The position numbers and the translations under genes were made by a program. Positions 1 to 64,000 of a stretch of 64,000 nucleotides of DNA are shown here, one piece after another (position 1 is the stretch's first letter; each line of letters starts with the position of its first letter). This stretch comes from Podarcis gaigeae (taxonomy: Eukaryota). The stretch is from NCBI GenBank assembly GCA_964106915.2, contig OZ066928.1; one strand, written 5' to 3'. The notes beneath the pieces were generated by a model. It saw nothing but the letters and a program-made list of their open reading frames with translations, did not search any database and was not told the DNA's origin.

Positions 1-394
1 TTTGCATAATTGCATAATTTGTTTTATAGTGTGCATGTGCGTGCGTGTAGAAGAGGGAATTTTGTATTTTTGAGGGAGTGGGCAAGGAAAGGGTAATGTT
101 GGGGATGAAGAATGGAGAACCATGTTTTACAGCATCAACCCTAACAGTGGAGAGTAGCTATTGGGCTCTACTTTAGGAAGCAAACCTATCTCTGGTCTGT
201 CTTCACTCATCCTATCCTGTAGGAGTCATTTTGTGTTACGCCATATCCCCATGAGAGCCGCCTTCTGAGTGGCACCACAGCAGTTCCAAATGGGCCTACC
301 ATCCCTGCTGGGCTGCGCTGAGGCTGCTGCCTTGGTGGCCAGCAATCTAACACTGTGCTGCAGCGTGAAGGGGCTGCAGTTTGAAGATTGTGGG

Positions 395-645
395 GAAAGC
401 TGGTAGATCAGGCCAGCGGCCCATCTATTCCAGCACTCTGTTCTCACAGTGGCCAGCCAAATGCCTAAGTTGGAAGCCCCAAAGCAGGACCTGAATGCAA
501 CAGCATCCGTCTGCACCCATGTGCTCCCTAGCACCTGACATGCCCAAGCATTACTGCCCCCCAGCAATGGAGGCAGAGCATAGCCATCATGGCTAGCAGC
601 CATTGATAGCTTATCTTCCACGAATTTGTCCAATCCTCTATAAGC
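395..645 (-). mobile_element. CR1-type LINE 3' end fragment
   Basis: Reverse complement reads ...agaggattggacaaattcgtggaagataagctatcaatggctgctagcc...ggccactgtgagaacagagtgctgg..., the squamate CR1 3' region also seen at 2630-3235. Boundaries approximate. Confidence 0.65.
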
Positions 646-649
646 TGGT

Positions 650-1150
650 TTCTGTGAGTCAGTTACTTTGTGTTTCCCTTGTTGTAATGTCAATCCAGAA
701 GAGTTTGTTTTTCTTACTGAGATCTGGACTTAACAACTGGAGGCTAGACTCTGCTGAGACTCAGAAGGCCTATGCTGCTCTGAAGGGGACTATCTTGGCT
801 TTGAGCCCTGGAAGACCTGTTCCCTCCCTGGCAGGACTTTTCCACCTGGCTTGGGCCCTGACTGACTTCAGCTACAAAAGCTGAGGCTGCTGAACAGACT
901 CTTGGGTTGGGGAATTGTTTAGGGGTTTGTGGTTGGGACTTATTATTGCTGATATTATTTTTTGTATATTTCTTTTTAGATCTTACAATGATTTAATGGG
1001 GAAATAATTCACTTTGGCTGTGTACTTTTTGATGTGTTTTATTTATTGTTTATGACTATTTCATTATGTTTGTAATCATGGAAATTGTTTTCATATTGTG
1101 AGCTACCTTGAGCATAGTTTTAACTATGGAAAGGCACCATCCAAATAAAA
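650..1150 (+). mobile_element. Decayed L2-like LINE 3' fragment
   Basis: T-rich 3' UTR followed by ttgtgagctaccttgagc...ggaaaggcaccatccaaataaaa, an L2-type terminal stem-loop/tail. Boundaries approximate. Confidence 0.4.
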
Positions 1151-2629
1151 GGAGGTATGTTTGTATCAGGCCTGACATACCAAGAGTCTTCCAGAAAATT
1201 AAGGAGACCTCAGTGGAACTTGCCTCTCTACTCATGAGGCAAGGATTTGGGGGCCCCAGGTACCTTCTCAGTGACCCTTGCTAGAATGAGAGGGTGGAAT
1301 GACATGGGTGGAAGACTTCTGTGATAGATTGAAAACATTGAAAAAGTAAATTAGGAATCTGCTCTTTAAAACAACAACAACAGTGCAGGACTTAAAGGAC
1401 TTTAAGTAGCACATTTTCCCCTTGCAGCTTTATCATTTCTAAAACAGCTATATCTCCAAGTTGTGGGGGGAAATCAATGGAACTTTCTTTCAAGAGAGGA
1501 AAGGGACAATTTGTTGCCATAGCAAAGGCTTTTTCAAGGTAACTATTTTGCTTCATGACAGTACAAAGTCCTAAATGTCAAGTGTTCCTTGTTAAGGGAA
1601 GGATTGTGGCATTGCCGCATAACGCATCAGCCCATGTGCAGTGTTTTCCAGATGCTGGGTGTCTTGTTATTGAATGGATCTTCACCCTTGTGTTTGTGAG
1701 ACGGTTTTCCAAGCCAAAGAATACTTTTTGTTGCCACTGTGTTTCTAGGACTGCTGTCCTTACCACGCTTACTAGAGAATGGGGAATGTTGCACTAGTTT
1801 TCCTGATTGAAATGCTACTGCTTCTGTATCATTTTCCAATGTTCCTTCCACGTTACAGTACCTGTTTTGGAACTGCGGCATTTTTACTGATATACCAGTG
1901 TGCTGCCCTAAATTTCATTCACACCAGTGGGTGTGATGTGACACAACAACAACAAGCATCATTGGACATTGTCACTACTTTGCCACCCTTTCCACATGTG
2001 TGCTTCTGTTACCTCATGATTCTGCCATGAAGACAGCAGAAAACAACTGTATGGCACCCCAAATTTCATCATTTTACTCTGGTGATTTTCTAGGTTAAGG
2101 AGGCTATGAATTGATTTTTTTTATTTAAAAAAATGGAATTAAAGCATTAAGCATGCACTATATTCCATTTGTTTTCCAGAAGTAGCTTTTACATTGTGTG
2201 AAAGCACAAATATAATGCGGAAACGAACAGTTAGGAAAAAACAGGGAATTGAAATTAACTGCAGTGTGAAGGCAGCCTATGACCCATTAAATTCTGATGG
2301 ATTTACTTCCAAGTAAACCTGTGTAGACTTGTGCTGTAAAAGCACACTCCCACAACTTGGAGCTTTGGCCAACAACTCCCATCACTTCTGACAACTGGGC
2401 AAGTTGAGGTTCATATTTCCACTCAGTGCAGTCAACAAAGCAAATTCAGCATCCTGTTTCACACAATGACCAGCACTATTTCTCTGTGAAGCCCACAAGC
2501 AGGTCACGAGCACAATATCCTTCTCCCATTGCTGTCTTCCAGCAGCTGATACCCTGAAGCAAACTGTCTCTGATCCATGCTGGATAGGCTGGTGGAAGTT
2601 GTAGTCCACAAAATATGGAGGCTACCCCA

Positions 2630-3235
2630 AATTTATCATGGACATCCAATGAAGCTGAATGTTGGAAGAAATGACTTCTTGACACAGTGCATAGTTAAAT
2701 TATGGAATTCATGCCCCCCAGGAGGCAGTACAGTGGTACCTCGGGTTACAGACGCTTTAGGTTACGATTTTTCGGGTTGTACACCGCACGAACCCGGAAA
2801 TACCAGAACGGGTTACTTCCGGGTTTTGGCGCTCACACATGCGCAGAAGCACTAAATCATGCTTTGCGCATGCACAGAAGTGCCGAATTATGACCCACGT
2901 GTGCGCACACGCGACACTGTGGGCTGCGAACGCTGGGGGTTGTGAACATCACGTTTGTAACCCGAGGTTCCACTGTAATTGCTACCAACCTGCAAGACTT
3001 TAAAGGAGGATTGGATAAATTCATGGAGGACACTATCATGATAGCTATGTTCTGGCCCAAAGTTAGAGGCAGTAATGCTTCTGAATACCAGTTGCGAGAA
3101 ACCACAGGAAGGGAGTGTGTTTTGGTTCTTGTTTGCTAGTTTCCTACAGACATCTGCTTGGCCACTGTGAGAACAGGATGCTGGACAAGATGGGTTATTA
3201 TACTGATACAGCAGACTCCTCTTATGTTCTTATGA
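2630..3235 (+). mobile_element. CR1 LINE 3' fragment interrupted by a mariner-like MITE
   Basis: Translates GHPMKLNVGR...FLTQCIVKLWNS, then after the MITE ATNLQDFKGGLDKFMED (CR1 RT C-terminus); ends in ttatgttcttatg tail. Confidence 0.8.
2731..2975. mobile_element. Tc1/mariner-type MITE
   Basis: TIRs cagtggtacctcgggttaca / tgtaacccgaggttccactg; TA at 2729-2730 and 2976-2977; removing it restores the CR1. Confidence 0.85.
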
Positions 3236-4519
3236 ATAGGAAAAGGCAGACATTCTGCCTGTCTAGCCGTGGTGTCCCCCCCTGGTCATAATCTGGGTAG
3301 AGAATGGCTCTGTAAATGTTATAGCCCTAATTGGAATGCCTTTTGAAATCTTCTTCTAAAAGCCATTAGCTCTGTTCTTCAGGATATGACCACAGACTGC
3401 TTTGTCTCCTACATTTTTCTGTCTCCTTTTAACAATGCAGCCAACTTCATTAATGCAACGAGGTTAGTGCATGATATTTGAAAACCCTCCTCCTTAATTG
3501 TCATTAATTGCAGAACTTTATATGCAAATACTTCTCCCAGAAGTGTTTGCAATCATTGGTGTCCTATTTAGGAAGTAGGTCAGCGACTCTTATTATGCCG
3601 CAAGAGTTGATTTATTTCCTAGATATTTTCATTTATGAAAAGCGTTTTGGAGAAAAGTGACTTTGATTATTGAAACATGACCTGCAGACAGATCACTTCA
3701 GCACTGTCGTACACTGTCCCTCTTCTGCTTCGAAGAACATCACATTTGCATTCCCCAAATTAATGCTTTTGTCAACCTTAGAACTGCAAATCCCGATGGA
3801 TTTCATTAACAAGTTTCCTAGCCTCGTACGGCTCTGCATCTCAGCAGAGACATAGAAACTGCCACCTGAAAATAAATGCTCACTGAAGAGGGGTGGGGGA
3901 AGCTCTCAAAATATTGATTAAAGGTATGCTGAATGTCTACGGAATATTGACCTAATGTGCAGGGTAAATTGAATATGGAGGCTGTCAGTTTTGTTCGTGT
4001 GGCTGCCCCCTGTGGTGAGCTATTGGAACTGTAGCTCCATGGCAGTGAAATATTCTCAGGCTCTGAACTTGGCCCACTCATTCAGGCTAGCCATTTGAGT
4101 TTTCTATTGGAACTGGGCCTTTGACTTGGTGAGAAAGGTGTTACTGGTTCCACTTCATTTATTGGCTCTGCCTCAGCTCTCGGTTCTGAGCTCCTGGATT
4201 TTTTTTTTTAAAGCCTCAAATTCCTACAGCTCAACATGGATACCATGCCAGCTAAATGGTGCTGGAATGGAAAACTTCACTTTGCCTCCTGAGAGGAAGT
4301 CAGTGGTTCGTCTTTCCAAATCTATTAGAATTATTCAGTTATCCCTGCAAAACCCTACTCCTAGCCACAACCACAGCATATTTTTGAAGCACTATTAAAC
4401 CACCACTAAACAGTCATGACTTCCCCCAAGGAATTATGGGAGATGTAGTTTGTTAAGGGTGCTGAAAGTTCTTAGGAGGAACTTTCCTATTCCATGTAGT
4501 GAACTACCGCTGTGAAGAG

Positions 4520-5759
4520 GAATCCAATATCCCATGTCTGGGCAAGGTACTGGAGTACTTGGTGGCATCTCAGCTCCAGGGGTTCTTGGAGGAGATGGCT
4601 TATCTAGGTCCATTTCAATCTGGTTTCAGGCCTGGTTATGGAACAGAGAAAGCTTTGGTTGTCTTAGTGGATGACTTACACCAGGAACTGGACAGGGGGA
4701 GTGCGTCCCTGCTGATTCTGCTAAACCTCTTGGAGGCTTTCAGTACCATTGATCATGTGGTATCTTTCTGGACCGCCTTGATAGGATGGGACTTGGAGAC
4801 ACTGTTTTACAGTGGCTCTGTTACTTCCTCGAGGGGCAAACCTAGAAGGTGATGCTGGGGAACTCCTGTTCAATGCCATGGTTCTGCTCTGTTCCCCATG
4901 GCATTCAACTTTTACATGAAACAGCTGGGAGAGTTTATCTGGAGTTTTGGGGTCACTGACATGCTGATGACACCCAGCTCTGTTTCTCCTTTCCACCGAA
5001 ATCCAAGGAAGCTGTCTTGGTTTTAAACAGTGGCTTGTCATCAGTAATGGACTGGATGAGGGTGAATAAATTCAAACTTAATCCAGACAAGACATAGGTG
5101 ATCTTAGTCAGAAGACAGAACAGGAAAACAGGGATTCCACAATGTGCTGTATGGGGTAATACTTCCCATAAAGGCATATGGATGTCCAAGTTTCTGCAGT
5201 GGCATTTGCAGAGTTAAAGCTAGTGCGCTAGCTGCAGCCATTCCTTGAGATGCCTGATTTGGCCACAGTGACACCAACTTAGTTATACCCTGTTTGGATT
5301 ACTGTAACATGCTCTATGTGGGGTTGCCTTTGGAATGTGCTCAGAAACTTCAATCGACTCAAAGAGCTGCAGCGAGATTGCTGACTAGGTCTGGTTATAG
5401 GGAGCAGACAACTCCTTTGTTTCAACAGCTCTACTAGTCTTCTCGGTACTGGTCTGTTTCTGGGCACAATTCCAAGTTATCACCTATAAAGCCATACATG
5501 GCTTAGGTCCAAGTTTTCTGAAATACTATATTCCCTCATACAAACCTGCCCAGGTTTTGAGATCTTTGGAGTAGGCTGCTCACAGACAACTCTGGAACTC
5601 CCTCCCTAGAAGCTCCCGAGAAGCTAGACTGGCTCCCATCTTATCCTTCATCCAGCAGATGAAGACTTTCTTTCTTCTTCCAGCAGGCTTTGGGGAACTC
5701 ACTGCTTTTAATGAAAGGGCTTTTAATACCATGCTGTTTTATGGCAATTATTTGTATGG

Positions 5760-5804
<45 letters not shown>

Positions 5805-5865
5805 TATCATTTTGTTCTATCCTGAGACCTGCAGGTATAGAGCAGTTTACAAATTTAATAAATAG
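4520..5865 (+). mobile_element. 5'-truncated L2-clade LINE (decayed RT plus 3' UTR)
   Basis: ORF 4499-4852 SNIPCLGKVLEYLVASQL...FQSGFRPGYGTEKAL...LLILLNLLEAFSTIDH matches L2/CR1-group RT motifs; downstream ADDTQL and KLNPDKT-like remnants. Sits inside an older MITE (4370-4510 and 5870-5920). Confidence 0.85.
5761..5801. repeat. (TA)n microsatellite
   Basis: About 20 perfect TA units. Confidence 0.95.
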
Positions 5866-6919
5866 TAGTAGTTAAACCACTGTGGGAATTGTAGCTTTAA
5901 ATGTATGGTGTAAATGTGACCCTTCTCAGAGTAGACTACTGTAGAAATCAATGGACATGGCTACCTCGGACCCATTAATTTCAATAGGTCTACTCTGGGT
6001 ACAGCTTCATTTCATATAACCCAATATTTTTCAGTTTGGTGAATGAGAAGGGCCTTTGTTTACTTCCTTTTAAAAAAGTCTGCCCAAGGCACAGCAACAC
6101 TCTTCCTAACCAATGCATGGCAATGCATCTCTTCCCCTGCCCCATAACTTGGACTTTCATGGCTCAGGACAGCCGGCCGGGTTTCTAAAGATGAAGATTT
6201 TGTGAGTAATAATAACCACCATGCTTTAATTCTTCCTATGGGGGATCTTAAAATTAAAAGCTGACCAGGCCCAGCAGAGAGACATGTCGAAAACAGTGGC
6301 TACTGTAGAGCCTGAATGCACTGAGACGGTGGGTGGGAATGTTGCAAAAGAAGTTGAGGATAACAAATCTCTGCAAAACATAGAAGAGATGAGGTCCAAT
6401 GTTCAGTCAGTCAATATGCAAGTACAAGAATGGAGATTATGTGTCCCCCTACTTGCCTGTGGGAAACGGAGAGAGCAAGAGAGAAAGGGGGGGGGGTGGC
6501 GGCGGGAGAGAGAGAGAGATGCATGAATGACTGGAAGCAAAGTCTCCTAAGTGACACAGAAGTTGAGTGTATATGGCAAGGCCCTTGTCCAGATGCCAGG
6601 CAGCATCAGGCCACTGGCAGAAGTGGTGTGGCAGGCTGACAGGAGCAGTTCAGATGTAGGCAGGTTCTTCCAGGGGAAAGCCCGGAGGGGGCATTGGCTT
6701 TGTCAGCTGTGTCCATGAACTCTTGTAATAGAACAGCCAGCTGGAACTAAGTCTGCCCAGATGATACACGGGGCACAGATAAGCGCTCTCCTGTGCATGG
6801 GTTGGAAGATGACTGTCACCTGTATTCTCTCCTGGATGCAGCCCTTATGTTCCTTCCACACTCTTACTTAGCCTTGCAGGGCTGACACCAGTTTTGGTGA
6901 AAGTAGGACTATAAGCCTT

Positions 6920-7090
6920 GTTTCTTACGTTTCATTCCACCTTTCCTCCAAAGTGTTCAGACCAGCATATATTGGTCTTCCTTATCCTTGTAAAAAACAA
7001 CAACCCTGTGAGGTAACCCAAGGTCACACAGTGGCTTTTCTAGGTGTGTGGGGATTTGAACATGGCTCTATCTAATCTCATTCTGATTCA
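6920..7090 (-). mobile_element. Old MIR/CORE-like tRNA SINE
   Basis: aacaacaaccctgtgaggta...cccaaggtcacacagtggc...gggatttgaac (reverse-complement core and B box). Confidence 0.55.
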
Positions 7091-7449
7091 TTTACTGCTG
7101 CATTGATTTCCAGAAGACCTAAGCATATTACACCAATTCTGACTTCACTACACTGGCTACCTTTTAGTTCGCAGGCTCAATTCAGTTGGTTTTGTCTTAT
7201 ACAGCCATATATGGCTTGAGACCCCAGGACTAGCTCTCTCCACATAAAGCAGCCCAGAACTTGCCATGTCCAGCAGAGATCCTTCTCCATGTCCCTCACC
7301 CAAGGGATGATCAGAAGGTGAGTGTGGCTTGGACAAAACAGCCTTGTGGGTTGAAAATGGTTAAGACCCCTATTCACAGAGCTACAGTTCCCAGAAAGAA
7401 AATCTAAGGAGCATACCCAACAAAAATCCAGACTGGAGTCCCTAAGATG

Positions 7450-7706
7450 GTTGGATGGCACCTTGTACACCTCCTTCTGGCAACTTCTGCAGCCAAGCTG
7501 GTGCCAAATGTTTTGCTCTGCTTTTTCTCTGGACCACATCAGCAAGGCTGAGAGGGGGGTCTTGTCATCTGGACAGCCTAGGACCTCCATTCACAATGCT
7601 CAGGCTTGTGCCCCATGGAGGTCTCTTTGGTTCTGCTAATGCAGTCATTTGACTTCACCCCTGGAGGCACACTCCATTGTCTCTCAAATCAGAAGGATGT
7701 CCACAA
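7450..7706 (+). mobile_element. 3' part of a non-autonomous RTE-derived element
   Basis: Reverse-complement homolog of 41955-42255 (cagccaagctggtg...ggaccacatcag...actccattgtctctcaa). Confidence 0.6.
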
Positions 7707-7732
7707 TGAGAATCCCCAGCATGGTTTAACAA

Positions 7733-8566
7733 TATCCGCCCTCCCTTCCCCACAGGTGGGTGGGGTTTGCGGCACCAAGCGAGGCTCACCTGGGCGGGTG
7801 CCACCCACCTGCCTGAGCTGGCCTTTGACTCGGCCCCGGCCAGGGAGGACAATGGACAGCCGGCCGGGGGTGGGCCTAAGGCCAAAGGAAAAGAGGCTGA
7901 CTCTTGGGCTCAAGCCTCTTTTGCTGCTCTTCCTTCTGGGATCACCCACCCACCCTCCCTCAATTAATATTTCTTGCCTTTTAATTTCAGCTTAGGTCAG
8001 CGATCTTCAATTTAACAATTTCTTCTTTACAGGCTAATATTTTGCCTTCCAGGTCAGCGGGCGCTGCTGCGGTCGTAAGATGGTTGCTGTATTCGGAACA
8101 GGGAAGGAATTTTCCCTGCATTGCCAGGTTTCGCCTTCCCCGTAGCAATTTCGTCACAACTTTGGCAGTTTTAGGCCTTGGCAAAGTAGCCTTTAGTCTA
8201 ACATCAAGTTGGGGGGGATGCATTGATGCATTCATGCTCCCTCCCCATGTGGCGGCGCTTGCAGGGCCCATTAAAGGGCAAAAACCAGGAGTCCCTGGCC
8301 CTAGAGCGGCGGCATGTAGGTCAAACTCCCCGGATGAGGTCAGTGTAAGTTTGCGCTTTGCAGTCCCCTCTCACTTGGCCTCAACTGCCTGCATATCCTC
8401 AGCCAGGCGGGCTGAGAGGGTTACCTGCCAAGCCCTGTGCCAAGTTTCCCACTTCTAATATTCAATAAAGTTGTGGCCAATTTGAACCCATACTCTGGTC
8501 TCTTGTGTCATCATTTGGGAAAAGGGGGTAGGCACCACAGACAGGGTTTACCGCATGTGCCCGCAA
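7733..8566 (+). mobile_element. Solo repeat of a putative tyrosine-recombinase (Ngaro/DIRS-type) retroelement, copy A
   Basis: GC-rich 834 bp; AATAAAGTTGTGGCC at 8464-8478; ends CGCAA; flanked only by shared CAA(T); removing it restores the host MITE (ggtttaacaa|tcaatcccttttcccagggaactc). Superfamily assignment is inference. Confidence 0.6.
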
Positions 8567-8640
8567 TCAATCCCTTTTCCCAGGGAACTCTTGTGTATTG
8601 AAGTTCTGTGAGGGGAATTTCACACCACTTAACTGTGATA

Positions 8641-8828
8641 GAGAATGGCTAGAGCTCAGTGGTAAAGCCTCTACATTGCAGGCAGAAGGTCCCAGGTTCA
8701 ATCTGCCACATCTCCAGGTAGGGCTGGGAATGTTTGTTTCCGAAAAACCCTGGAGGGCCACTGCCAGCAGGCAGTACAAAAGTAGATGAACCAATGGTCT
8801 GACTCAATATAAGCCAGCTTCCTATGTT
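8641..8828 (+). mobile_element. Squam3-like tRNA-derived SINE
   Basis: A box agctcagtggta, B box ggttcaatc, body ctccaggtagggctggg...ccactgccag, tail cttcctatgttc. Confidence 0.75.
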
Positions 8829-10099
8829 CAGTTGTCCAGTTCAGCAATGTCTGGGAGAGCAAAATGGACCTGTTCACTGTTTTTTGTGAAGCAACAACAA
8901 AGGAAATAAAAACCTTCCTTTTGCCCAAAGCCTAAGTGGTCATGAACGCCTTGGAGCAAGAGTCATTTGGCTTTTAGGAATTTGTACAAGAAACAGGGAG
9001 CTTTTGTACCGAAGCAACCACATTACTGATGATTCCAACCACCCTTTGGGAGATGCAATGGTGTTGGTCGCAAGAAAGCTATGACAAGGTAGATGCACAT
9101 CCTGCATGACCAAAGATTAACATGTACCCTTCTCCTTTCGGGCATATTGATTTTGCTCTCGTATATCATTCATTGCAATCACTTTGCTGCAAGTGGGCAA
9201 TAAAATTAGACAAGTGGGAAGGGGGACTGCCAGTTATAGATGGCTGGAGAGGCCTTTATGATAAACGCCCCAAATTTGGCACTTGGGGAGTAGGACAGCA
9301 AGGTCATCTCCTGACCTGGGAGTGTTTAAAAAACCACTCATAGATTGAATACACCCTGCCCCCTGGAAAATGTTTGGGTTTATGTCATATAAACCTTTTT
9401 CATTAACTGCAGAAAGCTGAATCTTGTCTACCAACTATTTCAATCAGGAAGTGGTGTGCTGTGAATTGCGATTTATTAAGCCCCAAGGGGTGGAAGGACA
9501 AAGTAATGTTCTCCTTTTGTAACACAGCACAGCCGATGAATAATTATTCCATAATCTGAACTACCTGGATTACTCTGGGCATCATTAGGCTCTAGTTGAG
9601 TACACCAACACAAGGTTAGCATGGCTTGCCATGGCTTTGTTGTCCTTCACACCTCCACATTATCAAACCTCCCTCCCCCATAAATACATTCTAATCTTCC
9701 ACACCAAATGTTTGTAACGCTTAATGAAAAGAATAAAATATCGTTTAAGAAATGTTAGAGTTACTCCTAAGTCAATTCTGCAGCTGGCCAACTTCCAAGA
9801 GCCTTTGCTTTTGGTGTGGAAAAATGCCAACTCACTTTGACAAATGTTAAGCAACCACTGTCTGGAATGTTGAACAATCATTGCAAACTCTTCTGCCATC
9901 AATATACTGACCAGCTTCTTTTCGAGGATGGCCCACCAATAAAAATCTTTCTGTGCATCTCCCCATAGCTTGCAAAAGTTTTGCTGTAAGAGGTGTGAAA
10001 GTTCTCAGGTACATTTTTGCTAACCTTTTTATCGAATAGACATTTCCCAACTTTCTTTGCAGATTAAATTTGGAGACAGCTTAGATATATAGGGTAGGA

Positions 10100-10241
10100 C
10101 AGTGCTTTTATTCTAGAAAAAAAATGGGTACTGGTACTCACCATGAAGTTGTTACAGTAAATGCCACACCAGTGCTTTTCTTCTAGAAAAAGGGTGCCAG
10201 AGCTGCATACTCTTAAGTACTCCCCCCCAAAAAAAGCACTG
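10100..10241. mobile_element. hAT MITE
   Basis: TIRs cagtgcttttt / aaaaagcactg; perfect 8-bp TSD gggtagga (10092-10099, 10242-10249). Confidence 0.85.
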
Positions 10242-10390
10242 GGGTAGGACTGCAGCTCAGAAGACCTGCTTTGCATCCCAGGTTGAATCCCCACATCTGC
10301 GGGTGGGGCTGGGAAAGGCTAGAGACCTACTGCCAGTCAGTGCAGATAATATGGATCTAGATAGCCCAATAATCTGACTTTATGTTTCCT
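10242..10390 (+). mobile_element. Decayed Squam3-like SINE
   Basis: cagctcag...caggttgaatccc...gggctgggaaag...ctgccagtcagtgcagataat; similar to 8641 and 18568. Confidence 0.55.
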
Positions 10391-11464
10391 GTATAAAACC
10401 CATTAGAAACATGTTTAATACTCTTAGTTCCTGTGCATATTTTGTTTAAAGACATTCCTTCAAAAGTGCATCCAAAAGATTCATTTTAGGCACAATTTGA
10501 TAGTAACTCTACTTTTCCAGTGAAAAAAAAACTGGGCATAGTCACTCTGTCTCTGTAAACCTATGCTGGATGTTAATGGCCTTTAGGCTGGCATTAAACC
10601 CTTGTTGGTATTCTTTGCACACTTGATTTGGCTGCTTCCGCATGAATGCCCAAAAATTGAAAGTTGGTGTCCTGGAACTTTGGAGACTTCAGACTTCTTG
10701 CACGCTATGGTCTCTCCACAAATCTATCGCCTGATGAATAATACTCTTAAGCTGGAAATAATAGTTTCAAAACATGATTGATTTTACAATGGATTTCTGA
10801 GTGAGTGGAAGATTTACTTGAAAAATGATGGCACCAAATGTTTTCATGAAACATTATTTCGTCTGCCATCATAAGTTAATTAAAGAAATATATATATATA
10901 TTTGCAAGGCTTTAGTGGTGACTTTTTTCCGGCTGAGCCCCCCCCCCCCCTTTATGTGGTCATCACTCACCTGCCCTATTTTTAAACAGAAAAATGGAGC
11001 GGCTTTGTTAGAGCTATTGTGTTGGAGGATGTGCTTGATCCACAGAGAGAGTGACTTTGCGCTCAATGCTTGCACTGGTTGCTTAATCTTCCTTTCATTT
11101 TAAAACAGAGGTGCATGAGGAGATGAATAAAGCTGTCATTGAAGAGTAGGGAACCTGTCAGTAATATTCATACACTTTTCAGCTTGCAAGATGAAGTTCC
11201 TTTAAAGAGCAGCTCAAACTTCCTGCCATCGCCAGAGACACTGAGGATAACTCACGATACAGCCAGGTTGGTTGATATAGAAGCAGATCTTGGGGTAGTT
11301 GTTCCCTTGTTCAAGTGCACTGCTGTCAGCTGATGGGAGATGGAGCTGGGTGTGAAAGAAATATCACCAGGTGTGGTGTTGGCACCCATAATGGCCACTT
11401 ACCATCTTTGAGGGTGAGTGGCAATTGTGTCCTGATGTGGCGCTTCGTTCCCTCTTGGACACAA

Positions 11465-12112
11465 TGCACCATCTTTGTTTGCTGGCCGCCTCCTTTGGCT
11501 GCCATGGAGGCCCATGGGTTCCTGCCAAATGGGCCAATCTTTGGAGGCCCTGGGGTGGGGGGCTTAGCATGGCAAGCAGACCTGGGGGAGGTGGTCTTCC
11601 CTCAGGTCTGCCCACCATCAATTTAACTCAGCCACCCCACCCCCCGAGTGCAGCACCCAGTCACCCAGGGGTGTCACCCACCCTTCCCACCCCTTCATTA
11701 ATAGCTGATTACTGCTCTAACCGTTTCTTTTCAGCTAGCCAGGTTTTGCTGTGGTCTTTTGACGGTTGCCACATTCAGAGCCAGGAAGAAATCTCCCCGG
11801 CTCTGCAGGTTTCTCCTTCCGCATAGCACTAGTCACAACTTTGGAGGTTTAGGCCCTGGGTGGAATCCTATAATCTTCCATCCCATTGGGGTGGCAGTGA
11901 AGTGGTGATTCACCCATCCCCTGTTCTTCACAGTGGTGGTAACAGTACCATTAGAGGGCTTTGGAGGGAAGTCTCTGACCAAAGAGCCTGTTGCGTAGGG
12001 ATAGAGGGCCACAGAGCTTCCCTCAGCGTTTGGGGGCCCATCTGCATAAGCCTGTGTTTTGTGATGGATCCACCCCCAAATAGACCCTGTTGTATCTCAG
12101 ACCCCCTCCAGT

Positions 12113-12153
<41 letters not shown>

Positions 12154-12284
12154 TGCCCAATACTTCCTCCATCTGAAATCAATAAAGTTGTGGCCATTTC
12201 AAATCTCAGACAGTTGTCGTGTCCATTCATTCATCTCTAGCAGTCTGGCACGCTGGGCAGGGGACTCTGCAGCTGGGCACGCAA
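11465..12284 (+). mobile_element. Putative Ngaro/DIRS-type repeat, copy B (left end uncertain)
   Basis: Shares the C-rich box, structured core (11747-11842), AATAAAGTTGTGGCC (12181-12195) and terminal CGCAA with copies A and C. Left end inferred from CAAT at 11462-11465 and from size. Confidence 0.5.
12113..12152. repeat. (TG)n(AG)n compound microsatellite
   Basis: Direct inspection. Confidence 0.9.
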
Positions 12285-14569
12285 TACTTGGGCACTTTCT
12301 GGAGCCAATGCATCCCAGAATGGGTATCAGTCCTCCCAACATTCCCGCCTCCCGCCTCCCATGGCACTGCTAGTGCTGCTGCATCTGCCAGACCTGCCTA
12401 TCACCCTCCAGTGAGTTTATGGGATGAGGCTGATATTCCTTGAAAGAGAGCCAATCTTGCAACAATTGAACCTTAAAGCATTCACAAGCTGCATAAGCTG
12501 ATCAGGTTTTGTGCGACTGCTAGCAATATTTAGCAGTATAGATTTTTGCAGCAGGGGAAAAAAAAAGAACCTAATGCCTTATTTTTGAATCAGGCCATTA
12601 TAATATGCTACTTTGCTCATTGTGAGATCTGTTATGCTGCTGAAATATGCAAGCCTATTTATATAGCTCTCTTCCCTACTGCCTGACCTGATTGTTTGTG
12701 TGGTGCTAAATGGTACTATGAGATGTACAAAGAAAACGGAGGTCATTCTGAACTGCACAAGTTTTATTTAGTCTTATCTCTCATCCTCAATTCCTCATAC
12801 ATTAACACCAAGTTTTAATTTGTTTGTCATACAGAAGATGAAGCAATGCTGACACCTTTTCCTTGGAGGTCAAGCTCCAAGACTTATAGCAAATTATACA
12901 GAAAAGTGAAGTATACAAACTATACAGGCATGTGACACTTGTCAGCATAAACCAAGACAATAAACAAATCAATTGACATCACTTGTAGGGTTACAATAAG
13001 TTTTGTAAGGAGAACTATATGAATTATTGCAAAAGAGGACTAAGAAGGAGTTTATGTAGGATTTGGATTTTACAGCAATAACTATTAAAATAAAATGCAA
13101 AATTAGAAAGGAAGATAGAAAACCATCAGTCGAGGTTGATGGAAATCCTAGGCTGTGATAGCCAAAGGTCTGTTATGTTGTTTAAAATGGGATGTTATGC
13201 TTGAAAAACATGCTAAAAAAACAAAAAAAATTATATTAAACAAAAAGCAATGTGGGTTGTTGAATGAGTAAACTTTGAAAGAAGTCAAACAAGAAAGGAT
13301 GAGGGGCAAAATACTAACTCTCTGTTACACCTCCTATCCCACTTTCTTTGGGCTTTTTTCAAGAACACGTGAGTGAGTCATCAGATTCATGACAATCGCA
13401 GTTTATCATATAAATGTAGAGTCTCTTTTCATGGAGATCAAAGAAAGATAAAAGCTGCAAGGCAAGACACAAATTATAATACCCCCGGGGGCATGCAAAT
13501 CAATATTTGATGGTGGGCAATGATTAGCAGCAGCAGTACTGCAAATAGCAATACTGTATACATTATGCAAGCAGCGTTCACAGTGCTATTAGGAGAATCA
13601 GAAACAATGTCAGTATCATCGCAAACTCAAAGCTTGGGCTGAGGTGACATGGGCTTTATGAAATGTGAGCCACAATGGACCAAGTTTGCATAAGTACATG
13701 GGTAAAAAAACAAACAAACAGGTACAGAATAGCAAACCTCATCCCTAGAGCCAAGGATCTGTTCAGTTCTGACTGGTGCAGGGCAGACACCATGTTAGAT
13801 TTTGTATTCACTGCCAGTAGCAACCCCTGTTACAGATGTTCCCAGCATTGCATTATAGGAAACTTAACATTTCACCTGTCCTGCACCAATTGGGCCAAGC
13901 TGTTAAATCAGGAAATGACCTATCAAGACAATGAGAATTTGCTCTAGTTTAGACAATCTACAACTGTGTCAGTTCCTCCATCCTCTCTTCCCAAGCACTC
14001 CATTATGTTTCCCACTCAGTTTTCAGTCTTGCCTCCCCAACCCACTCATGGGCACTAAGCATATTCAGTCTTCAGTAAGCTGTTATGGGGAGTGCTGTAA
14101 ATCATGGGGTTTGTACTTCTACAGACAGTGGGGTTCCCCTGAGTCTGCTGATAACTTTCTCTTGTGCAGTTGCTGCTGTTTTGACTATAGTAGCACACTT
14201 CCCCTGGCTGCGTACACACGTTTTATTCTAGAATCAATAGAAACTAAGTACTTGTTTTTTTCTACATGCTCTTTTCATTTATTTATTTTTTGCTGCTGAA
14301 AAGTGCTTCTTTAGAAATTGGTTTCATTCCCAAAATAAGAACATCTCAGATTGATTCTGCATTAGCTTGCAGTGTGTCCATTTGAAAGCATGAAAGCAGA
14401 TGTAAGCAGTCCTGGCAACGGTTGTATGTGTGCATCCCTATCTGTCCAATGACTTTGTGGATGGGTATATTCCAAGATCACAACCACCACGTCCTTCTTG
14501 TTGGAGAGAGGTTTGGAAGAAAGATCCTTACTCTCTCGCAGCTGAGTTAGCACAATAGCAATCACTTCA

Positions 14570-15050
14570 ACCACATTAAAACTTAGTTAGATTTACCTCT
14601 GCCCTCATCCACCTTTAAACAAACGTGACCCATGGAAATACATAGATTAGAATAAATCACAGACACTTAGCTTTGTAAATAAGTTAAGATTTTACTCAGA
14701 GTTCCAGAAATTACAGCAAATATGTCTCCATCCATTGGTAGCAAAATTGTGATGAAAAAGGGTTCCAAATGACTTAAAAATATAATAACATTATTTCCTA
14801 ACAAAAGAATCACACAATCTTTACATGAGACAAGATTCAGGCTGTAAAAATTTCAATTTAAAGTGTCTTTTCAATCACAGGTAGCATTTCCTGAGCTGGG
14901 AGCCAAAGCCACATGGTTCCTTGTTCCACAAAGCAGCAGAGAGAGAAAGAGAGTGAAGAAGCAAAGGCTGCTGGGAGTCTGTTAAGCTACACCCAGTGGG
15001 AACTTGAACTCAGGGCTCAGGTTAACCCTTTCATGCATGCAAGTGTGAAT
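14570..15050 (-). mobile_element. Possible solo LTR remnant
   Basis: aataaatcacagacac...taagttaagattttactcag...ggttaaccctttc layout resembles the reverse strand of a vertebrate LTR; no TG..CA ends or TSD verified. Confidence 0.3.
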
Positions 15051-15087
15051 TAGGAACTGTATATTATAGCACTTGCTTCATCTAGGG

Positions 15088-15223
15088 TAGGGTTTCACAA
15101 AATTGGGTCTCCAGTTGTTTTTGGACTACAACTCCCATCATCCCTAGATAGCAGGGATAGTGGTCAGGGGTGATGGAAATTGTAGTCCAACAACAGCTGG
15201 AGACCCAAGTTTGGGAAACCCTA
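15088..15223. mobile_element. Palindromic hAT MITE
   Basis: Long imperfect inverted repeat tagggtttc...ttgggtctccag / ctggagacccaa...gaaacccta; perfect 8-bp TSD atctaggg (15080-15087, 15224-15231). Confidence 0.85.
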
Positions 15224-15341
15224 ATCTAGGGTATGTGCAGGGAGGAATAGTTGTGGATAATATAATCAATGGGAAGGTTTTAAAATGCTTAACAAATAAC
15301 CACACCCACTCTTGGGGATGGCAGTATCTAGATTCAATCTT

Positions 15342-15510
15342 CCATATTTTTTGCTCTATAACACGCACCCGACCATAACACGCACGTAGTTTTTAGAGGA
15401 GGAAAATCTGTAGGCATGCCACCCGTAGGCATTCCCTCCATAAAACGCACAAACATTTCACCTTACTTTCTAGGAGGAAAAAAGTGAGTGTTATGGTGCA
15501 AAAAATACGG
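15342..15510. mobile_element. Tc1/mariner (pogo-like) MITE
   Basis: TIRs ccatattttttgc / gcaaaaaatacgg followed by TA; near-identical to 24494-24662. Confidence 0.8.
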
Positions 15511-17141
15511 TATATTGCAAACAACATGTTGAGGATGAGCATGAATGATTCCAGACTGAGAAAAACTACATTTTTGTTCTACAGGTGGCTTGGTGTATAC
15601 CCAGCTCCCAAAGATAGGAAATAGAATATAAGATATGATTATCAGGATGTAAATATTTTCTTAACACTTTTTAATCTTTTCTCTCTTTCTAGCCAGTAAT
15701 GGTGTGCAGTGACGAACATTCTTTAATAAGTTGAACACAAAGTTTTCCGACAGTTTTGCTGGGTGGAAATTTAGAATTGTATCTTGAGGCCCGTTTTCAT
15801 TTTCAAAAGCGATGTGTGTTAACTCTCCCCACTGCACCCGACTGACAGCTCCTTTCACCGTAAGGCAAATGAAGATTATTGTTTCCAAATATGGGTGGAG
15901 ATGCTCCTTAAGGAGTTTCACTTTTGCGTCTGTCCGGAGGCTTAAGAGAGTTTTTCAGAACAGAAGAGCTTTTAAGCCCATAAGCCTAATTGACATGTTA
16001 TGTAGCTTTAATACGTTTGAATGTTGGGAGCGTGTAACTAAATTTGGAATATACTTTGACTGCTAATCAGCATCAAGAAAAGGTTATCCAGTCATGCTCT
16101 GGGTAAAGTTCAAGGCTGCAAGGACTTTTAGTTACTCGGGTCCATTCAGCAGAACCATATGGATCAGAGTCTTAACTTGTCATTAACATGTTTACATCAA
16201 TGGTTGTATACATAGTTTGTATACCCTTGGGCTATCAGCATGATTCCTCACGACATGTCATTAATTTGCTGTCTAATTTAGAGACCTCTGACTTCAGACC
16301 TGGAAGGCTTTCACAATTATCTAAGCTTCATTAAAACTGCCATAAAAAGGCCCATTGTCCATCTGACACCTTCCACTCTTTCTATTGTTGCACGCCACTC
16401 CAGTCTCTGAATGGTGTGAGATTCCAGGGGTTACCCAGGGTTTGCGTTTCCTTTGGAAATGAGGCACAGCAGAGACTGTGGTATCTTTATGATATATATA
16501 GTTTATTTACACATACATACAACCCAGGCTATGATGGAAGGGTTCAAAGCATTAATGTGCCAAAAGGTTCTTACTTCTCCCATAGCTGTAGCCTTGGGTC
16601 CAAGCAGACTCCAGCCATACCTCCGTCACTCTGCAGCTTGCTTTGTTTAACAGACTTGCTTTGTTTAACTATTTTCCTCTAGCCCTCATCATCTACAACT
16701 GCAATTCTAAACTTTACACTTTGTTTTTGTCTCTGCTAACTATCTCAAGACTCAAGGTTGGGGCTCCATCCATTTACCAGCTGGCACAGATTCTTTGCTT
16801 TGCTGATAGCCCATCTCCCTGTCTTTGTTCTCTGTTAATGGCCCGTCTCTCAAGTGATCTGCTGATTGTGAGAAACTGGCTTGGCCTGTATTTTAACACT
16901 TTGACAAATCCAGTGTCTGGCAGACAATTTTAACACTTCAAGCATTGATTAAATTCTAACACCCATCAGACCCAGAAATTTAGGGGAACCTGTCACTGAC
17001 AAACCCTGTCACCCACAACTTATAACAATGTTTGTGTGTGCGTGTGCAGGTCTACACACGCAAAGCTAATTCATGCAAAAAAGGCTTGGGCTGGCCTTGG
17101 CTGCAAAATATGACCATAGGAAGCACAATTTAATTTTCCAG

Positions 17142-17487
17142 TATAATGGTGGCTAAGAGACTGATGCTGATGAATTGGAAGAATAGAAATATGATTCCCC
17201 TTAATCAATGGCTTGACAGCATGACAATATTAGCAACATACGAATGGATCATGTATAGATGCAGACTTTGTTTCGATAATATAATGATATTTGGAATGAC
17301 CTTATAAAGAATACATGAGGTTATTGATTAAAAAAAATGCATTTGGATAATAAGACGATACACATTTGTATAATAATGTCTGGAAGTGTAACTGAGTATT
17401 TTTCTTTTTCTTTTCATTCATGTCCCCCCCCCCTTTCACCACTTTTTAATAAATGAAATTCTTCTAATAAAATATCTATTAAAAAAA
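17142..17487 (+). mobile_element. 5'-truncated L1 (ORF2 C-terminus, 3' UTR, A tail)
   Basis: From 17146: MVAKRLMLMNWKNRNMIPLNQWLDSMTILATYE, the AK...WK...P...W...E pattern of L1/Tx1 ORF2 ends; AATAAA and A run; imperfect TSD ttaattttc(c/t)ag at 17130-17141 and 17488-17499. Confidence 0.7.
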
Positions 17488-17750
17488 TTAATTTTCTAGG
17501 ATGTACGTGAGAGAGACAGCAATGTGTTCATAAACTCATTATTGTGAGTATCTAACATGAATAATGACAGGACACTACCGATGAACATGTGTCTGTTCAA
17601 AGAAGGAGATAATATTGAGTAGAACAACAATACGTCCAGACATTACCAGAATTACTGGAATTGATGTCCGGGGGGAAGCTCAACAATTTTTGGGGTTTCC
17701 TAAAAAAAGCTGTTCTGGTTTTTACTTTTTGAAATATAGCAACCCTAATG

Positions 17751-17796
17751 TGGTCACGAAGAGTCAGACACGACTAAACGACTAAACGACAACAAT
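17751..17796 (+). mobile_element. BovB 3' terminal fragment
   Basis: ggtcacgaagagtcagacacgactaaacgactaaacgacaacaa, the BovB 3' stem-loop and tail. Confidence 0.7.
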
Positions 17797-18567
17797 GTTG
17801 AGTGGCTTACATACACATTACAGATGGGGAAGTTGGGTAGGGATACGTTTCCTTGGAAACAGTATCTCATAGGAATATGGGAAGTAGCCTCATTATACTG
17901 AGGTGAAATCTACACACGTTAAAAAAAAAGCGCTGTGAAAATGCTTAAACTTTTTAAAATAATATATTGAATTTGCCATTAGCTCACCATTGCCATCTAG
18001 TGCCACATTTATATAATGCACTTAAAATGTTTTATTTGCAGCTGTCTAGCTGAGTCTTGATTCAGACCACTGAGCCATCTAGCTTCTAAAGTATGCTGTG
18101 CAATAGGGAACAAAAGCCATGTGAGCGTCCCACTTCCCCCATGCTCAAGCATACCTGGCTTTGTTTTCTGCTGGTTTCACTCAGCGATCCAAGAATACCA
18201 TTCAGAAGGTTGTTCCACCTGGTCAACAAGACCTTTTAAAAACAGCTTTGCTTTGCTTTGGAGAATAAGACTTTAAACCTCTTTGAGGCTGAGGTTTTTG
18301 CGCTCTCCGTTCTCTATCCACACTGAATGAATTGTAACAATTTAATAAAATATTTACGGTCTATGGTAAATACAGTATATATAATTTATTTTGCATTATA
18401 AAAACTCCTTCAGTCATCTCTAAAAATGCATGAATTGTATAGTTACATAAATATTCCAAATGACAAATGTATAAATATTTCAAAAGTCGATATAAATGTT
18501 TAAAGCAGGGAGGACAGTGGGCCAAGGAGTCCTCATTTCTATCTGCAGAGCTGCCAACAGATATAGA

Positions 18568-18745
18568 GCAGGGCCATAGCTCAGTGGTACAGCATTTGTC
18601 TTGCGTATAGAAGGTCACAGGTTCAATCCTTACCATTTCCAGGTAAGGACGGGAAAGACCCCTGTCTGAAATCCTTGGGAGCCACTGCCAGTCTGTGCAG
18701 ACAGTATTGAGCTAGATGGACTAATGTTGTGACTCAGGATAAGGG
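18568..18745 (+). mobile_element. Squam3-like tRNA SINE
   Basis: gggccatagctcagtggtacagca...aggttcaatcc...gccactgccagtctgtgcagacagtattgagctagatgga. Confidence 0.8.
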
Positions 18746-19157
18746 GTGGTGGTGAGGGGAGATTGGAACTGATTCTAGGAAGATTGGTATAACTATGTTG
18801 GTTTCCAATACTTACACTGAAGAAGATAGTTCAAAAGTGAGGCACTGAGTTGTCTTGCAACTGCATTTTAAGTTGCTGTTTTCTCACATTTATGTAAAAG
18901 TACAATTCTGAGTTTCCTTAGATAGGCGCAGTACTCCCGTGTTAGCACCAGAGTCCAGCAGTGACCAAGACACCAAGACAGTGTCTCACTGACTAAGAAG
19001 CCAAGCTGCATTCCTGGCTCTGAGCTTGGTGGTCAGGGGAACCTCTGAGCCAGATCTCATAGCAGCAGGGCCCATAGCCTTTGGGCTGAGGAACTGAGGG
19101 CCTCTCACAATACCTCACCAGTCTGAGGGCAGAGGGTGCACACTAGGTGGGAATAAT

Positions 19158-19640
19158 AGAATCATAGAATTGTGGAGTTGGCTGGGACCCTGAAGGTCAT
19201 GTAGTCCAATCCCCTGCAATGCTGGAGTCTCAACAAAAGTAACCAAGACAGATGGCCATTCAGCCTCTGCTTTAAAACCTCCAGTGAAGGAGAGTCTACA
19301 ACCTAGACCTTCTACCATCAAACAGCTCTTACTGTTGGAAAGTTCTTCCTGATGTTTAGTTAGAATTCCTTTCTTGTAACTTGGATCCATTGCTTTGGGT
19401 CCTAGCCTCCAGTGCTAGAGAAAACAAGGCTTGGGCCAGCCCTGATTACAAAATATGACCATAAGAAGCAAAATTTAATTTCTTCCATGTGACAACCCCT
19501 TAGATATTTGAAGATGGCTATCATATCTCCTCTCAGTCTCTGCTTTCCCAGACTAAACATACCCAACTTCTTCAACTGTTTCTCACGGGGCTTAGTTTCC
19601 TTTAGCATCTTGAATGCTTTCCTCTGTGCACGTTGCAACA
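19158..19640 (-). mobile_element. CR1 LINE 3' fragment
   Basis: ORF 19402-19641 LQRAQRKAFKM...LGMFSLGKQRLRGDMIAIFKYLRGCHMEE is the CR1 RT C-terminus; tail (attctatg)n on the minus strand at 19158-19170. Confidence 0.85.
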
Positions 19641-19888
19641 TGAAACAACTTCAGATGAACATTAGACGTGCCAAATGATTGAAGTCTTTGTCTGAGCCCC
19701 TGAAACAGTGATAGGGAATCTGTTCAGCCTGGCCAACCAGCCTGGCCAGTGTTCAGGGTTGTAGTCCAGAGGGCCATAGGGTTACTAAAGTGCTGCTGCC
19801 ATAACAGAGTTGACAAGACTGGATTGGGTGGGCAAATATTCAGACACAGTATAAAGCAGTTTCTTTAGCTTTTATTTGCATGCAAGTA

Positions 19889-20410
19889 TAGTGGACGCTT
19901 GGGTTGCGAACATGATCTGTGTGGGAGGCACGTTCGCAACCCGCAGTGTTCGCAACCTGCAGAACCACGTCTGCACATGCACAGATTGCGATTCAGTGCT
20001 TCTGTGCATGCGCAAAGTGTGATTTAGCGCTTCTGCGCATGTGTGACCGCTGAAACCCAGAAGTACCGTATTTTTTGCTCTATAAGACTCACTTTTTCCC
20101 TCCTAAAAAGTAAGGGGAAATGTGTGTGCGTCTTATGGAGCGAATGCAGGCTGCGCAGCTATCCCAGAAGTCAGAACAGCAAGAGGGATTGCTGCTTTCG
20201 CTGCGCAGTGATCCCTCTTGCTGTTCTGGCTTCTGAAATTCAGAATATATTTTTTCTTGTTTTCCTCCTCCAAAAACTACATGCGTCTTGTGGTCTGGTG
20301 CGTCTTATAGAGCGAAAAATACGGTAACCTGTTCTGGTATTTCCAGGTTTTGGCGCATCCTTAACCCAAAAAAATGCAACCTGAAGCATCTGTAACCCAA
20401 GGTATGACTG
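19889..20410. mobile_element. Mariner-type MITE (family of 2731-2975, opposite orientation) with nested insertion
   Basis: Reverse-complement similarity to 2731-2975; TA on both flanks; split by 20066-20324. Confidence 0.75.
20066..20324. mobile_element. Pogo/Tigger-like MITE nested in a MITE
   Basis: TIRs ccgtattttttgctctataagac / gtcttatagagcgaaaaatacgg; TA TSD at 20064-20065 and 20325-20326. Confidence 0.85.
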
Positions 20411-21819
20411 TATCTTAGTCGTGACTGGACGGTAACTGTCAGTGGTCCTTTACCTTTACCTTAGGTTCTCTTTGCACTTTCATGTCTAGATGCATCCCTA
20501 TCACATCTAAGTCACCTCCCTACTCAAGAGTTGATTGCCATGAGCTTCTGATTGGCTAAAGCTGTGCACGTAAGAGTTTGGATTGAAGCATTCTGTGTCG
20601 TGATAGCATCAGCATGGTGCTTCATTGAAGGATAAAATGCTTCTTTAGCCCTCTCTGTTCCTCTTGTTGCATTTTTGTTCTTATCTTGCACTTATTAGGG
20701 TCCTCCCCAAACCGTTGTACTTCCTGCTAAGTGTTTGAGAAAGCAATGCAGTCATCAATCACTGCAGGGAGTGAGGGAAGCATCCTTGCCAAGTGTGTGC
20801 AGGGGGAAAAGGCTTTGTAAGACTCCTTGTAGAATTGCTGTACATCAGGAAAAAAAGAGAAAATCCTTCCCTAACAGAAAAAGCTGAGCCAAATGACCCC
20901 AGAGGTGATTTCTAGCTTTCTCTGCTACCAATCAATTCCTTTTTTCTTTTTGTTTCTTGGAGAGCTATCAATAAATGACCTTCGTTGCAAAATGAAAAGC
21001 AGACAGAGGGACCAGGAGAGTTGCCCACAGTCAGGTCTACCCACCTGGATCATTTTGTAAAAGGGAAAAAAATGCCCCATCCAATAAATGTCATTGCCCT
21101 GGTGCTGGAAAACATTTCACACTTGCAAAAGCAGCTCCTCCAAACAACTCAATTTACCCTACGGGGTGCTAAAGCTTAGGAAATATAAATTGTAAAGGAG
21201 AAAACCCCAGGCTTGCTTTCATAAAAGAATGCATACTGTAGAATTTATGAATGCTACCTGCAGAACAGAGGTAGCTCTGACTGCTATGTATTATTGATTT
21301 ATTATTAATATCCTTCAGATCTAAGCCCAAATCCCTCCCCCCCCCCACATACACAATTTTCTTGCCCCATTTGTGAAATGGGGGGTGCAGTCTGGTGGCA
21401 TGCCCCATTACCTTTAGGCAAACCCTGTGAGGACCATCTGGAAAAAATGCTGGCACTGGACTCTGTGGAGCCCTACTTTAAAGGTTTGGTTTTAAGCTTT
21501 TGCACAGTCCTTAGGCAGAGTGCAGCCAGGGACTGTAGAGTGCAGCAGAGGGTCAGGAAGGCCAAGGATACAGCAATGAGGTTTCTTAGCATCTTCTTAT
21601 GGGCTTCCCAAAGGCATCTGGCTGGATGCCGTGAGAATGGGATGTCAGACTACAAAAGGCCCCTGGCCTGATCCAGCAGACCTTTCTAATGTTCTTAATA
21701 TGGAACATCCCTTCGCCACTCCAGTTAGTTGTAGCGACTCTTCTACTGGGAACCTCTTGCTGCTGGACAGAGCCAGAGTGAAGGAAAATTATTGAGTAAA
21801 TAAGCAGCTATCTTCTCTT

Positions 21820-21940
21820 TAAAAGACATCTGAAGGCAGCCCTGTTTAGAGAAGTTTTTAATATTTAATGCTGTACACGATTGGAAGCCACCCAGAGTGG
21901 CTGGGGAAACTCAGCCAGATGGGTGGGGTATAAATAATAA

Positions 21941-21989
<49 letters not shown>
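21820..21989 (+). mobile_element. L2-type 3' end with (TTA)n tail
   Basis: ggaagccacccagagtggctggggaaactcagccagatgggtggggtataaataataaa followed by about 16 TTA units. Confidence 0.75.
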
Positions 21990-21990
<1 letters not shown>

Positions 21991-22016
21991 GTGACAAAAA
22001 AATCTCCTCAGGCAAA

Positions 22017-22176
22017 GGCTGCATACAAATTCAAAGGACATTTAGTTCACATGACATCCCAAAAGATTCCTGGGAATGTAGTTTGTTAAGGGCACTGGGA
22101 ATTGTAGCTCTCTGAGGGGTTCCCAGCATTCTTTGAGGGAAGCAATATGCTTTTAATATGTGGTATGTATGCAGCC
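22017..22176. mobile_element. PIF/Harbinger-like MITE
   Basis: 11-bp TIR ggctgcataca / tgtatgcagcc; 3-bp flanks aaa/aaa; related remnants at 4370-4510 and 46070-46190. Confidence 0.6.
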
Positions 22177-24228
22177 AAAGTCTCAAACTAAGCAATAAAC
22201 CTTTTATATACAGTACCATCCTGTTGAGCACAGACTATGTGGGTGGGTGAAGTCTCTTCAGCACTAGATATAAACTCTGTTTTCTGCCCCACCATGTATC
22301 TCTGTTCTCAACTCTCGTTATGGAAATAAAACCTCATCATTCCTCATATAGACCCAGATTTAGACGAACACAGGAAGTGGGGCTGATTTATAAAGCTTTG
22401 TGCTTCTTAATAAACTTGTCAACTCATCAGGAAAAAAGAGAGGGAAAGCAATATATTTTAGGTGAACAATCTGAGCAGCTTGAGCAGTCAATAGTTAGAT
22501 AGAGTTATAATGAACCATAGGTTGAGTTATGTTTGCAGTGGATATTTGGAATAGTTTTGAATAATGATCAAGCTCAAAAAACACGAGTCTGATTAATGTC
22601 TGTGGGCAGGTGTAATTTGTTTAGTCTTGGTCTATAAATTCCATATTTGTAGTAGATTGGGGGGTGGCTTCTTCTTCTAGCCACTGTAATCACCTGGATA
22701 AGATGGAAGAAATTTGGGTTTGACAGGTTGACCCATGCAGCATCTGTGGGAAACTTTGAACTTATCCCCCCCCCCCATTACCCTGTATTACATGATATTC
22801 TAGTCCTCGAGGTTTTGGAGCCCCTCCCACTTTCTGGCCTTAAAAATGTTTCCCCACCCCATTTTAGACAATGCACAGGAGATGCCCCCCAGTGTAACCC
22901 ACCCTTGACATCTTCCCTTGTGGGGGTCAAGACAGGAATTTCTATGCAAAAGGAAATGTATTTATAGTGATGATTTTCATGAAATAAGAAAGAATAAACA
23001 ATTTGCCCCCACCCCAAGTGCAGAAATATGGGTAGCACTTGAAAACGTTATTTTGCTGAGTGCCATTAAATATAAGTGGGAATTTCAATGCTGGGTGTAA
23101 ATTATTATTATTATTTGCCCAGGTGTGCTGACGCACGTTTATGAGATCTAGCAATTTAGCACTCTGTAGCATTTTATCACTTAAGCTCTGAATGGTATAA
23201 TAAAACAACAACAACCACATGCCTTTCCCCATCAAAACCTCTAGGTATTCATTGCCCTGTTATTGGAGCAAGGTCTCGTGTGACTAATTGCAGTGCAGTG
23301 GGATGGCTGGTCCATGAAACTGGTTTAGTCATGAGAGCAGCCCTTTGCCAACTGGGATGAAGATGGAAAAAAAACAGAGTTAGCCATGGATGAACCCATT
23401 CTTCCAAATATGCAGGTGCCGTTCCTCCCAAATGTCAGCAAAGTATTACATTTGCAAAATAAGATAGCAGCAAAAATGGCTTCTGATATGGAAAGGACAT
23501 TTGAGTACTTACTGTGGAAGTGTTTTTTTTTTGGTGTGTATGTGAATGAGGCATCTATTCATGAATGTGTTATGTTTGCCTTTTGCCCAGGAGAGCCAAG
23601 GGACCACCAGATCAGCTTTTGTAAGCTATTTCCTTCCTGCTGATCATTCCACAGTTTCCATTCGTGGCCAGGCCACTAGACAAAGATCTTAGGAAATCTT
23701 TTTTACCGAGGGTTTAAGGGTGAAAGGACACAGAAAAGTGTAAAAGTAAAAATGATAACACTTGCAGGTAGGGATGTTGGGAGAATTCAGATGAAAACAG
23801 AAATGGTAACAGCAATTGCCAATGTTTCCTTATTTGCACCATGTCCAGGATGAAAATCAATCTAGTGAAGATGATCAGTATTCACTGTTGTCATTCCCGT
23901 GCCTCAGGCCACAAATGATGCATAATTGATTGTGTTTCCTTTCATTTGCATTGCATTTCCTTTGCATTGAAATGAATGGAGTGGGATAACATGCTGTCAA
24001 GGTAATTTCCACAATTAATTAATTAATTAATTGAGTTACATAATCTTGCCACAGTGGGCATCGAGATGCAGTGAAATAGAAACAGTACTGCATGAGATGA
24101 ATACAGGATGAAGTGGAAGATGATGCCTTTTGCATTCCTGCTTGGGGATAATGTTGCTGTTGTATCAAAAGGCTGTCCCTGATTTTTGGTTGTCTGTCAT
24201 CACAGATACTGTATATGTCCATGTGTGA

Positions 24229-24470
24229 AGAAGAAGAAGAGTTTGGATTTGATATCCCGCTCTATCACTACCCTAAGGAGTCTCAAAGCGGCTAGCATTC
24301 TCCTTTCCCTTCCTCCCCCACAACAAACACTCTGTGAGGTGAGTGGGGCTGAGAGACTTCAGAGAAGTGTGACTAGCCCAAGGTCACCCAGCAGCTGCAT
24401 GTGGAGGAGCAGGGAATCGAACCCGGTTCACCAGATTACGAGACTACTGCTCTTAACCACTACACCACAC
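24229..24470 (-). mobile_element. Squam2-like (CORE/MIR-related) tRNA SINE
   Basis: Minus strand starts gtgtggtgtagtggttaagagc (A box), has ggttcgattccc (B box), a ttgggctagtcac core and a (CTT)n tail. Confidence 0.75.
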
Positions 24471-24493
24471 TTGCTCCCAAAGCAACCAGAGTA

Positions 24494-24662
24494 CCGTATT
24501 TTTCGCTCTATAACACGCACCCGACCATAACACGCACATAGTTTTTAGAGGAGGAAAATCCGTAGGCATGCCGCCCGTAGGCATTTCCTTCATAACACGC
24601 ACAGACATTTCCCCTTACTTTCTAGGAGGAAAAAAGTGAGTGTTATGGTGCAAAAAATATGG
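24494..24662. mobile_element. Tc1/mariner (pogo-like) MITE
   Basis: TIRs ccgtatttttcgc / gcaaaaaatatgg; TA at 24492-24493 and 24663-24664; paralog of 15342-15510. Confidence 0.85.
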
Positions 24663-26132
24663 TAAGTCCACCAAAAGTAACAAAAATAACCAAACCCTTT
24701 GCATGTAATGTAATATGGAATGGTCCTGGCTACCAGGATTGGTTTCATTGGGCACCTGTTGAGGCCCACACACTAGCAGGGGTCCCACTGCCAATCCCTA
24801 GAGAAGTGATGGGGAGCCCATGTACTGTTGCACTGCAATTCCCATCAGCTGCAGTCAGCATTACGCAATTGTTAGGGATTGTTTGAGTTGTAGCATAGCA
24901 GCATTTGAAAGGCTACAGGCTGCCTAGTCATGCTTTACTACTTGGTTCTGCTGCCCGCATCCCAGTATATACAAATTTGTGCTTCACTCATTAATCATGG
25001 TGGGTGAATACAATTTCCATGTTCAGAGACAGCATACTTCTCAAGTCCACTGGGCAGCATAAGAACCTGTCAAGATCCAAACTGATAGCCAGGCAATCTT
25101 TCACCCTTTCTAGTCCAGGGCCAGGAAAGATCATTGGATAATTGGGACCCACAGCTAGTTATCAGAGTTAAGGCAATTTATGTGGTCTCTGTGTGCATTG
25201 TAGAGGCTCAAAGAAAACTACCTCTAGCTGAGAGAAACAAAAAGCAGAGTCTTTTCTATAGTGGCACCAATACATACTTTATGACCAGAAGGAGAAATCC
25301 CAATCAACCCCAGACACCAAGACCAAAGCCATATCTGCCCTAGAGCCTCCTGGCTCTCCTCCTCCTCCTCCTTGGTGCCATTGTCTCTCTCTGAACATGC
25401 TAGCAGTGACAGGAGGGAAGAGATTATAGCAGCATCTTCTGCTTACCTTGCACTCTCTCTTTGGGTGAATCTGGGTATTGGGTCCAGAAGAACACATTGA
25501 AGACATTGTGTCCTATCCCATCCACCCCCAAAACAACATGCGGAGCTAGTTGATCCTTCACCGTAATGATTTAACCAGCAATTTCATATTCACACATGCA
25601 GATCCTCACTACAATTCTTAAGTGATGGACACACATGTGTGAACTGGCCTGCTGTAAGGTCTTTATGTAGGAGAAATAGCTCCCAGATTTGGCTTCACTG
25701 CTCTGGGTGAGAAATAGCTAACGTTTGCTGAGTTCAGCCTCAGAAATGACATTTCTGACTTCTGTCCTTTGGGTCACTGGAGCTGCCACTGTTGGTTGTT
25801 GTTCCTTCAACATTATTCTTCCTTTCTCCCCCCGCCCCCGCCAAGAGCTTATGTACATTCTGTTTCAAGCGGAACTGAAATCAAAGTCACACACCGTGAC
25901 TCAGGCAAGATGAGAAAGACACACACTTTGGTCCTTTCATGAGATTACATGCAGGAAAAAAGAGAGTGAAGATTGCTAGGTACAGTGCACTTAGCTTAAT
26001 GGAGGATCCTTTGGGTGAATGTGAAGAACTCCCTATTGACTGGGGGATAATGCACATGACACACACATTTCAATTCTGCCCACTCTGAAAGGGACTTCTG
26101 ATGCACTGGTGCTAGAGTTGCACAGGAATGCC

Positions 26133-26535
26133 TTTGTTGTTTAGTCATCTTCGTGACCCCATGGACCAGAGCACACCAGGCACTCCTGTCTTCCACTGCC
26201 TCTCTCAGTTTGGTCAAACTCATGCTGGTAGCTTCGAGAACACTTTCCAACCATCTCGTCCTCTGTCGTCCCTTTTCCCTTGTGTCCTCAATCTTTCCCA
26301 ACATCAGAGTCTTCTCTTCTCATGAGGTGGTCAAAGTACTGGACCCTCAGCTTCAGGATCTGTCCTTCCAGTGAGCACTCAGGGCTGATTTCCTTCAGAA
26401 TGGATAGGCTTGATCTTCTTGCAGTCCATGGGACTCTCAAGAGTCTCCTCCAGCATCATAATTCAAAAGCATCAATTCTTCGGTGATCAGCCTTCTTTAT
26501 GGTCCAGCTCTCACTTCCATACATCGCTACTGGGA
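26133..26535 (-). mobile_element. BovB (RTE) LINE 3' fragment
   Basis: ORF 25996-26304 MLGKIEDTREKGRQRTRWLESVLEATSMSLTKLREAVEDRSAWCALVHGVTK is the BovB RT C-terminus; (CAA)n tail. Confidence 0.9.
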
Positions 26536-27355
26536 AATGCCAGCAGTGCAGGAATGCATAGCATGGTGCAAAAGGCTTGCTGCTGGTGGCTGCTATATTT
26601 CACACAATGTCAGTAGTAGCAAATGCCCAGTAAATGCTCCAAAGGCACAAAATGAAGTTCTAATGATGAAACTAAGCAGGTTCTGGCCCTCTAAGGGGCC
26701 CAGATGAAAGATTCCTCTGAGTAAATCATATATACTTTGCTGTGAGCTCTCTGAAGGAAGGTTGCTGTGTAAGTGTAATAAATAACAGCTAAGTGTAATG
26801 ATGGTAGGCTGCTTTTCTTTCCACAAGCAATACCTTGCACATCACTGGGTTGCCAGTATGGTGCCCATGCATTCCATGGCACCAATGAGGTCTTTCTCTA
26901 GCACCCATGGAGCTTTGAGCCCCCACAACACTCATTTCCCTCTTGGTCATAAGAACGTTACCTTTTCCTTCCTTGCAAAGTACATACAGCTGAAGGAGGA
27001 AGTTGGAAGAGTAACACTCTTTCTCACTTCCTCTTTTGCTTCCTCCCTCCAGGAATAATGGGAGTTGTAGTTCACCAACACATGGAGGACCACAGGGTCT
27101 CCAATCCTTATCTAAGCAATGCTGTGCTAGGTGGACTATCTACACTAACGACACATGAGTATCTTATCTGTTCTGAATCTTCCAAAATTCAGCTTCCTTG
27201 GATGTCCACAAGTTCTACTATAATGACAGAGGAAGGAAAACTTCTCTCTATCCACTTTCTCCATATACAGATAGGTAGCCGTGTTGGTCTGCCATAGTCA
27301 AAACAAAAAAAATTCCTTCCAGTAGCACCTTAAAGACCAACTAAGTCAGTTCTTG

Positions 27356-27393
27356 GTATGAGCTTTCGTGTGCATGCACACTTCTTCAGATAC
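27356..27393 (-). ncRNA. Minimal type I hammerhead ribozyme
   Basis: GUAU-CUGAAGA-A-GUGUG(CAUG)CACAC-GAAA-GC-UC-AUAC: CUGANGA and GAAA core, stem I GUAU/AUAC, palindromic AGCU stem III, UC cleavage site. Confidence 0.8.
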
Positions 27394-27607
27394 ACTGAAA
27401 CAGAAGTTTCCAGACCCTTCTATATAGTGAGAAGGTGGGGAGGGGTATTACTCAGAAGGGTGGTGGGAATGGGTGATTGGCAGATAGCTCATCACATAAC
27501 AGGCTCATCACAGCTATCTGCCAATCACCCATTCCCACCACCCTTCTGAGTAATACCCCTCCCCACCTTCTCACTATATAGAAGGGTCTGGAAACTTCTG
27601 TTTCAGT

Positions 27608-27645
27608 GTATCTGAAGAAGTGTGCATGCACACGAAAGCTCATAC
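27608..27645 (+). ncRNA. Minimal type I hammerhead ribozyme
   Basis: Exact inverted copy of 27356-27393; core CTGAAGA at 27612-27618, GAAA at 27634-27637; predicted cleavage 3' of C27641. Confidence 0.8.
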
Positions 27646-28656
27646 CAAGAACTGACTTAGTTGGTCTTTAAGGTGCTACTGGAAGGAATTTTTTTTGTTT
27701 TCACTTTCTCCATGCCAGGCATAATTTCATAAATTTCTATTCTGTCACCTCTTACTCACATTTTCTCTAAATTAAAAAGACCCAAATGCTGCAACTTTCC
27801 ATTTATGGAGGCTCACTCCATCCTTGTGATCATTTGGTTGTAGAGCACTATGAATTTTACATGTATAGCCTTCACCCTTCAGCCCTCTTCTCAGTTAGTT
27901 ACCATGAAGTCAGTCCATGAATCTGATTTGAGAAACAATACAATTCATTCTTTTTTAAATGTGATCATGCTTCTAAAATGGTAGCTGTGGAGTGATTGCC
28001 ACAGATAACTTGAAAGGTCCCCTCTGCATTATTCAACAGTCACCATTCCACGCAGCAGATGACATGACACTTGATGCAGAATGAGCTATCATCATCCTCA
28101 CGTTCCCCTTGAATTCACATGCCAAATCCTTTCCACGGTCCCAAGAAGTATCCAGTGACTATCACTGACTTGCTGCCGTTCCAATCACCCATCAAGTCCT
28201 TGATGTGATTCTCCTTCAATAACAATGGAAAGTATTGGATGGCACCTTTACCTTACATTTTTATGTGTTGTGAGAAAGTTTGGTTTTATATATACTGCTA
28301 TTAGGCCTGGCTCACACTGGCATCTTAAACAGGGCCTCTCCATGGTAAGAAGCCTCCGGGTGATTGTTACAGCTATTGGTTCAGACAGCTTCTATGGCTG
28401 CTGCTAAAGAAGTCATTCCGTTCCATCACCTGGGCTGCACCACCTCCAAATAGATTTTTAAAACATGCAAGTGCAGCAACTTCCATATCTGCCATTGTTG
28501 CTGGGAAGAAGTGAGGTAGTAGTGGAAGATGAGAGAGCAGGTAGGCAGGCAGGGGTCTGTGCTGCCAAAGGATTAGAAGGGAGCCTCTTTGCAGACAGCA
28601 ATAGCATTTGCCAAACTAGATAGCCAGAGACTTCCCACCAGACATAGGCTATGTAC

Positions 28657-29364
28657 CATAATTGTTTCCAAGTGTCCCTATTTTCCAGGGATAGCCCTGG
28701 AATTATGAAAGCCGTCCCAGCTTCTGATTTTATCCTGGAATGTGTCTATTTCCCCCACCATCGCCAGCACCACCAAGCTTGGGGAGGAGAATGAGCTGGT
28801 GCTTGTCCTGAGAGAAAGGCAATAGTGGCTGTGAGAAAGCATCCTGTTGCCTCTCCATGGCCTCTCCATGGCGGCCACTGCTGGCTTCTATTGAGTAGCC
28901 CATAGCAGCTTCTGGAGAGCATGTGAGGAAGGAAGAGCATGCTGCCAACGACAAGCCCTGCATGATGTGCAGGCTCTGAGGTGCAGGCAGAGGGTAGGAC
29001 AACTCTGGGCAGGAAGAAAGAGGAAGTGAAGCGCAAGGGGCCTTGATTTTCTTTTTTTTAATTTAGATTTTTGCGTCCACATCTTATATTGCGCCTTTCT
29101 AAAATTTATTTATTAATGTGTGTTTTTCTTTTTGTGTTTTTCTTACCAAAGAATAAAATGAAATCAGGATTAAGGTGTTATCTCAGGACGGTGGAGGGTG
29201 TGTATGCTGTGTCCTGTTGGTTTGGTAGTGGTAGCACTTGCCTTTTTCTGATAGGAAATGCTCTCTGGCTCTCTGTAGGGGCAACAAAAAATGGGGGCTC
29301 GAGAAGGTTCAGTTGAGGGAGTGAGAAATGTCCTTATTTTCATCTGGGGAATGTTGGAAGGCAT
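28657..29364. mobile_element. Decayed non-autonomous DNA transposon (hAT-like)
   Basis: Left end ...ttccaagtgtccctattttccaggg; right end tgtccttattttc...gaatgttggaaggcatg; degenerate TIRs, no TSD verified. Confidence 0.35.
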
Positions 29365-30114
29365 GTATTTAGGACTATTTGCTGTGTCACATTGAGGGGT
29401 TTTTTATTTTTAAAACCTGCTTATTTTAAATACTTATTTATTTTACGTATTTAGAGGCTGCTTTTTCATCTCCCCCTACCGCAAAGAAGGAAAGAAATCA
29501 GAGCAGCAGAAAATCATACAAGATACAAAGCAATCAAACTCTGGTAACATTAGAAAAATCCACAACTAACAGCATAAAAATACGATAGATCAGAGCAGGC
29601 TAATCAGATTCACCAGGACTGGGCCAGCTATACATATTTCCAACATGCGCATGGCTACCAGTTAGAAATTTATTATTAGTAGCCAAATCCTAGCTGGACT
29701 GAGTATAGTACCTATGGCGAAGTGCTTGCTGCTGTCCCATAGTTGTTTCCATGAGGTTTCCAGTAACAGATGTCCAACCCTGCCAAAGTCCCCACTTCTG
29801 AAAAGAGAGCAGAGTCTAAGAAGCCCTGTCCTCTATTGGGTTTGGTCGCCCTAGGAAAAAAGTGGGAGAGGCTATGGATCTCCGGCATAACACTTCCATT
29901 TGCATTTGTTCAGTGGAGCATTAGATCAGACTGTAAATCTACACAATTTAAATTACTCTCACAGAAGTAACCCCCCTTCTCCAAAGCCCCTCCAATGCGT
30001 GAGCTCATTAACTTCCAGATTTGGAGTTATCAACAGCAAGCTAGTTCAGTAAGATATCAGTGTGGGAGCAGGTTCATTACTCTGTAGCATTTTTTTTAAA
30101 AAAAATGTTGGCAA

Positions 30115-30900
30115 ATTGGGTCCTCCCTTAAAGAGGGCACGTGTTGCGGTGAAACCTGGCAACCAAATCCTGTGTTGTGGGTGGGGATCATTGGTTAGCC
30201 ACAACACCCAATTGGTAGGTCTCTTGATGCTGGGTTTAATCTGGCCAATGGGACACAGTCTAAATGGATTGAGGGATCTATCTATGCCCATGTACGTGAC
30301 CCAGAGCTTCCTCTTTCGGCGCATGCATTCGGAACACCCGCCCACCTCTCCCTACTTTTAGGGCTTGTGCGCTTGACCTTGCTATGCCGTTGTGTGTCAT
30401 CTGTCGTTGGGATAGGAGAACAAGGAATTTCCCCCACTTGCCTGATTGGCTGTTGCCATTTGGGTTTTGCCTGCCACATAGCAAATCGTCACAACTTGTA
30501 AGGTTGCGGATAGGCACTAGTTCAGGTGATAGGGATGGGAGAACGCTTTCACCATCTCTATGTGAAGGGTATTCTGTTAAAGGAATCCAGGGACTCGATG
30601 GTTTGGTTAACCCATGAGAGGGGGTTGTGTCCATGCCTGAGTCCAGGGGGGCATTTGGGCAGCGGGAGATAGTCCGTTCCCGGATTTCTGCTTATCCAGG
30701 TGTTCATCCTAGGCTGACCTATGCTGGTGCCATGGGTCAGCGCTACCTGCAACAGTGCAGGGAGCTAGTCGAACCACAGCCTATGCAACCACTCACTTGC
30801 TGTAATCAATTTGTGGCCTAAATTCTGCCATAAACCAAACCAAAATTTGAGTCTTGTCTGAATTTATTTAAGGGGGAGGTTAAAAGGTCTGAACACGCAA
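30115..30900 (+). mobile_element. Putative Ngaro/DIRS-type repeat, copy C
   Basis: GC-rich 786 bp in AT-rich context; GCAAA at both junctions; structured core 30379-30497; degenerate aatcaatTTGTGGCC at 30804-30818; ends CGCAA. Confidence 0.55.
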
Positions 30901-31087
30901 ACAAAATAACAAGTTAAGAAGGCAATTCTTAACAATTTAAGAAGAGGTCTGCTGTATCAGGTCAAAGGCCCATCTAGTCCATCTTCCTGTTCCTGTTCTC
31001 TCATTGGTCAATCAGATGTCCCAATGAGAAGTTTGCAAGCAGGATGTGAGTGCTTGAGATTCCTAGTACAGTAACTGGTATTCAGAA

Positions 31088-31191
31088 CAAACAAACAAAC
31101 AAAAAAATTCCTTCCAGTAGCACCTTAAAGACCAACTAAGTTAGTTCTTGGTATGAGCTTTCGTGTGCATGCACACTTCTTCAGATACCTG
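31088..31191 (-). mobile_element. 104-bp Penelope-like insertion
   Basis: Near-identical to 27300-27393; 12-bp TSD tggtattcagaa (31076-31087, 31192-31203); (GTTT)n tail on the minus strand. Confidence 0.85.
31150..31189 (-). ncRNA. Minimal hammerhead ribozyme
   Basis: GGUAU-CUGAAGA-AGUGUGCAUGCACAC-GAAAGCUC-AUACC; 5-bp stem I. Confidence 0.8.
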
Positions 31192-31418
31192 TGGTATTCA
31201 GAAACACACTGCCTTTGACTGGAGGCACAGAATAGCGATCATGGCTCCTAGCCATTGATTATCTTACCCCTCTTGACTTTGTCTAATCTTCAAGTCATTC
31301 AAGTTGGTAGCCATCACCACTTCTTGTGGGAATAAGCACTCTTCTCTGTCTGCTCTGAATCTTCTATCATTCAACTTCATTGGATGGCTCTGAGTTCTAG
31401 TAGTATGAGAGAGAGATC

Positions 31419-31581
31419 CAGTGGCGTAGCGTGGGTTGTCAGCACCCGGGGCAAGGCAAGTAATTTGCACCCCCTAACCTGTGGATTTGCGCCCCCTAAC
31501 CCGTGGATTTGCATCCCCCTAACCCCCAGATGTTGCGCCCAGTGCGGCCGGCCCCCCCTGCACCCCCACGCTACGCCACTG
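31419..31581. mobile_element. hAT MITE
   Basis: Perfect 17-bp TIR cagtggcgtagcgtggg / cccacgctacgccactg; perfect 8-bp TSD gagagatc (31411-31418, 31582-31589); internal direct repeats of ccccctaacc(c/t)gtggatttgc. Confidence 0.9.
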
Positions 31582-31749
31582 GAGAGATCTATTAATTTTC
31601 TCCATGCCATGCATAATCCTAGGCACCTCTGTCATGTCCCTCACTTACATGCCTTTAAAAACAAAATCAAAAACTAAAAAATATTGCAACCTTCCTCATA
31701 GGGAAGTTATGAGAAATATCCCTCCCTCCTTTCCTGTCCCAGCATAACT

Positions 31750-31948
31750 AGGACTATGACCTGGGAGACCAGAGTTCAAATCCACACTTGGCCATGAAGC
31801 TCACTGGGTGACAGTGGGCCGGTCACTCGCTCTTGGCCTAACCTACTTCATAGGGTTGTTGTGAGGATTAAAGGAGGTGGAGAACTTTGGAGAAAAATGT
31901 GGGCTATGAATGCAACGAATGAACAAATGAATGAATGAATGAATGAAT
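31750..31948 (+). mobile_element. MIR/CORE-like SINE with (AATG)n tail
   Basis: gacctgggagaccagagttcaaatcc...ctaacctacttcatagggttgttgtgaggattaaa; similar copy at 48110-48320. Confidence 0.7.
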
Positions 31949-34900
31949 GTGTTCAGAACAGATGCTCAAGTTTTTCCAGTTACAGTCTTTGGAGAAGATG
32001 GTTTGGCTGCAATCCAAATTCATTACTTCAAAAGGTGACCTTGGAAATCCAAATTGCATCAAGGGTGACCTGAGCCCTGTAGGCTACCTTCAGTTTTGCA
32101 CTGAGGTTCCTGATTGCTCATTTTGGAAGAGAAAATATTGAGCATTCTCCTGGGTACAAAAGGAGCCTCTTGCTGTTTGTTTGTTGCTTTGCTCCTTCCT
32201 TCTCTGTGCTGGCCTTGATATTTCTCACTTCCTTAACAACGTACCAAAGTGATGGAAAGAGTTTTGCACAGTTTCCTATGAAACTGCAAGAGCTGCTGTG
32301 CTACAGCTGAGTGGGCGGTCTGCCTCAATCAAGTAATTTGTCTCCAACAGTGACTAGGTCTATTTTGTCTCAGAAGCTTTTATCAGTTCAGAGCTACTGT
32401 GTTTTCTGGTGGTTTGGGTACTCCCCTCTCCCCTTTCACACACACATTCCCAGTTAAAATTAAAACTGTTCTTCTCTCACACACCTGGAAATTGCAGGCA
32501 AACAGGTAGAATTATTGGGAAAGGGTTTTTTTTGGGGGGGGGAGGTAATGAGGCCACCCTGAGTTGAGACAGGGCAAAGGAGTTTGTTTGTTATACCTAG
32601 ATTCTGTTTAAAGGAAAACGTATGCTGATTTTGTACTAGCTGGCTAATTATCCCATGTCTCCAGCAGGTGGAAATATTGCCCCAGCTTTTCCAAATACAT
32701 TTTGGATTCTTATTGTTGGTTTTTGTGCAAATGGCCCTCAAGCAGAACTATGTTTCTACAGCTGCTATTTCGGGGTGGCTAAAGGGTCAGGGCATTGCTA
32801 AGCCCTGCTCTACTTCCTCCAAAAACCAGAATATTTAACTGAGGCTGAGTTGAAACACCCTAAATCCCTCCAGCCCCCTCTGGAGAGGGTTTATTATTGA
32901 TTATTTTATATGAGGTGTGTGTGTGCGCACTTGTGAACAGGGGTGAAATGCCCAACCATTTCCCCAGCACTCCCAGCCACAACGGTGGTTTCTAACACTG
33001 CCCAAAACATTTTCTGTCTCTCTTTAAATGCTTGAGTGAGCAGTGCACATTTAATATGATAAGCATATTGAATCTCATAAGCAGTTAGGTAGGTAAAATT
33101 ATGTGGTGAAATCATTTATTATTACTTATTATTGTTATTTAGAGTATTTGTAACTCTCTCTTCAGCCCAATAAGCTCCCAGGGCAGCTCACATATAATCA
33201 AAACAAGATAGGCCCTACCTTCAGGCTGACAATCTAAGAAAACATGACACACAAGCAAAAATAGATGGGGAGGGAAAAGCAAAAGCAAAACTCAGACATT
33301 TGTTTCTAAACATTCATCCCTATAATGACCAGTTAAGAGACAGGAGGTGCTTGATGGAGCTAGACTCTCACACCAGGGCTGATGGAGTGAGCTTTGCTTT
33401 CCAGCTCTCAATGCCACAAAACCACAAAGCCCAACCAGAGTGAGGACAATGTTTTCTGTTATTGGTGCCAGGGCCACAAACATGCAGCAGAGGAGCAAGC
33501 AAGAGATGTGTGTATGTGAGGGGGAGGCTTTTATGAAACTTCCCACACACCAAGCCTAGGGCTGGCAAAGCTGCATTCGGTACCAAAGGTATTGACTGCA
33601 CAATCCAATTCCCAGCAGGGAACTTTCTGCGGTGATCAGTTGCATGATTTGAGTCACCCAAGGGCAACTCAGTCACTCAGACTGTCCAGCTGTGCCTCTG
33701 CCAGCCCCATACCTGATGGAGATGTGTCAGAGAATTCTGATGAAAACAAAAATAGGAGAAGAAGTTGCTGATGTTTGCTAATTTATCCCATATCTGGAGG
33801 GAAATCAGTTGTGGGAGTACCAACAGGTATTCTTCGTTGTTGTTGTCATCTTCATTATTCCTGCTGCTGCTGTTGTCAGTCCACGAACGATATGTAATTA
33901 ATTGAATCCCCTACCAGTTTGCATTGTGTTTCCTTTGCACAGAAATGCAAAGGGTGAAAAAACATACTAACAACCCAACTTATCATAACTAATGTAATTT
34001 TGTCCAAGAAGACAGCAAGACAAATAACATCACTTTTGGTGGAAGATGAACTGCAGCAGGATGGAAATGGTGCTACATGCACAGGGTGGAGCTAAGATGG
34101 ACAGGGTGGAGCTTAACCTAAAATCACATATGGCACCAGGTGTGCAGCAGGTGTTCCTGGGGTTGGGGGAAATGGCCTCATGGTTCCGATCTGGAACCAT
34201 GCTGGGGATGTGATTTGTCCCATGGGATGGAGGTTTTCCATCCCTGCATTCAGATAATGCATCTGTTCAACCCCCACCCCCTCAAACTGGTTGATAGCAA
34301 TGCTGCTTAATGTCTTAGTTAGACTAAATCCCCCTTTTATTAAATCAATTGGCATCTCAATGAGATTTGTATTTCCAACGAAAAAAGCATGATGTGGGAG
34401 AAGGGTGGAAGTACTATTTCAAGATTAGTGGCCAAGTGCAGATAGCAAACACTAATCAAGCTGGAAGCTTGCAGAAAAAGTTAATTTGTTGAATAAATTA
34501 TATGAAATGGAATGCTTCCATTAGAAATGGGGAAAAGAAGTACTCAATTTGTTAAGCAAATTACTTGCTGCAAATAACCGATTTGGCTCTGCTCCTGATG
34601 AATTGATCTAGTGGTGCTGAGTATTATGCGGACTTCACTTAATAATATTTTTTAAAAGATGAAGTGGAGAAAAGTTAAGCAATATAAGCTTTAGCCCTGG
34701 AACCCACCAGCCTCTTTGATTTTGTATAAGACAAGTGAAAGCCAGCATAACATAGTCAATTAGAGTAGCATTCTCCAACATGGCGCCCTCCAGATGTTGC
34801 TGGACTACAGTTCCCATCATCCCTCACAATTGGCAATGCTGGCTGGGGCTGATGGGAGCTGGGATTCTAAGAACTTGCTGAATCCAAAGCTACACATTGT

Positions 34901-35059
34901 ATGAACTTAAAAGAAAACCACGACTCGTTGGTGTCTGACCCCAACTAGATGGAATAATTATCCACCAATCAATATTCAATTTTGGAGATGCAGAGCTGTA
35001 AATACAAACATCTTTCATATAATTACTAAATCATTTTGGGAGTGCATTTTAACAGAAAT

Positions 35060-35340
35060 AAATAGCATCCTTGGTCAAGACCTTCCATTGATCCTGTTGT
35101 AGCAATATTTGGATATCTCCAAAGTATAATTCTGAAGGAAGATCAAGAAATGGCAGCCTATTTATTAACAGCAGAAAAAACTGAAAACTGAAAATGAATT
35201 CCTGGCTCTCTAGAATTTGCGAAGTGTCATTTATGACTAAAAGTATAAACCTATTTAGAGTGAGAGAAGGAGGTAAATAGAAGACAACTTTATTAAGGCT
35301 CTGCACTCTTTGGATTGAAACAGCTATTGGCCAGTTGCCG
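35060..35340 (+). mobile_element. Decayed L1 ORF2 C-terminal fragment
   Basis: Across a frameshift reads ...EDQEMAAYLLTA...NSWLSRICEVSFMTKSINLFR, resembling L1 ORF2 ends. Confidence 0.4.
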
Positions 35341-35344
35341 ATAC

Positions 35345-35665
35345 TCCTTTTTAGGGGAAGGTGGTGGAGAAGGCTGTAGTGAGGCAGCTGCAAACATTCT
35401 TGGAAGACACTGATTATTTAGATGGGAGAGTGGGACCATGCTTCTTCTTGATCTCTAGTCATCATTTGATACCATCAACCTCGGTGCCCTCCTGGCCCAC
35501 CTTTTGGGAATGGGAACTGGGGCACAGTATTAGAGTGGTTCCAATTCTACCTTCGGACTGAGTCCAGAGAGTACCTTTCAGCCACCTGGTGACTACATTA
35601 TGGGTTGCTATTTAATATCTCGACTGCTGTTGAATGTCTACATGAATCCATTGGAATCAGTCTTT
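35345..35665 (+). mobile_element. Decayed L2-clade RT fragment
   Basis: GKVVEKAVVRQLQTFLEDTDYLD...LLLDL, homologous to the 4520 element, with internal deletions. Confidence 0.65.
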
Positions 35666-35797
35666 AGGTGTTTCTGTTCTGACAGCGGCCAAGTGGATGT
35701 TTGAGTGAGACCCACAAGCAGGGCCTGAGTGCAACATCCCCGCTCCCCACTTGTCATTCCAAGCAATTGTTATTCAGAGGCATACTACCTCCAATAG

Positions 35798-35935
35798 TAA
35801 TAATAATAATAATAATAATAATTTTTTATTTATACCCCGCCCTCCCCAGCCAAGGCTGGGCTCAGAGCGGCTTACAAGCAATAATAAAAACAAGATGAAT
35901 GGTTACAACTTAAAAACAAAAATAGTGAAGTTGGA
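35798..35935 (-). mobile_element. L2-type 3' end with (TTA)n tail
   Basis: (AAT)n then tttatttataccccgccctccccagccaaggctgggctcagagcggctt; paralog at 63368. Confidence 0.7.
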
Positions 35936-36645
35936 ACATAGCCACCATTTACACATCTTGATAAGATGCTTCATTTGTTACTCTCTGATCATAGTGAGTG
36001 CCTTGCATATTATCCCAAGCTGGCTTTGCAAAGAGATGTATAAAAGAAGCAGAAAATGAAAGGGGGGAAAGCAAAGCATGGTGTTCAAATGTAAAATTGA
36101 TGTAAATACCCCTCAGATATCTCAAGACAGTAGGAAGGGGGGGGAGAGCTGTTTGGGCAAAACACCGTAAGATCTTTTGTAAAACAAATTGATGATAATT
36201 TATGGATTTCATGGAAAGAGAAAAACCTTAGGGGCTCTTATGAATAACTATAAGTGTGTGGTGTGTCTATGCAGAAACTGTTTTCCTCGCCATCAGTATT
36301 GAGATGAAAGCTTAGCAGATCTCCCTGATGCCTTTGCCAATCGCTTTGCACTAAAAAAAGTAGATCCAAATCTACTTGTGCTTCTTAATGCTGCAAAATC
36401 CATGCTGGAAAAGTAAAACAAATAGTCATCTTTGCATTTGCCTCCGATTACTGATGTTTTCTTTCTCCAAGGAGACCAAATTTCTGTTTCTCCCTCCAAC
36501 TTTGAAGCACTTCTATTAAATTACGGTCAAAAGGGAAAAGACCTAGTGTCAGCTATATTTATATATGTGTGTGTTGAATCAGTAGATAGACTGGTCTACT
36601 AGGCCTTAAACTTATATGGGGGAAAGATGTGTGCAGAGACATAAA

Positions 36646-37001
36646 AGGTAAAAGGTAAAGGGACCCCTGACCATTAAGTCCAGTCGTGACCAACTCTGGG
36701 GTTGTGGAGCTCATCTTGCTTTTCTGGCCGAGGGAGCCGGCATACAGCTTCCAGGTCATGTGGCCAGCATGACTAAGCCGCTTCTGGCGAACCAGAGCAG
36801 CACACGGAAACACTGTTTACCTTCCCACTGGAGCAGTACCTATTTATTTACTTGCACTTTGACGTGCTTTTGAACTGCTAGGTAGGCAGGAGCAGGGACT
36901 GAGCAACGGGAGCTCACCCTGTCATGGGGATTCGAACCACCGACCTTCTGATCGGCAAGTCTTAGACTCTGTGGTTTAACCCACAACGCCACCCGCGTCC
37001 C
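36646..37001 (-). mobile_element. Sauria (Squam1) SINE
   Basis: Full length; minus strand starts gggacgcgggtggcg, B box ggttcgaatccc, (ACCTTT)n tail; 16-bp TSD tgtgcagagacataaa (36630-36645, 37007-37022). Confidence 0.93.
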
Positions 37002-37552
37002 AGGGCTGTGCAGAGACATAAATGATTCTAAATGCTATGCACTATGGTGATCTGAACCATACCAGCTTATGTGAGGGAGTGTTCTATGAAGCTCCTACCC
37101 TAACACCCCATTCTCCCTGCTGGATCAGGCCAAAGATATATGGAGAGTGTATGAAGCAAGAGTAGCCAATGTGATACCTTCCAGTTGTTGTTACAACTCC
37201 CAACATCCTTGACCACCAGCCATGCTGACTGAAGCTGATGCAAGTTGTACCACAGCAACATCTTGAGGGCATGACATTGGCTACCCTTGCTTCATCTCAA
37301 GGCACAAGCAGAACACTTTCTTTGTAAGTTGACCATATGGAGAAATGTGCAGATGCTGACCTTCAATGTACGGGCTGGTGTGTATGGTTGGGTATATGGT
37401 TGGCAGTGTACTCACGCAGCTGGTGTCTGAAGCCAAGTGCTCATGGCAGAACCTACAATCTATATGTATCCTGTAGTTCCTTGAGGAAGACTGCTATTTA
37501 CTGTGTTTCCCCTCAAACCAGCATCCATCCACTTTGAAGGTATACAGTGGTA

Positions 37553-37917
37553 AAAGGTAAAGGTAAAGGTACCCCTGCCCGTAGGGGCCAGTCTTGACAG
37601 ACTCTGGGGTTGTGCGCCCATCTCACTCAAGAGGCCAGGGGCCAGCGCTGTCCGGAGACACTTCCGGGTCACGTGGCCAGCGTGACAAAGCTGCATCTGG
37701 CGAGCCAGAGCCGCACACGGAAACGCCGTTTACCTTCCCGCTGGTAAGCGGTCCCTATTTATCTACTTGCAACCGGAGGTGCTTTCGAACTGCTAGGTTG
37801 GCAGGCGCTGGGACCGAGCAGCGGGAGCGCACCCCGCCGCGGGGATTCGAACCGCCGACCTTTCGATCGGCAAGCCCTAGGCGCTGAGGCTTTAACCCAC
37901 AGCGCCACCTGCGTCCC
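37553..37917 (-). mobile_element. Sauria (Squam1) SINE, CpG-rich second subfamily
   Basis: Full length; 11-bp TSD atacagtggta (37542-37552, 37919-37929). Confidence 0.93.
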
Positions 37918-37921
37918 AATA

Positions 37922-38163
37922 CAGTGGTACCTTGGGTTAAGTACTTAATTCATTCTGGAGGTCCGTTCTTAACCTGAAACTGTTCTTAACCTGAAGCACC
38001 ACTTTAGCTAATGGGGCCTCCTGCTGTTGCCGTGCCGCCGGAGCATGATTTCTGTTCTCATCCTGAAGCAAAGTTCTTAACCCGAGGTACTATTTCCGGG
38101 TTAGCAGAGTCTGTAACCTGAAGCGTATGTAACCTGAAGCATATGTAACCCGAGGTACCACTG
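37922..38163. mobile_element. Tc1/mariner MITE
   Basis: TIRs cagtggtaccttgggtta / taacccgaggtaccactg; TA flanks; internal aacctgaag repeats; paralog at 61481-61706. Confidence 0.88.
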
Positions 38164-39081
38164 TACACTGAAGCTGTGATACGTACATTTGAGACAGCGA
38201 AATGGAACAGGCATTTCTTCCTCAAGTCACAGCAATTGAAAAGTTGATCAGTTTTTAAAAATGTAAAATAATTGGATCAAAATCTTAGCACAATCCCCTA
38301 AATGAAAGTTAGGGGGGGTATCTCTGTTACAAATTATCCAGATTTTCTCTATTGGATTAAACAGTTATCAAGAGGCTTCTTAAACAAGGTGAAATTTGTC
38401 ATTTTTCTGGATTACAACCAAGAAGATCTAATTAGTAAGAGAAGTTTTACCCTGTAGGCTTCAAAATTAGTCTTTAGGTCAGAGAAGATGCTAATGGGAG
38501 AATATGGTTCTTACGTTTACTTCAGGGGGAGAAGAGTGTGTCTTCCCCCTCCCCACGAAAAGAGGTCATTGGTTAGAATATTATCATGCAGATGCTCCCA
38601 AGCCTTTTCCTTATTGATATTCACTTAGCAAAATGTACTGAATATTTAACAAATTTGCATTTCACATTCTTCCTCAGTCTCCATTGATTCATTAAATGAG
38701 AGAAGGTGGGAGCCCAAGAGAAATGTTTGCATGAAGGCTGAATTGAAGATAAGTATTGGCAATCTTTCTCCATCTCTCCCCACAACCCTGACAACTCAAG
38801 GATGCTCTCCCAGCTCATTCTGGTTTCAGACATAGTTTACGGAAGATGGAGAATTCTGGAGAGCATGAGATTTTGCATGCAGAAGGACCCAGATTCAATC
38901 ACTGATATCTCCAGTTAGGGCTATGAAAGAATCAAGTCTGAAACGCTTGGAGAGCTGCTGCCAATCAGTATAGACAACTGAGGAAGGAAAAGGGAGAGAA
39001 TGATGGCAAAATTTGAGGCCAGGATGAAAGAGGAATGAAAGCAAAAGCAAACATGGGAAAGAGCTATTTCATAACACATAG

Positions 39082-39324
39082 CAGGGCTCAGCAAACTTTT
39101 TCAGCAGGGGGCCTGCCCTGTGGGGGGTCTGGACTCTATTTTTTTTTGGGGGGGGGACGAATGAACAAATTCCTATGCCCCACAAATAACCCAGAGATGC
39201 ATTTTAAATAAATGGACACATTCTACTTATGTACAAACACGCTGATTCCCGGACTGTCCGTGGGTTGGATTTAGAAGGCAATTGGCCTGGATCCAGCCCC
39301 CAGGCCTTAGTTTGCCTACCCATG
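39082..39324. mobile_element. hAT MITE
   Basis: cagggctcagcaaact...agtttgcctacccatg; paralog of 41131-41379; degenerate 8-bp flanks (6/8). Confidence 0.75.
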
Positions 39325-40190
39325 ACATAGAGCCTCTCCATAAGAGTTAACCATGGACTAGGAGGGCAACTGTCTCCAACCTTCTAGCTGCAGGCTTGGT
39401 GAAGAAGATGAACCTCAAGGAGCCATGCTCAACCCATATCCTTCTTTAAGAGCTGTGATTCATAGACTGGCCTCAGCCATGGGTGAAACAACCTGAAATA
39501 TTCTAAATACAAGGTGACAAAAGAAAGGGAAGCCACTACAATGCTAAGAATAGGGATGTAGGAAGACATAGTTTTCCATTCTGCCCATGCAGCACTGTTT
39601 CTGATCCTCTGTAGTTCATCTCCCACAAAAAAATGGCATTGTTCACCTTGCTGCCTGCTGTTGTGAAATTTACACAACTTACATAATTTGTGTAATTAAT
39701 TATGGAAATTAGGTTGCCATTGTGCTATCCTGGTCCATTCATTTCAGTGGAAAGGAAATGCAATCGTTTGTGGACCAAAAGCAGCAACAGCAGATGCTGA
39801 TCATATCCAGTTGATTGATCTCCATCCCTGACAAGGGACGAATAAATGATAATTGGCAATTTTCTCTCCTGTTTCCATTTTCATTGGAATTCTCCGACAT
39901 CCCTATCTGAGAATAAAACCAAATTAAGCTGCAACACACTACTTTTTGTACTCAGCAAAAGGACTTCACTATATATAGCTGTTTCTTGGTGTCTCAAATA
40001 AAGTAGGTATCAATGAAATGTGTATAGGTAAGGCATCTTATAAACAGGGGACCCCAATGGCCCTTGCGAGCATTCCTTACTGGTTGGTCCCATAGAAGCT
40101 GGAGCTTTTGCGTTCATGCACTCCAGAGTTTCATCAAATAGGAATCCCACATTACTGAGGTCTCCTTTCTTGTTTCTTCTGTAAGAAAGA

Positions 40191-40257
40191 ATCTCTCTCT
40201 CTCTCTCCATCTCTCCCTCTCCCTCCCTCTCTCTCACAAACACACACACACACACAC
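40191..40257. repeat. (CT)n/(CA)n compound microsatellite
   Basis: Direct inspection. Confidence 0.85.
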
Positions 40258-41130
40258 CTTTTCCCAATTGCCCCCCCACCTTAGAATGAGATTTTCTAGT
40301 GTTTGTTTCTGCTTCTTTGTTTCTGCTGCTTTGCTAACTGCTCATCCAGACTCCTGCTTAAAAAGGCATTTCATTCTCTAATTATGTTTGCTGAATTTTC
40401 TTTCTTTTCTTTTTAATAAAAATGGTGGATTATTTACAGTTGCGTGGATTTAAACTGAGGACCGGAGCTCAAAGGAAGTGCTGTTGCATTTTAATATATG
40501 TCTGCAATGCTGAGTTGTACCTTCCAGATGAAAATACAGCTGTACATACTAAATTTTTACCTTGGGGTGCATGCAGAATGAGCCACTGTCTTAATGTTGA
40601 TATTTTTTCCCCTGTCTCTAAGAGAGGCTGATAAAAATGCAATAAAATAAATAAAAGGCAAGCGGTGTGTATTATTGACTTTCCCCCTGCTATATATTTA
40701 TATTTTGTTGCCCAGAATTAAGGGACAAACTGCATGGGACATAGGACATATACGGTAAAGATTTCCTTTGGAGAAAGACAGTAGCTTGGTAGTAAGCTAT
40801 GTGCTTTGCAAGCAAAAGATTTCACATTCAATTACCAGCATCTCCAGGCAGGCAGGGTTCAGAAAGACTACTGTTTGCTGCTCTAAAGAGCAGCCACCAG
40901 TTGATAGAAGCAATACTGAGCTAGACTGAGTTACAGTTTTAAATCTTTTGATTGCTTGGAGTGACAAAATGCCACTTATTAACTAGGCAGCTTTTCCTTT
41001 CTGTGGTTCTTCCCCTAAAAACAAATTTACGAAAGATTACATCCTCTGTGGTTCTGAATAAAGGCTATAATTAAACAGGAACATGCGTGCTAAGCCAGAC
41101 CATGTCCATCCAGCTCAGTATTGTCTACAC

Positions 41131-41379
41131 CAGGGGTCAGCAAACTTTTTTAGCAGGGGGCTGGTCCACTGTCCCTCAGACCTTGTGGGGGGCCAGACTA
41201 TATTTTGAAGAAAAAATGAATGAATTCCTATGCCCCACAAATAACCCAGAGATGCATTTTAAATAAAAGGACACATGCTACTCATGTAAAAACACACTGA
41301 TTCCCAGACCATTGACTGGCTGGATTTAGAAGGCGATTGGGCCAGATCCGGCCCCCGGTCCTTAGTTTGCCTACGCATG
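41131..41379. mobile_element. hAT MITE inserted into a minus-strand Squam3-like SINE
   Basis: TSD gtctacac / gtctgcac (41123-41130, 41380-41387); SINE halves at ~41080-41130 and ~41380-41510. Confidence 0.8.
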
Positions 41380-41949
41380 GTCTGCACTCACTGGCCGTTC
41401 CTCTGCAGAGTTTCAGGCAAGCAGTCTCTGCCCAATTTTCCTTGGAGATGGTAGGGATTGAACCTGGGACCTTTCTGTGCAAAGCATGTTCTCTGCTCTG
41501 AGTTCTGGCTCTTCGCCAGTGAGAAACATCTTTATATCAAGCTGAAGCACCAGCCCATCCTACTCAACGAGATTTATTGGGATGCCTTTGCAGAGAGATG
41601 TTCAGGCAGCTGCCTGCTCTTTACTTTCCCATGTTTGTGTTGTTTTTAAAGTTTTGTTTAAATAAATATGACTGAAAAGTGTGTCTGGAAAGCACGCCTG
41701 CGGATGATAGCCCTTTCAGACTTGGCAAGTAAACAGACTATCCCAAGCCAAGGGTTTATTTAAAACAAATAGGTTCTGATTTCCAAGCTGCTTGCTTAAT
41801 TTTTGTTTTAATTTGGTTATGCTTTGGAGGTTGCATGTCCCTGAGAGTATTTTACCTGCTAGAGCACATCCACATGGCTTGCTTGTTTCTCTGTTTAATC
41901 CAGAAAGAAGGAATAATGTTTTCTAAATATTATGTGTGTGCTGTTGCAA

Positions 41950-42635
41950 GTTGTTGTTGGCATCTGCCTATCTTGAGAGACAATGGAGTGCACCTTGGGG
42001 GGTGAAGCTAAACTGCTGGAGAATCACAGCACCTGTGGAGGTCAGTAACTCATAACTGCTGCCTCCTGCATGGTTTTTGCTGTTTTAGCAGCACCAAAGT
42101 GACCTTCCTGGGCACAAGGCTGGGTAATGTGTATAGAGGTCCTGGGCTGCCCAGAAAACAAGACCCCCTCTTGGCCTCACTGATGTGGTCCAAAGGGAAG
42201 CAGAGCAATACACTTGACACCAGCTTGGCTGCAGGAGTTGCTGGAACCTTCACTCTGATTTTTGTAGGGATTACTCCTTGACCTTTCCTTCTGCTGAAGA
42301 TGTCCTGCAAGGCAGCAGGTATGGATTTTTTCTCAGAGTTTACTTCTGAAGCCTTTATCATGAATGAGTATAGCTGCAAGGCAGCAGAGGTTTAGGATCA
42401 GAGTTTTCCTTCTGCTTGATAGGTTCCTTCCCAGGTTGATGAGCCCCATCTGCCCCTTGCTTTCCCCTACAGCATGTGCAGAAACCTAACTCAGAGGGTT
42501 TGAGACCCATCACCTGGTTTAGCCAGCCAGCTTCTAGGAGTCACAGATGAGAGCAGAGGGCAGAGTGGACAGGCTACCCCATAAAGACTACAGTGTGTTC
42601 CCCACCAGAGGTACTACCCCTCTCATAACACTACC
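41950..42635 (-). mobile_element. Non-autonomous RTE-derived element (5' UTR fused to 3' end)
   Basis: (AAC)n tail at 41950; minus strand carries gaaggaaaactctgatcctaaacctctgctgccttgcagc and ggggtagtacctctggtggg, which I recognise as RTE 5' UTR motifs; no ORF. Confidence 0.55.
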
Positions 42636-42949
42636 TAAGAATTCATAGAATTCTTCCCATAGAGTGGGAAGGGACCACAAATGTAATCTGATTCATAGGT
42701 CTTTAGCCAGTGGGGCAGGACCCACAGGTGAGTTAGAAGGCTGTCCTGGGAGGGTCATGGCAAAACTGTTGCTGTCAAGTTGAAACCGTCCTGCTGCTGA
42801 TCACTATATGTGGTGTCTGGGCTAGAACATATGCTTATTTTTATCAATTTGCACAAGTATTGCAAATCGGTAGATGAAAGGCAAGAGCATTTTTCAATAA
42901 GAAATACATTTCTGGCAAATGGTATGCCCCGTATTATGCCTTCAGTGAG

Positions 42950-43273
42950 TTAGGTCCAGTTGCAAATGACTCTGGGGTTGTGGCACTCATCTCGCTTTAC
43001 TGGCTGAGGGAGCCAGTGTACAGCTTCTGGGTCATGTGGCCAGCAGGACTAAGCCGCTTCTGGTGAACCAGAGCAGCGCACGGAAGCACCGTTTACCTTC
43101 CTGCCAGAGCAGTACCTATTTATCTACTTGCACTCCATGCTTTCAAACTGCTAGGTTGGTTGGAGCAGGGACCGAGCAATGGGAGCTCACCCCGTCACGG
43201 GGATTCGAACCGCCAACCTTCTGATCGGCAAGCCCTAGGCTCTGTGGTTTAACCCACAGTGCCACTGCATTCC
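42950..43273 (-). mobile_element. Sauria SINE lacking its tail
   Basis: Aligns to 36670-37001 from ttaggtccag to gccactgcattcc. Confidence 0.88.
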
Positions 43274-46200
43274 TTCTCTAGGGGGTAGGGGCACTCTATT
43301 CTTTACTAACTGAAAACCTTATGTGTGTGTTTAGTGGGGGGGGGGTATCCTTCTGTCTCATGAGAGAATGGAAGAGTGTGCCTTTAGGAGAATAAATTTT
43401 ATTCCTGTGGATTAACAGACAAAAGTCTCAGTTTACTGCTTGTGTTTAAACGCTCAGGACTGAAGAGAGGTTAAATCCCATCTTAAGCAGTTTAATTAAA
43501 AGTATAGGAATTAGCCATTAGGCTGTTCTGCCCCTTTGTTAGCCTGTTTATCAAAGAAGGCTACAGACTGCAAAGTAAGTTTAAAACATACAGTTTACTC
43601 ACAGTCAAGCATTTGTCCTTAGCAGCAGTAGCAGCAATAATAAATGCAGGTAAAATACTTGAGTTTACAGCAAAAACAGTTTCAGGCACGTACCTGATGC
43701 TGGTGTGATCCAAGACACATCCTCTTTTGTGGTTAGCTGTGGTGCCCGGTTTGGGAGAGGAGCAACAGGAAATACTTATTTTATTTTTACAGTGATTACA
43801 GTGTTACAGTTTGAATACTGGTTCACGAACTACATCTTAGGCAGGTTCACATTAAAAAGTAAAATGAACTAATTTCTCCTTCTGTGCCTAGTGGTACAGT
43901 AGGAGATACTCTCTAGAGTCAGATTGCTGGGTTCTGCAGGTTGAGAGCCTCTCTTTGTTGCCTTTCACACAGTGTGTGTATTGTTTATTATCACACATTA
44001 TGTTCCACATTTCTTCCAAGGAGCTCAGGGGGGCATACTTGATTCTTCCTGTCTCCGTTTCATCAACGCAACAAACCTGCAAGTTGTGACTGGCCTAAGG
44101 TAATCCATGGCTGAATGGGGATTTGAACCCTAGTCTCCCACATCTTAGTCCAAAACCTTAACAGCTACACCATACTGGCTCCCCACACCCAGATGTTGCT
44201 GCACCTGCTCCTTTTTTCTGACATCCCAATAATCAGAACAATTCCATTAAACAGACATTGAATAACCATTTAATTTAGCTTGCTGGATTCAACTGGGCCA
44301 CACTGGTAATTCAAAACACCAGTGGATTTCACAAAAGTCATGAGAATAAAGAAATGTGCAGCCCACTGTGAAGCTCCACATCCATCACCTTGAATATTCT
44401 GCAGTGGCTACTTTTAACTTCCTGTGGATCTAGAAATGATGATATAACCACAATCTCTCTGCCTTTGTAAATAGACTAATAACAATAAAATATTTATAAT
44501 CCTAACGACAGCATAATAGTATATGGTTTCCAAACGTTATGAGTAAATCTCATTATCTAGGAACAATTTCTCCCTGTTGATTGACTTCTATTTTCTTGAA
44601 GGTGTGTTTTGAAGATTGCTATTCACCCTAATTGTAGCAATGGTGTTGGCTTCCAAACAGAAGTGAAGGACAAAGTGATATTGTAAGGCTCTAAATGGAT
44701 TTTCAGATGCTCCTTTCTGTAGGGGGAGAAAGAAGATGTCTGCTAGATTCAACTTCCATATTAATAGTCCCCAGTTAATCAGGTTCATTAATTTCAATGG
44801 GCTGAGTAGAAATAATATTGGATACAACCCATAATTCCCAAAGACCCCAGCGTTAAATGTCCCTTAAGTCTGTCTCCCCCCTCCCTGCAGCAGCAACAGG
44901 GGATAAAGGAAGACAGAAAATAATTTCCCCCATATTTGGCTCTTGGTACATTTCTATGACTGCAATGCCACAGGTGTTCCCCCAGTGCACCTGACCCATA
45001 GTGTTGCACAGATAAATCTGCATTTCCCAGAGCTCCTGGTGCCTGGTACATATCCATTGCAGTGTGCTTGATGCCAAAGAAGGAACAAAGAGGTTGAAGA
45101 GAAACCTTTCTCCATTCCTCTGCTGCTAGAATAGCAACAACAGCATGGTAGCATTGAAGGGAGCAGGTTTGGGGCTGGCAAGGAAACAGGGTTGAAGTTC
45201 AGATTAAAAGAGAGGCTAAAGAAGAACCTTCGGAGTTATGTTGCTGTTGAAGTAAGCATTATGAGTTGGCCAGATCCATTTTCCCAGGCCGAACCATCAC
45301 TAGAGCTGAGGATGGGTGATGCTCTAATGCTGCATAATGTTTGGCTGCAAGCCTCTGCTCATTTGAAATGCCCAAGAGTTGTATAAATGGCAAACCCATT
45401 TTTAATTTGAGTTTGCTAGTGATGCCCAGCTAGTTGTGAAGTTGCTTGACATCTTCAGCTTTGTTTTCTCCTGACTTTTCAAATTGCTTTTCGGAGGGGA
45501 GAAGGGAGGTGGGGTTGTTTAGTGAATTTTGATTGCTGGTTGTCATACTGGATCCATACTGAGAACTGACAATATAATGCATTGCTGCTCCCTGAGTCAT
45601 TGTTATTCCTGATTTGCTCCTTCTATAGCTGAAAAACCTCAGTAACACAGTTAGAAGGAGAATGGCAGTGCACGACATTACATGTTAATGACAGATGCTT
45701 TATTTGTGGGAGACATGCAAATAATGCTGAAGTAATTTTGTTCCATTGGAATTCTGCTGCAGTGATTACTGAAATTAGTATATTACTCTTGCCCCTATCC
45801 ATGTTGCTAACTTTAAAAAGTTCTGTGTCACCACCCACCCCTTAGAGTTTCACCAGCTCCATTCGAATGCCTCGTTTGTTAAATATTTATTTAAATAATG
45901 ATGACTATGATAAAACAGAGGCAAAACTGCATGAAAGGAACTGGGACATGTCTGTTCGTATTCATGGATTTAATAATTCCAGAATATCTCAAATCATGGT
46001 GCCATTATTTTCCTCTCTTCCCCACATTCACAGCATGCGTTCAAAGCACAATGATACCACTTCAAATGAATTATGGGAACTCTAATATGTTAAGGGTGCT
46101 AAAAGTTGTTAGGAGATGCTTCTTTCAGAGATACAAATTCCAGACCTCCCTGGGAAGAAGAATCTTCCCTCAAATATATTTTTTTATTTTGACTTTAGAA

Positions 46201-47214
46201 ACAACAGGCTGGTTGCAGGGGAAAAAACCAACAACATTAATTTAAAAATGGTAAGTTGTCACAACTGCCAATAACAAAATATAGGATACAGCCATGTGAT
46301 TTACTGAGTCAATAATAAAACATACCAAGAGGAAAACAATGTGTGGTCTATGATTGCAAAGGATTCCATGATTTAGACCCTGGGAAGAAGGATTGATTGA
46401 ACTGCTCCGGGAATTATTATGAATGTGACCTAGGTTTTCCTTATTTAGTTAGATTATCTCACTATGGTGGCAACACCCCAAATGTATGACGCCAATCCCT
46501 TACGCATGGTGGTTCATTCATGCATAAATGGACAAAAACTGGGATATATTTATCATGGACTCAACCTCTCTACAAAATTCAGGGAGCATTGGCCAGAGTT
46601 TGCTGACTCTCCTTTGGAAAAATGGTTACCAATTCTCAGTTCTATAGACTCCGCATAGCCATTGTATGTGCAATATAAAATAATCGGTGTGATATAATAT
46701 GGGAAATGCTCATACATAATCATGCTATGTTGCAAATATTTTCATGGGTCTGTGACTTTCTATATAGAAGCAAGTAGTAGAGCAATTTGATATATGGTTT
46801 TTCCTTTCCTTTTCCATGAATCTGGTGCTATGTATCTACAATAAAACAGGGCAAGTTGGACATGCAAAAACAAAAAAGAAAGCCATTTTTAGGTGGTCTC
46901 TTCCATGCATTAAGAACATGGGAGTATAAGAAAACCAAGTTGAACTAAAGCTCAGCATGCCTTTCCCAACTTGGTGCCCTTTGGATGTTTTGGGTGCCAA
47001 TGCCCATTATCCCTAGCCAGCATGGCCAATGATTATTAGCGATGATGGAGTCCATGACATCTGAAGGGCATCAGGTTGGAGAAGGCTGGCCTACACTGAC
47101 TGGCACCATCTTCCCAGGGTTTCAGACAGGGAGATTTCCTTTGCACTATGTTCAGCTCATGGAACCTGATTAGTATTGCCTTGACTTGATGGTTATTGGC
47201 TTGTGGTAATAAAG

Positions 47215-47532
47215 AAGAAGGAAGGCTTTTTCACTGGTGGGACTACTATTGTGGACTGTCTTCCCTGCCTGCTGAAATGTGAGAGGCCCCATCAGTGTTG
47301 TCATTCCATCGGTTCCTCAAGACACACCCATTTGGCTAGTGTCCCCCTGACCTGAATTTTTATTGTTTTTGCCTGTTCTGTTATGCTTTCAGTTCGCTTA
47401 AGTGCATATTTTAATTAAGGGTGCTTTAATGTTATTTTTTGTTTTAATTATGGATCAATTTTATAGTTGCATACCACTTAGAAGCCATTTTGGCATGTAA
47501 GTGGAGTAATAATAATAATAGGTATAATAATA
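47215..47532 (+). mobile_element. Old L2 3' fragment
   Basis: ggctttttcactggtggg...tgtggactgtcttccc...ccacttagaagcc...gtaagtggag then (AAT)n. Confidence 0.5.
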
Positions 47533-48109
47533 CCTAGCAATGCTGGAGATTGTATTTGGGACTTTCTGGATGCTAACAGATGTTCTCCCACTTTTGATTC
47601 TGTCCACCCACCCATCTTTTAATCCACACCGAGGATAAATGTAAACGACAAACAGAGGTGGTTTATCAATCTACCAGTATGACTCCACTTCCTTCTCTTT
47701 CTGTGTGTGCACGCACCTAATATTACTGCCCAACCTTCCACAGATGGAAAGGGCACTGAACTAATAAGATGGAAATGTACAATACTTTTACAGGCCTTGC
47801 TTGGCTTGTAAACTTTACAATCCATGCAGGGCCGACGCTACAGTTTCCCAACAGCTGGGACACCAATCCTGCCTTCTTGTATTTTACTAGAGTAAAAATC
47901 ATTTTGAGGCAAAACTTTATTGGTTCCCATTAACAGTAGTATGCACCAGGAACTTAGGTATCAGCAGTGATGTACTGGTGGCCACCTGAGCTTTGGGCTC
48001 TCTCAACCTTTGCTTTTCAGATTTATGACAGTTTTGAAGAGCTAAATTGGAGAAAATGAAACCTATCAATGGCTCTCAGCCATTAGCATGTGTCTCTTGT
48101 GGATGTACC

Positions 48110-48320
48110 AGTGAGGTGTAGTGGTTAGTATGCTAGATTAAAACCTGGGAGACCAGGGTTCAAATCCTCACTTGGTTGTGAAGTTCATTTGCTAACCTTG
48201 GGCCAGTCACTGTCTCTCAGCCTAAACTACCTCACAGGACTTTTGTGGGGATTAAATAAGTGCCCCGTTCAGCTCCTTGGAGAAAAAGGTGGGTACATAA
48301 ATGCATTAAATAAATGAAAT
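48110..48320 (+). mobile_element. MIR/CORE-like tRNA SINE
   Basis: ggtgtagtggttag (A box), ggttcaaatcc (B box), ccttgggccagtcactgtctctcagcct core. Confidence 0.75.
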
Positions 48321-51020
48321 AAAAACACCTGCCACCCATATATTCCTTTTAACATGCCTCCTAGAGAAGAAGGGGAGATCCTTTGCTAGAGATAAACCAG
48401 GCACCAGCCCTGGAAAATAAATACTGTGCTTGTTGACCCAATAATGTGGACCCAGACTAGGCTAAAGCAAAGCTTCCTTTTATTGGAAGAAAAGAGGACA
48501 ACAAGATTAATGTGGTCTGTGACCAACATCCTTGAACACTGATCAAGCTGAACATTGAGGTTGATGGGAACTGGAGCCCAACAACCACTGGAGGGACACA
48601 GGTTAGCCAACCCTGATATGTATGACCCATGGGAACCAGGTGACCATGACACCCCCTCTTGCAAATGAATATTTGATGATGAAGATGATTAGCTAGTGCA
48701 ATCTGCCGAAATCTGCTTATCTAACCATTTAAAACATGGATTGGTAAATGGTGGCTGTCAAGATGTTGTTGGACTGCAATGCTCATCACCCCTGTCCCTT
48801 GTCCATGCTGCCATGGAGTGATGGGAAGTGGAGCCCAATGAAATATTGACGGCCTCTGGTTCCCTAGCCAAGAGTTACTGTGTAGCTGGATGCAAAAACG
48901 TTAGAAGTCAGTTACTTTTTTCACTGCTACAGACATGATGATTATTTCTTTTTGGGGGAAAATTATTTTAATTATCTGGAAAGAAAGATAATAAAGCTAA
49001 TTGAGCTTCTGGACTAGTTATTTGTTTGGCTATGTCTGAAACAGCTGCTGAGATCTTCCTATGAGATATGGAATTATTTCATCCCTTCTGCTTACAGCTA
49101 TGTCATTCTCACCCAGCAATTTCGAAACCAAGCCAGCTGAGGAAGAGCCTCATTGATTTATTCCTTGGAGATGCTTAAAGGTCTCCTCCACCTATTTACA
49201 CAGAATGAAATATTAGCTTCTGGCATTCAAATACATTTTGTGCAGAATTAAGGAATCCCAAGAAGGATTTAAAAAACTGTTTTGTCTTCCTCCCTTTTTG
49301 CCTTCTCAATACCTATTCATCCACTAATTGCTTTGAGATTTGAGCAGGCTGCGACAGATATTATACCAGAACATACTGTGTAATTCCCCCCTTTTTTTCT
49401 TTGTCTCTTTTGGTACTCCGATAAGGATGTTAGAAATGTCAAGTGCCTGGAAGAAAACAGGAATGAAATGTTACAATTTGTTGATCTACTCAAAACTAGT
49501 ATCAGATGGTGTGGTGGCAGAGCTTCCCTGACCTGATTGGTTTCACTGCTGCTGCTTACCAGAATATGGAAAGGGAAGGGAAAGGCAGTGGCAAGGTTAG
49601 TGTGGTGCAAACACAACAGTGGGGGCACCACTTTTATTCCATCAGAGTGTTTGTACCATGCAAACCTTGCTGCTGCATCAACCATGGATAGCTCCAAATG
49701 AGAACTTCATAGCCTTAAAGGGTCAATCTTCTGGCCTCAGGATGGACCTCCATTCCATAGCTACCCCTTCTGGTATGCTTGTGTGCCCCTTGACTGGTGA
49801 TGTATGGTGGGAGGCATCTGGGCTTTGCCCCAGACGTGCCAACTCTAGGGGTCAATGGTGTTGTCTGTCCCCACAATGTTCCAAAGCAGGGGTTGGAGGA
49901 GGTCGAACCACTGAGCCAGGCATGCTCAAAGGCAAGCTCTTCCTGAGTGTGAGCTGTGGCCATTGAAGCTGCGCAGTGCTGGGCAAGGCCTCCTTCCAAC
50001 GATGTGCCTCCTCCCAATGATGCATGTGATGCACAGTGCGTGTGTGATGTCACAGGTGTGTGTTGTGTGTGTGATGTCACTGGTGTGACATGATGCTGTG
50101 CCCCAATCTTTGGCCCAAGGTGGTGTCTCTACTCTTACCCTACTGGTCTTGGTGGTCTAGAGGATTACTTTGGGAGCCCCTGTCCAGCAGCTTCAGGTCT
50201 CCCAGTGTTCAGCAGTTAGCTCTCAGTCCTGAGCCTTGCCTGGGATTGTGTTAGTGCTCCTGTCTGGTGTTCTGACTTGGTGTCCCAATCACTGCTAGAT
50301 TTAGGGATCAACAAAACTTTTTGTCTGAGTGGGTGGAGGATAGAGAGTGGTGTCTTGCCTACTTTTCAAAGGTAAAACTTCCATTTGTTATTTCCCCTGC
50401 TTTTGCCTCTGGCCATGCCCATTACTGGTTGCTCAGGAGGCTGTTGAGAAGGGAATATGGCCTTCAGATTGAAAAAGGTTGCCCATGCCTGGTGTATCTT
50501 GTCCTAGGAATATCATTGAGGAAAGAAAATTGGCATCACAAACCTTGGAATGAACACACACACACACACACACCCTGTCATTAAATTCTATCAAAAACAA
50601 ACACCTTGATTTCTCTCCCGAAGACAGTTTATTATACCTACTGCACACACAGCTATTTTATCTTCCCCTCTTATTTTTCCAGCGATGTTTCTCTCCACAG
50701 AGTAATCAGTCAATGATATTCTGCTCGTAAAAAAAGCTACTATTGCTGAGCACTCTGCTCTTGAATGACAACATTATCCATCATATTTACTTCACTGGAA
50801 GTGGCCTCTGCCTCAACAGTGTCTGGGCCCGTTTCCTTGCACGGACGCTCATTTTTAAACCAACCCTTGAGTCTATCACCTTGATGGAAATGCGATCCTG
50901 CCACTGTAACTTTGGAGGAGGCACTATTCCCTCCCCTTTCATTAAGCAGAAATTCAGCAAGAAGCTAACTAATTAGTTTCTTTAGTGGGACACCAGTCTC
51001 CATGGCTTTTGCATCATTGT

Positions 51021-51750
51021 CAGGGCCGTCTTACCCATAGACGTTAGTGGTACAGGATGCCAGGATGCCAAGTTCTGGAGGGCACCAGACGAGAGTCTGG
51101 GGAACACGAATGAACATGCTGAGCGAGCAAGGGTGTGTGCACTGCTCCCGCTGAGTGCTGGCTCGGTTTTTCCCCTTTTAGCCTGCAGGCGCTGAATTCT
51201 GTGGGGGCCCAGAAGGCTAAAAGGAGAAAAACTGAGCTAATGCTTGGCGGGAGCAGCGCACGCACCCTTGCTCACTTGGCGCAGGCTTGCTTGGTGTGCT
51301 CGCTCGCCCAATGGGTTGAGGCTTAGGTACGCGTGGTGCCCCTCCTACTAGCCATCTTCGTTTTCGAGCCAGGCATCAGACACCGTGGATCTCCATGGGG
51401 CCGGCTCCCCCGGCCCACTCACCGCCCTCACCATGCCGTGCCAAAGCAGCACTGCGCCTGGAGCCTCTGCCTGCTATGGTCACTATGGCACGAAGCTGTC
51501 AGCTGAGCTGGGAGGCGCTACGTCCAGCCCCCTTCTCTTCCCTGCTGAAGGAGCCACCCTCCAGATGCTGCCTGCCTCCTCCTGCCCCACAAAGCTGGGT
51601 GCATCGCCAGCAGCGCCGTCCCATCCCAAGAGGCTTCTTCCGGCACTGCTGGTGTTCCCTCCTTAAAAAAAGGTTGACAAATCTGGGAAGTGGGGGTGGG
51701 GTTGGAGGGATCTTTGCACCACAGCACCAGATATGCTTAAGATGGCCCTG
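51021..51750. mobile_element. Non-autonomous hAT transposon (730 bp, GC-rich)
   Basis: TIR cagggccgtctta / taagatggccctg (one mismatch); perfect 8-bp TSD atcattgt (51013-51020, 51751-51758). Confidence 0.9.
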
Positions 51751-51979
51751 ATCATTGTCATGGGTATGCTGAAATCAAATTCCAAATGCAGCTCCCGAGA
51801 CATCTTTACCTGGCCATCAGGGTTTTAGGCAGGCTTCTCTTCTAGCCCTACCTGGAGATGCCTCTAAGGCAGATACTCTACCTTTGAGCTACAGCCCTCC
51901 TGCTTCTAGCACACATGGCTTCCAACAGTTGGAAGACAAATCTGATACCTCTTTACAACCCACACCCTCTGTTTATTTC

Positions 51980-52412
51980 AGGGGATGGGATGGGTTTTGA
52001 TTTAGTTCACAGTATAAAATGGGCCTACCTAATTCACACTTTCTGAAATAACATGAGAGCTGAGACACAGAGCCTTTCTAAATTCTCATTTCTCTGAATT
52101 TTGCAGTGCAGTTCTCCAAGCAAGCCATGTGTACCAGAATGCATATAGTGGGGTACAATTTGCATTAAAAAACAACAACCCACCTATTAGTGAAAACAAC
52201 AAACTAAATAATGAATTATCATAGGTAAAATTGTATACAAGCATGAGCTTATTTGGAGAAATTCACACTGAAACTGTTGATGGATTTTCATGAGGATTTT
52301 GAAAGATGAAAATAAATAACAAACTGAGATGGGCATGTGGGGGAACTGAACTTAAGATTGGGGGTGGTGATCAAAACTGAGTGAAACCAAAACTGGCAGA
52401 TTTGCTGAACCC
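51980..52412 (+). mobile_element. Old AT-rich non-autonomous element (three copies)
   Basis: ttttgcagtgcagttctccaa...gaattcacac...tttcatgagg...aactgaactt...aaactggcagatttg; reverse-complement copies at ~56205-56540 and ~61715-61885. Confidence 0.55.
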
Positions 52413-53827
52413 AACATGGAATGGGCTATACCAATCTGAGTTGATGAAACACTAAAGCACTGCCATTAACTTGTGGTTGATTATTCAAACAGGAACAGTA
52501 GTGCTAAACCATGACCCACTTGAGCCCATTTTTCATTTCATAATGGCCAAGTCAGGCACATACCCCCAAGATTATACTGCTCAGTGGTTCAGTTAAGCAA
52601 TTTATGCTCCGTTATGCTCATGGTCACTCCAGCATATTATTGTCTGCAAGGGGTGGATGTGTTAACCTTTCAAGGGGAATTTCCAGAGGATATCGCACAA
52701 ATGACTGCTGAGCATCTGCTGCAAAGAGGCAGAACATCAACAGTGACTTGCAAAGGAAGTCTGAAAGGCTGGTGTGAAGCTATAGCAAAACCTCAGTGGT
52801 TCAGTCCTTGGCATTTTGATACTTTGTGGAGTTTTTTTTTGTAAAGTCACTTAAATAATGCAGATAGAGTCCAAAAGGATAGAGCAGATAGAGTAGAGTC
52901 CTCGCAATACTTTCCTCAGCAAACTGAACAAAAACAGGAAACAAATGGCTTTTTCCTTCCCTGTACATAGCAGGGAGATATACAATACAACATACAGAGG
53001 GAAACTCCTTCAGAACCTACACAGCCAATCAGAGCATTTGCTATCTCATGGAAGATCATTCCTCTCCCTAGTAGCTAAGCAACTACTCTATCATCCCTCT
53101 CGGCTAGCTGGCTTGCTAACAACAGAATTAACCCTTAAAACACAAACTCAATAATCCCTGCTGTTGTTGCACTTCCAACAGTTTTAGCAGCATTATGCTG
53201 CTTTTAAACCTATACATGGCTGGACTTAGAATTGTAGAGTTGGAAAGGACTCCAAGGGCCATATAGACCAACCCCCGGCAATTCAGGAATCTCAACACAC
53301 AGTTCTCAATCCATTTCAAAACTACACCAGACCCTGCTTAGCTTTGCAAATGTGCTAGCAGTTTTATTGCTGTACCACTTGTACCATTAGAAAAAAAATA
53401 TTTTGGCCAGTAGTGGCTGGTGCCCATTAGGGCTGCTAAGGCAGAAGGCATAGTTGTCAACTGTAGGTGGGGCCAGAACCATTAGCAGGCGTAACCAACT
53501 AGTTCTCATTTCGCTCCCATCCACCTCCCCAACAAGGGACACCATTGAAGGACTGGATATACAGTAAGGAAGGCAGGGTATGGATGTGGGTAAACTGAGG
53601 TTGAGTGGGCCATTGCTCCCTCCACTGCAAGGAACCAGCCTCCACTGATTTTAGGTGTGGTATTTTTTAAGGATGCACTTGGGACATAGCATTATCCATT
53701 TATTTCCCAAAATTAATATCCTGCTTGGTTGTTGTTATTGTTTAAAAAAGCTCAGAGCAGTTTACAAAAAAGAATAAAACTACAAAATTATCAGTAAAAA
53801 CAGCTAAACAAATCAGTGATAACCTAA

Positions 53828-54189
53828 GGTAAAGGTAAAGGGACCCCTGACCATTAGGTCCAGTCGCAGATGACTCTGGGGTTGCGTGCTCATCTCACTC
53901 TATAGGCTGAGCAAGCCAGGGTTTGTCCGCAGACAGCTTCCGGGTCATGTGGCCAGCAGGACTAAGCTGCTTCTGGTGTAACCAGAGCAGCGCACGGAAA
54001 CGCCGTTTACCTTCCCGCCGGAGCGGTACCTATTTATCTACTTGCACTGGTGTGCTTTCAAACTGCTAGGTTGGCGGGAGCTGGGACAGAGCAAAGGGAG
54101 CTCACCCTGTCATGGGGATTTGAACCGCTGACCTTCTGATCGGCAAGCCCTAGGCTCTGTGGTTTAACCCACAGCGCCACCTGCATCCC
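53828..54189 (-). mobile_element. Sauria (Squam1) SINE
   Basis: Full length; 11-bp TSD tgataacctaa (53817-53827, 54192-54202). Confidence 0.93.
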
Positions 54190-54337
54190 ATTGATAACCT
54201 AAACACAGATTAAAACACATGCGGCAGCTGTTATAGTGCCAGTTACACACATCGAAGCAATCAAGTTGGCTTGCATGTAGAAGGTGATCCACGCATTCAT
54301 CAAACACTGACAAATAATAATCTCCTGTAGAGGGTAG

Positions 54338-54381
54338 CTGTGTGTGTGTGTGTTTTTGTGTGTGTGTGTGTGTGTGTGTGT
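54338..54381. repeat. Interrupted (TG)n microsatellite
   Basis: Direct inspection. Confidence 0.9.
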
Positions 54382-57300
54382 AAACAATATCCATAACTCC
54401 GAGTGCCTTGGAGGAAGGATTGGATCAAGAGAATCACTCGGTAATCAAAGGAATTGAGGCACAGACCATAGTGCAAATTTTCATCTACTGATTTCTCTGT
54501 ATTGATGCACCTTGGCAGATGAAGACGGTGGGCATTTTCTCACCTGCGTTGCACTTTCCAATATGCCCCAGCTATGCTGTGATACAAGTTATTTGTAAAA
54601 TATCTGGACATTTAGAATGCTGACACCTGCGTGACATCTTCTTGCTTAGTGTTGATTTTAATTATCCTTTGAATGTTCTACATAAACTATTTTAACCTTT
54701 ATTGATAATTTTATGTTTTTTGGTGTTTGTTTGGTTTTTTGCCAACTGCTTTGAGGTTCCTTTACAAACAAGCAGTGTGTACATGTTGTGAAACAAATTA
54801 AATAAAAAGTGTTTATTTGAAAAGTATGAAAGTGTCAACAGATCAGGTGCACAGCAGCAAAAGACTTGGATTTTGCACCACCTGGGTAACCTTCACCACC
54901 TGGGCCACTTTCAAATAATGGCTCTAGTTAAGGTTACAATGTATCAATAGAATTGAGAGCTAGATGTGAAGAGAAGTACAGGTAAGTGGTATTCAAAACT
55001 AGCTTTCTTGTTTTTATATTTTATATTTCAGTTTCACCTTCCTGCTACTGCTGTGTCTTTTTGAGGGAAAATTTAATTATCCTGAGAAATTATCTTTTGT
55101 CCTAAGAAATAACTTAGTCCCCGAAGCAAACACTACCGCTCACAGCTGACAGATAACTTTCCAGGGAGACCTTTTGTTTAGCGATCTCTCCAGACTTATC
55201 TTCTGTTTCAATCGATTCTGCAGTTTGCAGGGGCTTAGAGATGCTTGAAGTGCTTTTCAGCAGTCACCGAACAATCTGCTTTTGAAAGGAACAACCACAA
55301 ATCCTTCCCATCATCTCTCTCTCTCTCTCAAAACCTGGAGATGCAGGAGAAAACATGCAGATATAATCACAGAACAATGCATTGTTTTGCATTATTTTGC
55401 ATTGTGAGAGACTGAAGTTGCTGAATTCTGGTTTACTGATAAAGGGTGTTGTGTTTGTGTGTGCATGTTTAGGATAAGAGATCAATGTGTAGAAAGAATA
55501 TTAATCTACTCTGAAACAAAGGGCCAATATGGAAGAAATAAGAGGAACATGCAACAAAATATTGCAAAGTAGAGTGCTCTTGTTCTGCAATGTGTTCAGA
55601 TGGGGGCAATGAAGATGGTGGTCACATTCATACATTTCAAGCAGTAGTGAAATTTTTCGTAGGGGAACAGTTAGGGCCAGAGGTGCCAGCTTGTGAGGGT
55701 GATGGGGGGGCGACATCGCATGTGTGACATCGTGATGTTGCACACATGAGCATTTCACCTCTCTCTGTAAGCCAGGCAGAAGCTTCCTGAGCTTTGGGAA
55801 GGAGGTGCCAGGCCTTTGATAGGATGCTGGGGCCCTTCTGCCTCTTTCTCAAGGAGGGCTCTTGGACATATTTGGAACATTTAGGGGACCAGCCTCGCCC
55901 CACTAGGCCACTTACGGCACACCACTGATGACTTCCTATCAAGGATGCTGCCATAATGGCAGGAGGAGATGGGATTGCATGGCTTTTGAGGTTTCTTCCA
56001 AGATTCTGTGTTCAGGGTTCCAGCTATCCATGCTCCTTCCCAGCAAACACCATTCAATTCCCTCTCCCTGCCCCCCCATACTTTCTGTGCCTAATTCAAT
56101 CAGTCAGAAATCTGTGGACGTTGAACATCCTCAGTTTTCATTGGGCTGATTTGGGGTCTCTCCTCAATATTAGCGGAACTGTTCCACAGCCTGTTGTTAG
56201 CATTGGTCAAATCTGACATTTTTGTTTCTCTCCGTTTCTCATTTTCCCAATATTATATTAAGTTCAGTTCTCCAGATTTCCACATGTGCCTTTTTTTTTT
56301 AAAAAAAAAGGCCTCATGAAAATTCACATATTTAGTGTGAATTTCTCCTAATACACACATTTTTTAAAAAATTTTTTTGCCTAATGTACACATTTTTGAA
56401 AGCAACACCGTCTAATACAATGCATCACTTTCATTAATATACAGTACATGTTTTATATACACTGCAATCTAGAATGTACATTTTTTTGCACACATTACTC
56501 AGTTGGAGAACTTCATTGCAAAATTAGTAGAAGTGTAAATTGGCTCTCCGGTCCTTAAAATCCACAGGTCTCTGCACAAACATTTATGTGATCTTAAGCC
56601 ATCTTGGAACCAAAAGACAGTGAAACTTTAAATCACTCACAGGGTATTTCATTTCAGTCAGTCAAGGCAGACTCAGTCGAGCAGACAGTTGCTCAGTGAT
56701 TTATGGAAGGAAGGTTATTGTCTCGATGCGAAGAGATAAAAGTTTATTCATTAAATAAAAGTGTAGATTCTGCAAAAACAGGAAAGTCTCTTCTCATTTG
56801 ATGGGTTTATTTTTTATTTTATTTTATTTTTTCAGCATGCACAATTCTTTAAACCCTTGTAACTTATACATCATCATATTTATTGAACCATCCTTCTTTA
56901 TTAAGTTTTCGAGGCACTGCTGTCTGCATGTGCTCAAGGAAAGCACAAAACCATTTATCACAGTTGCAATATGTTGAGGAGCACAGAACATATAAAGACA
57001 TATACCCCCTGTGTCAATATATGCACTTGTTAGCAGTGCATGAAGTTTTCTCATACTGAGTCAGATTCCTGCCTATCTAGAGTTGCAGTGCCTTCCTTAA
57101 GACCATCAGCTCTTCTGGATCAAATGCCCATCAGGTTGAGCATTCCATACCCAATGGTAAGGCAGAGTTTGCTGGAGCCAGCACCAGACACGTAGCTCTG
57201 ACAGACTTGCAGTCCATGAGCTGCACCACCATGGCAGCGGTGACTAATCTGAACTGACACTACACACTAGTACACAGTAACACCGGTCCAGATTTTACTA

Positions 57301-57750
57301 CTGAAGCCTTGCAGTGCATACAGAAAAGGAATGGACATTTTACCCATTAAGTCCTTGGTCAACTGGGAGGCATGGGGCATTCTTAGTATGACAGCGTAAG
57401 TGCAGCAGGCCCCTGGAAGTGTACCTGGCTATCCCCACCCCTGACAGGCCTGGCAATGATAGTCAATCAGATGCCTCCAGGAAGCCCAAAAGCAAGGCAT
57501 GAAGACAATAGCTCTATCCTGTTGCTGTCTGGCATGTGAGCTTTTGAATTATACAAAACTCTTCCCCTGAGCTGGATTCACTTTTTAAAAGGGGACTAAG
57601 CACTGATGGCATCCAGAGCTATCTGTCTCAGGAAGAAGCCTTTGCCAAAGGCCTTGTGCATAAATGGGCATGCTTATCCCCTATAAATCCACTACTTCCC
57701 TATTGTCTTCACCTAGTGTCAATATTTAGGCTGAAAACTCCTTGAAGCAG

Positions 57751-59664
57751 GACTTCCGGGTTAGTGCCATCGATTAATGGTGGATTCCCTCCGAGCTCCG
57801 GAGGGAATCGGCTCTGCAGGATTGGGTCTTGCTGCTGTGGCGACGCGGGGACCCTTAAAAATCACAGGCGCAGAAGCCTGTGAGTGTGGTGACTCGGCGG
57901 GCACCATTTGTGCCCCCCAATCTGCGAAGGAGCCTTTTTTAAAGGCTTAGGAACGGGGACGGGGTGCGGCGCGGTGCTGAGAGTACTGCTTCTTCTGCAG
58001 AGTGAAGCCGCAAGCCATTGTCGGAGAGCGCTGACTTTTTCCTTTGAACTCCCCCCCCCCTTTGTAAATAACTTAAAGCAAAGGACCTGCTAGCTAAGGT
58101 CGAGAGAATTTTTCCTTTATTTTTTGTAAAAGACTTTAACTTCATGGTTTGATACTACAAGAATTCTTACTGGAGGATAAAAGATTAATTTTGGGAGATG
58201 AAGTTTCACCCCCCCCCCGGACCCGGGAGCGTCCCTTGAGAGAGCCTGTTGATGAAATACTGAAGAGTTTGACAGCTGTCAAGTTAGCTGTCAAGACGGA
58301 TAAAGAGAACCCTGCTTTTGTTGCTTCTGCTGGTTATGTTTGTTACAATTTGTTGAAAATAAGGAAGGGCTGATACAAAATAACTTGATTTTTGGACTTG
58401 AGCTGAAAAGAATATTAAGGAACTAAAATCCCCCTAGAGGGGTTTAGTGACATTACAGGAATGGCTGGAGGAGGGGAAATCCAGGCTGAATTGGACAGAG
58501 TATTTGTTCTCTTGGGAAAGTTACAAGGCCAAATCGATGTTTTGGCTACAAATGTTACAACTCTGGACTTAACAGTAAGGATTTGAAACAGGAAGCCTAT
58601 TCAATTGGACAAATAGAGAAACTTGAGAGTTTTGAGAATATGGAGAAGGAGACATATGTTGCCCCTGAAGAAAACGAAGGAGGAGCTGTAATTTTGCAGA
58701 TGTTAAAGGAGAGTTGTACTTTGAGGCCTGACATGATGGCAATAAAGGAAAATAAAAATCTGATGTGGAAAGTCTGGCCTGAATTGGAGAGTGGAGAACT
58801 GAGAGATCTCCTTATGTGGAGATCTGAAGACCGAAGGATTATAAATTTGACTAAGGTGGAAGTTGGAGCTCTGGGGACATTTGGACTTGAAAGGAGCATG
58901 AAACAAGAGTTGGAGCACCCCATAGGCTCTGTTTTTAAATATGGAGGTCTGGCTGGAAGAAACATGGATCCTGTTGGGCCGGAGCATCTCCGAGATTTGG
59001 GGTTTAAGATTAAGGACAATCAAAAAGACCAGCAGAGAGGAACTGAGAGAGAATTAAGAGCCTCGGATGTGAGATCTCCAGGCTAAACAGTATACTGAGA
59101 CTGATGGACATTCGTTGGGGGCTGAAACTGGGAAAAGGGTGGGTGGAGCCTGGGAATCCAAACGGTATATAATTATATTTTGTTCTGTTTTTATTTGATT
59201 CTGCTATTTGTACGGAAATTGGGAAAGTCGTGGAAGGGAAATTTTGGTCGACTTTAGGAAAAATATTTAAGAATGAATAATGAGGTATAAGTATTGATGT
59301 TGAAGTTTGGATAAGTCAAAACTGGTTTTTAAAAAATGGTCTAAATTAAATGAAAATAAGGTTTGCAAAATAAATTGAAGAAATGGAAGAAAGAAGAAAA
59401 GTAAAATAACAATATGTTAGAATAAATTATTAAGTTAAAGTGGAGAAATAAGTTAAGGACTTGCTGAGCTGATAATTTAAATTGGAATACAAGAAGGGGA
59501 GGTGTGAGGAGGTCTGAGAAACAAGTTAAAAGAAAATAAGTAATTGAAATATTATGTGTTTTTAATTGTTTTTAAGTTTTGGATTTTTGGATTTTTATTA
59601 TTTTTTGTCTATTTTTGTTTTTGTGTGGTTTTTGAAAATGCTAATAAATATTCATTAAAAAAAA
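57751..59664 (+). mobile_element. Full-length L1-mobilised non-autonomous element with ORF1-like region only (HAL1-like)
   Basis: 18-bp TSD gaaaactccttgaagcag (57733-57750, 59665-59682); CpG-rich 5' end starting (g)gacttccgg; AATAAA at 59643-59648 then an A tail; no endonuclease or RT motifs. Confidence 0.8.
58461..59086 (+). pseudogene. Frameshifted ORF1-like coding region of the HAL1-like element
   Basis: 58461-58586 MAGGGEIQAELDRVFVLLGKLQGQIDVLATNVTTLDLTVRI* shows heptad-spaced hydrophobics (coiled-coil-like) and overlaps ORF 58583-59086 (167 aa, E/K-rich) in another frame. Confidence 0.5.
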
Positions 59665-61480
59665 GAAAACTCCTTGAAGCAGACATCTGTCCCTTTTATT
59701 TTAGTTTTACATGTGTTGCCACAAAAGCAGTGTCCTGAAATCTGTGCCCCCTTTCTGTTGAGGATTAATTCCCATAGGGGTGATACATATGTGTGTTTGT
59801 TTCTGGAACATGTCAGTTGTGTGCAGGACTGAATCCAACAGTGAGAAGGGCCAGAGGTATCCTCTTTCTTTTTCTACCACTCAATTCTCTCTCCCTTTCT
59901 CTATCGCCTTCTAGCAGGCTGGCAGGGAAGGGATAGGGTTAGCAAAGTCACTTAACTAATGAAGATGGAGTCTAGAAAGAAGTCTTGATAACATCTGACT
60001 AAGCAAAATGGAACAAAAGCAGTTTGAAATTGGAGGAGAAAGGGACAGAAAGGTTTGACCTTTATTCGTTCAGACCTTGTACATAGCAGGGAGACATTCA
60101 ACTAAACATTCAGAGGAAAACACCCTCAGAATGACACAGCCCATCAGAGCATATGCTACCTCAGAAAGATCATGCCACTCCTGCTCCTCCACCACCACCC
60201 CCTCCCTTGGGTTAACTGGCTTACTGGGAACATAATTAACCTTTAAGTTACATATGGAGTGCTCTTTGCTGTTGCACTTCCAACAGATAGATTACTTCTT
60301 TCCCACCCAAGTTGTAAAGCTCCATACACAGTGATAGTAAACCACAAATAATGAAAATGTGTTAGTATCTCAACACTAACTGAAGAAAGATTTGATGTTT
60401 TCTAATGCTAGGGAACATCTTGCTTGGGTATCTACATTCAGTCCTCAACACATAAACCTTACAAAGAGGCTTTACGCTAAGTCAGATTACATGCCTTTCT
60501 TTCTCCCTAACTCAGGCTGAAACAAGTGTATTAATTGAGTCATATTTTTCTCTGTGATAGCAAACTTTACAGGTTTCCCCCAGGAGAGAGCTGACATAAG
60601 GTGGAAAGAGGAAGGTGCTTCAAACCCGAAGGTTTAAATTCACAGATTATTGCTAACATCAAAAAGTATTTCCCTTCTGTGTTCATCACAGGTCTTTTAC
60701 AAATATGACTCTGGAATATCTTAAGTAGAAGAAAACACAATACTGGGGAAAAAATAGAGACAGGGGAAAAGTTGATTTATATTGTTCAAGCAATTCCCTC
60801 TTTGTGAATTGGAAATGAACTAATGTACAGATCATAACATAATTACCCATTAGATTTCACACATCTCCAAATGTTGTGATACAGTCCTTGGTTCAAAAAA
60901 GTCTAAACAAGTATTTTAAATTGCAACTTTTTGTGAGATGCATGTATTTTAAAGGAGAGTACATACAGAAAAGGATACCAAGGAGCTGCTTGGGCTCCAA
61001 AATGCTGGAGAGGACACTCAGTAGTGATCATGTCAACTGTCCATTTCATCTTGGCATTCCATAGGGAGACAGAGCCTTCAACAGGATCACCAGATTTTTC
61101 AACTGGAAAATTCTCCATAGCATTCAGGAACACATCTGGTTCTATCACTCTCAGAGGGTAGGCCATCCAAATGGGCCCACCATGCTTACAGGAGAGAAAT
61201 GCCATAGTTACTTCAAAGATAACTGATAATGGTCTGACCATTAGGTAGAGCTGCCTACTCCTGTCCACCCCTTATATCACTTGGGGCAGAGATCAAGTGT
61301 GTGCTGTGACCGGTGTGTTGGACCAATGGCCACCTGAGAAAGACTAAATATGGCACTTAGTGTAACAACTTCATGGTGATTACCGACACTTTTTTTCTAG
61401 AAGAAAAGCATTGGAGAGTCCCATTTTGCCTAATATAGTTAGCTGTTGTTGTTGTTTCCACTAATGCTCGCACTTGAATA

Positions 61481-61706
61481 TAGTGGTACCTTGGGTTAAG
61501 TACTTAATTCGTTCTGGAGGTCTGTTCTTAACCTGAAACTGTTCTTAACCTGAAGCACCACTTTAGCTAATGGGGCCTCCTGCTGCTGCCGTGCCGCCGG
61601 AGCACAATTTCTGTTCTCAACCTGAAGCAAAGTTCTTAACCTGAAGCACTATTTCTGGGTTAGCGGTGTATGTAACCTGAAGCGTATGCAACCTGAGGTA
61701 CCACTG
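61481..61706. mobile_element. Tc1/mariner MITE
   Basis: Paralog of 37922-38163; TA flanks. Confidence 0.88.
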
Positions 61707-62301
61707 TACATGTTTTACCCTAGTATATGCTTTTTTGTGCACATTACTTGGCTGGAAAATCTCATTGCAAAATTTGGAGAAAGTGTGAATTTTGAGGGGT
61801 GGCTGTGTTTTGGTTCACACATTGTTTCAGACACTGCAGATTAGGTAGAGCTGCCTTTATATGCCAAATGAATATAATCTATCCCCTGTCTCTACCCTGC
61901 TGTTGCTCTTTGGCCCTTATGACTGGTTTCCAACCTGGCTTTCTGGTGGACCACAGATAATCACTACTCCTCAATCCTGGCTCCCAGTTTCTCACTGTCT
62001 TCCAGGACATTAATAGTCTGGTGCAGGTCTGGTGATGCTGCCTAGAGAGGACTGTAGTTCAGTCTTGCTTACCAGTCTGAAGAATTCTAGTAAGTTACTC
62101 CTTGGGAGCAGGAGATGGGAGTTAGTCCCCTGGGGTTCTTCCTTCTCCACATCTGTCAAAATTATCAGGCAGATGGGTTGCCTTGGTAGCTTCATTTGAT
62201 GCTGAGGACTGAAATCTGACTCACTATAATGCAGCTTGCTACATTCCTACTTTAAATAAACCCTTTATTCAGAGCCACAAGGAACGGAATATTAATTTTA
62301 A

Positions 62302-62475
62302 GGGGAAAGACTATGGCTTAGTGGTATAGCACATCTCTGCATGCAAACATTTCAATTCTATTGCTGGGATCTCCCAATGGGGACTGGGAGAGACTCCTTT
62401 CTAGAAACCCTAGGGAGCTGCTGCCCTAGATCGATCAATGGTATGACTTGCTATAACACTGTTTCTTATGTTCCA
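62302..62475 (+). mobile_element. Decayed Squam3-like SINE
   Basis: tatggcttagtggtatagca...gggactgggagagactcc...gagctgctgcc...ttcttatgttcc. Confidence 0.6.
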
Positions 62476-63364
62476 GACAATTAATGTAACATGAAAAGTA
62501 TTTCACACTGTGGGGATTCATGTTCTCTGTTTGGAATGTGCCACTGTCTGTGTTTATAATTCCAACCAGCTGTCCTTGAATTACACATTTCCAATAAAGT
62601 TAAAACAGCTCATTTAAAGAACAGCTTAACACATGCTTCACAGCCAACATAAAACAGATTAAAGAGACAACTGCTGCTTTGCATACCCCTCCCCATGAAG
62701 TAGTTGGTCTTGGAACTTATTCCAATAGCTATTAGATCAATCCGAAATCCATTTGATGATGCATCTTCTATTCCACCCCAATTAGTACAGCACAAATAAT
62801 GGGTTACAACTTGGCATCAGATGCATCAGGCCCTCTTTCCGAAGCAAATACGGCAGCCAGCCAGAGAATGCTTCCTTGAAAACAGGGTTTAGAAACTGCC
62901 ATGCATGTTTAAAAAGATAGTTGTTATCATGTCCAAGGATCTGGACCCCAGCACTTTTACATGAATAGAGGAAGCCTGTACATGAGGAGACCCTCGCCCC
63001 AGAAGGAACCATAACTCAGGGGTGAAGCACACTTTGCATGCAGAATGTTCCAGGTTCAGTCATCAGGTAAAGTGATAAGAAAGCAGTACTGCTCTGCTCT
63101 GTGAGATTTCTCAAAGGTTAGGGGGCAGAATCTCAGGTCCCAGAACTGAATGCGACCCTCCAAGCCTTTCTTGCTTGCTGTTTAGGTTTATGTGTTCAAA
63201 TAGGCCACAATTTTATTGGTTACAGGTGTGAGCAGTTTGGATTAGACATTGGGTGAAGCCAGACTAGATCTCGACTTCCGTCTATCTGCTGGGAATCCAA
63301 CTAAGGGACAGAGGGGGCCCTAAGACTTACATCAAATAGGAGCATCCCGCAGGGTCCTTGTTGG

Positions 63365-63367
<3 letters not shown>

Positions 63368-63407
<40 letters not shown>

Positions 63408-63772
63408 TTTTATTTATACTCCGCCCTCCCCGGCCAGAGCCAGGCTCAGGGCGGCTAACATCAAACAGGAATTACAATAAAATGTAATAGAAAACAACAA
63501 ACAAACAAACAAACAGTTCATTAAAATACAGCTTAAAATGCAGCCTCATTTTAGTGGTAGCCCATAAATCAAGACCATAAAGGGAGGAAACATCAGAAAT
63601 TCACCCAAGCCAGCTATCCACGTTGGTCCTACATGGGCCAGCAAAAAAGCCAAGGGAAAATTTATATACCAAATCCCACATAAGGGGTCAGAGTGAGTCT
63701 AAGCCAAAGGCCAGGCAGAACAGCTCCATCTTGCAGGCCCTATGGAAAGATGTCAAATCCTGCAGGGCCCTA
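63368..63772 (-). mobile_element. L2-type 3' fragment with (TTA)n tail
   Basis: About 13 AAT units, then tttatttatactccgccctccccggccagagccaggctcagggcggct; ...aaaggccaggcagaacagctccatcttgcaggccc at the far end. Confidence 0.7.
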
Positions 63773-63959
63773 ATAATAGTGGCATGGCCCTAGCCCACAG
63801 ACAGGATCCACACCCCTAGATCCCTTTAACAGAATACCCTTAATGAGGAGGGGCAGGTGGAGGCTACAGTCTCACCTCCCAAATGGCTTGCCCACTTCAC
63901 ACTCAAATTGTTTTTGCCTGGCTGGGCTGTGTGTCCTTGAGCTCTGATCATGCTTCTTG

Positions 63960-63960
<1 letters not shown>

Positions 63961-64000
<40 letters not shown>
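63961..64000. repeat. (CT)n microsatellite running off the window end
   Basis: 20 CT units. Confidence 0.95.

Follow-up and report, generated by a model that had tools for sequence, protein, structure and literature searches.

The window, i.e., the whole 64,000-nt stretch of Podarcis gaigeae DNA that we analyzed, holds three related copies (A, B and C) which, judged by sequence, are solo A-C-B ends of Ngaro tyrosine-recombinase (YR) retrotransposons. Copy A spans 7731..8566 (plus strand, like all features of the three copies), carries CAA(T) at both ends and was delimited from a 30-locus family alignment together with the architecture of full-length elements. It starts with the A repeat (7731..7942), whose 3' border is approximate, being placed by the motif GGATC / CCCACCC from full-length A/C borders. 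The C segment (7943..8162), which is single-copy in full-length elements, contains a structured core and box 1. The core (8046..8184, defined by our model R1 and covariation) forms a four-way junction with an arm that carries a U-rich, putatively ENE-like internal loop, while box 1, GTCACAACT(T) at 8153..8162, provides the 5' arm of a predicted long-range helix. The start of the B repeat (8162..8203) is at the same time the 5' arm of a nested helix, the 3' arm of which (8405..8444) folds out the B spacer. Further downstream follow AATAAA (8464..8469), presumably the poly(A) signal, the box 2 arm AGTTGTGGC(C) (8469..8478), i.e., the 3' arm of the long-range helix, and, 9-10 nt beyond the helix end, a CCA (8488..8490) that is conserved in 17 of 22 representatives and presumably marks the cleavage site. 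Model R1 scores the core of copy A with E 3.5e-21, family A itself being part of the model.

Copy B comprises a C segment and a B repeat (11675..12284) with an A repeat upstream, the 5' end of which is not fixed; its core and box 2 lie at 11728-11863 and 12181-12195. Copy C (30113..30900) is again a solo A-C-B, with its core at 30361-30516 and a box 2 shortened by a 4-nt deletion at 30804-30818. Each of the three copies heads a family of stand-alone repeats of about 0.8 kb, and for none of the 90 fetched family loci does the similarity to other loci extend past ~0.8 kb. We tentatively assign families A-C to Ngaro based on the shared core model and the 74-78% identity of copy C to full-length Ngaro ends. 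A fourth, decayed B fragment (63130-63950, minus strand) is a relative of the L126 family and split by another repeat; it retains a box 2 variant at 63204..63217 (minus strand), and no core was detected there by the model.

With regard to the boxes, the coordinates given in the preliminary description are correct in all three copies. Box 1 (GTCACAACTT) is located at 8153-8162, 11832-11841 and 30488-30497, and AATAAAGTTGTGGC starts at 8464 and 12181, while 30804 holds a version with two mismatches and 63204-63217 (minus strand) one with a single mismatch. The window search for AATAAAGTTGTGGC returned 5 matches, compared to a mean of 0.79 in shuffled sequences, none of 100 of which reached 5. 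In the 1.5-Gb genome, exact matches of box 1 and box 2 separated by 285-345 nt number 3,932 (reversed control: 0), and a 16-mer of box 2 occurs 5,187 times versus once in the control.

To describe the helix, we use 22 of 24 representatives that were folded (two were skipped). The constant duplex GTCACAACT/AGTTGTGGC has 9 bp, the box 1 part being exact in 19/22, and takes in only the last A of AATAAA, i.e., five of the six hexamer letters stay unpaired. The 11-bp helix over the last three A's that had been proposed earlier is possible in half of the set, namely in the 11/22 representatives with TT at positions 10-11 of an intact box. Helix length also differs between families, with 10 bp for C and L124 and 9 bp for L126, L163 and L174. 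Likewise, the 7-bp pairing ascribed to copy C goes back to a box 2 that is indeed short, but due to the 4-nt deletion, which is private to this copy; most of its family carries the full box.

To place the boxes in complete elements, we read the parent architecture from 10 regions fetched around YR matches. The PF00589 search of the genome yields 103 matches, mostly from one young family, and the nearest named relatives of the recombinase come from Podarcis, Zootoca and Lacerta. Six of the 10 regions (L124, L125, L128, L131, L132, L133) show the arrangement A1-ORFs-B1-A2-C-B2, with a full-length order of A1-gag-RT-YR-SGNH-B1-A2-C-B2. Among the others, L126 has B1-spacer-B2 and no A1 match in the fetched stretch, two have a single B and one is without either box. 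The YR ORF matches PF00589 with E 1.1e-7 in L124 and 3.8e-7 in L126, both of which carry the same boxes and core, and the RT ORF matches RVT_1 with E 1.8e-12. Matches below the cut-off were obtained for the gag-like ORF1 (a weak CCCH finger match, E 0.005) and for the SGNH hydrolase ORF after the YR (Lipase_GDSL_2, E 0.001-0.003); no methyltransferase family was reported among the 7 ORFs scanned.

Downstream of the YR, the split direct repeats consist of A repeats of 214-217 nt with 100% identity and of B repeats of 418-437 nt with 99.8% identity (6/10 regions). Over stretches of 395-437 nt, B1 and B2 are 99.7-99.8% identical, and this includes ~330 nt that precede the presumed cleavage site. 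The C segment, with core and box 1, is single-copy and measures 158-161 nt. Mapping both boxes onto the full-length element, as had been suggested, locates box 1 once per element at the C/B2 border, ending a few nt before B2, while it is absent before B1. Box 2, on the other hand, stands behind AATAAA in each of the B repeats, with about 100 nt left to the B end. By ORFs and split repeats the parents are ordinary elements of the Ngaro plan, which bears out the YR-retroelement context assumed in the preliminary description.

Some loci show other arrangements of the same parts. L129:721-7085 and L130:253-6890 consist of A1-ORFs-B1 only and end exactly at the B end (GCAA), without A2-C-B2; such elements and the solo A-C-B copies are the pair of products one would expect from a circle that the recombinase resolves at its two identical B/A junctions. 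L015 (G000:C24:3803615-3807105) is a head-to-tail tandem of solo-type ends with an exact B/A junction, and L156/L157 (G000:C1, about 5.95 Mb), with two box-2 copies 796 nt apart, is either such a tandem or a full-length end. Furthermore, the start of the C segment, CCC(G/A)CCC(A/G)CC, is complementary to the B start, GG(T/C)GG, in 18/22 lizard representatives and in the distant relative L255 (L124:7284-7295 and 6653-6661; window 7943-7951; L255:5393-5403), which may position the second template jump.

The core was evaluated in 17 subfamily representatives. It folds into the four-way junction and the U-rich internal loop with 93.8% of cells paired, and 11 of its 33 pairs are changed on both sides, a number reached by none of 500 shuffles; slid controls pair in 32-49% of cells. 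These controls lean toward the structure since it was drawn from the same sequences. In the covarying arm, U runs of about 3-7 nt (5') and 3-6 nt (3') lie between G-C pairs in most representatives. That is, a U-rich internal loop flanked by G-C pairs, as in ENE-type elements, is present. Within the window families A-C the U runs are short (3-4 nt), and AA and CG are inserted at the lower stem. The GTC of box 1 has a conserved local partner as an alternative, namely an upstream GRC (94% of cells paired). A search with Rfam, ribozyme families included, found no match in the window and a best E of 7.4 on the end of L124; by eye, no hammerhead, HDV-like or hairpin-ribozyme motif was seen in these sequences.

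Whether the boxes pair was first to be judged by their covariation across family copies, as the preliminary description had proposed. For the one pair compared genome-wide, 3,932 copies are canonical, 46 are changed in box 1 only, 101 in box 2 only and 3 in both, versus about 1.2 expected; the 3 double-changed copies stem from three subfamilies. Covariation between the boxes is hence not above chance in this genome for the pair tested, because both boxes are frozen in the active lineages. The single and double changes look like post-insertion mutations, i.e., active lineages never altered either box. A perfect-complement variant of box 1 is found in 105 copies, scattered over subfamilies and similar to other single changes. 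The box 2 variant of the both-changed type has 3 genomic matches, next to which no matching box 1 was seen. Two candidates were discarded: a compensatory A-U to G-C change in L043, since the 2x2 count is at chance level, and a supposed family with G-C in place of G-U (L140/L143), since this variant is scattered over all subfamilies at background rate; the single both-side change that it contributes to the local helix was discarded with it.

Folding gives a mixed picture. The long-range helix has a probability of 0.55-1.0 in 15/22 representatives and of at most 0.12 in 7/22, with values of 0.97, 0.00 and 0.55 for the window copies A, B and C, respectively. When longer stretches are folded, L124, L128 and L132 favour a local hairpin, and whole-end folds of four elements yield probabilities of 0, 0, 0.24 and 0.66 for box 1 with the box 2 of B2. 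The outcome thus depends on the stretch that is folded, and prediction alone is insufficient to settle the pairing. With regard to B1, the fold prediction shows a long-range helix with its upstream sequence that has no counterpart in B2. In L124, positions of about 6620-6632 pair with 6946-6958, i.e., sequence upstream of B1 with a segment 20-30 nt before the hexamer, such that B1 and B2 fold differently.

The spacer between the boxes had been described as not conserved, but its ends pair with each other as a long nested helix in 22/22 representatives, a comparison made without shuffled control. Its letters differ between families A and C and the rest, and family-specific pairing is clear only for A and C. 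The nested helix is predicted to fold out the ~310-nt spacer and thereby to put the two boxes in register.

We also screened distant YR relatives, using an alignment of 56 recombinases to obtain the best 80 of 553 confirmed loci on metagenome contigs. In the 1,600 nt that follow the recombinase, a hairpin ending in GC/GCC comes after 17/130 hexamers (15 loci) compared to 8/296 elsewhere, where the hairpin criterion was set after inspecting the data, one of the 17 is not the motif and near-copies leave ~10 families. The arms of these hairpins change together (GTCAC/GTGGC, GGCCAC/GTGGCC, GGCTATG/CATAGCC, GCCAT/ATGGC), and three distant families show the same GTCAC/GTGGC pairs as the lizard elements, including the same G-U. 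The hexamer is wholly outside the stem, which in most cases is followed by the same AT-rich linker and CCA. Distant and lizard ends have one series in common, from a GGCGG-like B start through the hexamer and GGC(C) to the AT-rich linker and CCA.

Two of the distant loci contribute further detail. L255 shows the lizard topology with other letters, i.e., the hexamer within a 43-nt loop and a 9-bp helix ending in GCC, and, by eye, a short U-rich loop between G-C stems in its C segment. L271 has both B copies and a hairpin in each, such that the hairpin cannot license B2 there. The lizard core model has no match in the 80 distant loci (best E 0.18), few of which include segment C; L271 does, and thus the helix can exist without the lizard core. 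Of the hairpin loci, 16/17 cluster in a single branch that is distant from the lizard elements in a tree built with a quick method and weak at deep nodes. A relaxed scan of 38 loci, all but L217 from outside the hairpin table and many of them short, showed no further clear case, and 21 pattern matches on viral contigs include no YR relative.

Taken with the nested helix, the hairpins of distant relatives indirectly support the long-range helix of the preliminary description, and we consider it likely that the boxes truly pair, even without covariation and with folds that depend on the stretch folded. The helix ends where box 2 ends, and at this point both the core and the tail emerge, which suits either delivery of the tail to the U-rich loop or priming; both can hold.

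Our working model, which we put forward tentatively, is that the box helix folds the 3' end of the full-length RNA onto the core, marks it and primes reverse transcription. An RNA reading through B1 would be cut and polyadenylated near the CCA in B2, ~10 nt past box 2. Box 2 would pair with box 1 and direct the GGC-3' end into the core, while the ~10-nt linker and the tail would be removed by an RNase H of the element, as in Tf1, or by trimming. The RT could then copy core, A2, B1, the ORFs and A1 in turn, jump from A1 to A2 and rebuild box 1 and B2 from the B1 template, leading to a circle that is inserted by the recombinase. RNAs ending at B1 are without box 1 and would hence be unable to prime. 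The near-identity of B1 and B2, including the ~330 nt that a start at box 1 would leave out, is expected if B2 is rebuilt from B1 in each cycle. Of the two roles suggested in the preliminary description, that in replication comes closer, but the geometry is better explained by priming or by capture of the 3' end than by strand transfer from one box to the other.

Several points count against priming. The removal of linker and poly(A) tail has to come first and is a purely inferred step. Box 1 shows no sign of recopying from box 2, which is neutral with respect to the model. There is no covariation between the boxes in this genome, and their folding varies with the stretch folded. Among the distant relatives, L271 carries the hairpin in both B copies, the motif was defined post hoc and its loci are mostly from one branch. 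Four contig runs of related organisms, presumed to be RNA, gave no common end and no poly(A) among 24 listed of 129 loose ends, where contigs as such cannot show ends.

A second reading and the main rival, which is compatible with priming and which we consider somewhat less probable, is that the helix brings the poly(A) tail to the U-rich loop of the core, such that an ENE-type triple helix protects only RNA that ends in B2. Here, the covarying arm with U runs between G-C pairs and the position of the single-copy core next to box 1 fit well, as does the short U-rich loop of L255. ENEs are described as U-rich internal loops beside G-C pairs in the available text of PMC7583470, and according to the excerpts of PMC12501189 an ENE raises the mobility of the plant retrotransposon Evade. 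The lizard elements thus resemble the ENEs of KSHV PAN and Evade in having such a loop between G-C stems upstream of the poly(A) site of a retroelement, but their U runs are short and lie within a four-way junction, where a triple helix is putative. The 3-4 nt runs and the AA/CG inserts of the window families as well as the missing Rfam match argue against this reading, as does L271, in which the hairpin form occurs without a detectable core. Moreover, if the clamp were purely structural, it should show covariation as the helices around it do, but the boxes are frozen. We slightly favour priming over tail delivery because the helix end is frozen letter for letter while its neighbours covary, which suggests a sequence-specific reading of this end, because a helix with the same end persists where the core is undetectable, and because B1 and B2 are identical over ~330 nt and no primer is known for this class.

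Control of the poly(A) site is a third and unlikely reading. Whether or when AATAAA is used would depend on the helix or on its exchange with local hairpins, as for the polyA hairpin of HIV-1 (PMC2645353, as far as its accessible text goes). This is in accordance with a helix that abuts the hexamer and can cover up to three A's in 11/22 representatives, with the different folds of B1 and B2, and with L124, L128 and L132, where part of the hexamer lies in a local hairpin that box 1 could displace. Like in HIV-1, an RNA structure is found at a duplicated poly(A) signal. On the other hand, the HIV-1 hairpin encloses AAUAAA and represses the first site, while the lizard helix pairs one to three A's, only one of them in its constant part, and box 1 stands only before the second. 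That is, it is absent before B1, the site to be skipped, and present before B2, whose signal full-length RNA must use. The hexamer is outside the stem in all hairpin-type relatives, and its predicted accessibility shows no consistent difference between B1 and B2 in four elements. The occlusion of the signal suggested in the preliminary description is therefore poorly supported.

It is still less probable that the boxes do not pair in vivo, i.e., that box 1 is kept as part of the core and box 2 as a protein site, with their match being chance or relic. The missing covariation, the conserved local partner of the box 1 GTC and the rival local folds are in line with this, but the nested helix in 22/22 representatives and the same closing pairs at the same place in distant relatives are not. 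Finally, a role at the DNA level, where the complementarity would position ends of single-stranded cDNA for the second template jump or circle closure, fits the location of box 1 beside the 5' B border, at which the jump has to take place, and the mostly single-stranded cDNA of DIRS-1 with its need for internal complementarity (PMC7192593, in the portion available), but appears most improbable given that the G-U becomes an A-C mismatch in the minus strand, yet the U is kept in nearly all copies, and that the B border of L271 and L255 is not tied to a helix arm.

Returning to the priming model, a short duplex in place of a tRNA primer site has a precedent in Tf1, where it is said to be 11 bp long. 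The likeness to Tf1/Tj1, as presented in the accessible parts of PMC4600332, lies in a short intramolecular RNA duplex that replaces the tRNA primer site and needs a cut to free the primer. However, Tf1 primes with the 5' end of its RNA, as shown by experiment, while the lizard candidate is an inferred 3' end beside a poly(A) signal. Tf1-type elements pair a 5'-end primer after the 5' LTR. The lizard element has both boxes at its 3' end and, although it may act in the same way as Tf1, is not a Tf1-type member. For DIRS-type and other tyrosine-recombinase retrotransposons, the primer is stated to be unknown in the part of PMC7192593 available to us, which cites a proposal by Poulter and Goodwin of a 3' hairpin as the primer of DIRS-1. 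There, too, the RNA of a YR retrotransposon would fold back at its 3' end to give a candidate primer, but the element belongs to another superfamily and the structure is a local hairpin for which this text cites no comparative support; the predicted lizard helix has a loop of ~310 nt and is limited to the second repeat.

The references for Ngaro itself are DIRS-53_XT from Xenopus (PMC9210276) and a Cafeteria Ngaro with solo AB repeats (PMC8547959). The excerpts of both agree with the lizard elements in gag-like, RT, YR and SGNH ORFs, the split A1...B1-A2-B2 repeats and solo AB copies. In contrast, their B1A2B2 has no structured single-copy segment that would separate A2 from B2, and, within these excerpts, they mention neither a poly(A)-box helix nor a primer. 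Among the entries listed from freely accessible literature, no description of the box helix or of a structured C segment was found. We conclude that the boxes are a real feature, that self-priming (Tf1-type) and ENEs in retrotransposons are already known, and that the mechanism in the lizard elements is putative.

A more general version is conceivable, although we hold it as conjecture: Ngaro elements across animals might self-prime from their 3' end, using a G-C-closed helix ~10 nt before the poly(A) site that is trimmed to a primer, and the lizard elements would have shifted its 5' arm upstream by ~310 nt, to a single-copy segment that adjoins an ENE-like fold. If true, the lizard arrangement lets only full-length RNA be both protected and copied. 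The candidate priming site is precisely placed and predicts where the cDNA starts, and a young family, of which this one genome has about 90 nearly identical YR matches, offers material for such a test. Even if priming is wrong, a helix restricted to B2 together with the core could explain different fates of RNAs from two identical poly(A) signals.

Besides the Ngaro copies, the search of the genome and the window revealed some unrelated features. Strong phage-integrase matches (E 9e-25, 428-aa frame) are located on a small contig at G000:C135:4212-4682 and 43287-43757 (L091, L092); they are unlike the Ngaro recombinases and possibly represent phage or bacterial DNA in the assembly. Window positions 8631-8730, 36646-37137, 42950-43275 and 53826-54190 belong to what we take to be SINE-like repeat families of squamates. 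A near-perfect inverted repeat at 27296-27705 has 194-nt arms with 99% identity around a 22-nt gap, which suggests a young fold-back DNA element; an 88-nt part of one arm is found again at 31101-31188.

What the first reader, a model, noticed from the sequence alone, without database searches (positions are those of the whole stretch)
8065..8163. Covarying multi-stem RNA-like element with a fixed 7x5 internal loop shared by three otherwise unalignable retroelement repeats
Seen directly: copies A (8065-8163), B (11747-11842) and C (30379-30497) share one architecture although the rest of their ~0.8 kb barely aligns. Closing stem P1 is TGCTGCG/CGTAGCA (A), TGCTGTG/CATAGCA (B) and TTGCTATG/CATAGCAA (C). 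P2 is GGGAAGG/CCTTCCC (A), GGAAG/CTTCC (B) and AGG/CCT (C). The internal loop is always 7x5 nt: AATTTTC/TTTCG, AATCTCC/TTTCT and AATTTCC/TTTTG. P3 is CCTG/CAGG (A) versus CCCA/TGGG (C), two compensatory pair changes; B has CCGG/CAGG. A and B also have a small hairpin GTC-GTAA-GAT / GTC-TTTT-GAC. Inference: a selected RNA (or ssDNA) structure such as a protein-binding, export, packaging or catalytic element of Ngaro/DIRS-like retroelements. It does not match the hammerhead or HDV consensus by eye. Caveat: the P1 change could be double CpG decay; the P3 changes are better evidence.
Basis: partly seen in the sequence, partly recalled or inferred. Interest (0 to 1): 0.8.

Follow-up and report, generated by a model that had tools for sequence, protein, structure and literature searches.

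The report
Conserved core of old lizard repeat
The three look-alike stretches are the best-kept non-coding block of an old, abundant lizard jumping-gene repeat; the proposed three-stem RNA fold is not shown, but the end of the stretch does pair with the repeat's poly(A) signal 300 bases away, which points to a folded RNA end of a known general kind.

Summary
A and B share a 209-nt block (67% identical; the core 75%). C is detectably homologous only in its 3' half. The units are real interspersed repeats: about 100-500 A-like and 30-40 B-like copies at 80% likeness or more.

The claimed "covarying multi-stem element with a fixed 7x5 loop" does not hold up.
- Only copy A folds that way.
- P2 has no covariation and shrinks from 7 to 5 to 3 bp.
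- B's loop is really 8x6.
- All three double changes sit where a CpG pairs with a CpG, so neutral decay to TG or CA yields them.
- The core alone does not beat a column-shuffle null (z -1.4).

What does beat chance is a 12-bp long-range helix. GTCACAACTTTG (8153-8164, the tail of the interval) pairs with TAAAGTTGTGGC, which overlaps AATAAA. It is present in all three copies, with non-CpG compensatory changes in its extension.

Best reading: part of a folded plus-strand RNA 3' domain that controls or protects the element's RNA end.

An earlier follow-up in this scan (s1-694969) reported a long-range stem next to the poly(A) signal in what looks like the same repeat family on other DNA. No Rfam family matches. 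The parent element class could not be tested here.

The parts
7726..8545 (+). Repeat unit A (approximate limits), non-coding
   Evidence: Summed word depth of 3,200-23,000 against about 30-46 for single-copy flanks in two species. The left flank is another repeat whose alignment to the copy at 41954-42246(-) reaches 7706, and by eye to about 7725. A tRNA-type SINE starts at about 8640. No Pfam hit in its open frames.
8065..8071 (+). P1 5' arm, copy A (TGCTGCG)
   Evidence: Pairs with 8141-8147, including one G.U, which works only on the plus strand. In the best fold of the 99-nt piece. Pair probability only 0.15 in the 461-nt context.
8141..8147 (+). P1 3' arm, copy A (CGTAGCA)
   Evidence: Lies in the block conserved in all three copies.
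8101..8140 (+).
Evidence: It competes with the local palindrome CAGGGAA / TTCCCTG at 8099-8118.
8153..8164 (+). Long-range helix LR1, 5' arm, copy A (GTCACAACTTTG)
   Evidence: 12 pairs with 8466-8477 (10 Watson-Crick and 2 G.U). Pair probability 0.8. RNAalifold z -8 against a shuffled partner block.
8466..8477 (+). LR1 3' arm, copy A (TAAAGTTGTGGC); overlaps the last 4 nt of AATAAA (8464-8469)
8177..8182 (+). LR2 5' arm, copy A (CTTGGC); pairs with GCCAAG at 8439-8444
   Evidence: In C the same right-hand register (22 nt before LR1) reads AUAGGC/GCCUAU, which gives two transversion double changes.
8020..8053 (+). Two pyrimidine tracts, each ending in AG (8033 and 8053), just 5' of the core
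   Evidence: Read directly. The same feature stands before B (11736, 11743) and C (30360). No spliced reads were listed.
11650..12260 (+). Repeat unit B (the part repeated at 80% likeness or more starts near 11650)
   Evidence: Depth rises from about 1-3x to about 30-40x at 11617-11787, and contigs begin at 11651-11678. One contig of a second species spans it at about 4% divergence.
11747..11828 (+). Core of copy B: P1 11747-11753 / 11822-11828; preferred inner hairpin 11776-11788 / 11793-11805
11832..11843 (+). LR1 5' arm, copy B; pairs with 12183-12194 (AATAAA at 12181-12186)
   Evidence: the same 12 pairs as in A.
30379..30484 (+). Core of copy C: P1 30379-30386 / 30477-30484 (8 bp)
   Evidence: Only 30463-30501 is significantly homologous to A and B.
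30488..30499 (+). LR1 5' arm, copy C; pairs with 30806-30817 (degenerate signal AATCAA at 30804-30809)
   Evidence: 10 of 12 pairs, with one U-A to G-C double change and two mismatches.
63131..63850 (-). Fourth copy D: poly(A) block (AATAAAATTGTGGCC, 63203-63217) and mid-unit block; its core lies at or beyond the window end
   Evidence: Alignment of its 5' part is ambiguous.

Best explanation
The interval is the best-conserved non-coding block of an old, abundant, roughly 0.8-kb retroelement-derived repeat.

Shown: the block is a real family feature, and its last 12 nt (GTCACAACTTTG) are complementary to TAAAGTTGTGGC, about 300 nt downstream, which overlaps the AATAAA signal. This holds in every copy that has both blocks.

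Inferred: in the plus-strand RNA of the element this long-range helix (LR1, extended by LR2) closes a domain of about 300 nt and ties up the last four bases of AAUAAA. The 83-106-nt stretch just upstream is closed by the 7-8-bp P1 stem, 3-5 nt away from LR1. Together they would form the folded 3' end of the element's RNA. The most likely job is control of poly(A)-site use or RNA-end stability in an element that carries the same signal in each terminal repeat. A second possibility is a compact 3' structure recognised during copying.

The inner P2 / 7x5 loop / P3 module is one of at least two competing folds and is not established. Its conserved U-rich 'loop' letters may be read as sequence rather than shape.
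For: - Family status: summed word depth corresponds to about 100-500 copies for A and 30-40 for B, and the core and poly(A) bins are deeper than their neighbours.
- Only the core and the poly(A) block align between subfamilies.
- LR1 has 12 pairs in A and B and 10 of 12 in C, with one U-A to G-C double change.
- LR1 was also found as an inverted repeat without prior knowledge.
- LR1 pair probability is 0.8 in a 461-nt fold of A.
- RNAalifold z is -8 against a shuffled partner block. It is -4.0 and -4.2 on the whole conserved blocks (0/150 shuffles).
- The extended duplex is -38.8 kcal/mol in A against -21.3 +/- 4.2 for shuffled partners.
- LR2 in A and C sits in the same right-hand register and shows two transversion double changes.
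- The G.U pairs in P1 and LR1 work only on the plus strand, the strand that carries AATAAA.
- The linker between P1 and LR1 varies in length (5, 3 and 4 nt), and the family's frequent indels fall at 8147-8152, as expected of an unpaired joint.
- Not coding: mismatches show no 3-base period, and copy B has stop codons. No Pfam hit.
Against: - Only three copies, all decayed fossils.
- Folds of about 500 nt for B and C do not return LR1 or P1. A (GT)n(GA)n insert disturbs B.
- P1 is not significant once the search space is counted, and its pair probability is 0.15-0.2 in long context.
- LR1 is sequence-identical in A and B, so most of its support is complementarity of two conserved blocks. That could also be one DNA motif bound in both orientations.
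- RNA reads over the unit are few and come from both strands. Transcript start, end and strand are unknown.
- The local palindrome scores better on the minus strand, which this model does not explain.
Confidence: 0.45

Rival explanations
1. One reading: a plus-strand three-stem RNA (P1, P2, 7x5 internal loop, P3) kept by selection, for example as a protein-binding platform.
For: The best fold of A is exactly this. RNAalifold on a MAFFT alignment recovers P1, P2 and P3. Arm-restricted shuffles give P1 0/1000 and P2+P3 p 0.004. 82.5% of pair cells are paired, against 30-54% when partners are slid.
Against: The fold lies 15 and 21 kcal/mol above the best fold in B and C. Its P2 and P3 pairs have zero probability in the wider folds of B and C. 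P2 has no covariation and 5 of 7 pairs are broken in some copy. All three double changes are at CpG:CpG sites. Whole-core z is -1.4. The arms were picked after the fact.
Confidence: 0.12
2. The block is conserved as DNA: a promoter or enhancer module of the terminal repeat. GGAAGGAATTTTCCC / GGAATTTCCCC resembles Rel/NF-kB- and ETS-type sites (from my own knowledge of these consensus sites), and the local imperfect palindromes and inverted motifs reflect proteins that bind as dimers or in both orientations.
For: The 'loop' letters (AAT.T.CCC, GGTTT) are better conserved than the P2 stem. All three copies have a local palindrome centred within 2 nt of the same place. LR1 is identical in A and B, as a binding motif would be.
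Against: The G.U positions in P1 and LR1 and the non-CpG compensatory changes in LR1 and LR2 are not expected of a DNA motif. The palindrome arms differ in length and register (7, 13 and 9 bp). No transcription-factor scan or chromatin data were available.
Confidence: 0.18
3. Shared ancestry plus chance: the block is simply the slowest-decaying piece of related dead repeats, and all stems are found by eye among purine-rich and pyrimidine-rich runs.
For: Whole-core tests are not significant. GGGAAGG can pair with either TTCCC or CCTTCCC. The copies are old: at least B predates a species split of about 4% divergence.
Against: Two separate blocks stay alignable while 0.6 kb around them does not. 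The two best-kept blocks are mutually complementary far beyond the shuffled expectation.
Confidence: 0.13
4. The core is the start of a terminal exon: each copy has a branch-point-like motif, a pyrimidine tract and an AG just 5' of it and a poly(A) signal about 400 nt 3' of it, so the conserved letters serve splicing of a subgenomic RNA.
For: TTTCTTCTTTACAG and TTTTGCCTTCCAG in A, CTAACCGTTTCTTTTCAG in B, and CCCTACTTTTAG in C.
Against: No spliced reads appear in the joints listed for two RNA runs, though depth was only a few reads. No coding signal follows the AG. A T-rich tract may be conserved for other reasons.
Confidence: 0.07
5. ENE-like poly(A)-tail clamp: the GC-rich P2, facing U-runs (AAUUUUC / UUUCG) and short GC-rich P3 form a small triple-helix element, brought next to the tail by LR1.
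For: The layout resembles ENEs, that is, a stem-loop with a U-rich internal loop next to G-C pairs in a 3' UTR (PMC7583470, PMC12501189). ENEs are known in retroelements, including ones from fish (PMC7583470). LR1 would place the poly(A) site near the core.
Against: Only 3-4 consecutive U per side in A and C, and 1 and 3 in B, against five U-A-U triples in the solved PAN structure (PMC7583470). Spacer letters separate the U-runs from P2. The module is not the preferred fold in B or C. No Rfam match.
Confidence: 0.04
6. Self-cleaving ribozyme of a retroelement.
For: None beyond the multi-stem drawing. Penelope-type hammerheads are reported elsewhere in this genome (notes returned).
Against: No Rfam ribozyme family matches at any threshold. 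I see no conserved catalytic core in the sequences read.
Confidence: 0.01

Closest known systems
Retroviral R-region poly(A) hairpin (for example HIV-1), from my own knowledge
   Same: A helix in a terminal repeat that partly sequesters AAUAAA in an element carrying the same signal at both ends. It stands next to another stem-loop domain.
   Different: Here the partner lies about 300 nt upstream (a long-range helix, not a local hairpin). The parent element is unknown. No function was tested.
HTLV-1 Rex-responsive element in the LTR, from my own knowledge
   Same: A large folded domain of about 250-300 nt inside a terminal repeat that changes the spatial relation of the poly(A) signal to other 3'-end elements.
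   Different: In HTLV the fold lies between the signal and the cleavage site. Here it lies upstream of the signal and includes part of the signal itself.
ENE triple-helix stability elements of viral, lncRNA and transposon RNAs (PMC7583470, PMC12501189)
   Same: GC-rich stems around an internal loop with U-runs on both sides; 3' UTR-type location in a retroelement.
   Different: The U-runs are too short (3-4, and 1-3 in B). Spacer letters separate them from the lower stem. The module is not stably predicted in two of three copies.
3' stem-loops of LINEs and partner SINEs recognised by their reverse transcriptase, from my own knowledge
   Same: Conserved structured RNA near the 3' end of otherwise diverged retroelement families.
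   Different: Those lie at the very 3' end, before a repeat tail. Here the unit ends with AATAAA plus about 60-80 nt and has no A-tail or microsatellite tail.
Earlier follow-up in this scan, s1-694969 (same genome, other DNA)
   Same: A 0.8-kb non-coding repeat with a long-range stem just upstream of the poly(A) signal, kept through compensating changes.
   Different: That report concerns other copies. It does not deal with the P1-P3 core assessed here. I could not see its sequences, so the match to this repeat family is my inference.

Membership tests
Any Rfam 15 family, including hammerhead, HDV-like, twister and other ribozymes | Covariance-model score at or above the family threshold | tested here: not met
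   No hits at gathering score over the whole window. Nothing relevant at E up to 5 around A and B or C.
ENE (poly(A) triple-helix element) | U-rich internal loop able to give about five consecutive U-A-U triples (PAN structure, PMC7583470) | tested here: not met
   Longest facing U-runs are 4 and 3 in A, 1 and 3 in B, and 3 and 4 in C.
ENE (poly(A) triple-helix element) | G-C pairs directly next to the U-rich loop (PMC12501189) | tested here: inconclusive
   P3 C-G pairs abut the U-runs (with one C between on the 5' side). On the P2 side, AA and CG spacers intervene. In B the closing pair is A.C.
ENE (poly(A) triple-helix element) | Stable stem-loop that holds the loop open, near the poly(A) tail | tested here: inconclusive
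   Predicted in A only. It lies about 330 nt from AATAAA in sequence and is near it only if LR1 forms.
Ngaro / DIRS (tyrosine-recombinase) retroelement terminal repeat | Adjacent RT/RNase H and tyrosine-recombinase genes | tested here: not met
   Of the ten long open frames tested, including those in the units, only a weak LINE-type RVT_1 fragment at 4466-4849 matched Pfam. The copies here are solo units, so this does not exclude the origin.
Ngaro / DIRS (tyrosine-recombinase) retroelement terminal repeat | Split direct repeats (A1..B1-A2-B2), or inverted terminal repeats plus an internal complementary region | tested here: not met
   No consistent direct or terminal inverted repeats inside or around the units.
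Solo LTR of an integrase-type LTR retroelement | TG...CA ends flanked by a 4-6-bp target duplication | tested here: inconclusive
   The ends could not be fixed. B may start with TG at 11650. By eye I found no matching flanks for A or C.
Solo LTR of an integrase-type LTR retroelement | Poly(A) signal in the 3' part of the unit | tested here: met
   AATAAA at 8464, 12181 and 63217(-); AATCAA at 30804. About 60-80 nt of shared sequence follows.
Structured RNA supported by covariation | Compensatory changes above a null that allows for relatedness and CpG decay | tested here: not met
   For P1-P3: three double changes, all at CpG:CpG sites; covariation term +0.34; z -1.4. For LR1/LR2: three non-CpG double changes, but three sequences give no power for a formal test.

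The most novel reading that the evidence does not exclude
The P2 / U-rich loop / P3 module is a pared-down ENE-like clamp. LR1 folds the RNA so that the poly(A) tail emerges beside it, and the facing U-runs grip the tail and protect the retroelement RNA from deadenylation. This would be an ENE-type element in a reptile retroelement, with a long-range helix as its delivery device.
Probability: 0.04. Interest if true: 0.75.

Novelty: new member of a known kind. Interest (0 to 1): 0.35.

Why it matters
If the long-range helix and the adjacent P1 domain are real RNA structure, this abundant lizard repeat family uses a folded 3' domain that covers part of its own poly(A) signal. That is the kind of device retroviruses use to manage identical signals in both terminal repeats, and little is known about such signals in non-retroviral vertebrate retroelements. 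It would also give a compact marker (two conserved complementary blocks) for finding and classifying diverged members of the family.

The negative result matters as well. 'Compensatory' changes in old vertebrate repeats must be screened for CpG:CpG pairs. Two paired CpGs decay to a Watson-Crick-compatible state half of the time, and to a pairable state three times in four.

Tried and rejected
- More copies, protein route: a search with the open frame across copy A, hoping for spurious ORFs from other copies, found nothing.
- More copies, pattern scans: viral contigs gave none. Metagenome contigs gave 52 loci, all chance matches with no similarity to the core or poly(A) profiles. Several came from gut metagenomes. 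I took none for human and did not pursue them.
- More copies, other lizard DNA: I fetched a Varanus locus through a LINE RT relative. Its 27 kb held no copy, so the route was dropped as too poor in yield.
- More copies, this window: profile and covariance-model searches find only A, B and C, plus D's poly(A) block.
- Read laying: gave copy number and orthology, but its variant table was cut, so per-position variation in the core was not available. RNA depth was a few reads on both strands.
- Coding exon: rejected.
- tRNA-like or Pol III boxes: considered by eye only and not pursued.
- Split direct repeats: none.
- Copy D as a test of LR1: its 5' part aligns in two incompatible ways, one broken and one compensated, so it was not used.
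- Thermodynamic support for LR1 in B and C: not obtained in 500-nt folds.
- I did not build a consensus or mended element.

Full report
**What is there.** The window is lizard DNA with a CpG observed/expected ratio of 0.23. A (8042-8250) and B (11724-11924) align over 209 nt at 67%, with a core of 117 nt at 75%. They align again around AATAAAGTTGTGGCC, about 320-340 nt downstream. C shares that second block. Within the core, only 30463-30501 is significantly homologous to an A+B profile (E 2.9e-5); its 5' half is not (E 3). A fourth copy, D, lies on the minus strand at 63131-63850 and runs into the window end before its core. Profile and covariance-model searches find no further copy in the window.

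**They are real repeats.** I laid contigs of two lizard species on 7000-12100. Single-copy word depth is about 30-46. Depth is 3,200-23,000 over unit A, which corresponds to roughly 100-500 copies at 80% likeness or more. It is about 30-40x over unit B. The bins holding the core and the poly(A) block are deeper than their neighbours, as expected if related subfamilies share only those blocks. One contig of the second species spans B at about 4% divergence, so B at least is an old insertion. A sits between another high-copy repeat (alignment to the copy at 41954-42246(-) reaches 7706) and a tRNA-type SINE (from about 8640). The units are non-coding: Pfam finds nothing in their open frames, A/B mismatches show no 3-base period, and B has stop codons.

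RNAfold of A alone returns exactly P1 / small hairpin / P2 / 7x5 loop / P3, but with z only -1.5. B keeps P1 and the small hairpin but prefers a different inner hairpin (CAGAGCC.../...GGCTCTG). C keeps only P1. Their z values are -1.8 and -0.4.

The 'fixed 7x5 loop' simply follows from the lack of indels in an alignable stretch:
- In B the pair that should close P2 is A.C, which makes the loop 8x6, and P3 has a G.A.
- In C, P2 is 3 bp and is separated from P1 by 4 nt.

**Covariation.** On the MAFFT alignment, RNAalifold recovers P1, P2 and P3, but its covariation term is +0.34. The pair count gives 82.5% of cells paired and three pairs with changes on both sides. P2 has none, and 5 of its 7 pairs are broken in some copy.

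All three double changes lie where a CpG in one arm pairs with a CpG in the other:
- P1: C8070-G8142, within GCG / CCG.
- P3: 8117-8126 and 8118-8125. An ancestral CCCG/CGGG explains A (TG/CA), C (CA/TG) and, with a 1-nt realignment, B (CG/CA, a C.A mismatch).

Two paired CpGs that each decay to TG or CA end Watson-Crick-paired in 2 of 4 outcomes and pairable in 3 of 4. These changes therefore carry almost no weight in old, methylated repeats.

**Chance tests.**
- Column shuffles of the whole core give z -1.4 (p about 0.09) on the plus strand.
- A 7-bp helix conserved in both A and B somewhere in the alignment occurs in 43% of shuffles.
Their arms were chosen after the fact.
- The same kind of test also supports a competing local palindrome on the minus strand (p 0.001 for A+B, 0.02 for A+B+C).

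The best argument for P1 is C. Its 5' half is otherwise unalignable, yet it holds an 8-bp perfect complement of the conserved CATAGCAA. P1 also has a G.U in A and B that becomes A-U in C, which works only on the plus strand.

**What beats chance.** The interval's unassigned tail, GTCACAACTTTG (8153-8164), is complementary to TAAAGTTGTGGC (8466-8477), which overlaps the last four bases of AATAAA.
- The pair turns up as an inverted repeat without prior knowledge.
- It has 12 pairs in A and B, and 10 of 12 in C with one U-A to G-C double change.
- Its pair probability is 0.8 in a 461-nt fold of A.
- RNAalifold gives z -8 against a shuffled partner block. On the full conserved blocks it gives z -4.0 (partner shuffled) and -4.2 (both shuffled), 0/150 in each case.
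- The helix continues. The duplex in A is -38.8 kcal/mol against -21.3 +/- 4.2 for shuffled partners. B gives p 0.04 and C p 0.10.
- In the same right-hand register, 22 nt before LR1, A has CUUGGC/GCCAAG and C has AUAGGC/GCCUAU. That is two transversion double changes that are not CpG-related. B keeps 4 pairs with a 1-nt slip.
- The 3-5-nt linker between P1 and LR1 varies in length among the three copies. It is also where the family's best-supported indels fall (8147-8152).

An earlier follow-up in this scan (s1-694969, other DNA of this genome) reported a long-range stem next to the poly(A) signal in what looks like the same repeat family. I used that as a lead and tested the helix here independently.

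**Reading.** Most likely (0.45), the interval belongs to a folded plus-strand RNA 3' domain of the element: a P1-closed hairpin domain next to a long-range helix that covers part of AAUAAA. Such a device would tune poly(A)-site use or RNA-end stability in an element with the same signal in each terminal repeat. Alternatively it would present a compact 3' structure for copying. Transcription strand, start and end are inferred, not shown: RNA reads were few and came from both strands.

The rivals are:
- DNA-level promoter or enhancer motifs. The 'loop' letters, which include a Rel/NF-kB-like GGAATTTCC, are better kept than P2.
- Plain ancestry plus chance.
- A splice acceptor. Each copy has a pyrimidine tract plus AG just upstream.
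- An ENE-like clamp. The layout resembles ENEs described in PMC7583470 and PMC12501189, but the U-runs are too short.
- A ribozyme. There is no support for this, and Rfam finds nothing.

**Class of the parent element.** This could not be tested here. Only a weak LINE-type RT fragment (4466-4849) matched Pfam among the frames tested, and no tyrosine recombinase was found. There are no split direct or terminal inverted repeats, and I could not fix TG...CA ends or a target duplication. Dfam and Repbase were not available.

**Attempts to get more copies.** I tried a protein word search, viral and metagenome pattern scans and a Varanus locus. All failed, so no formal covariation test with adequate power was possible.

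Noticed in passing
window 8099-8118, 11776-11805, 30412-30437: Each copy has a local imperfect palindrome centred within 2 nt of the same place (arms of 7, 13 and 9 bp). It competes with P2 and P3, and it scores better on the minus strand because its A.C mismatches become G.U there (AB RNAalifold z -4.2; restricted test p 0.001). The plus-strand RNA model does not explain this.
   Followed up: partly
window 7753-7925 and 11569-11618: The part of the units upstream of the core is rich in hairpins. A has three in a row (11-bp perfect stem at 7753-7811; 23-nt arms at 7819-7884; 13-nt arms at 7886-7925). B has 21-nt arms at 11569-11618. Sequences differ between copies.
   Followed up: no
window 7342-7725 and 41954-42246 (minus): A very high-copy repeat directly left of unit A. 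Its summed word depth of about 130,000-350,000 is thousands of times the single-copy level, and RNA reads on both strands cover it.
   Followed up: partly
window 8020-8053, 11720-11743, 30343-30360: A branch-point-like motif, a pyrimidine tract and an AG stand just 5' of the core in all three copies. They look like strong splice acceptors. No spliced reads were listed, at very low RNA depth.
   Followed up: partly
window 8270-8300, 11948-11980, 30565-30592, 63814-63841 (minus): A third weakly conserved block in the middle of the units (..ATTAAAGGG.. / GGGTATTCTGTTAAAGG). C and D are 93% identical there over 28 nt.
   Followed up: no
window 12113-12153: A (TG)11(GA)10 microsatellite sits inside unit B, between the core and the poly(A) block. 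It disturbs long-range fold predictions for B.
   Followed up: no
window 63390-63640 (minus-strand copy D): Copy D carries an inserted stretch with an (ATT)n run and a GC-rich tail-like piece. The window ends in a (GA)n run where D's core should start.
   Followed up: no
window 4466-4849; locus L053: A LINE-type reverse-transcriptase fragment (weak RVT_1 match), 61-70% identical to Varanus komodoensis entries. One of these (P0003) is named 'Calcium uptake protein 2' but carries only an RVT_1 domain. It lies inside the range of a larger EF-hand gene, so its name is probably an annotation error.
   Followed up: partly
window 27265-27713: Another first-stage note reports a Penelope palindrome with hammerheads here. 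Rfam at gathering score reported no hammerhead anywhere in the window.
   Followed up: no
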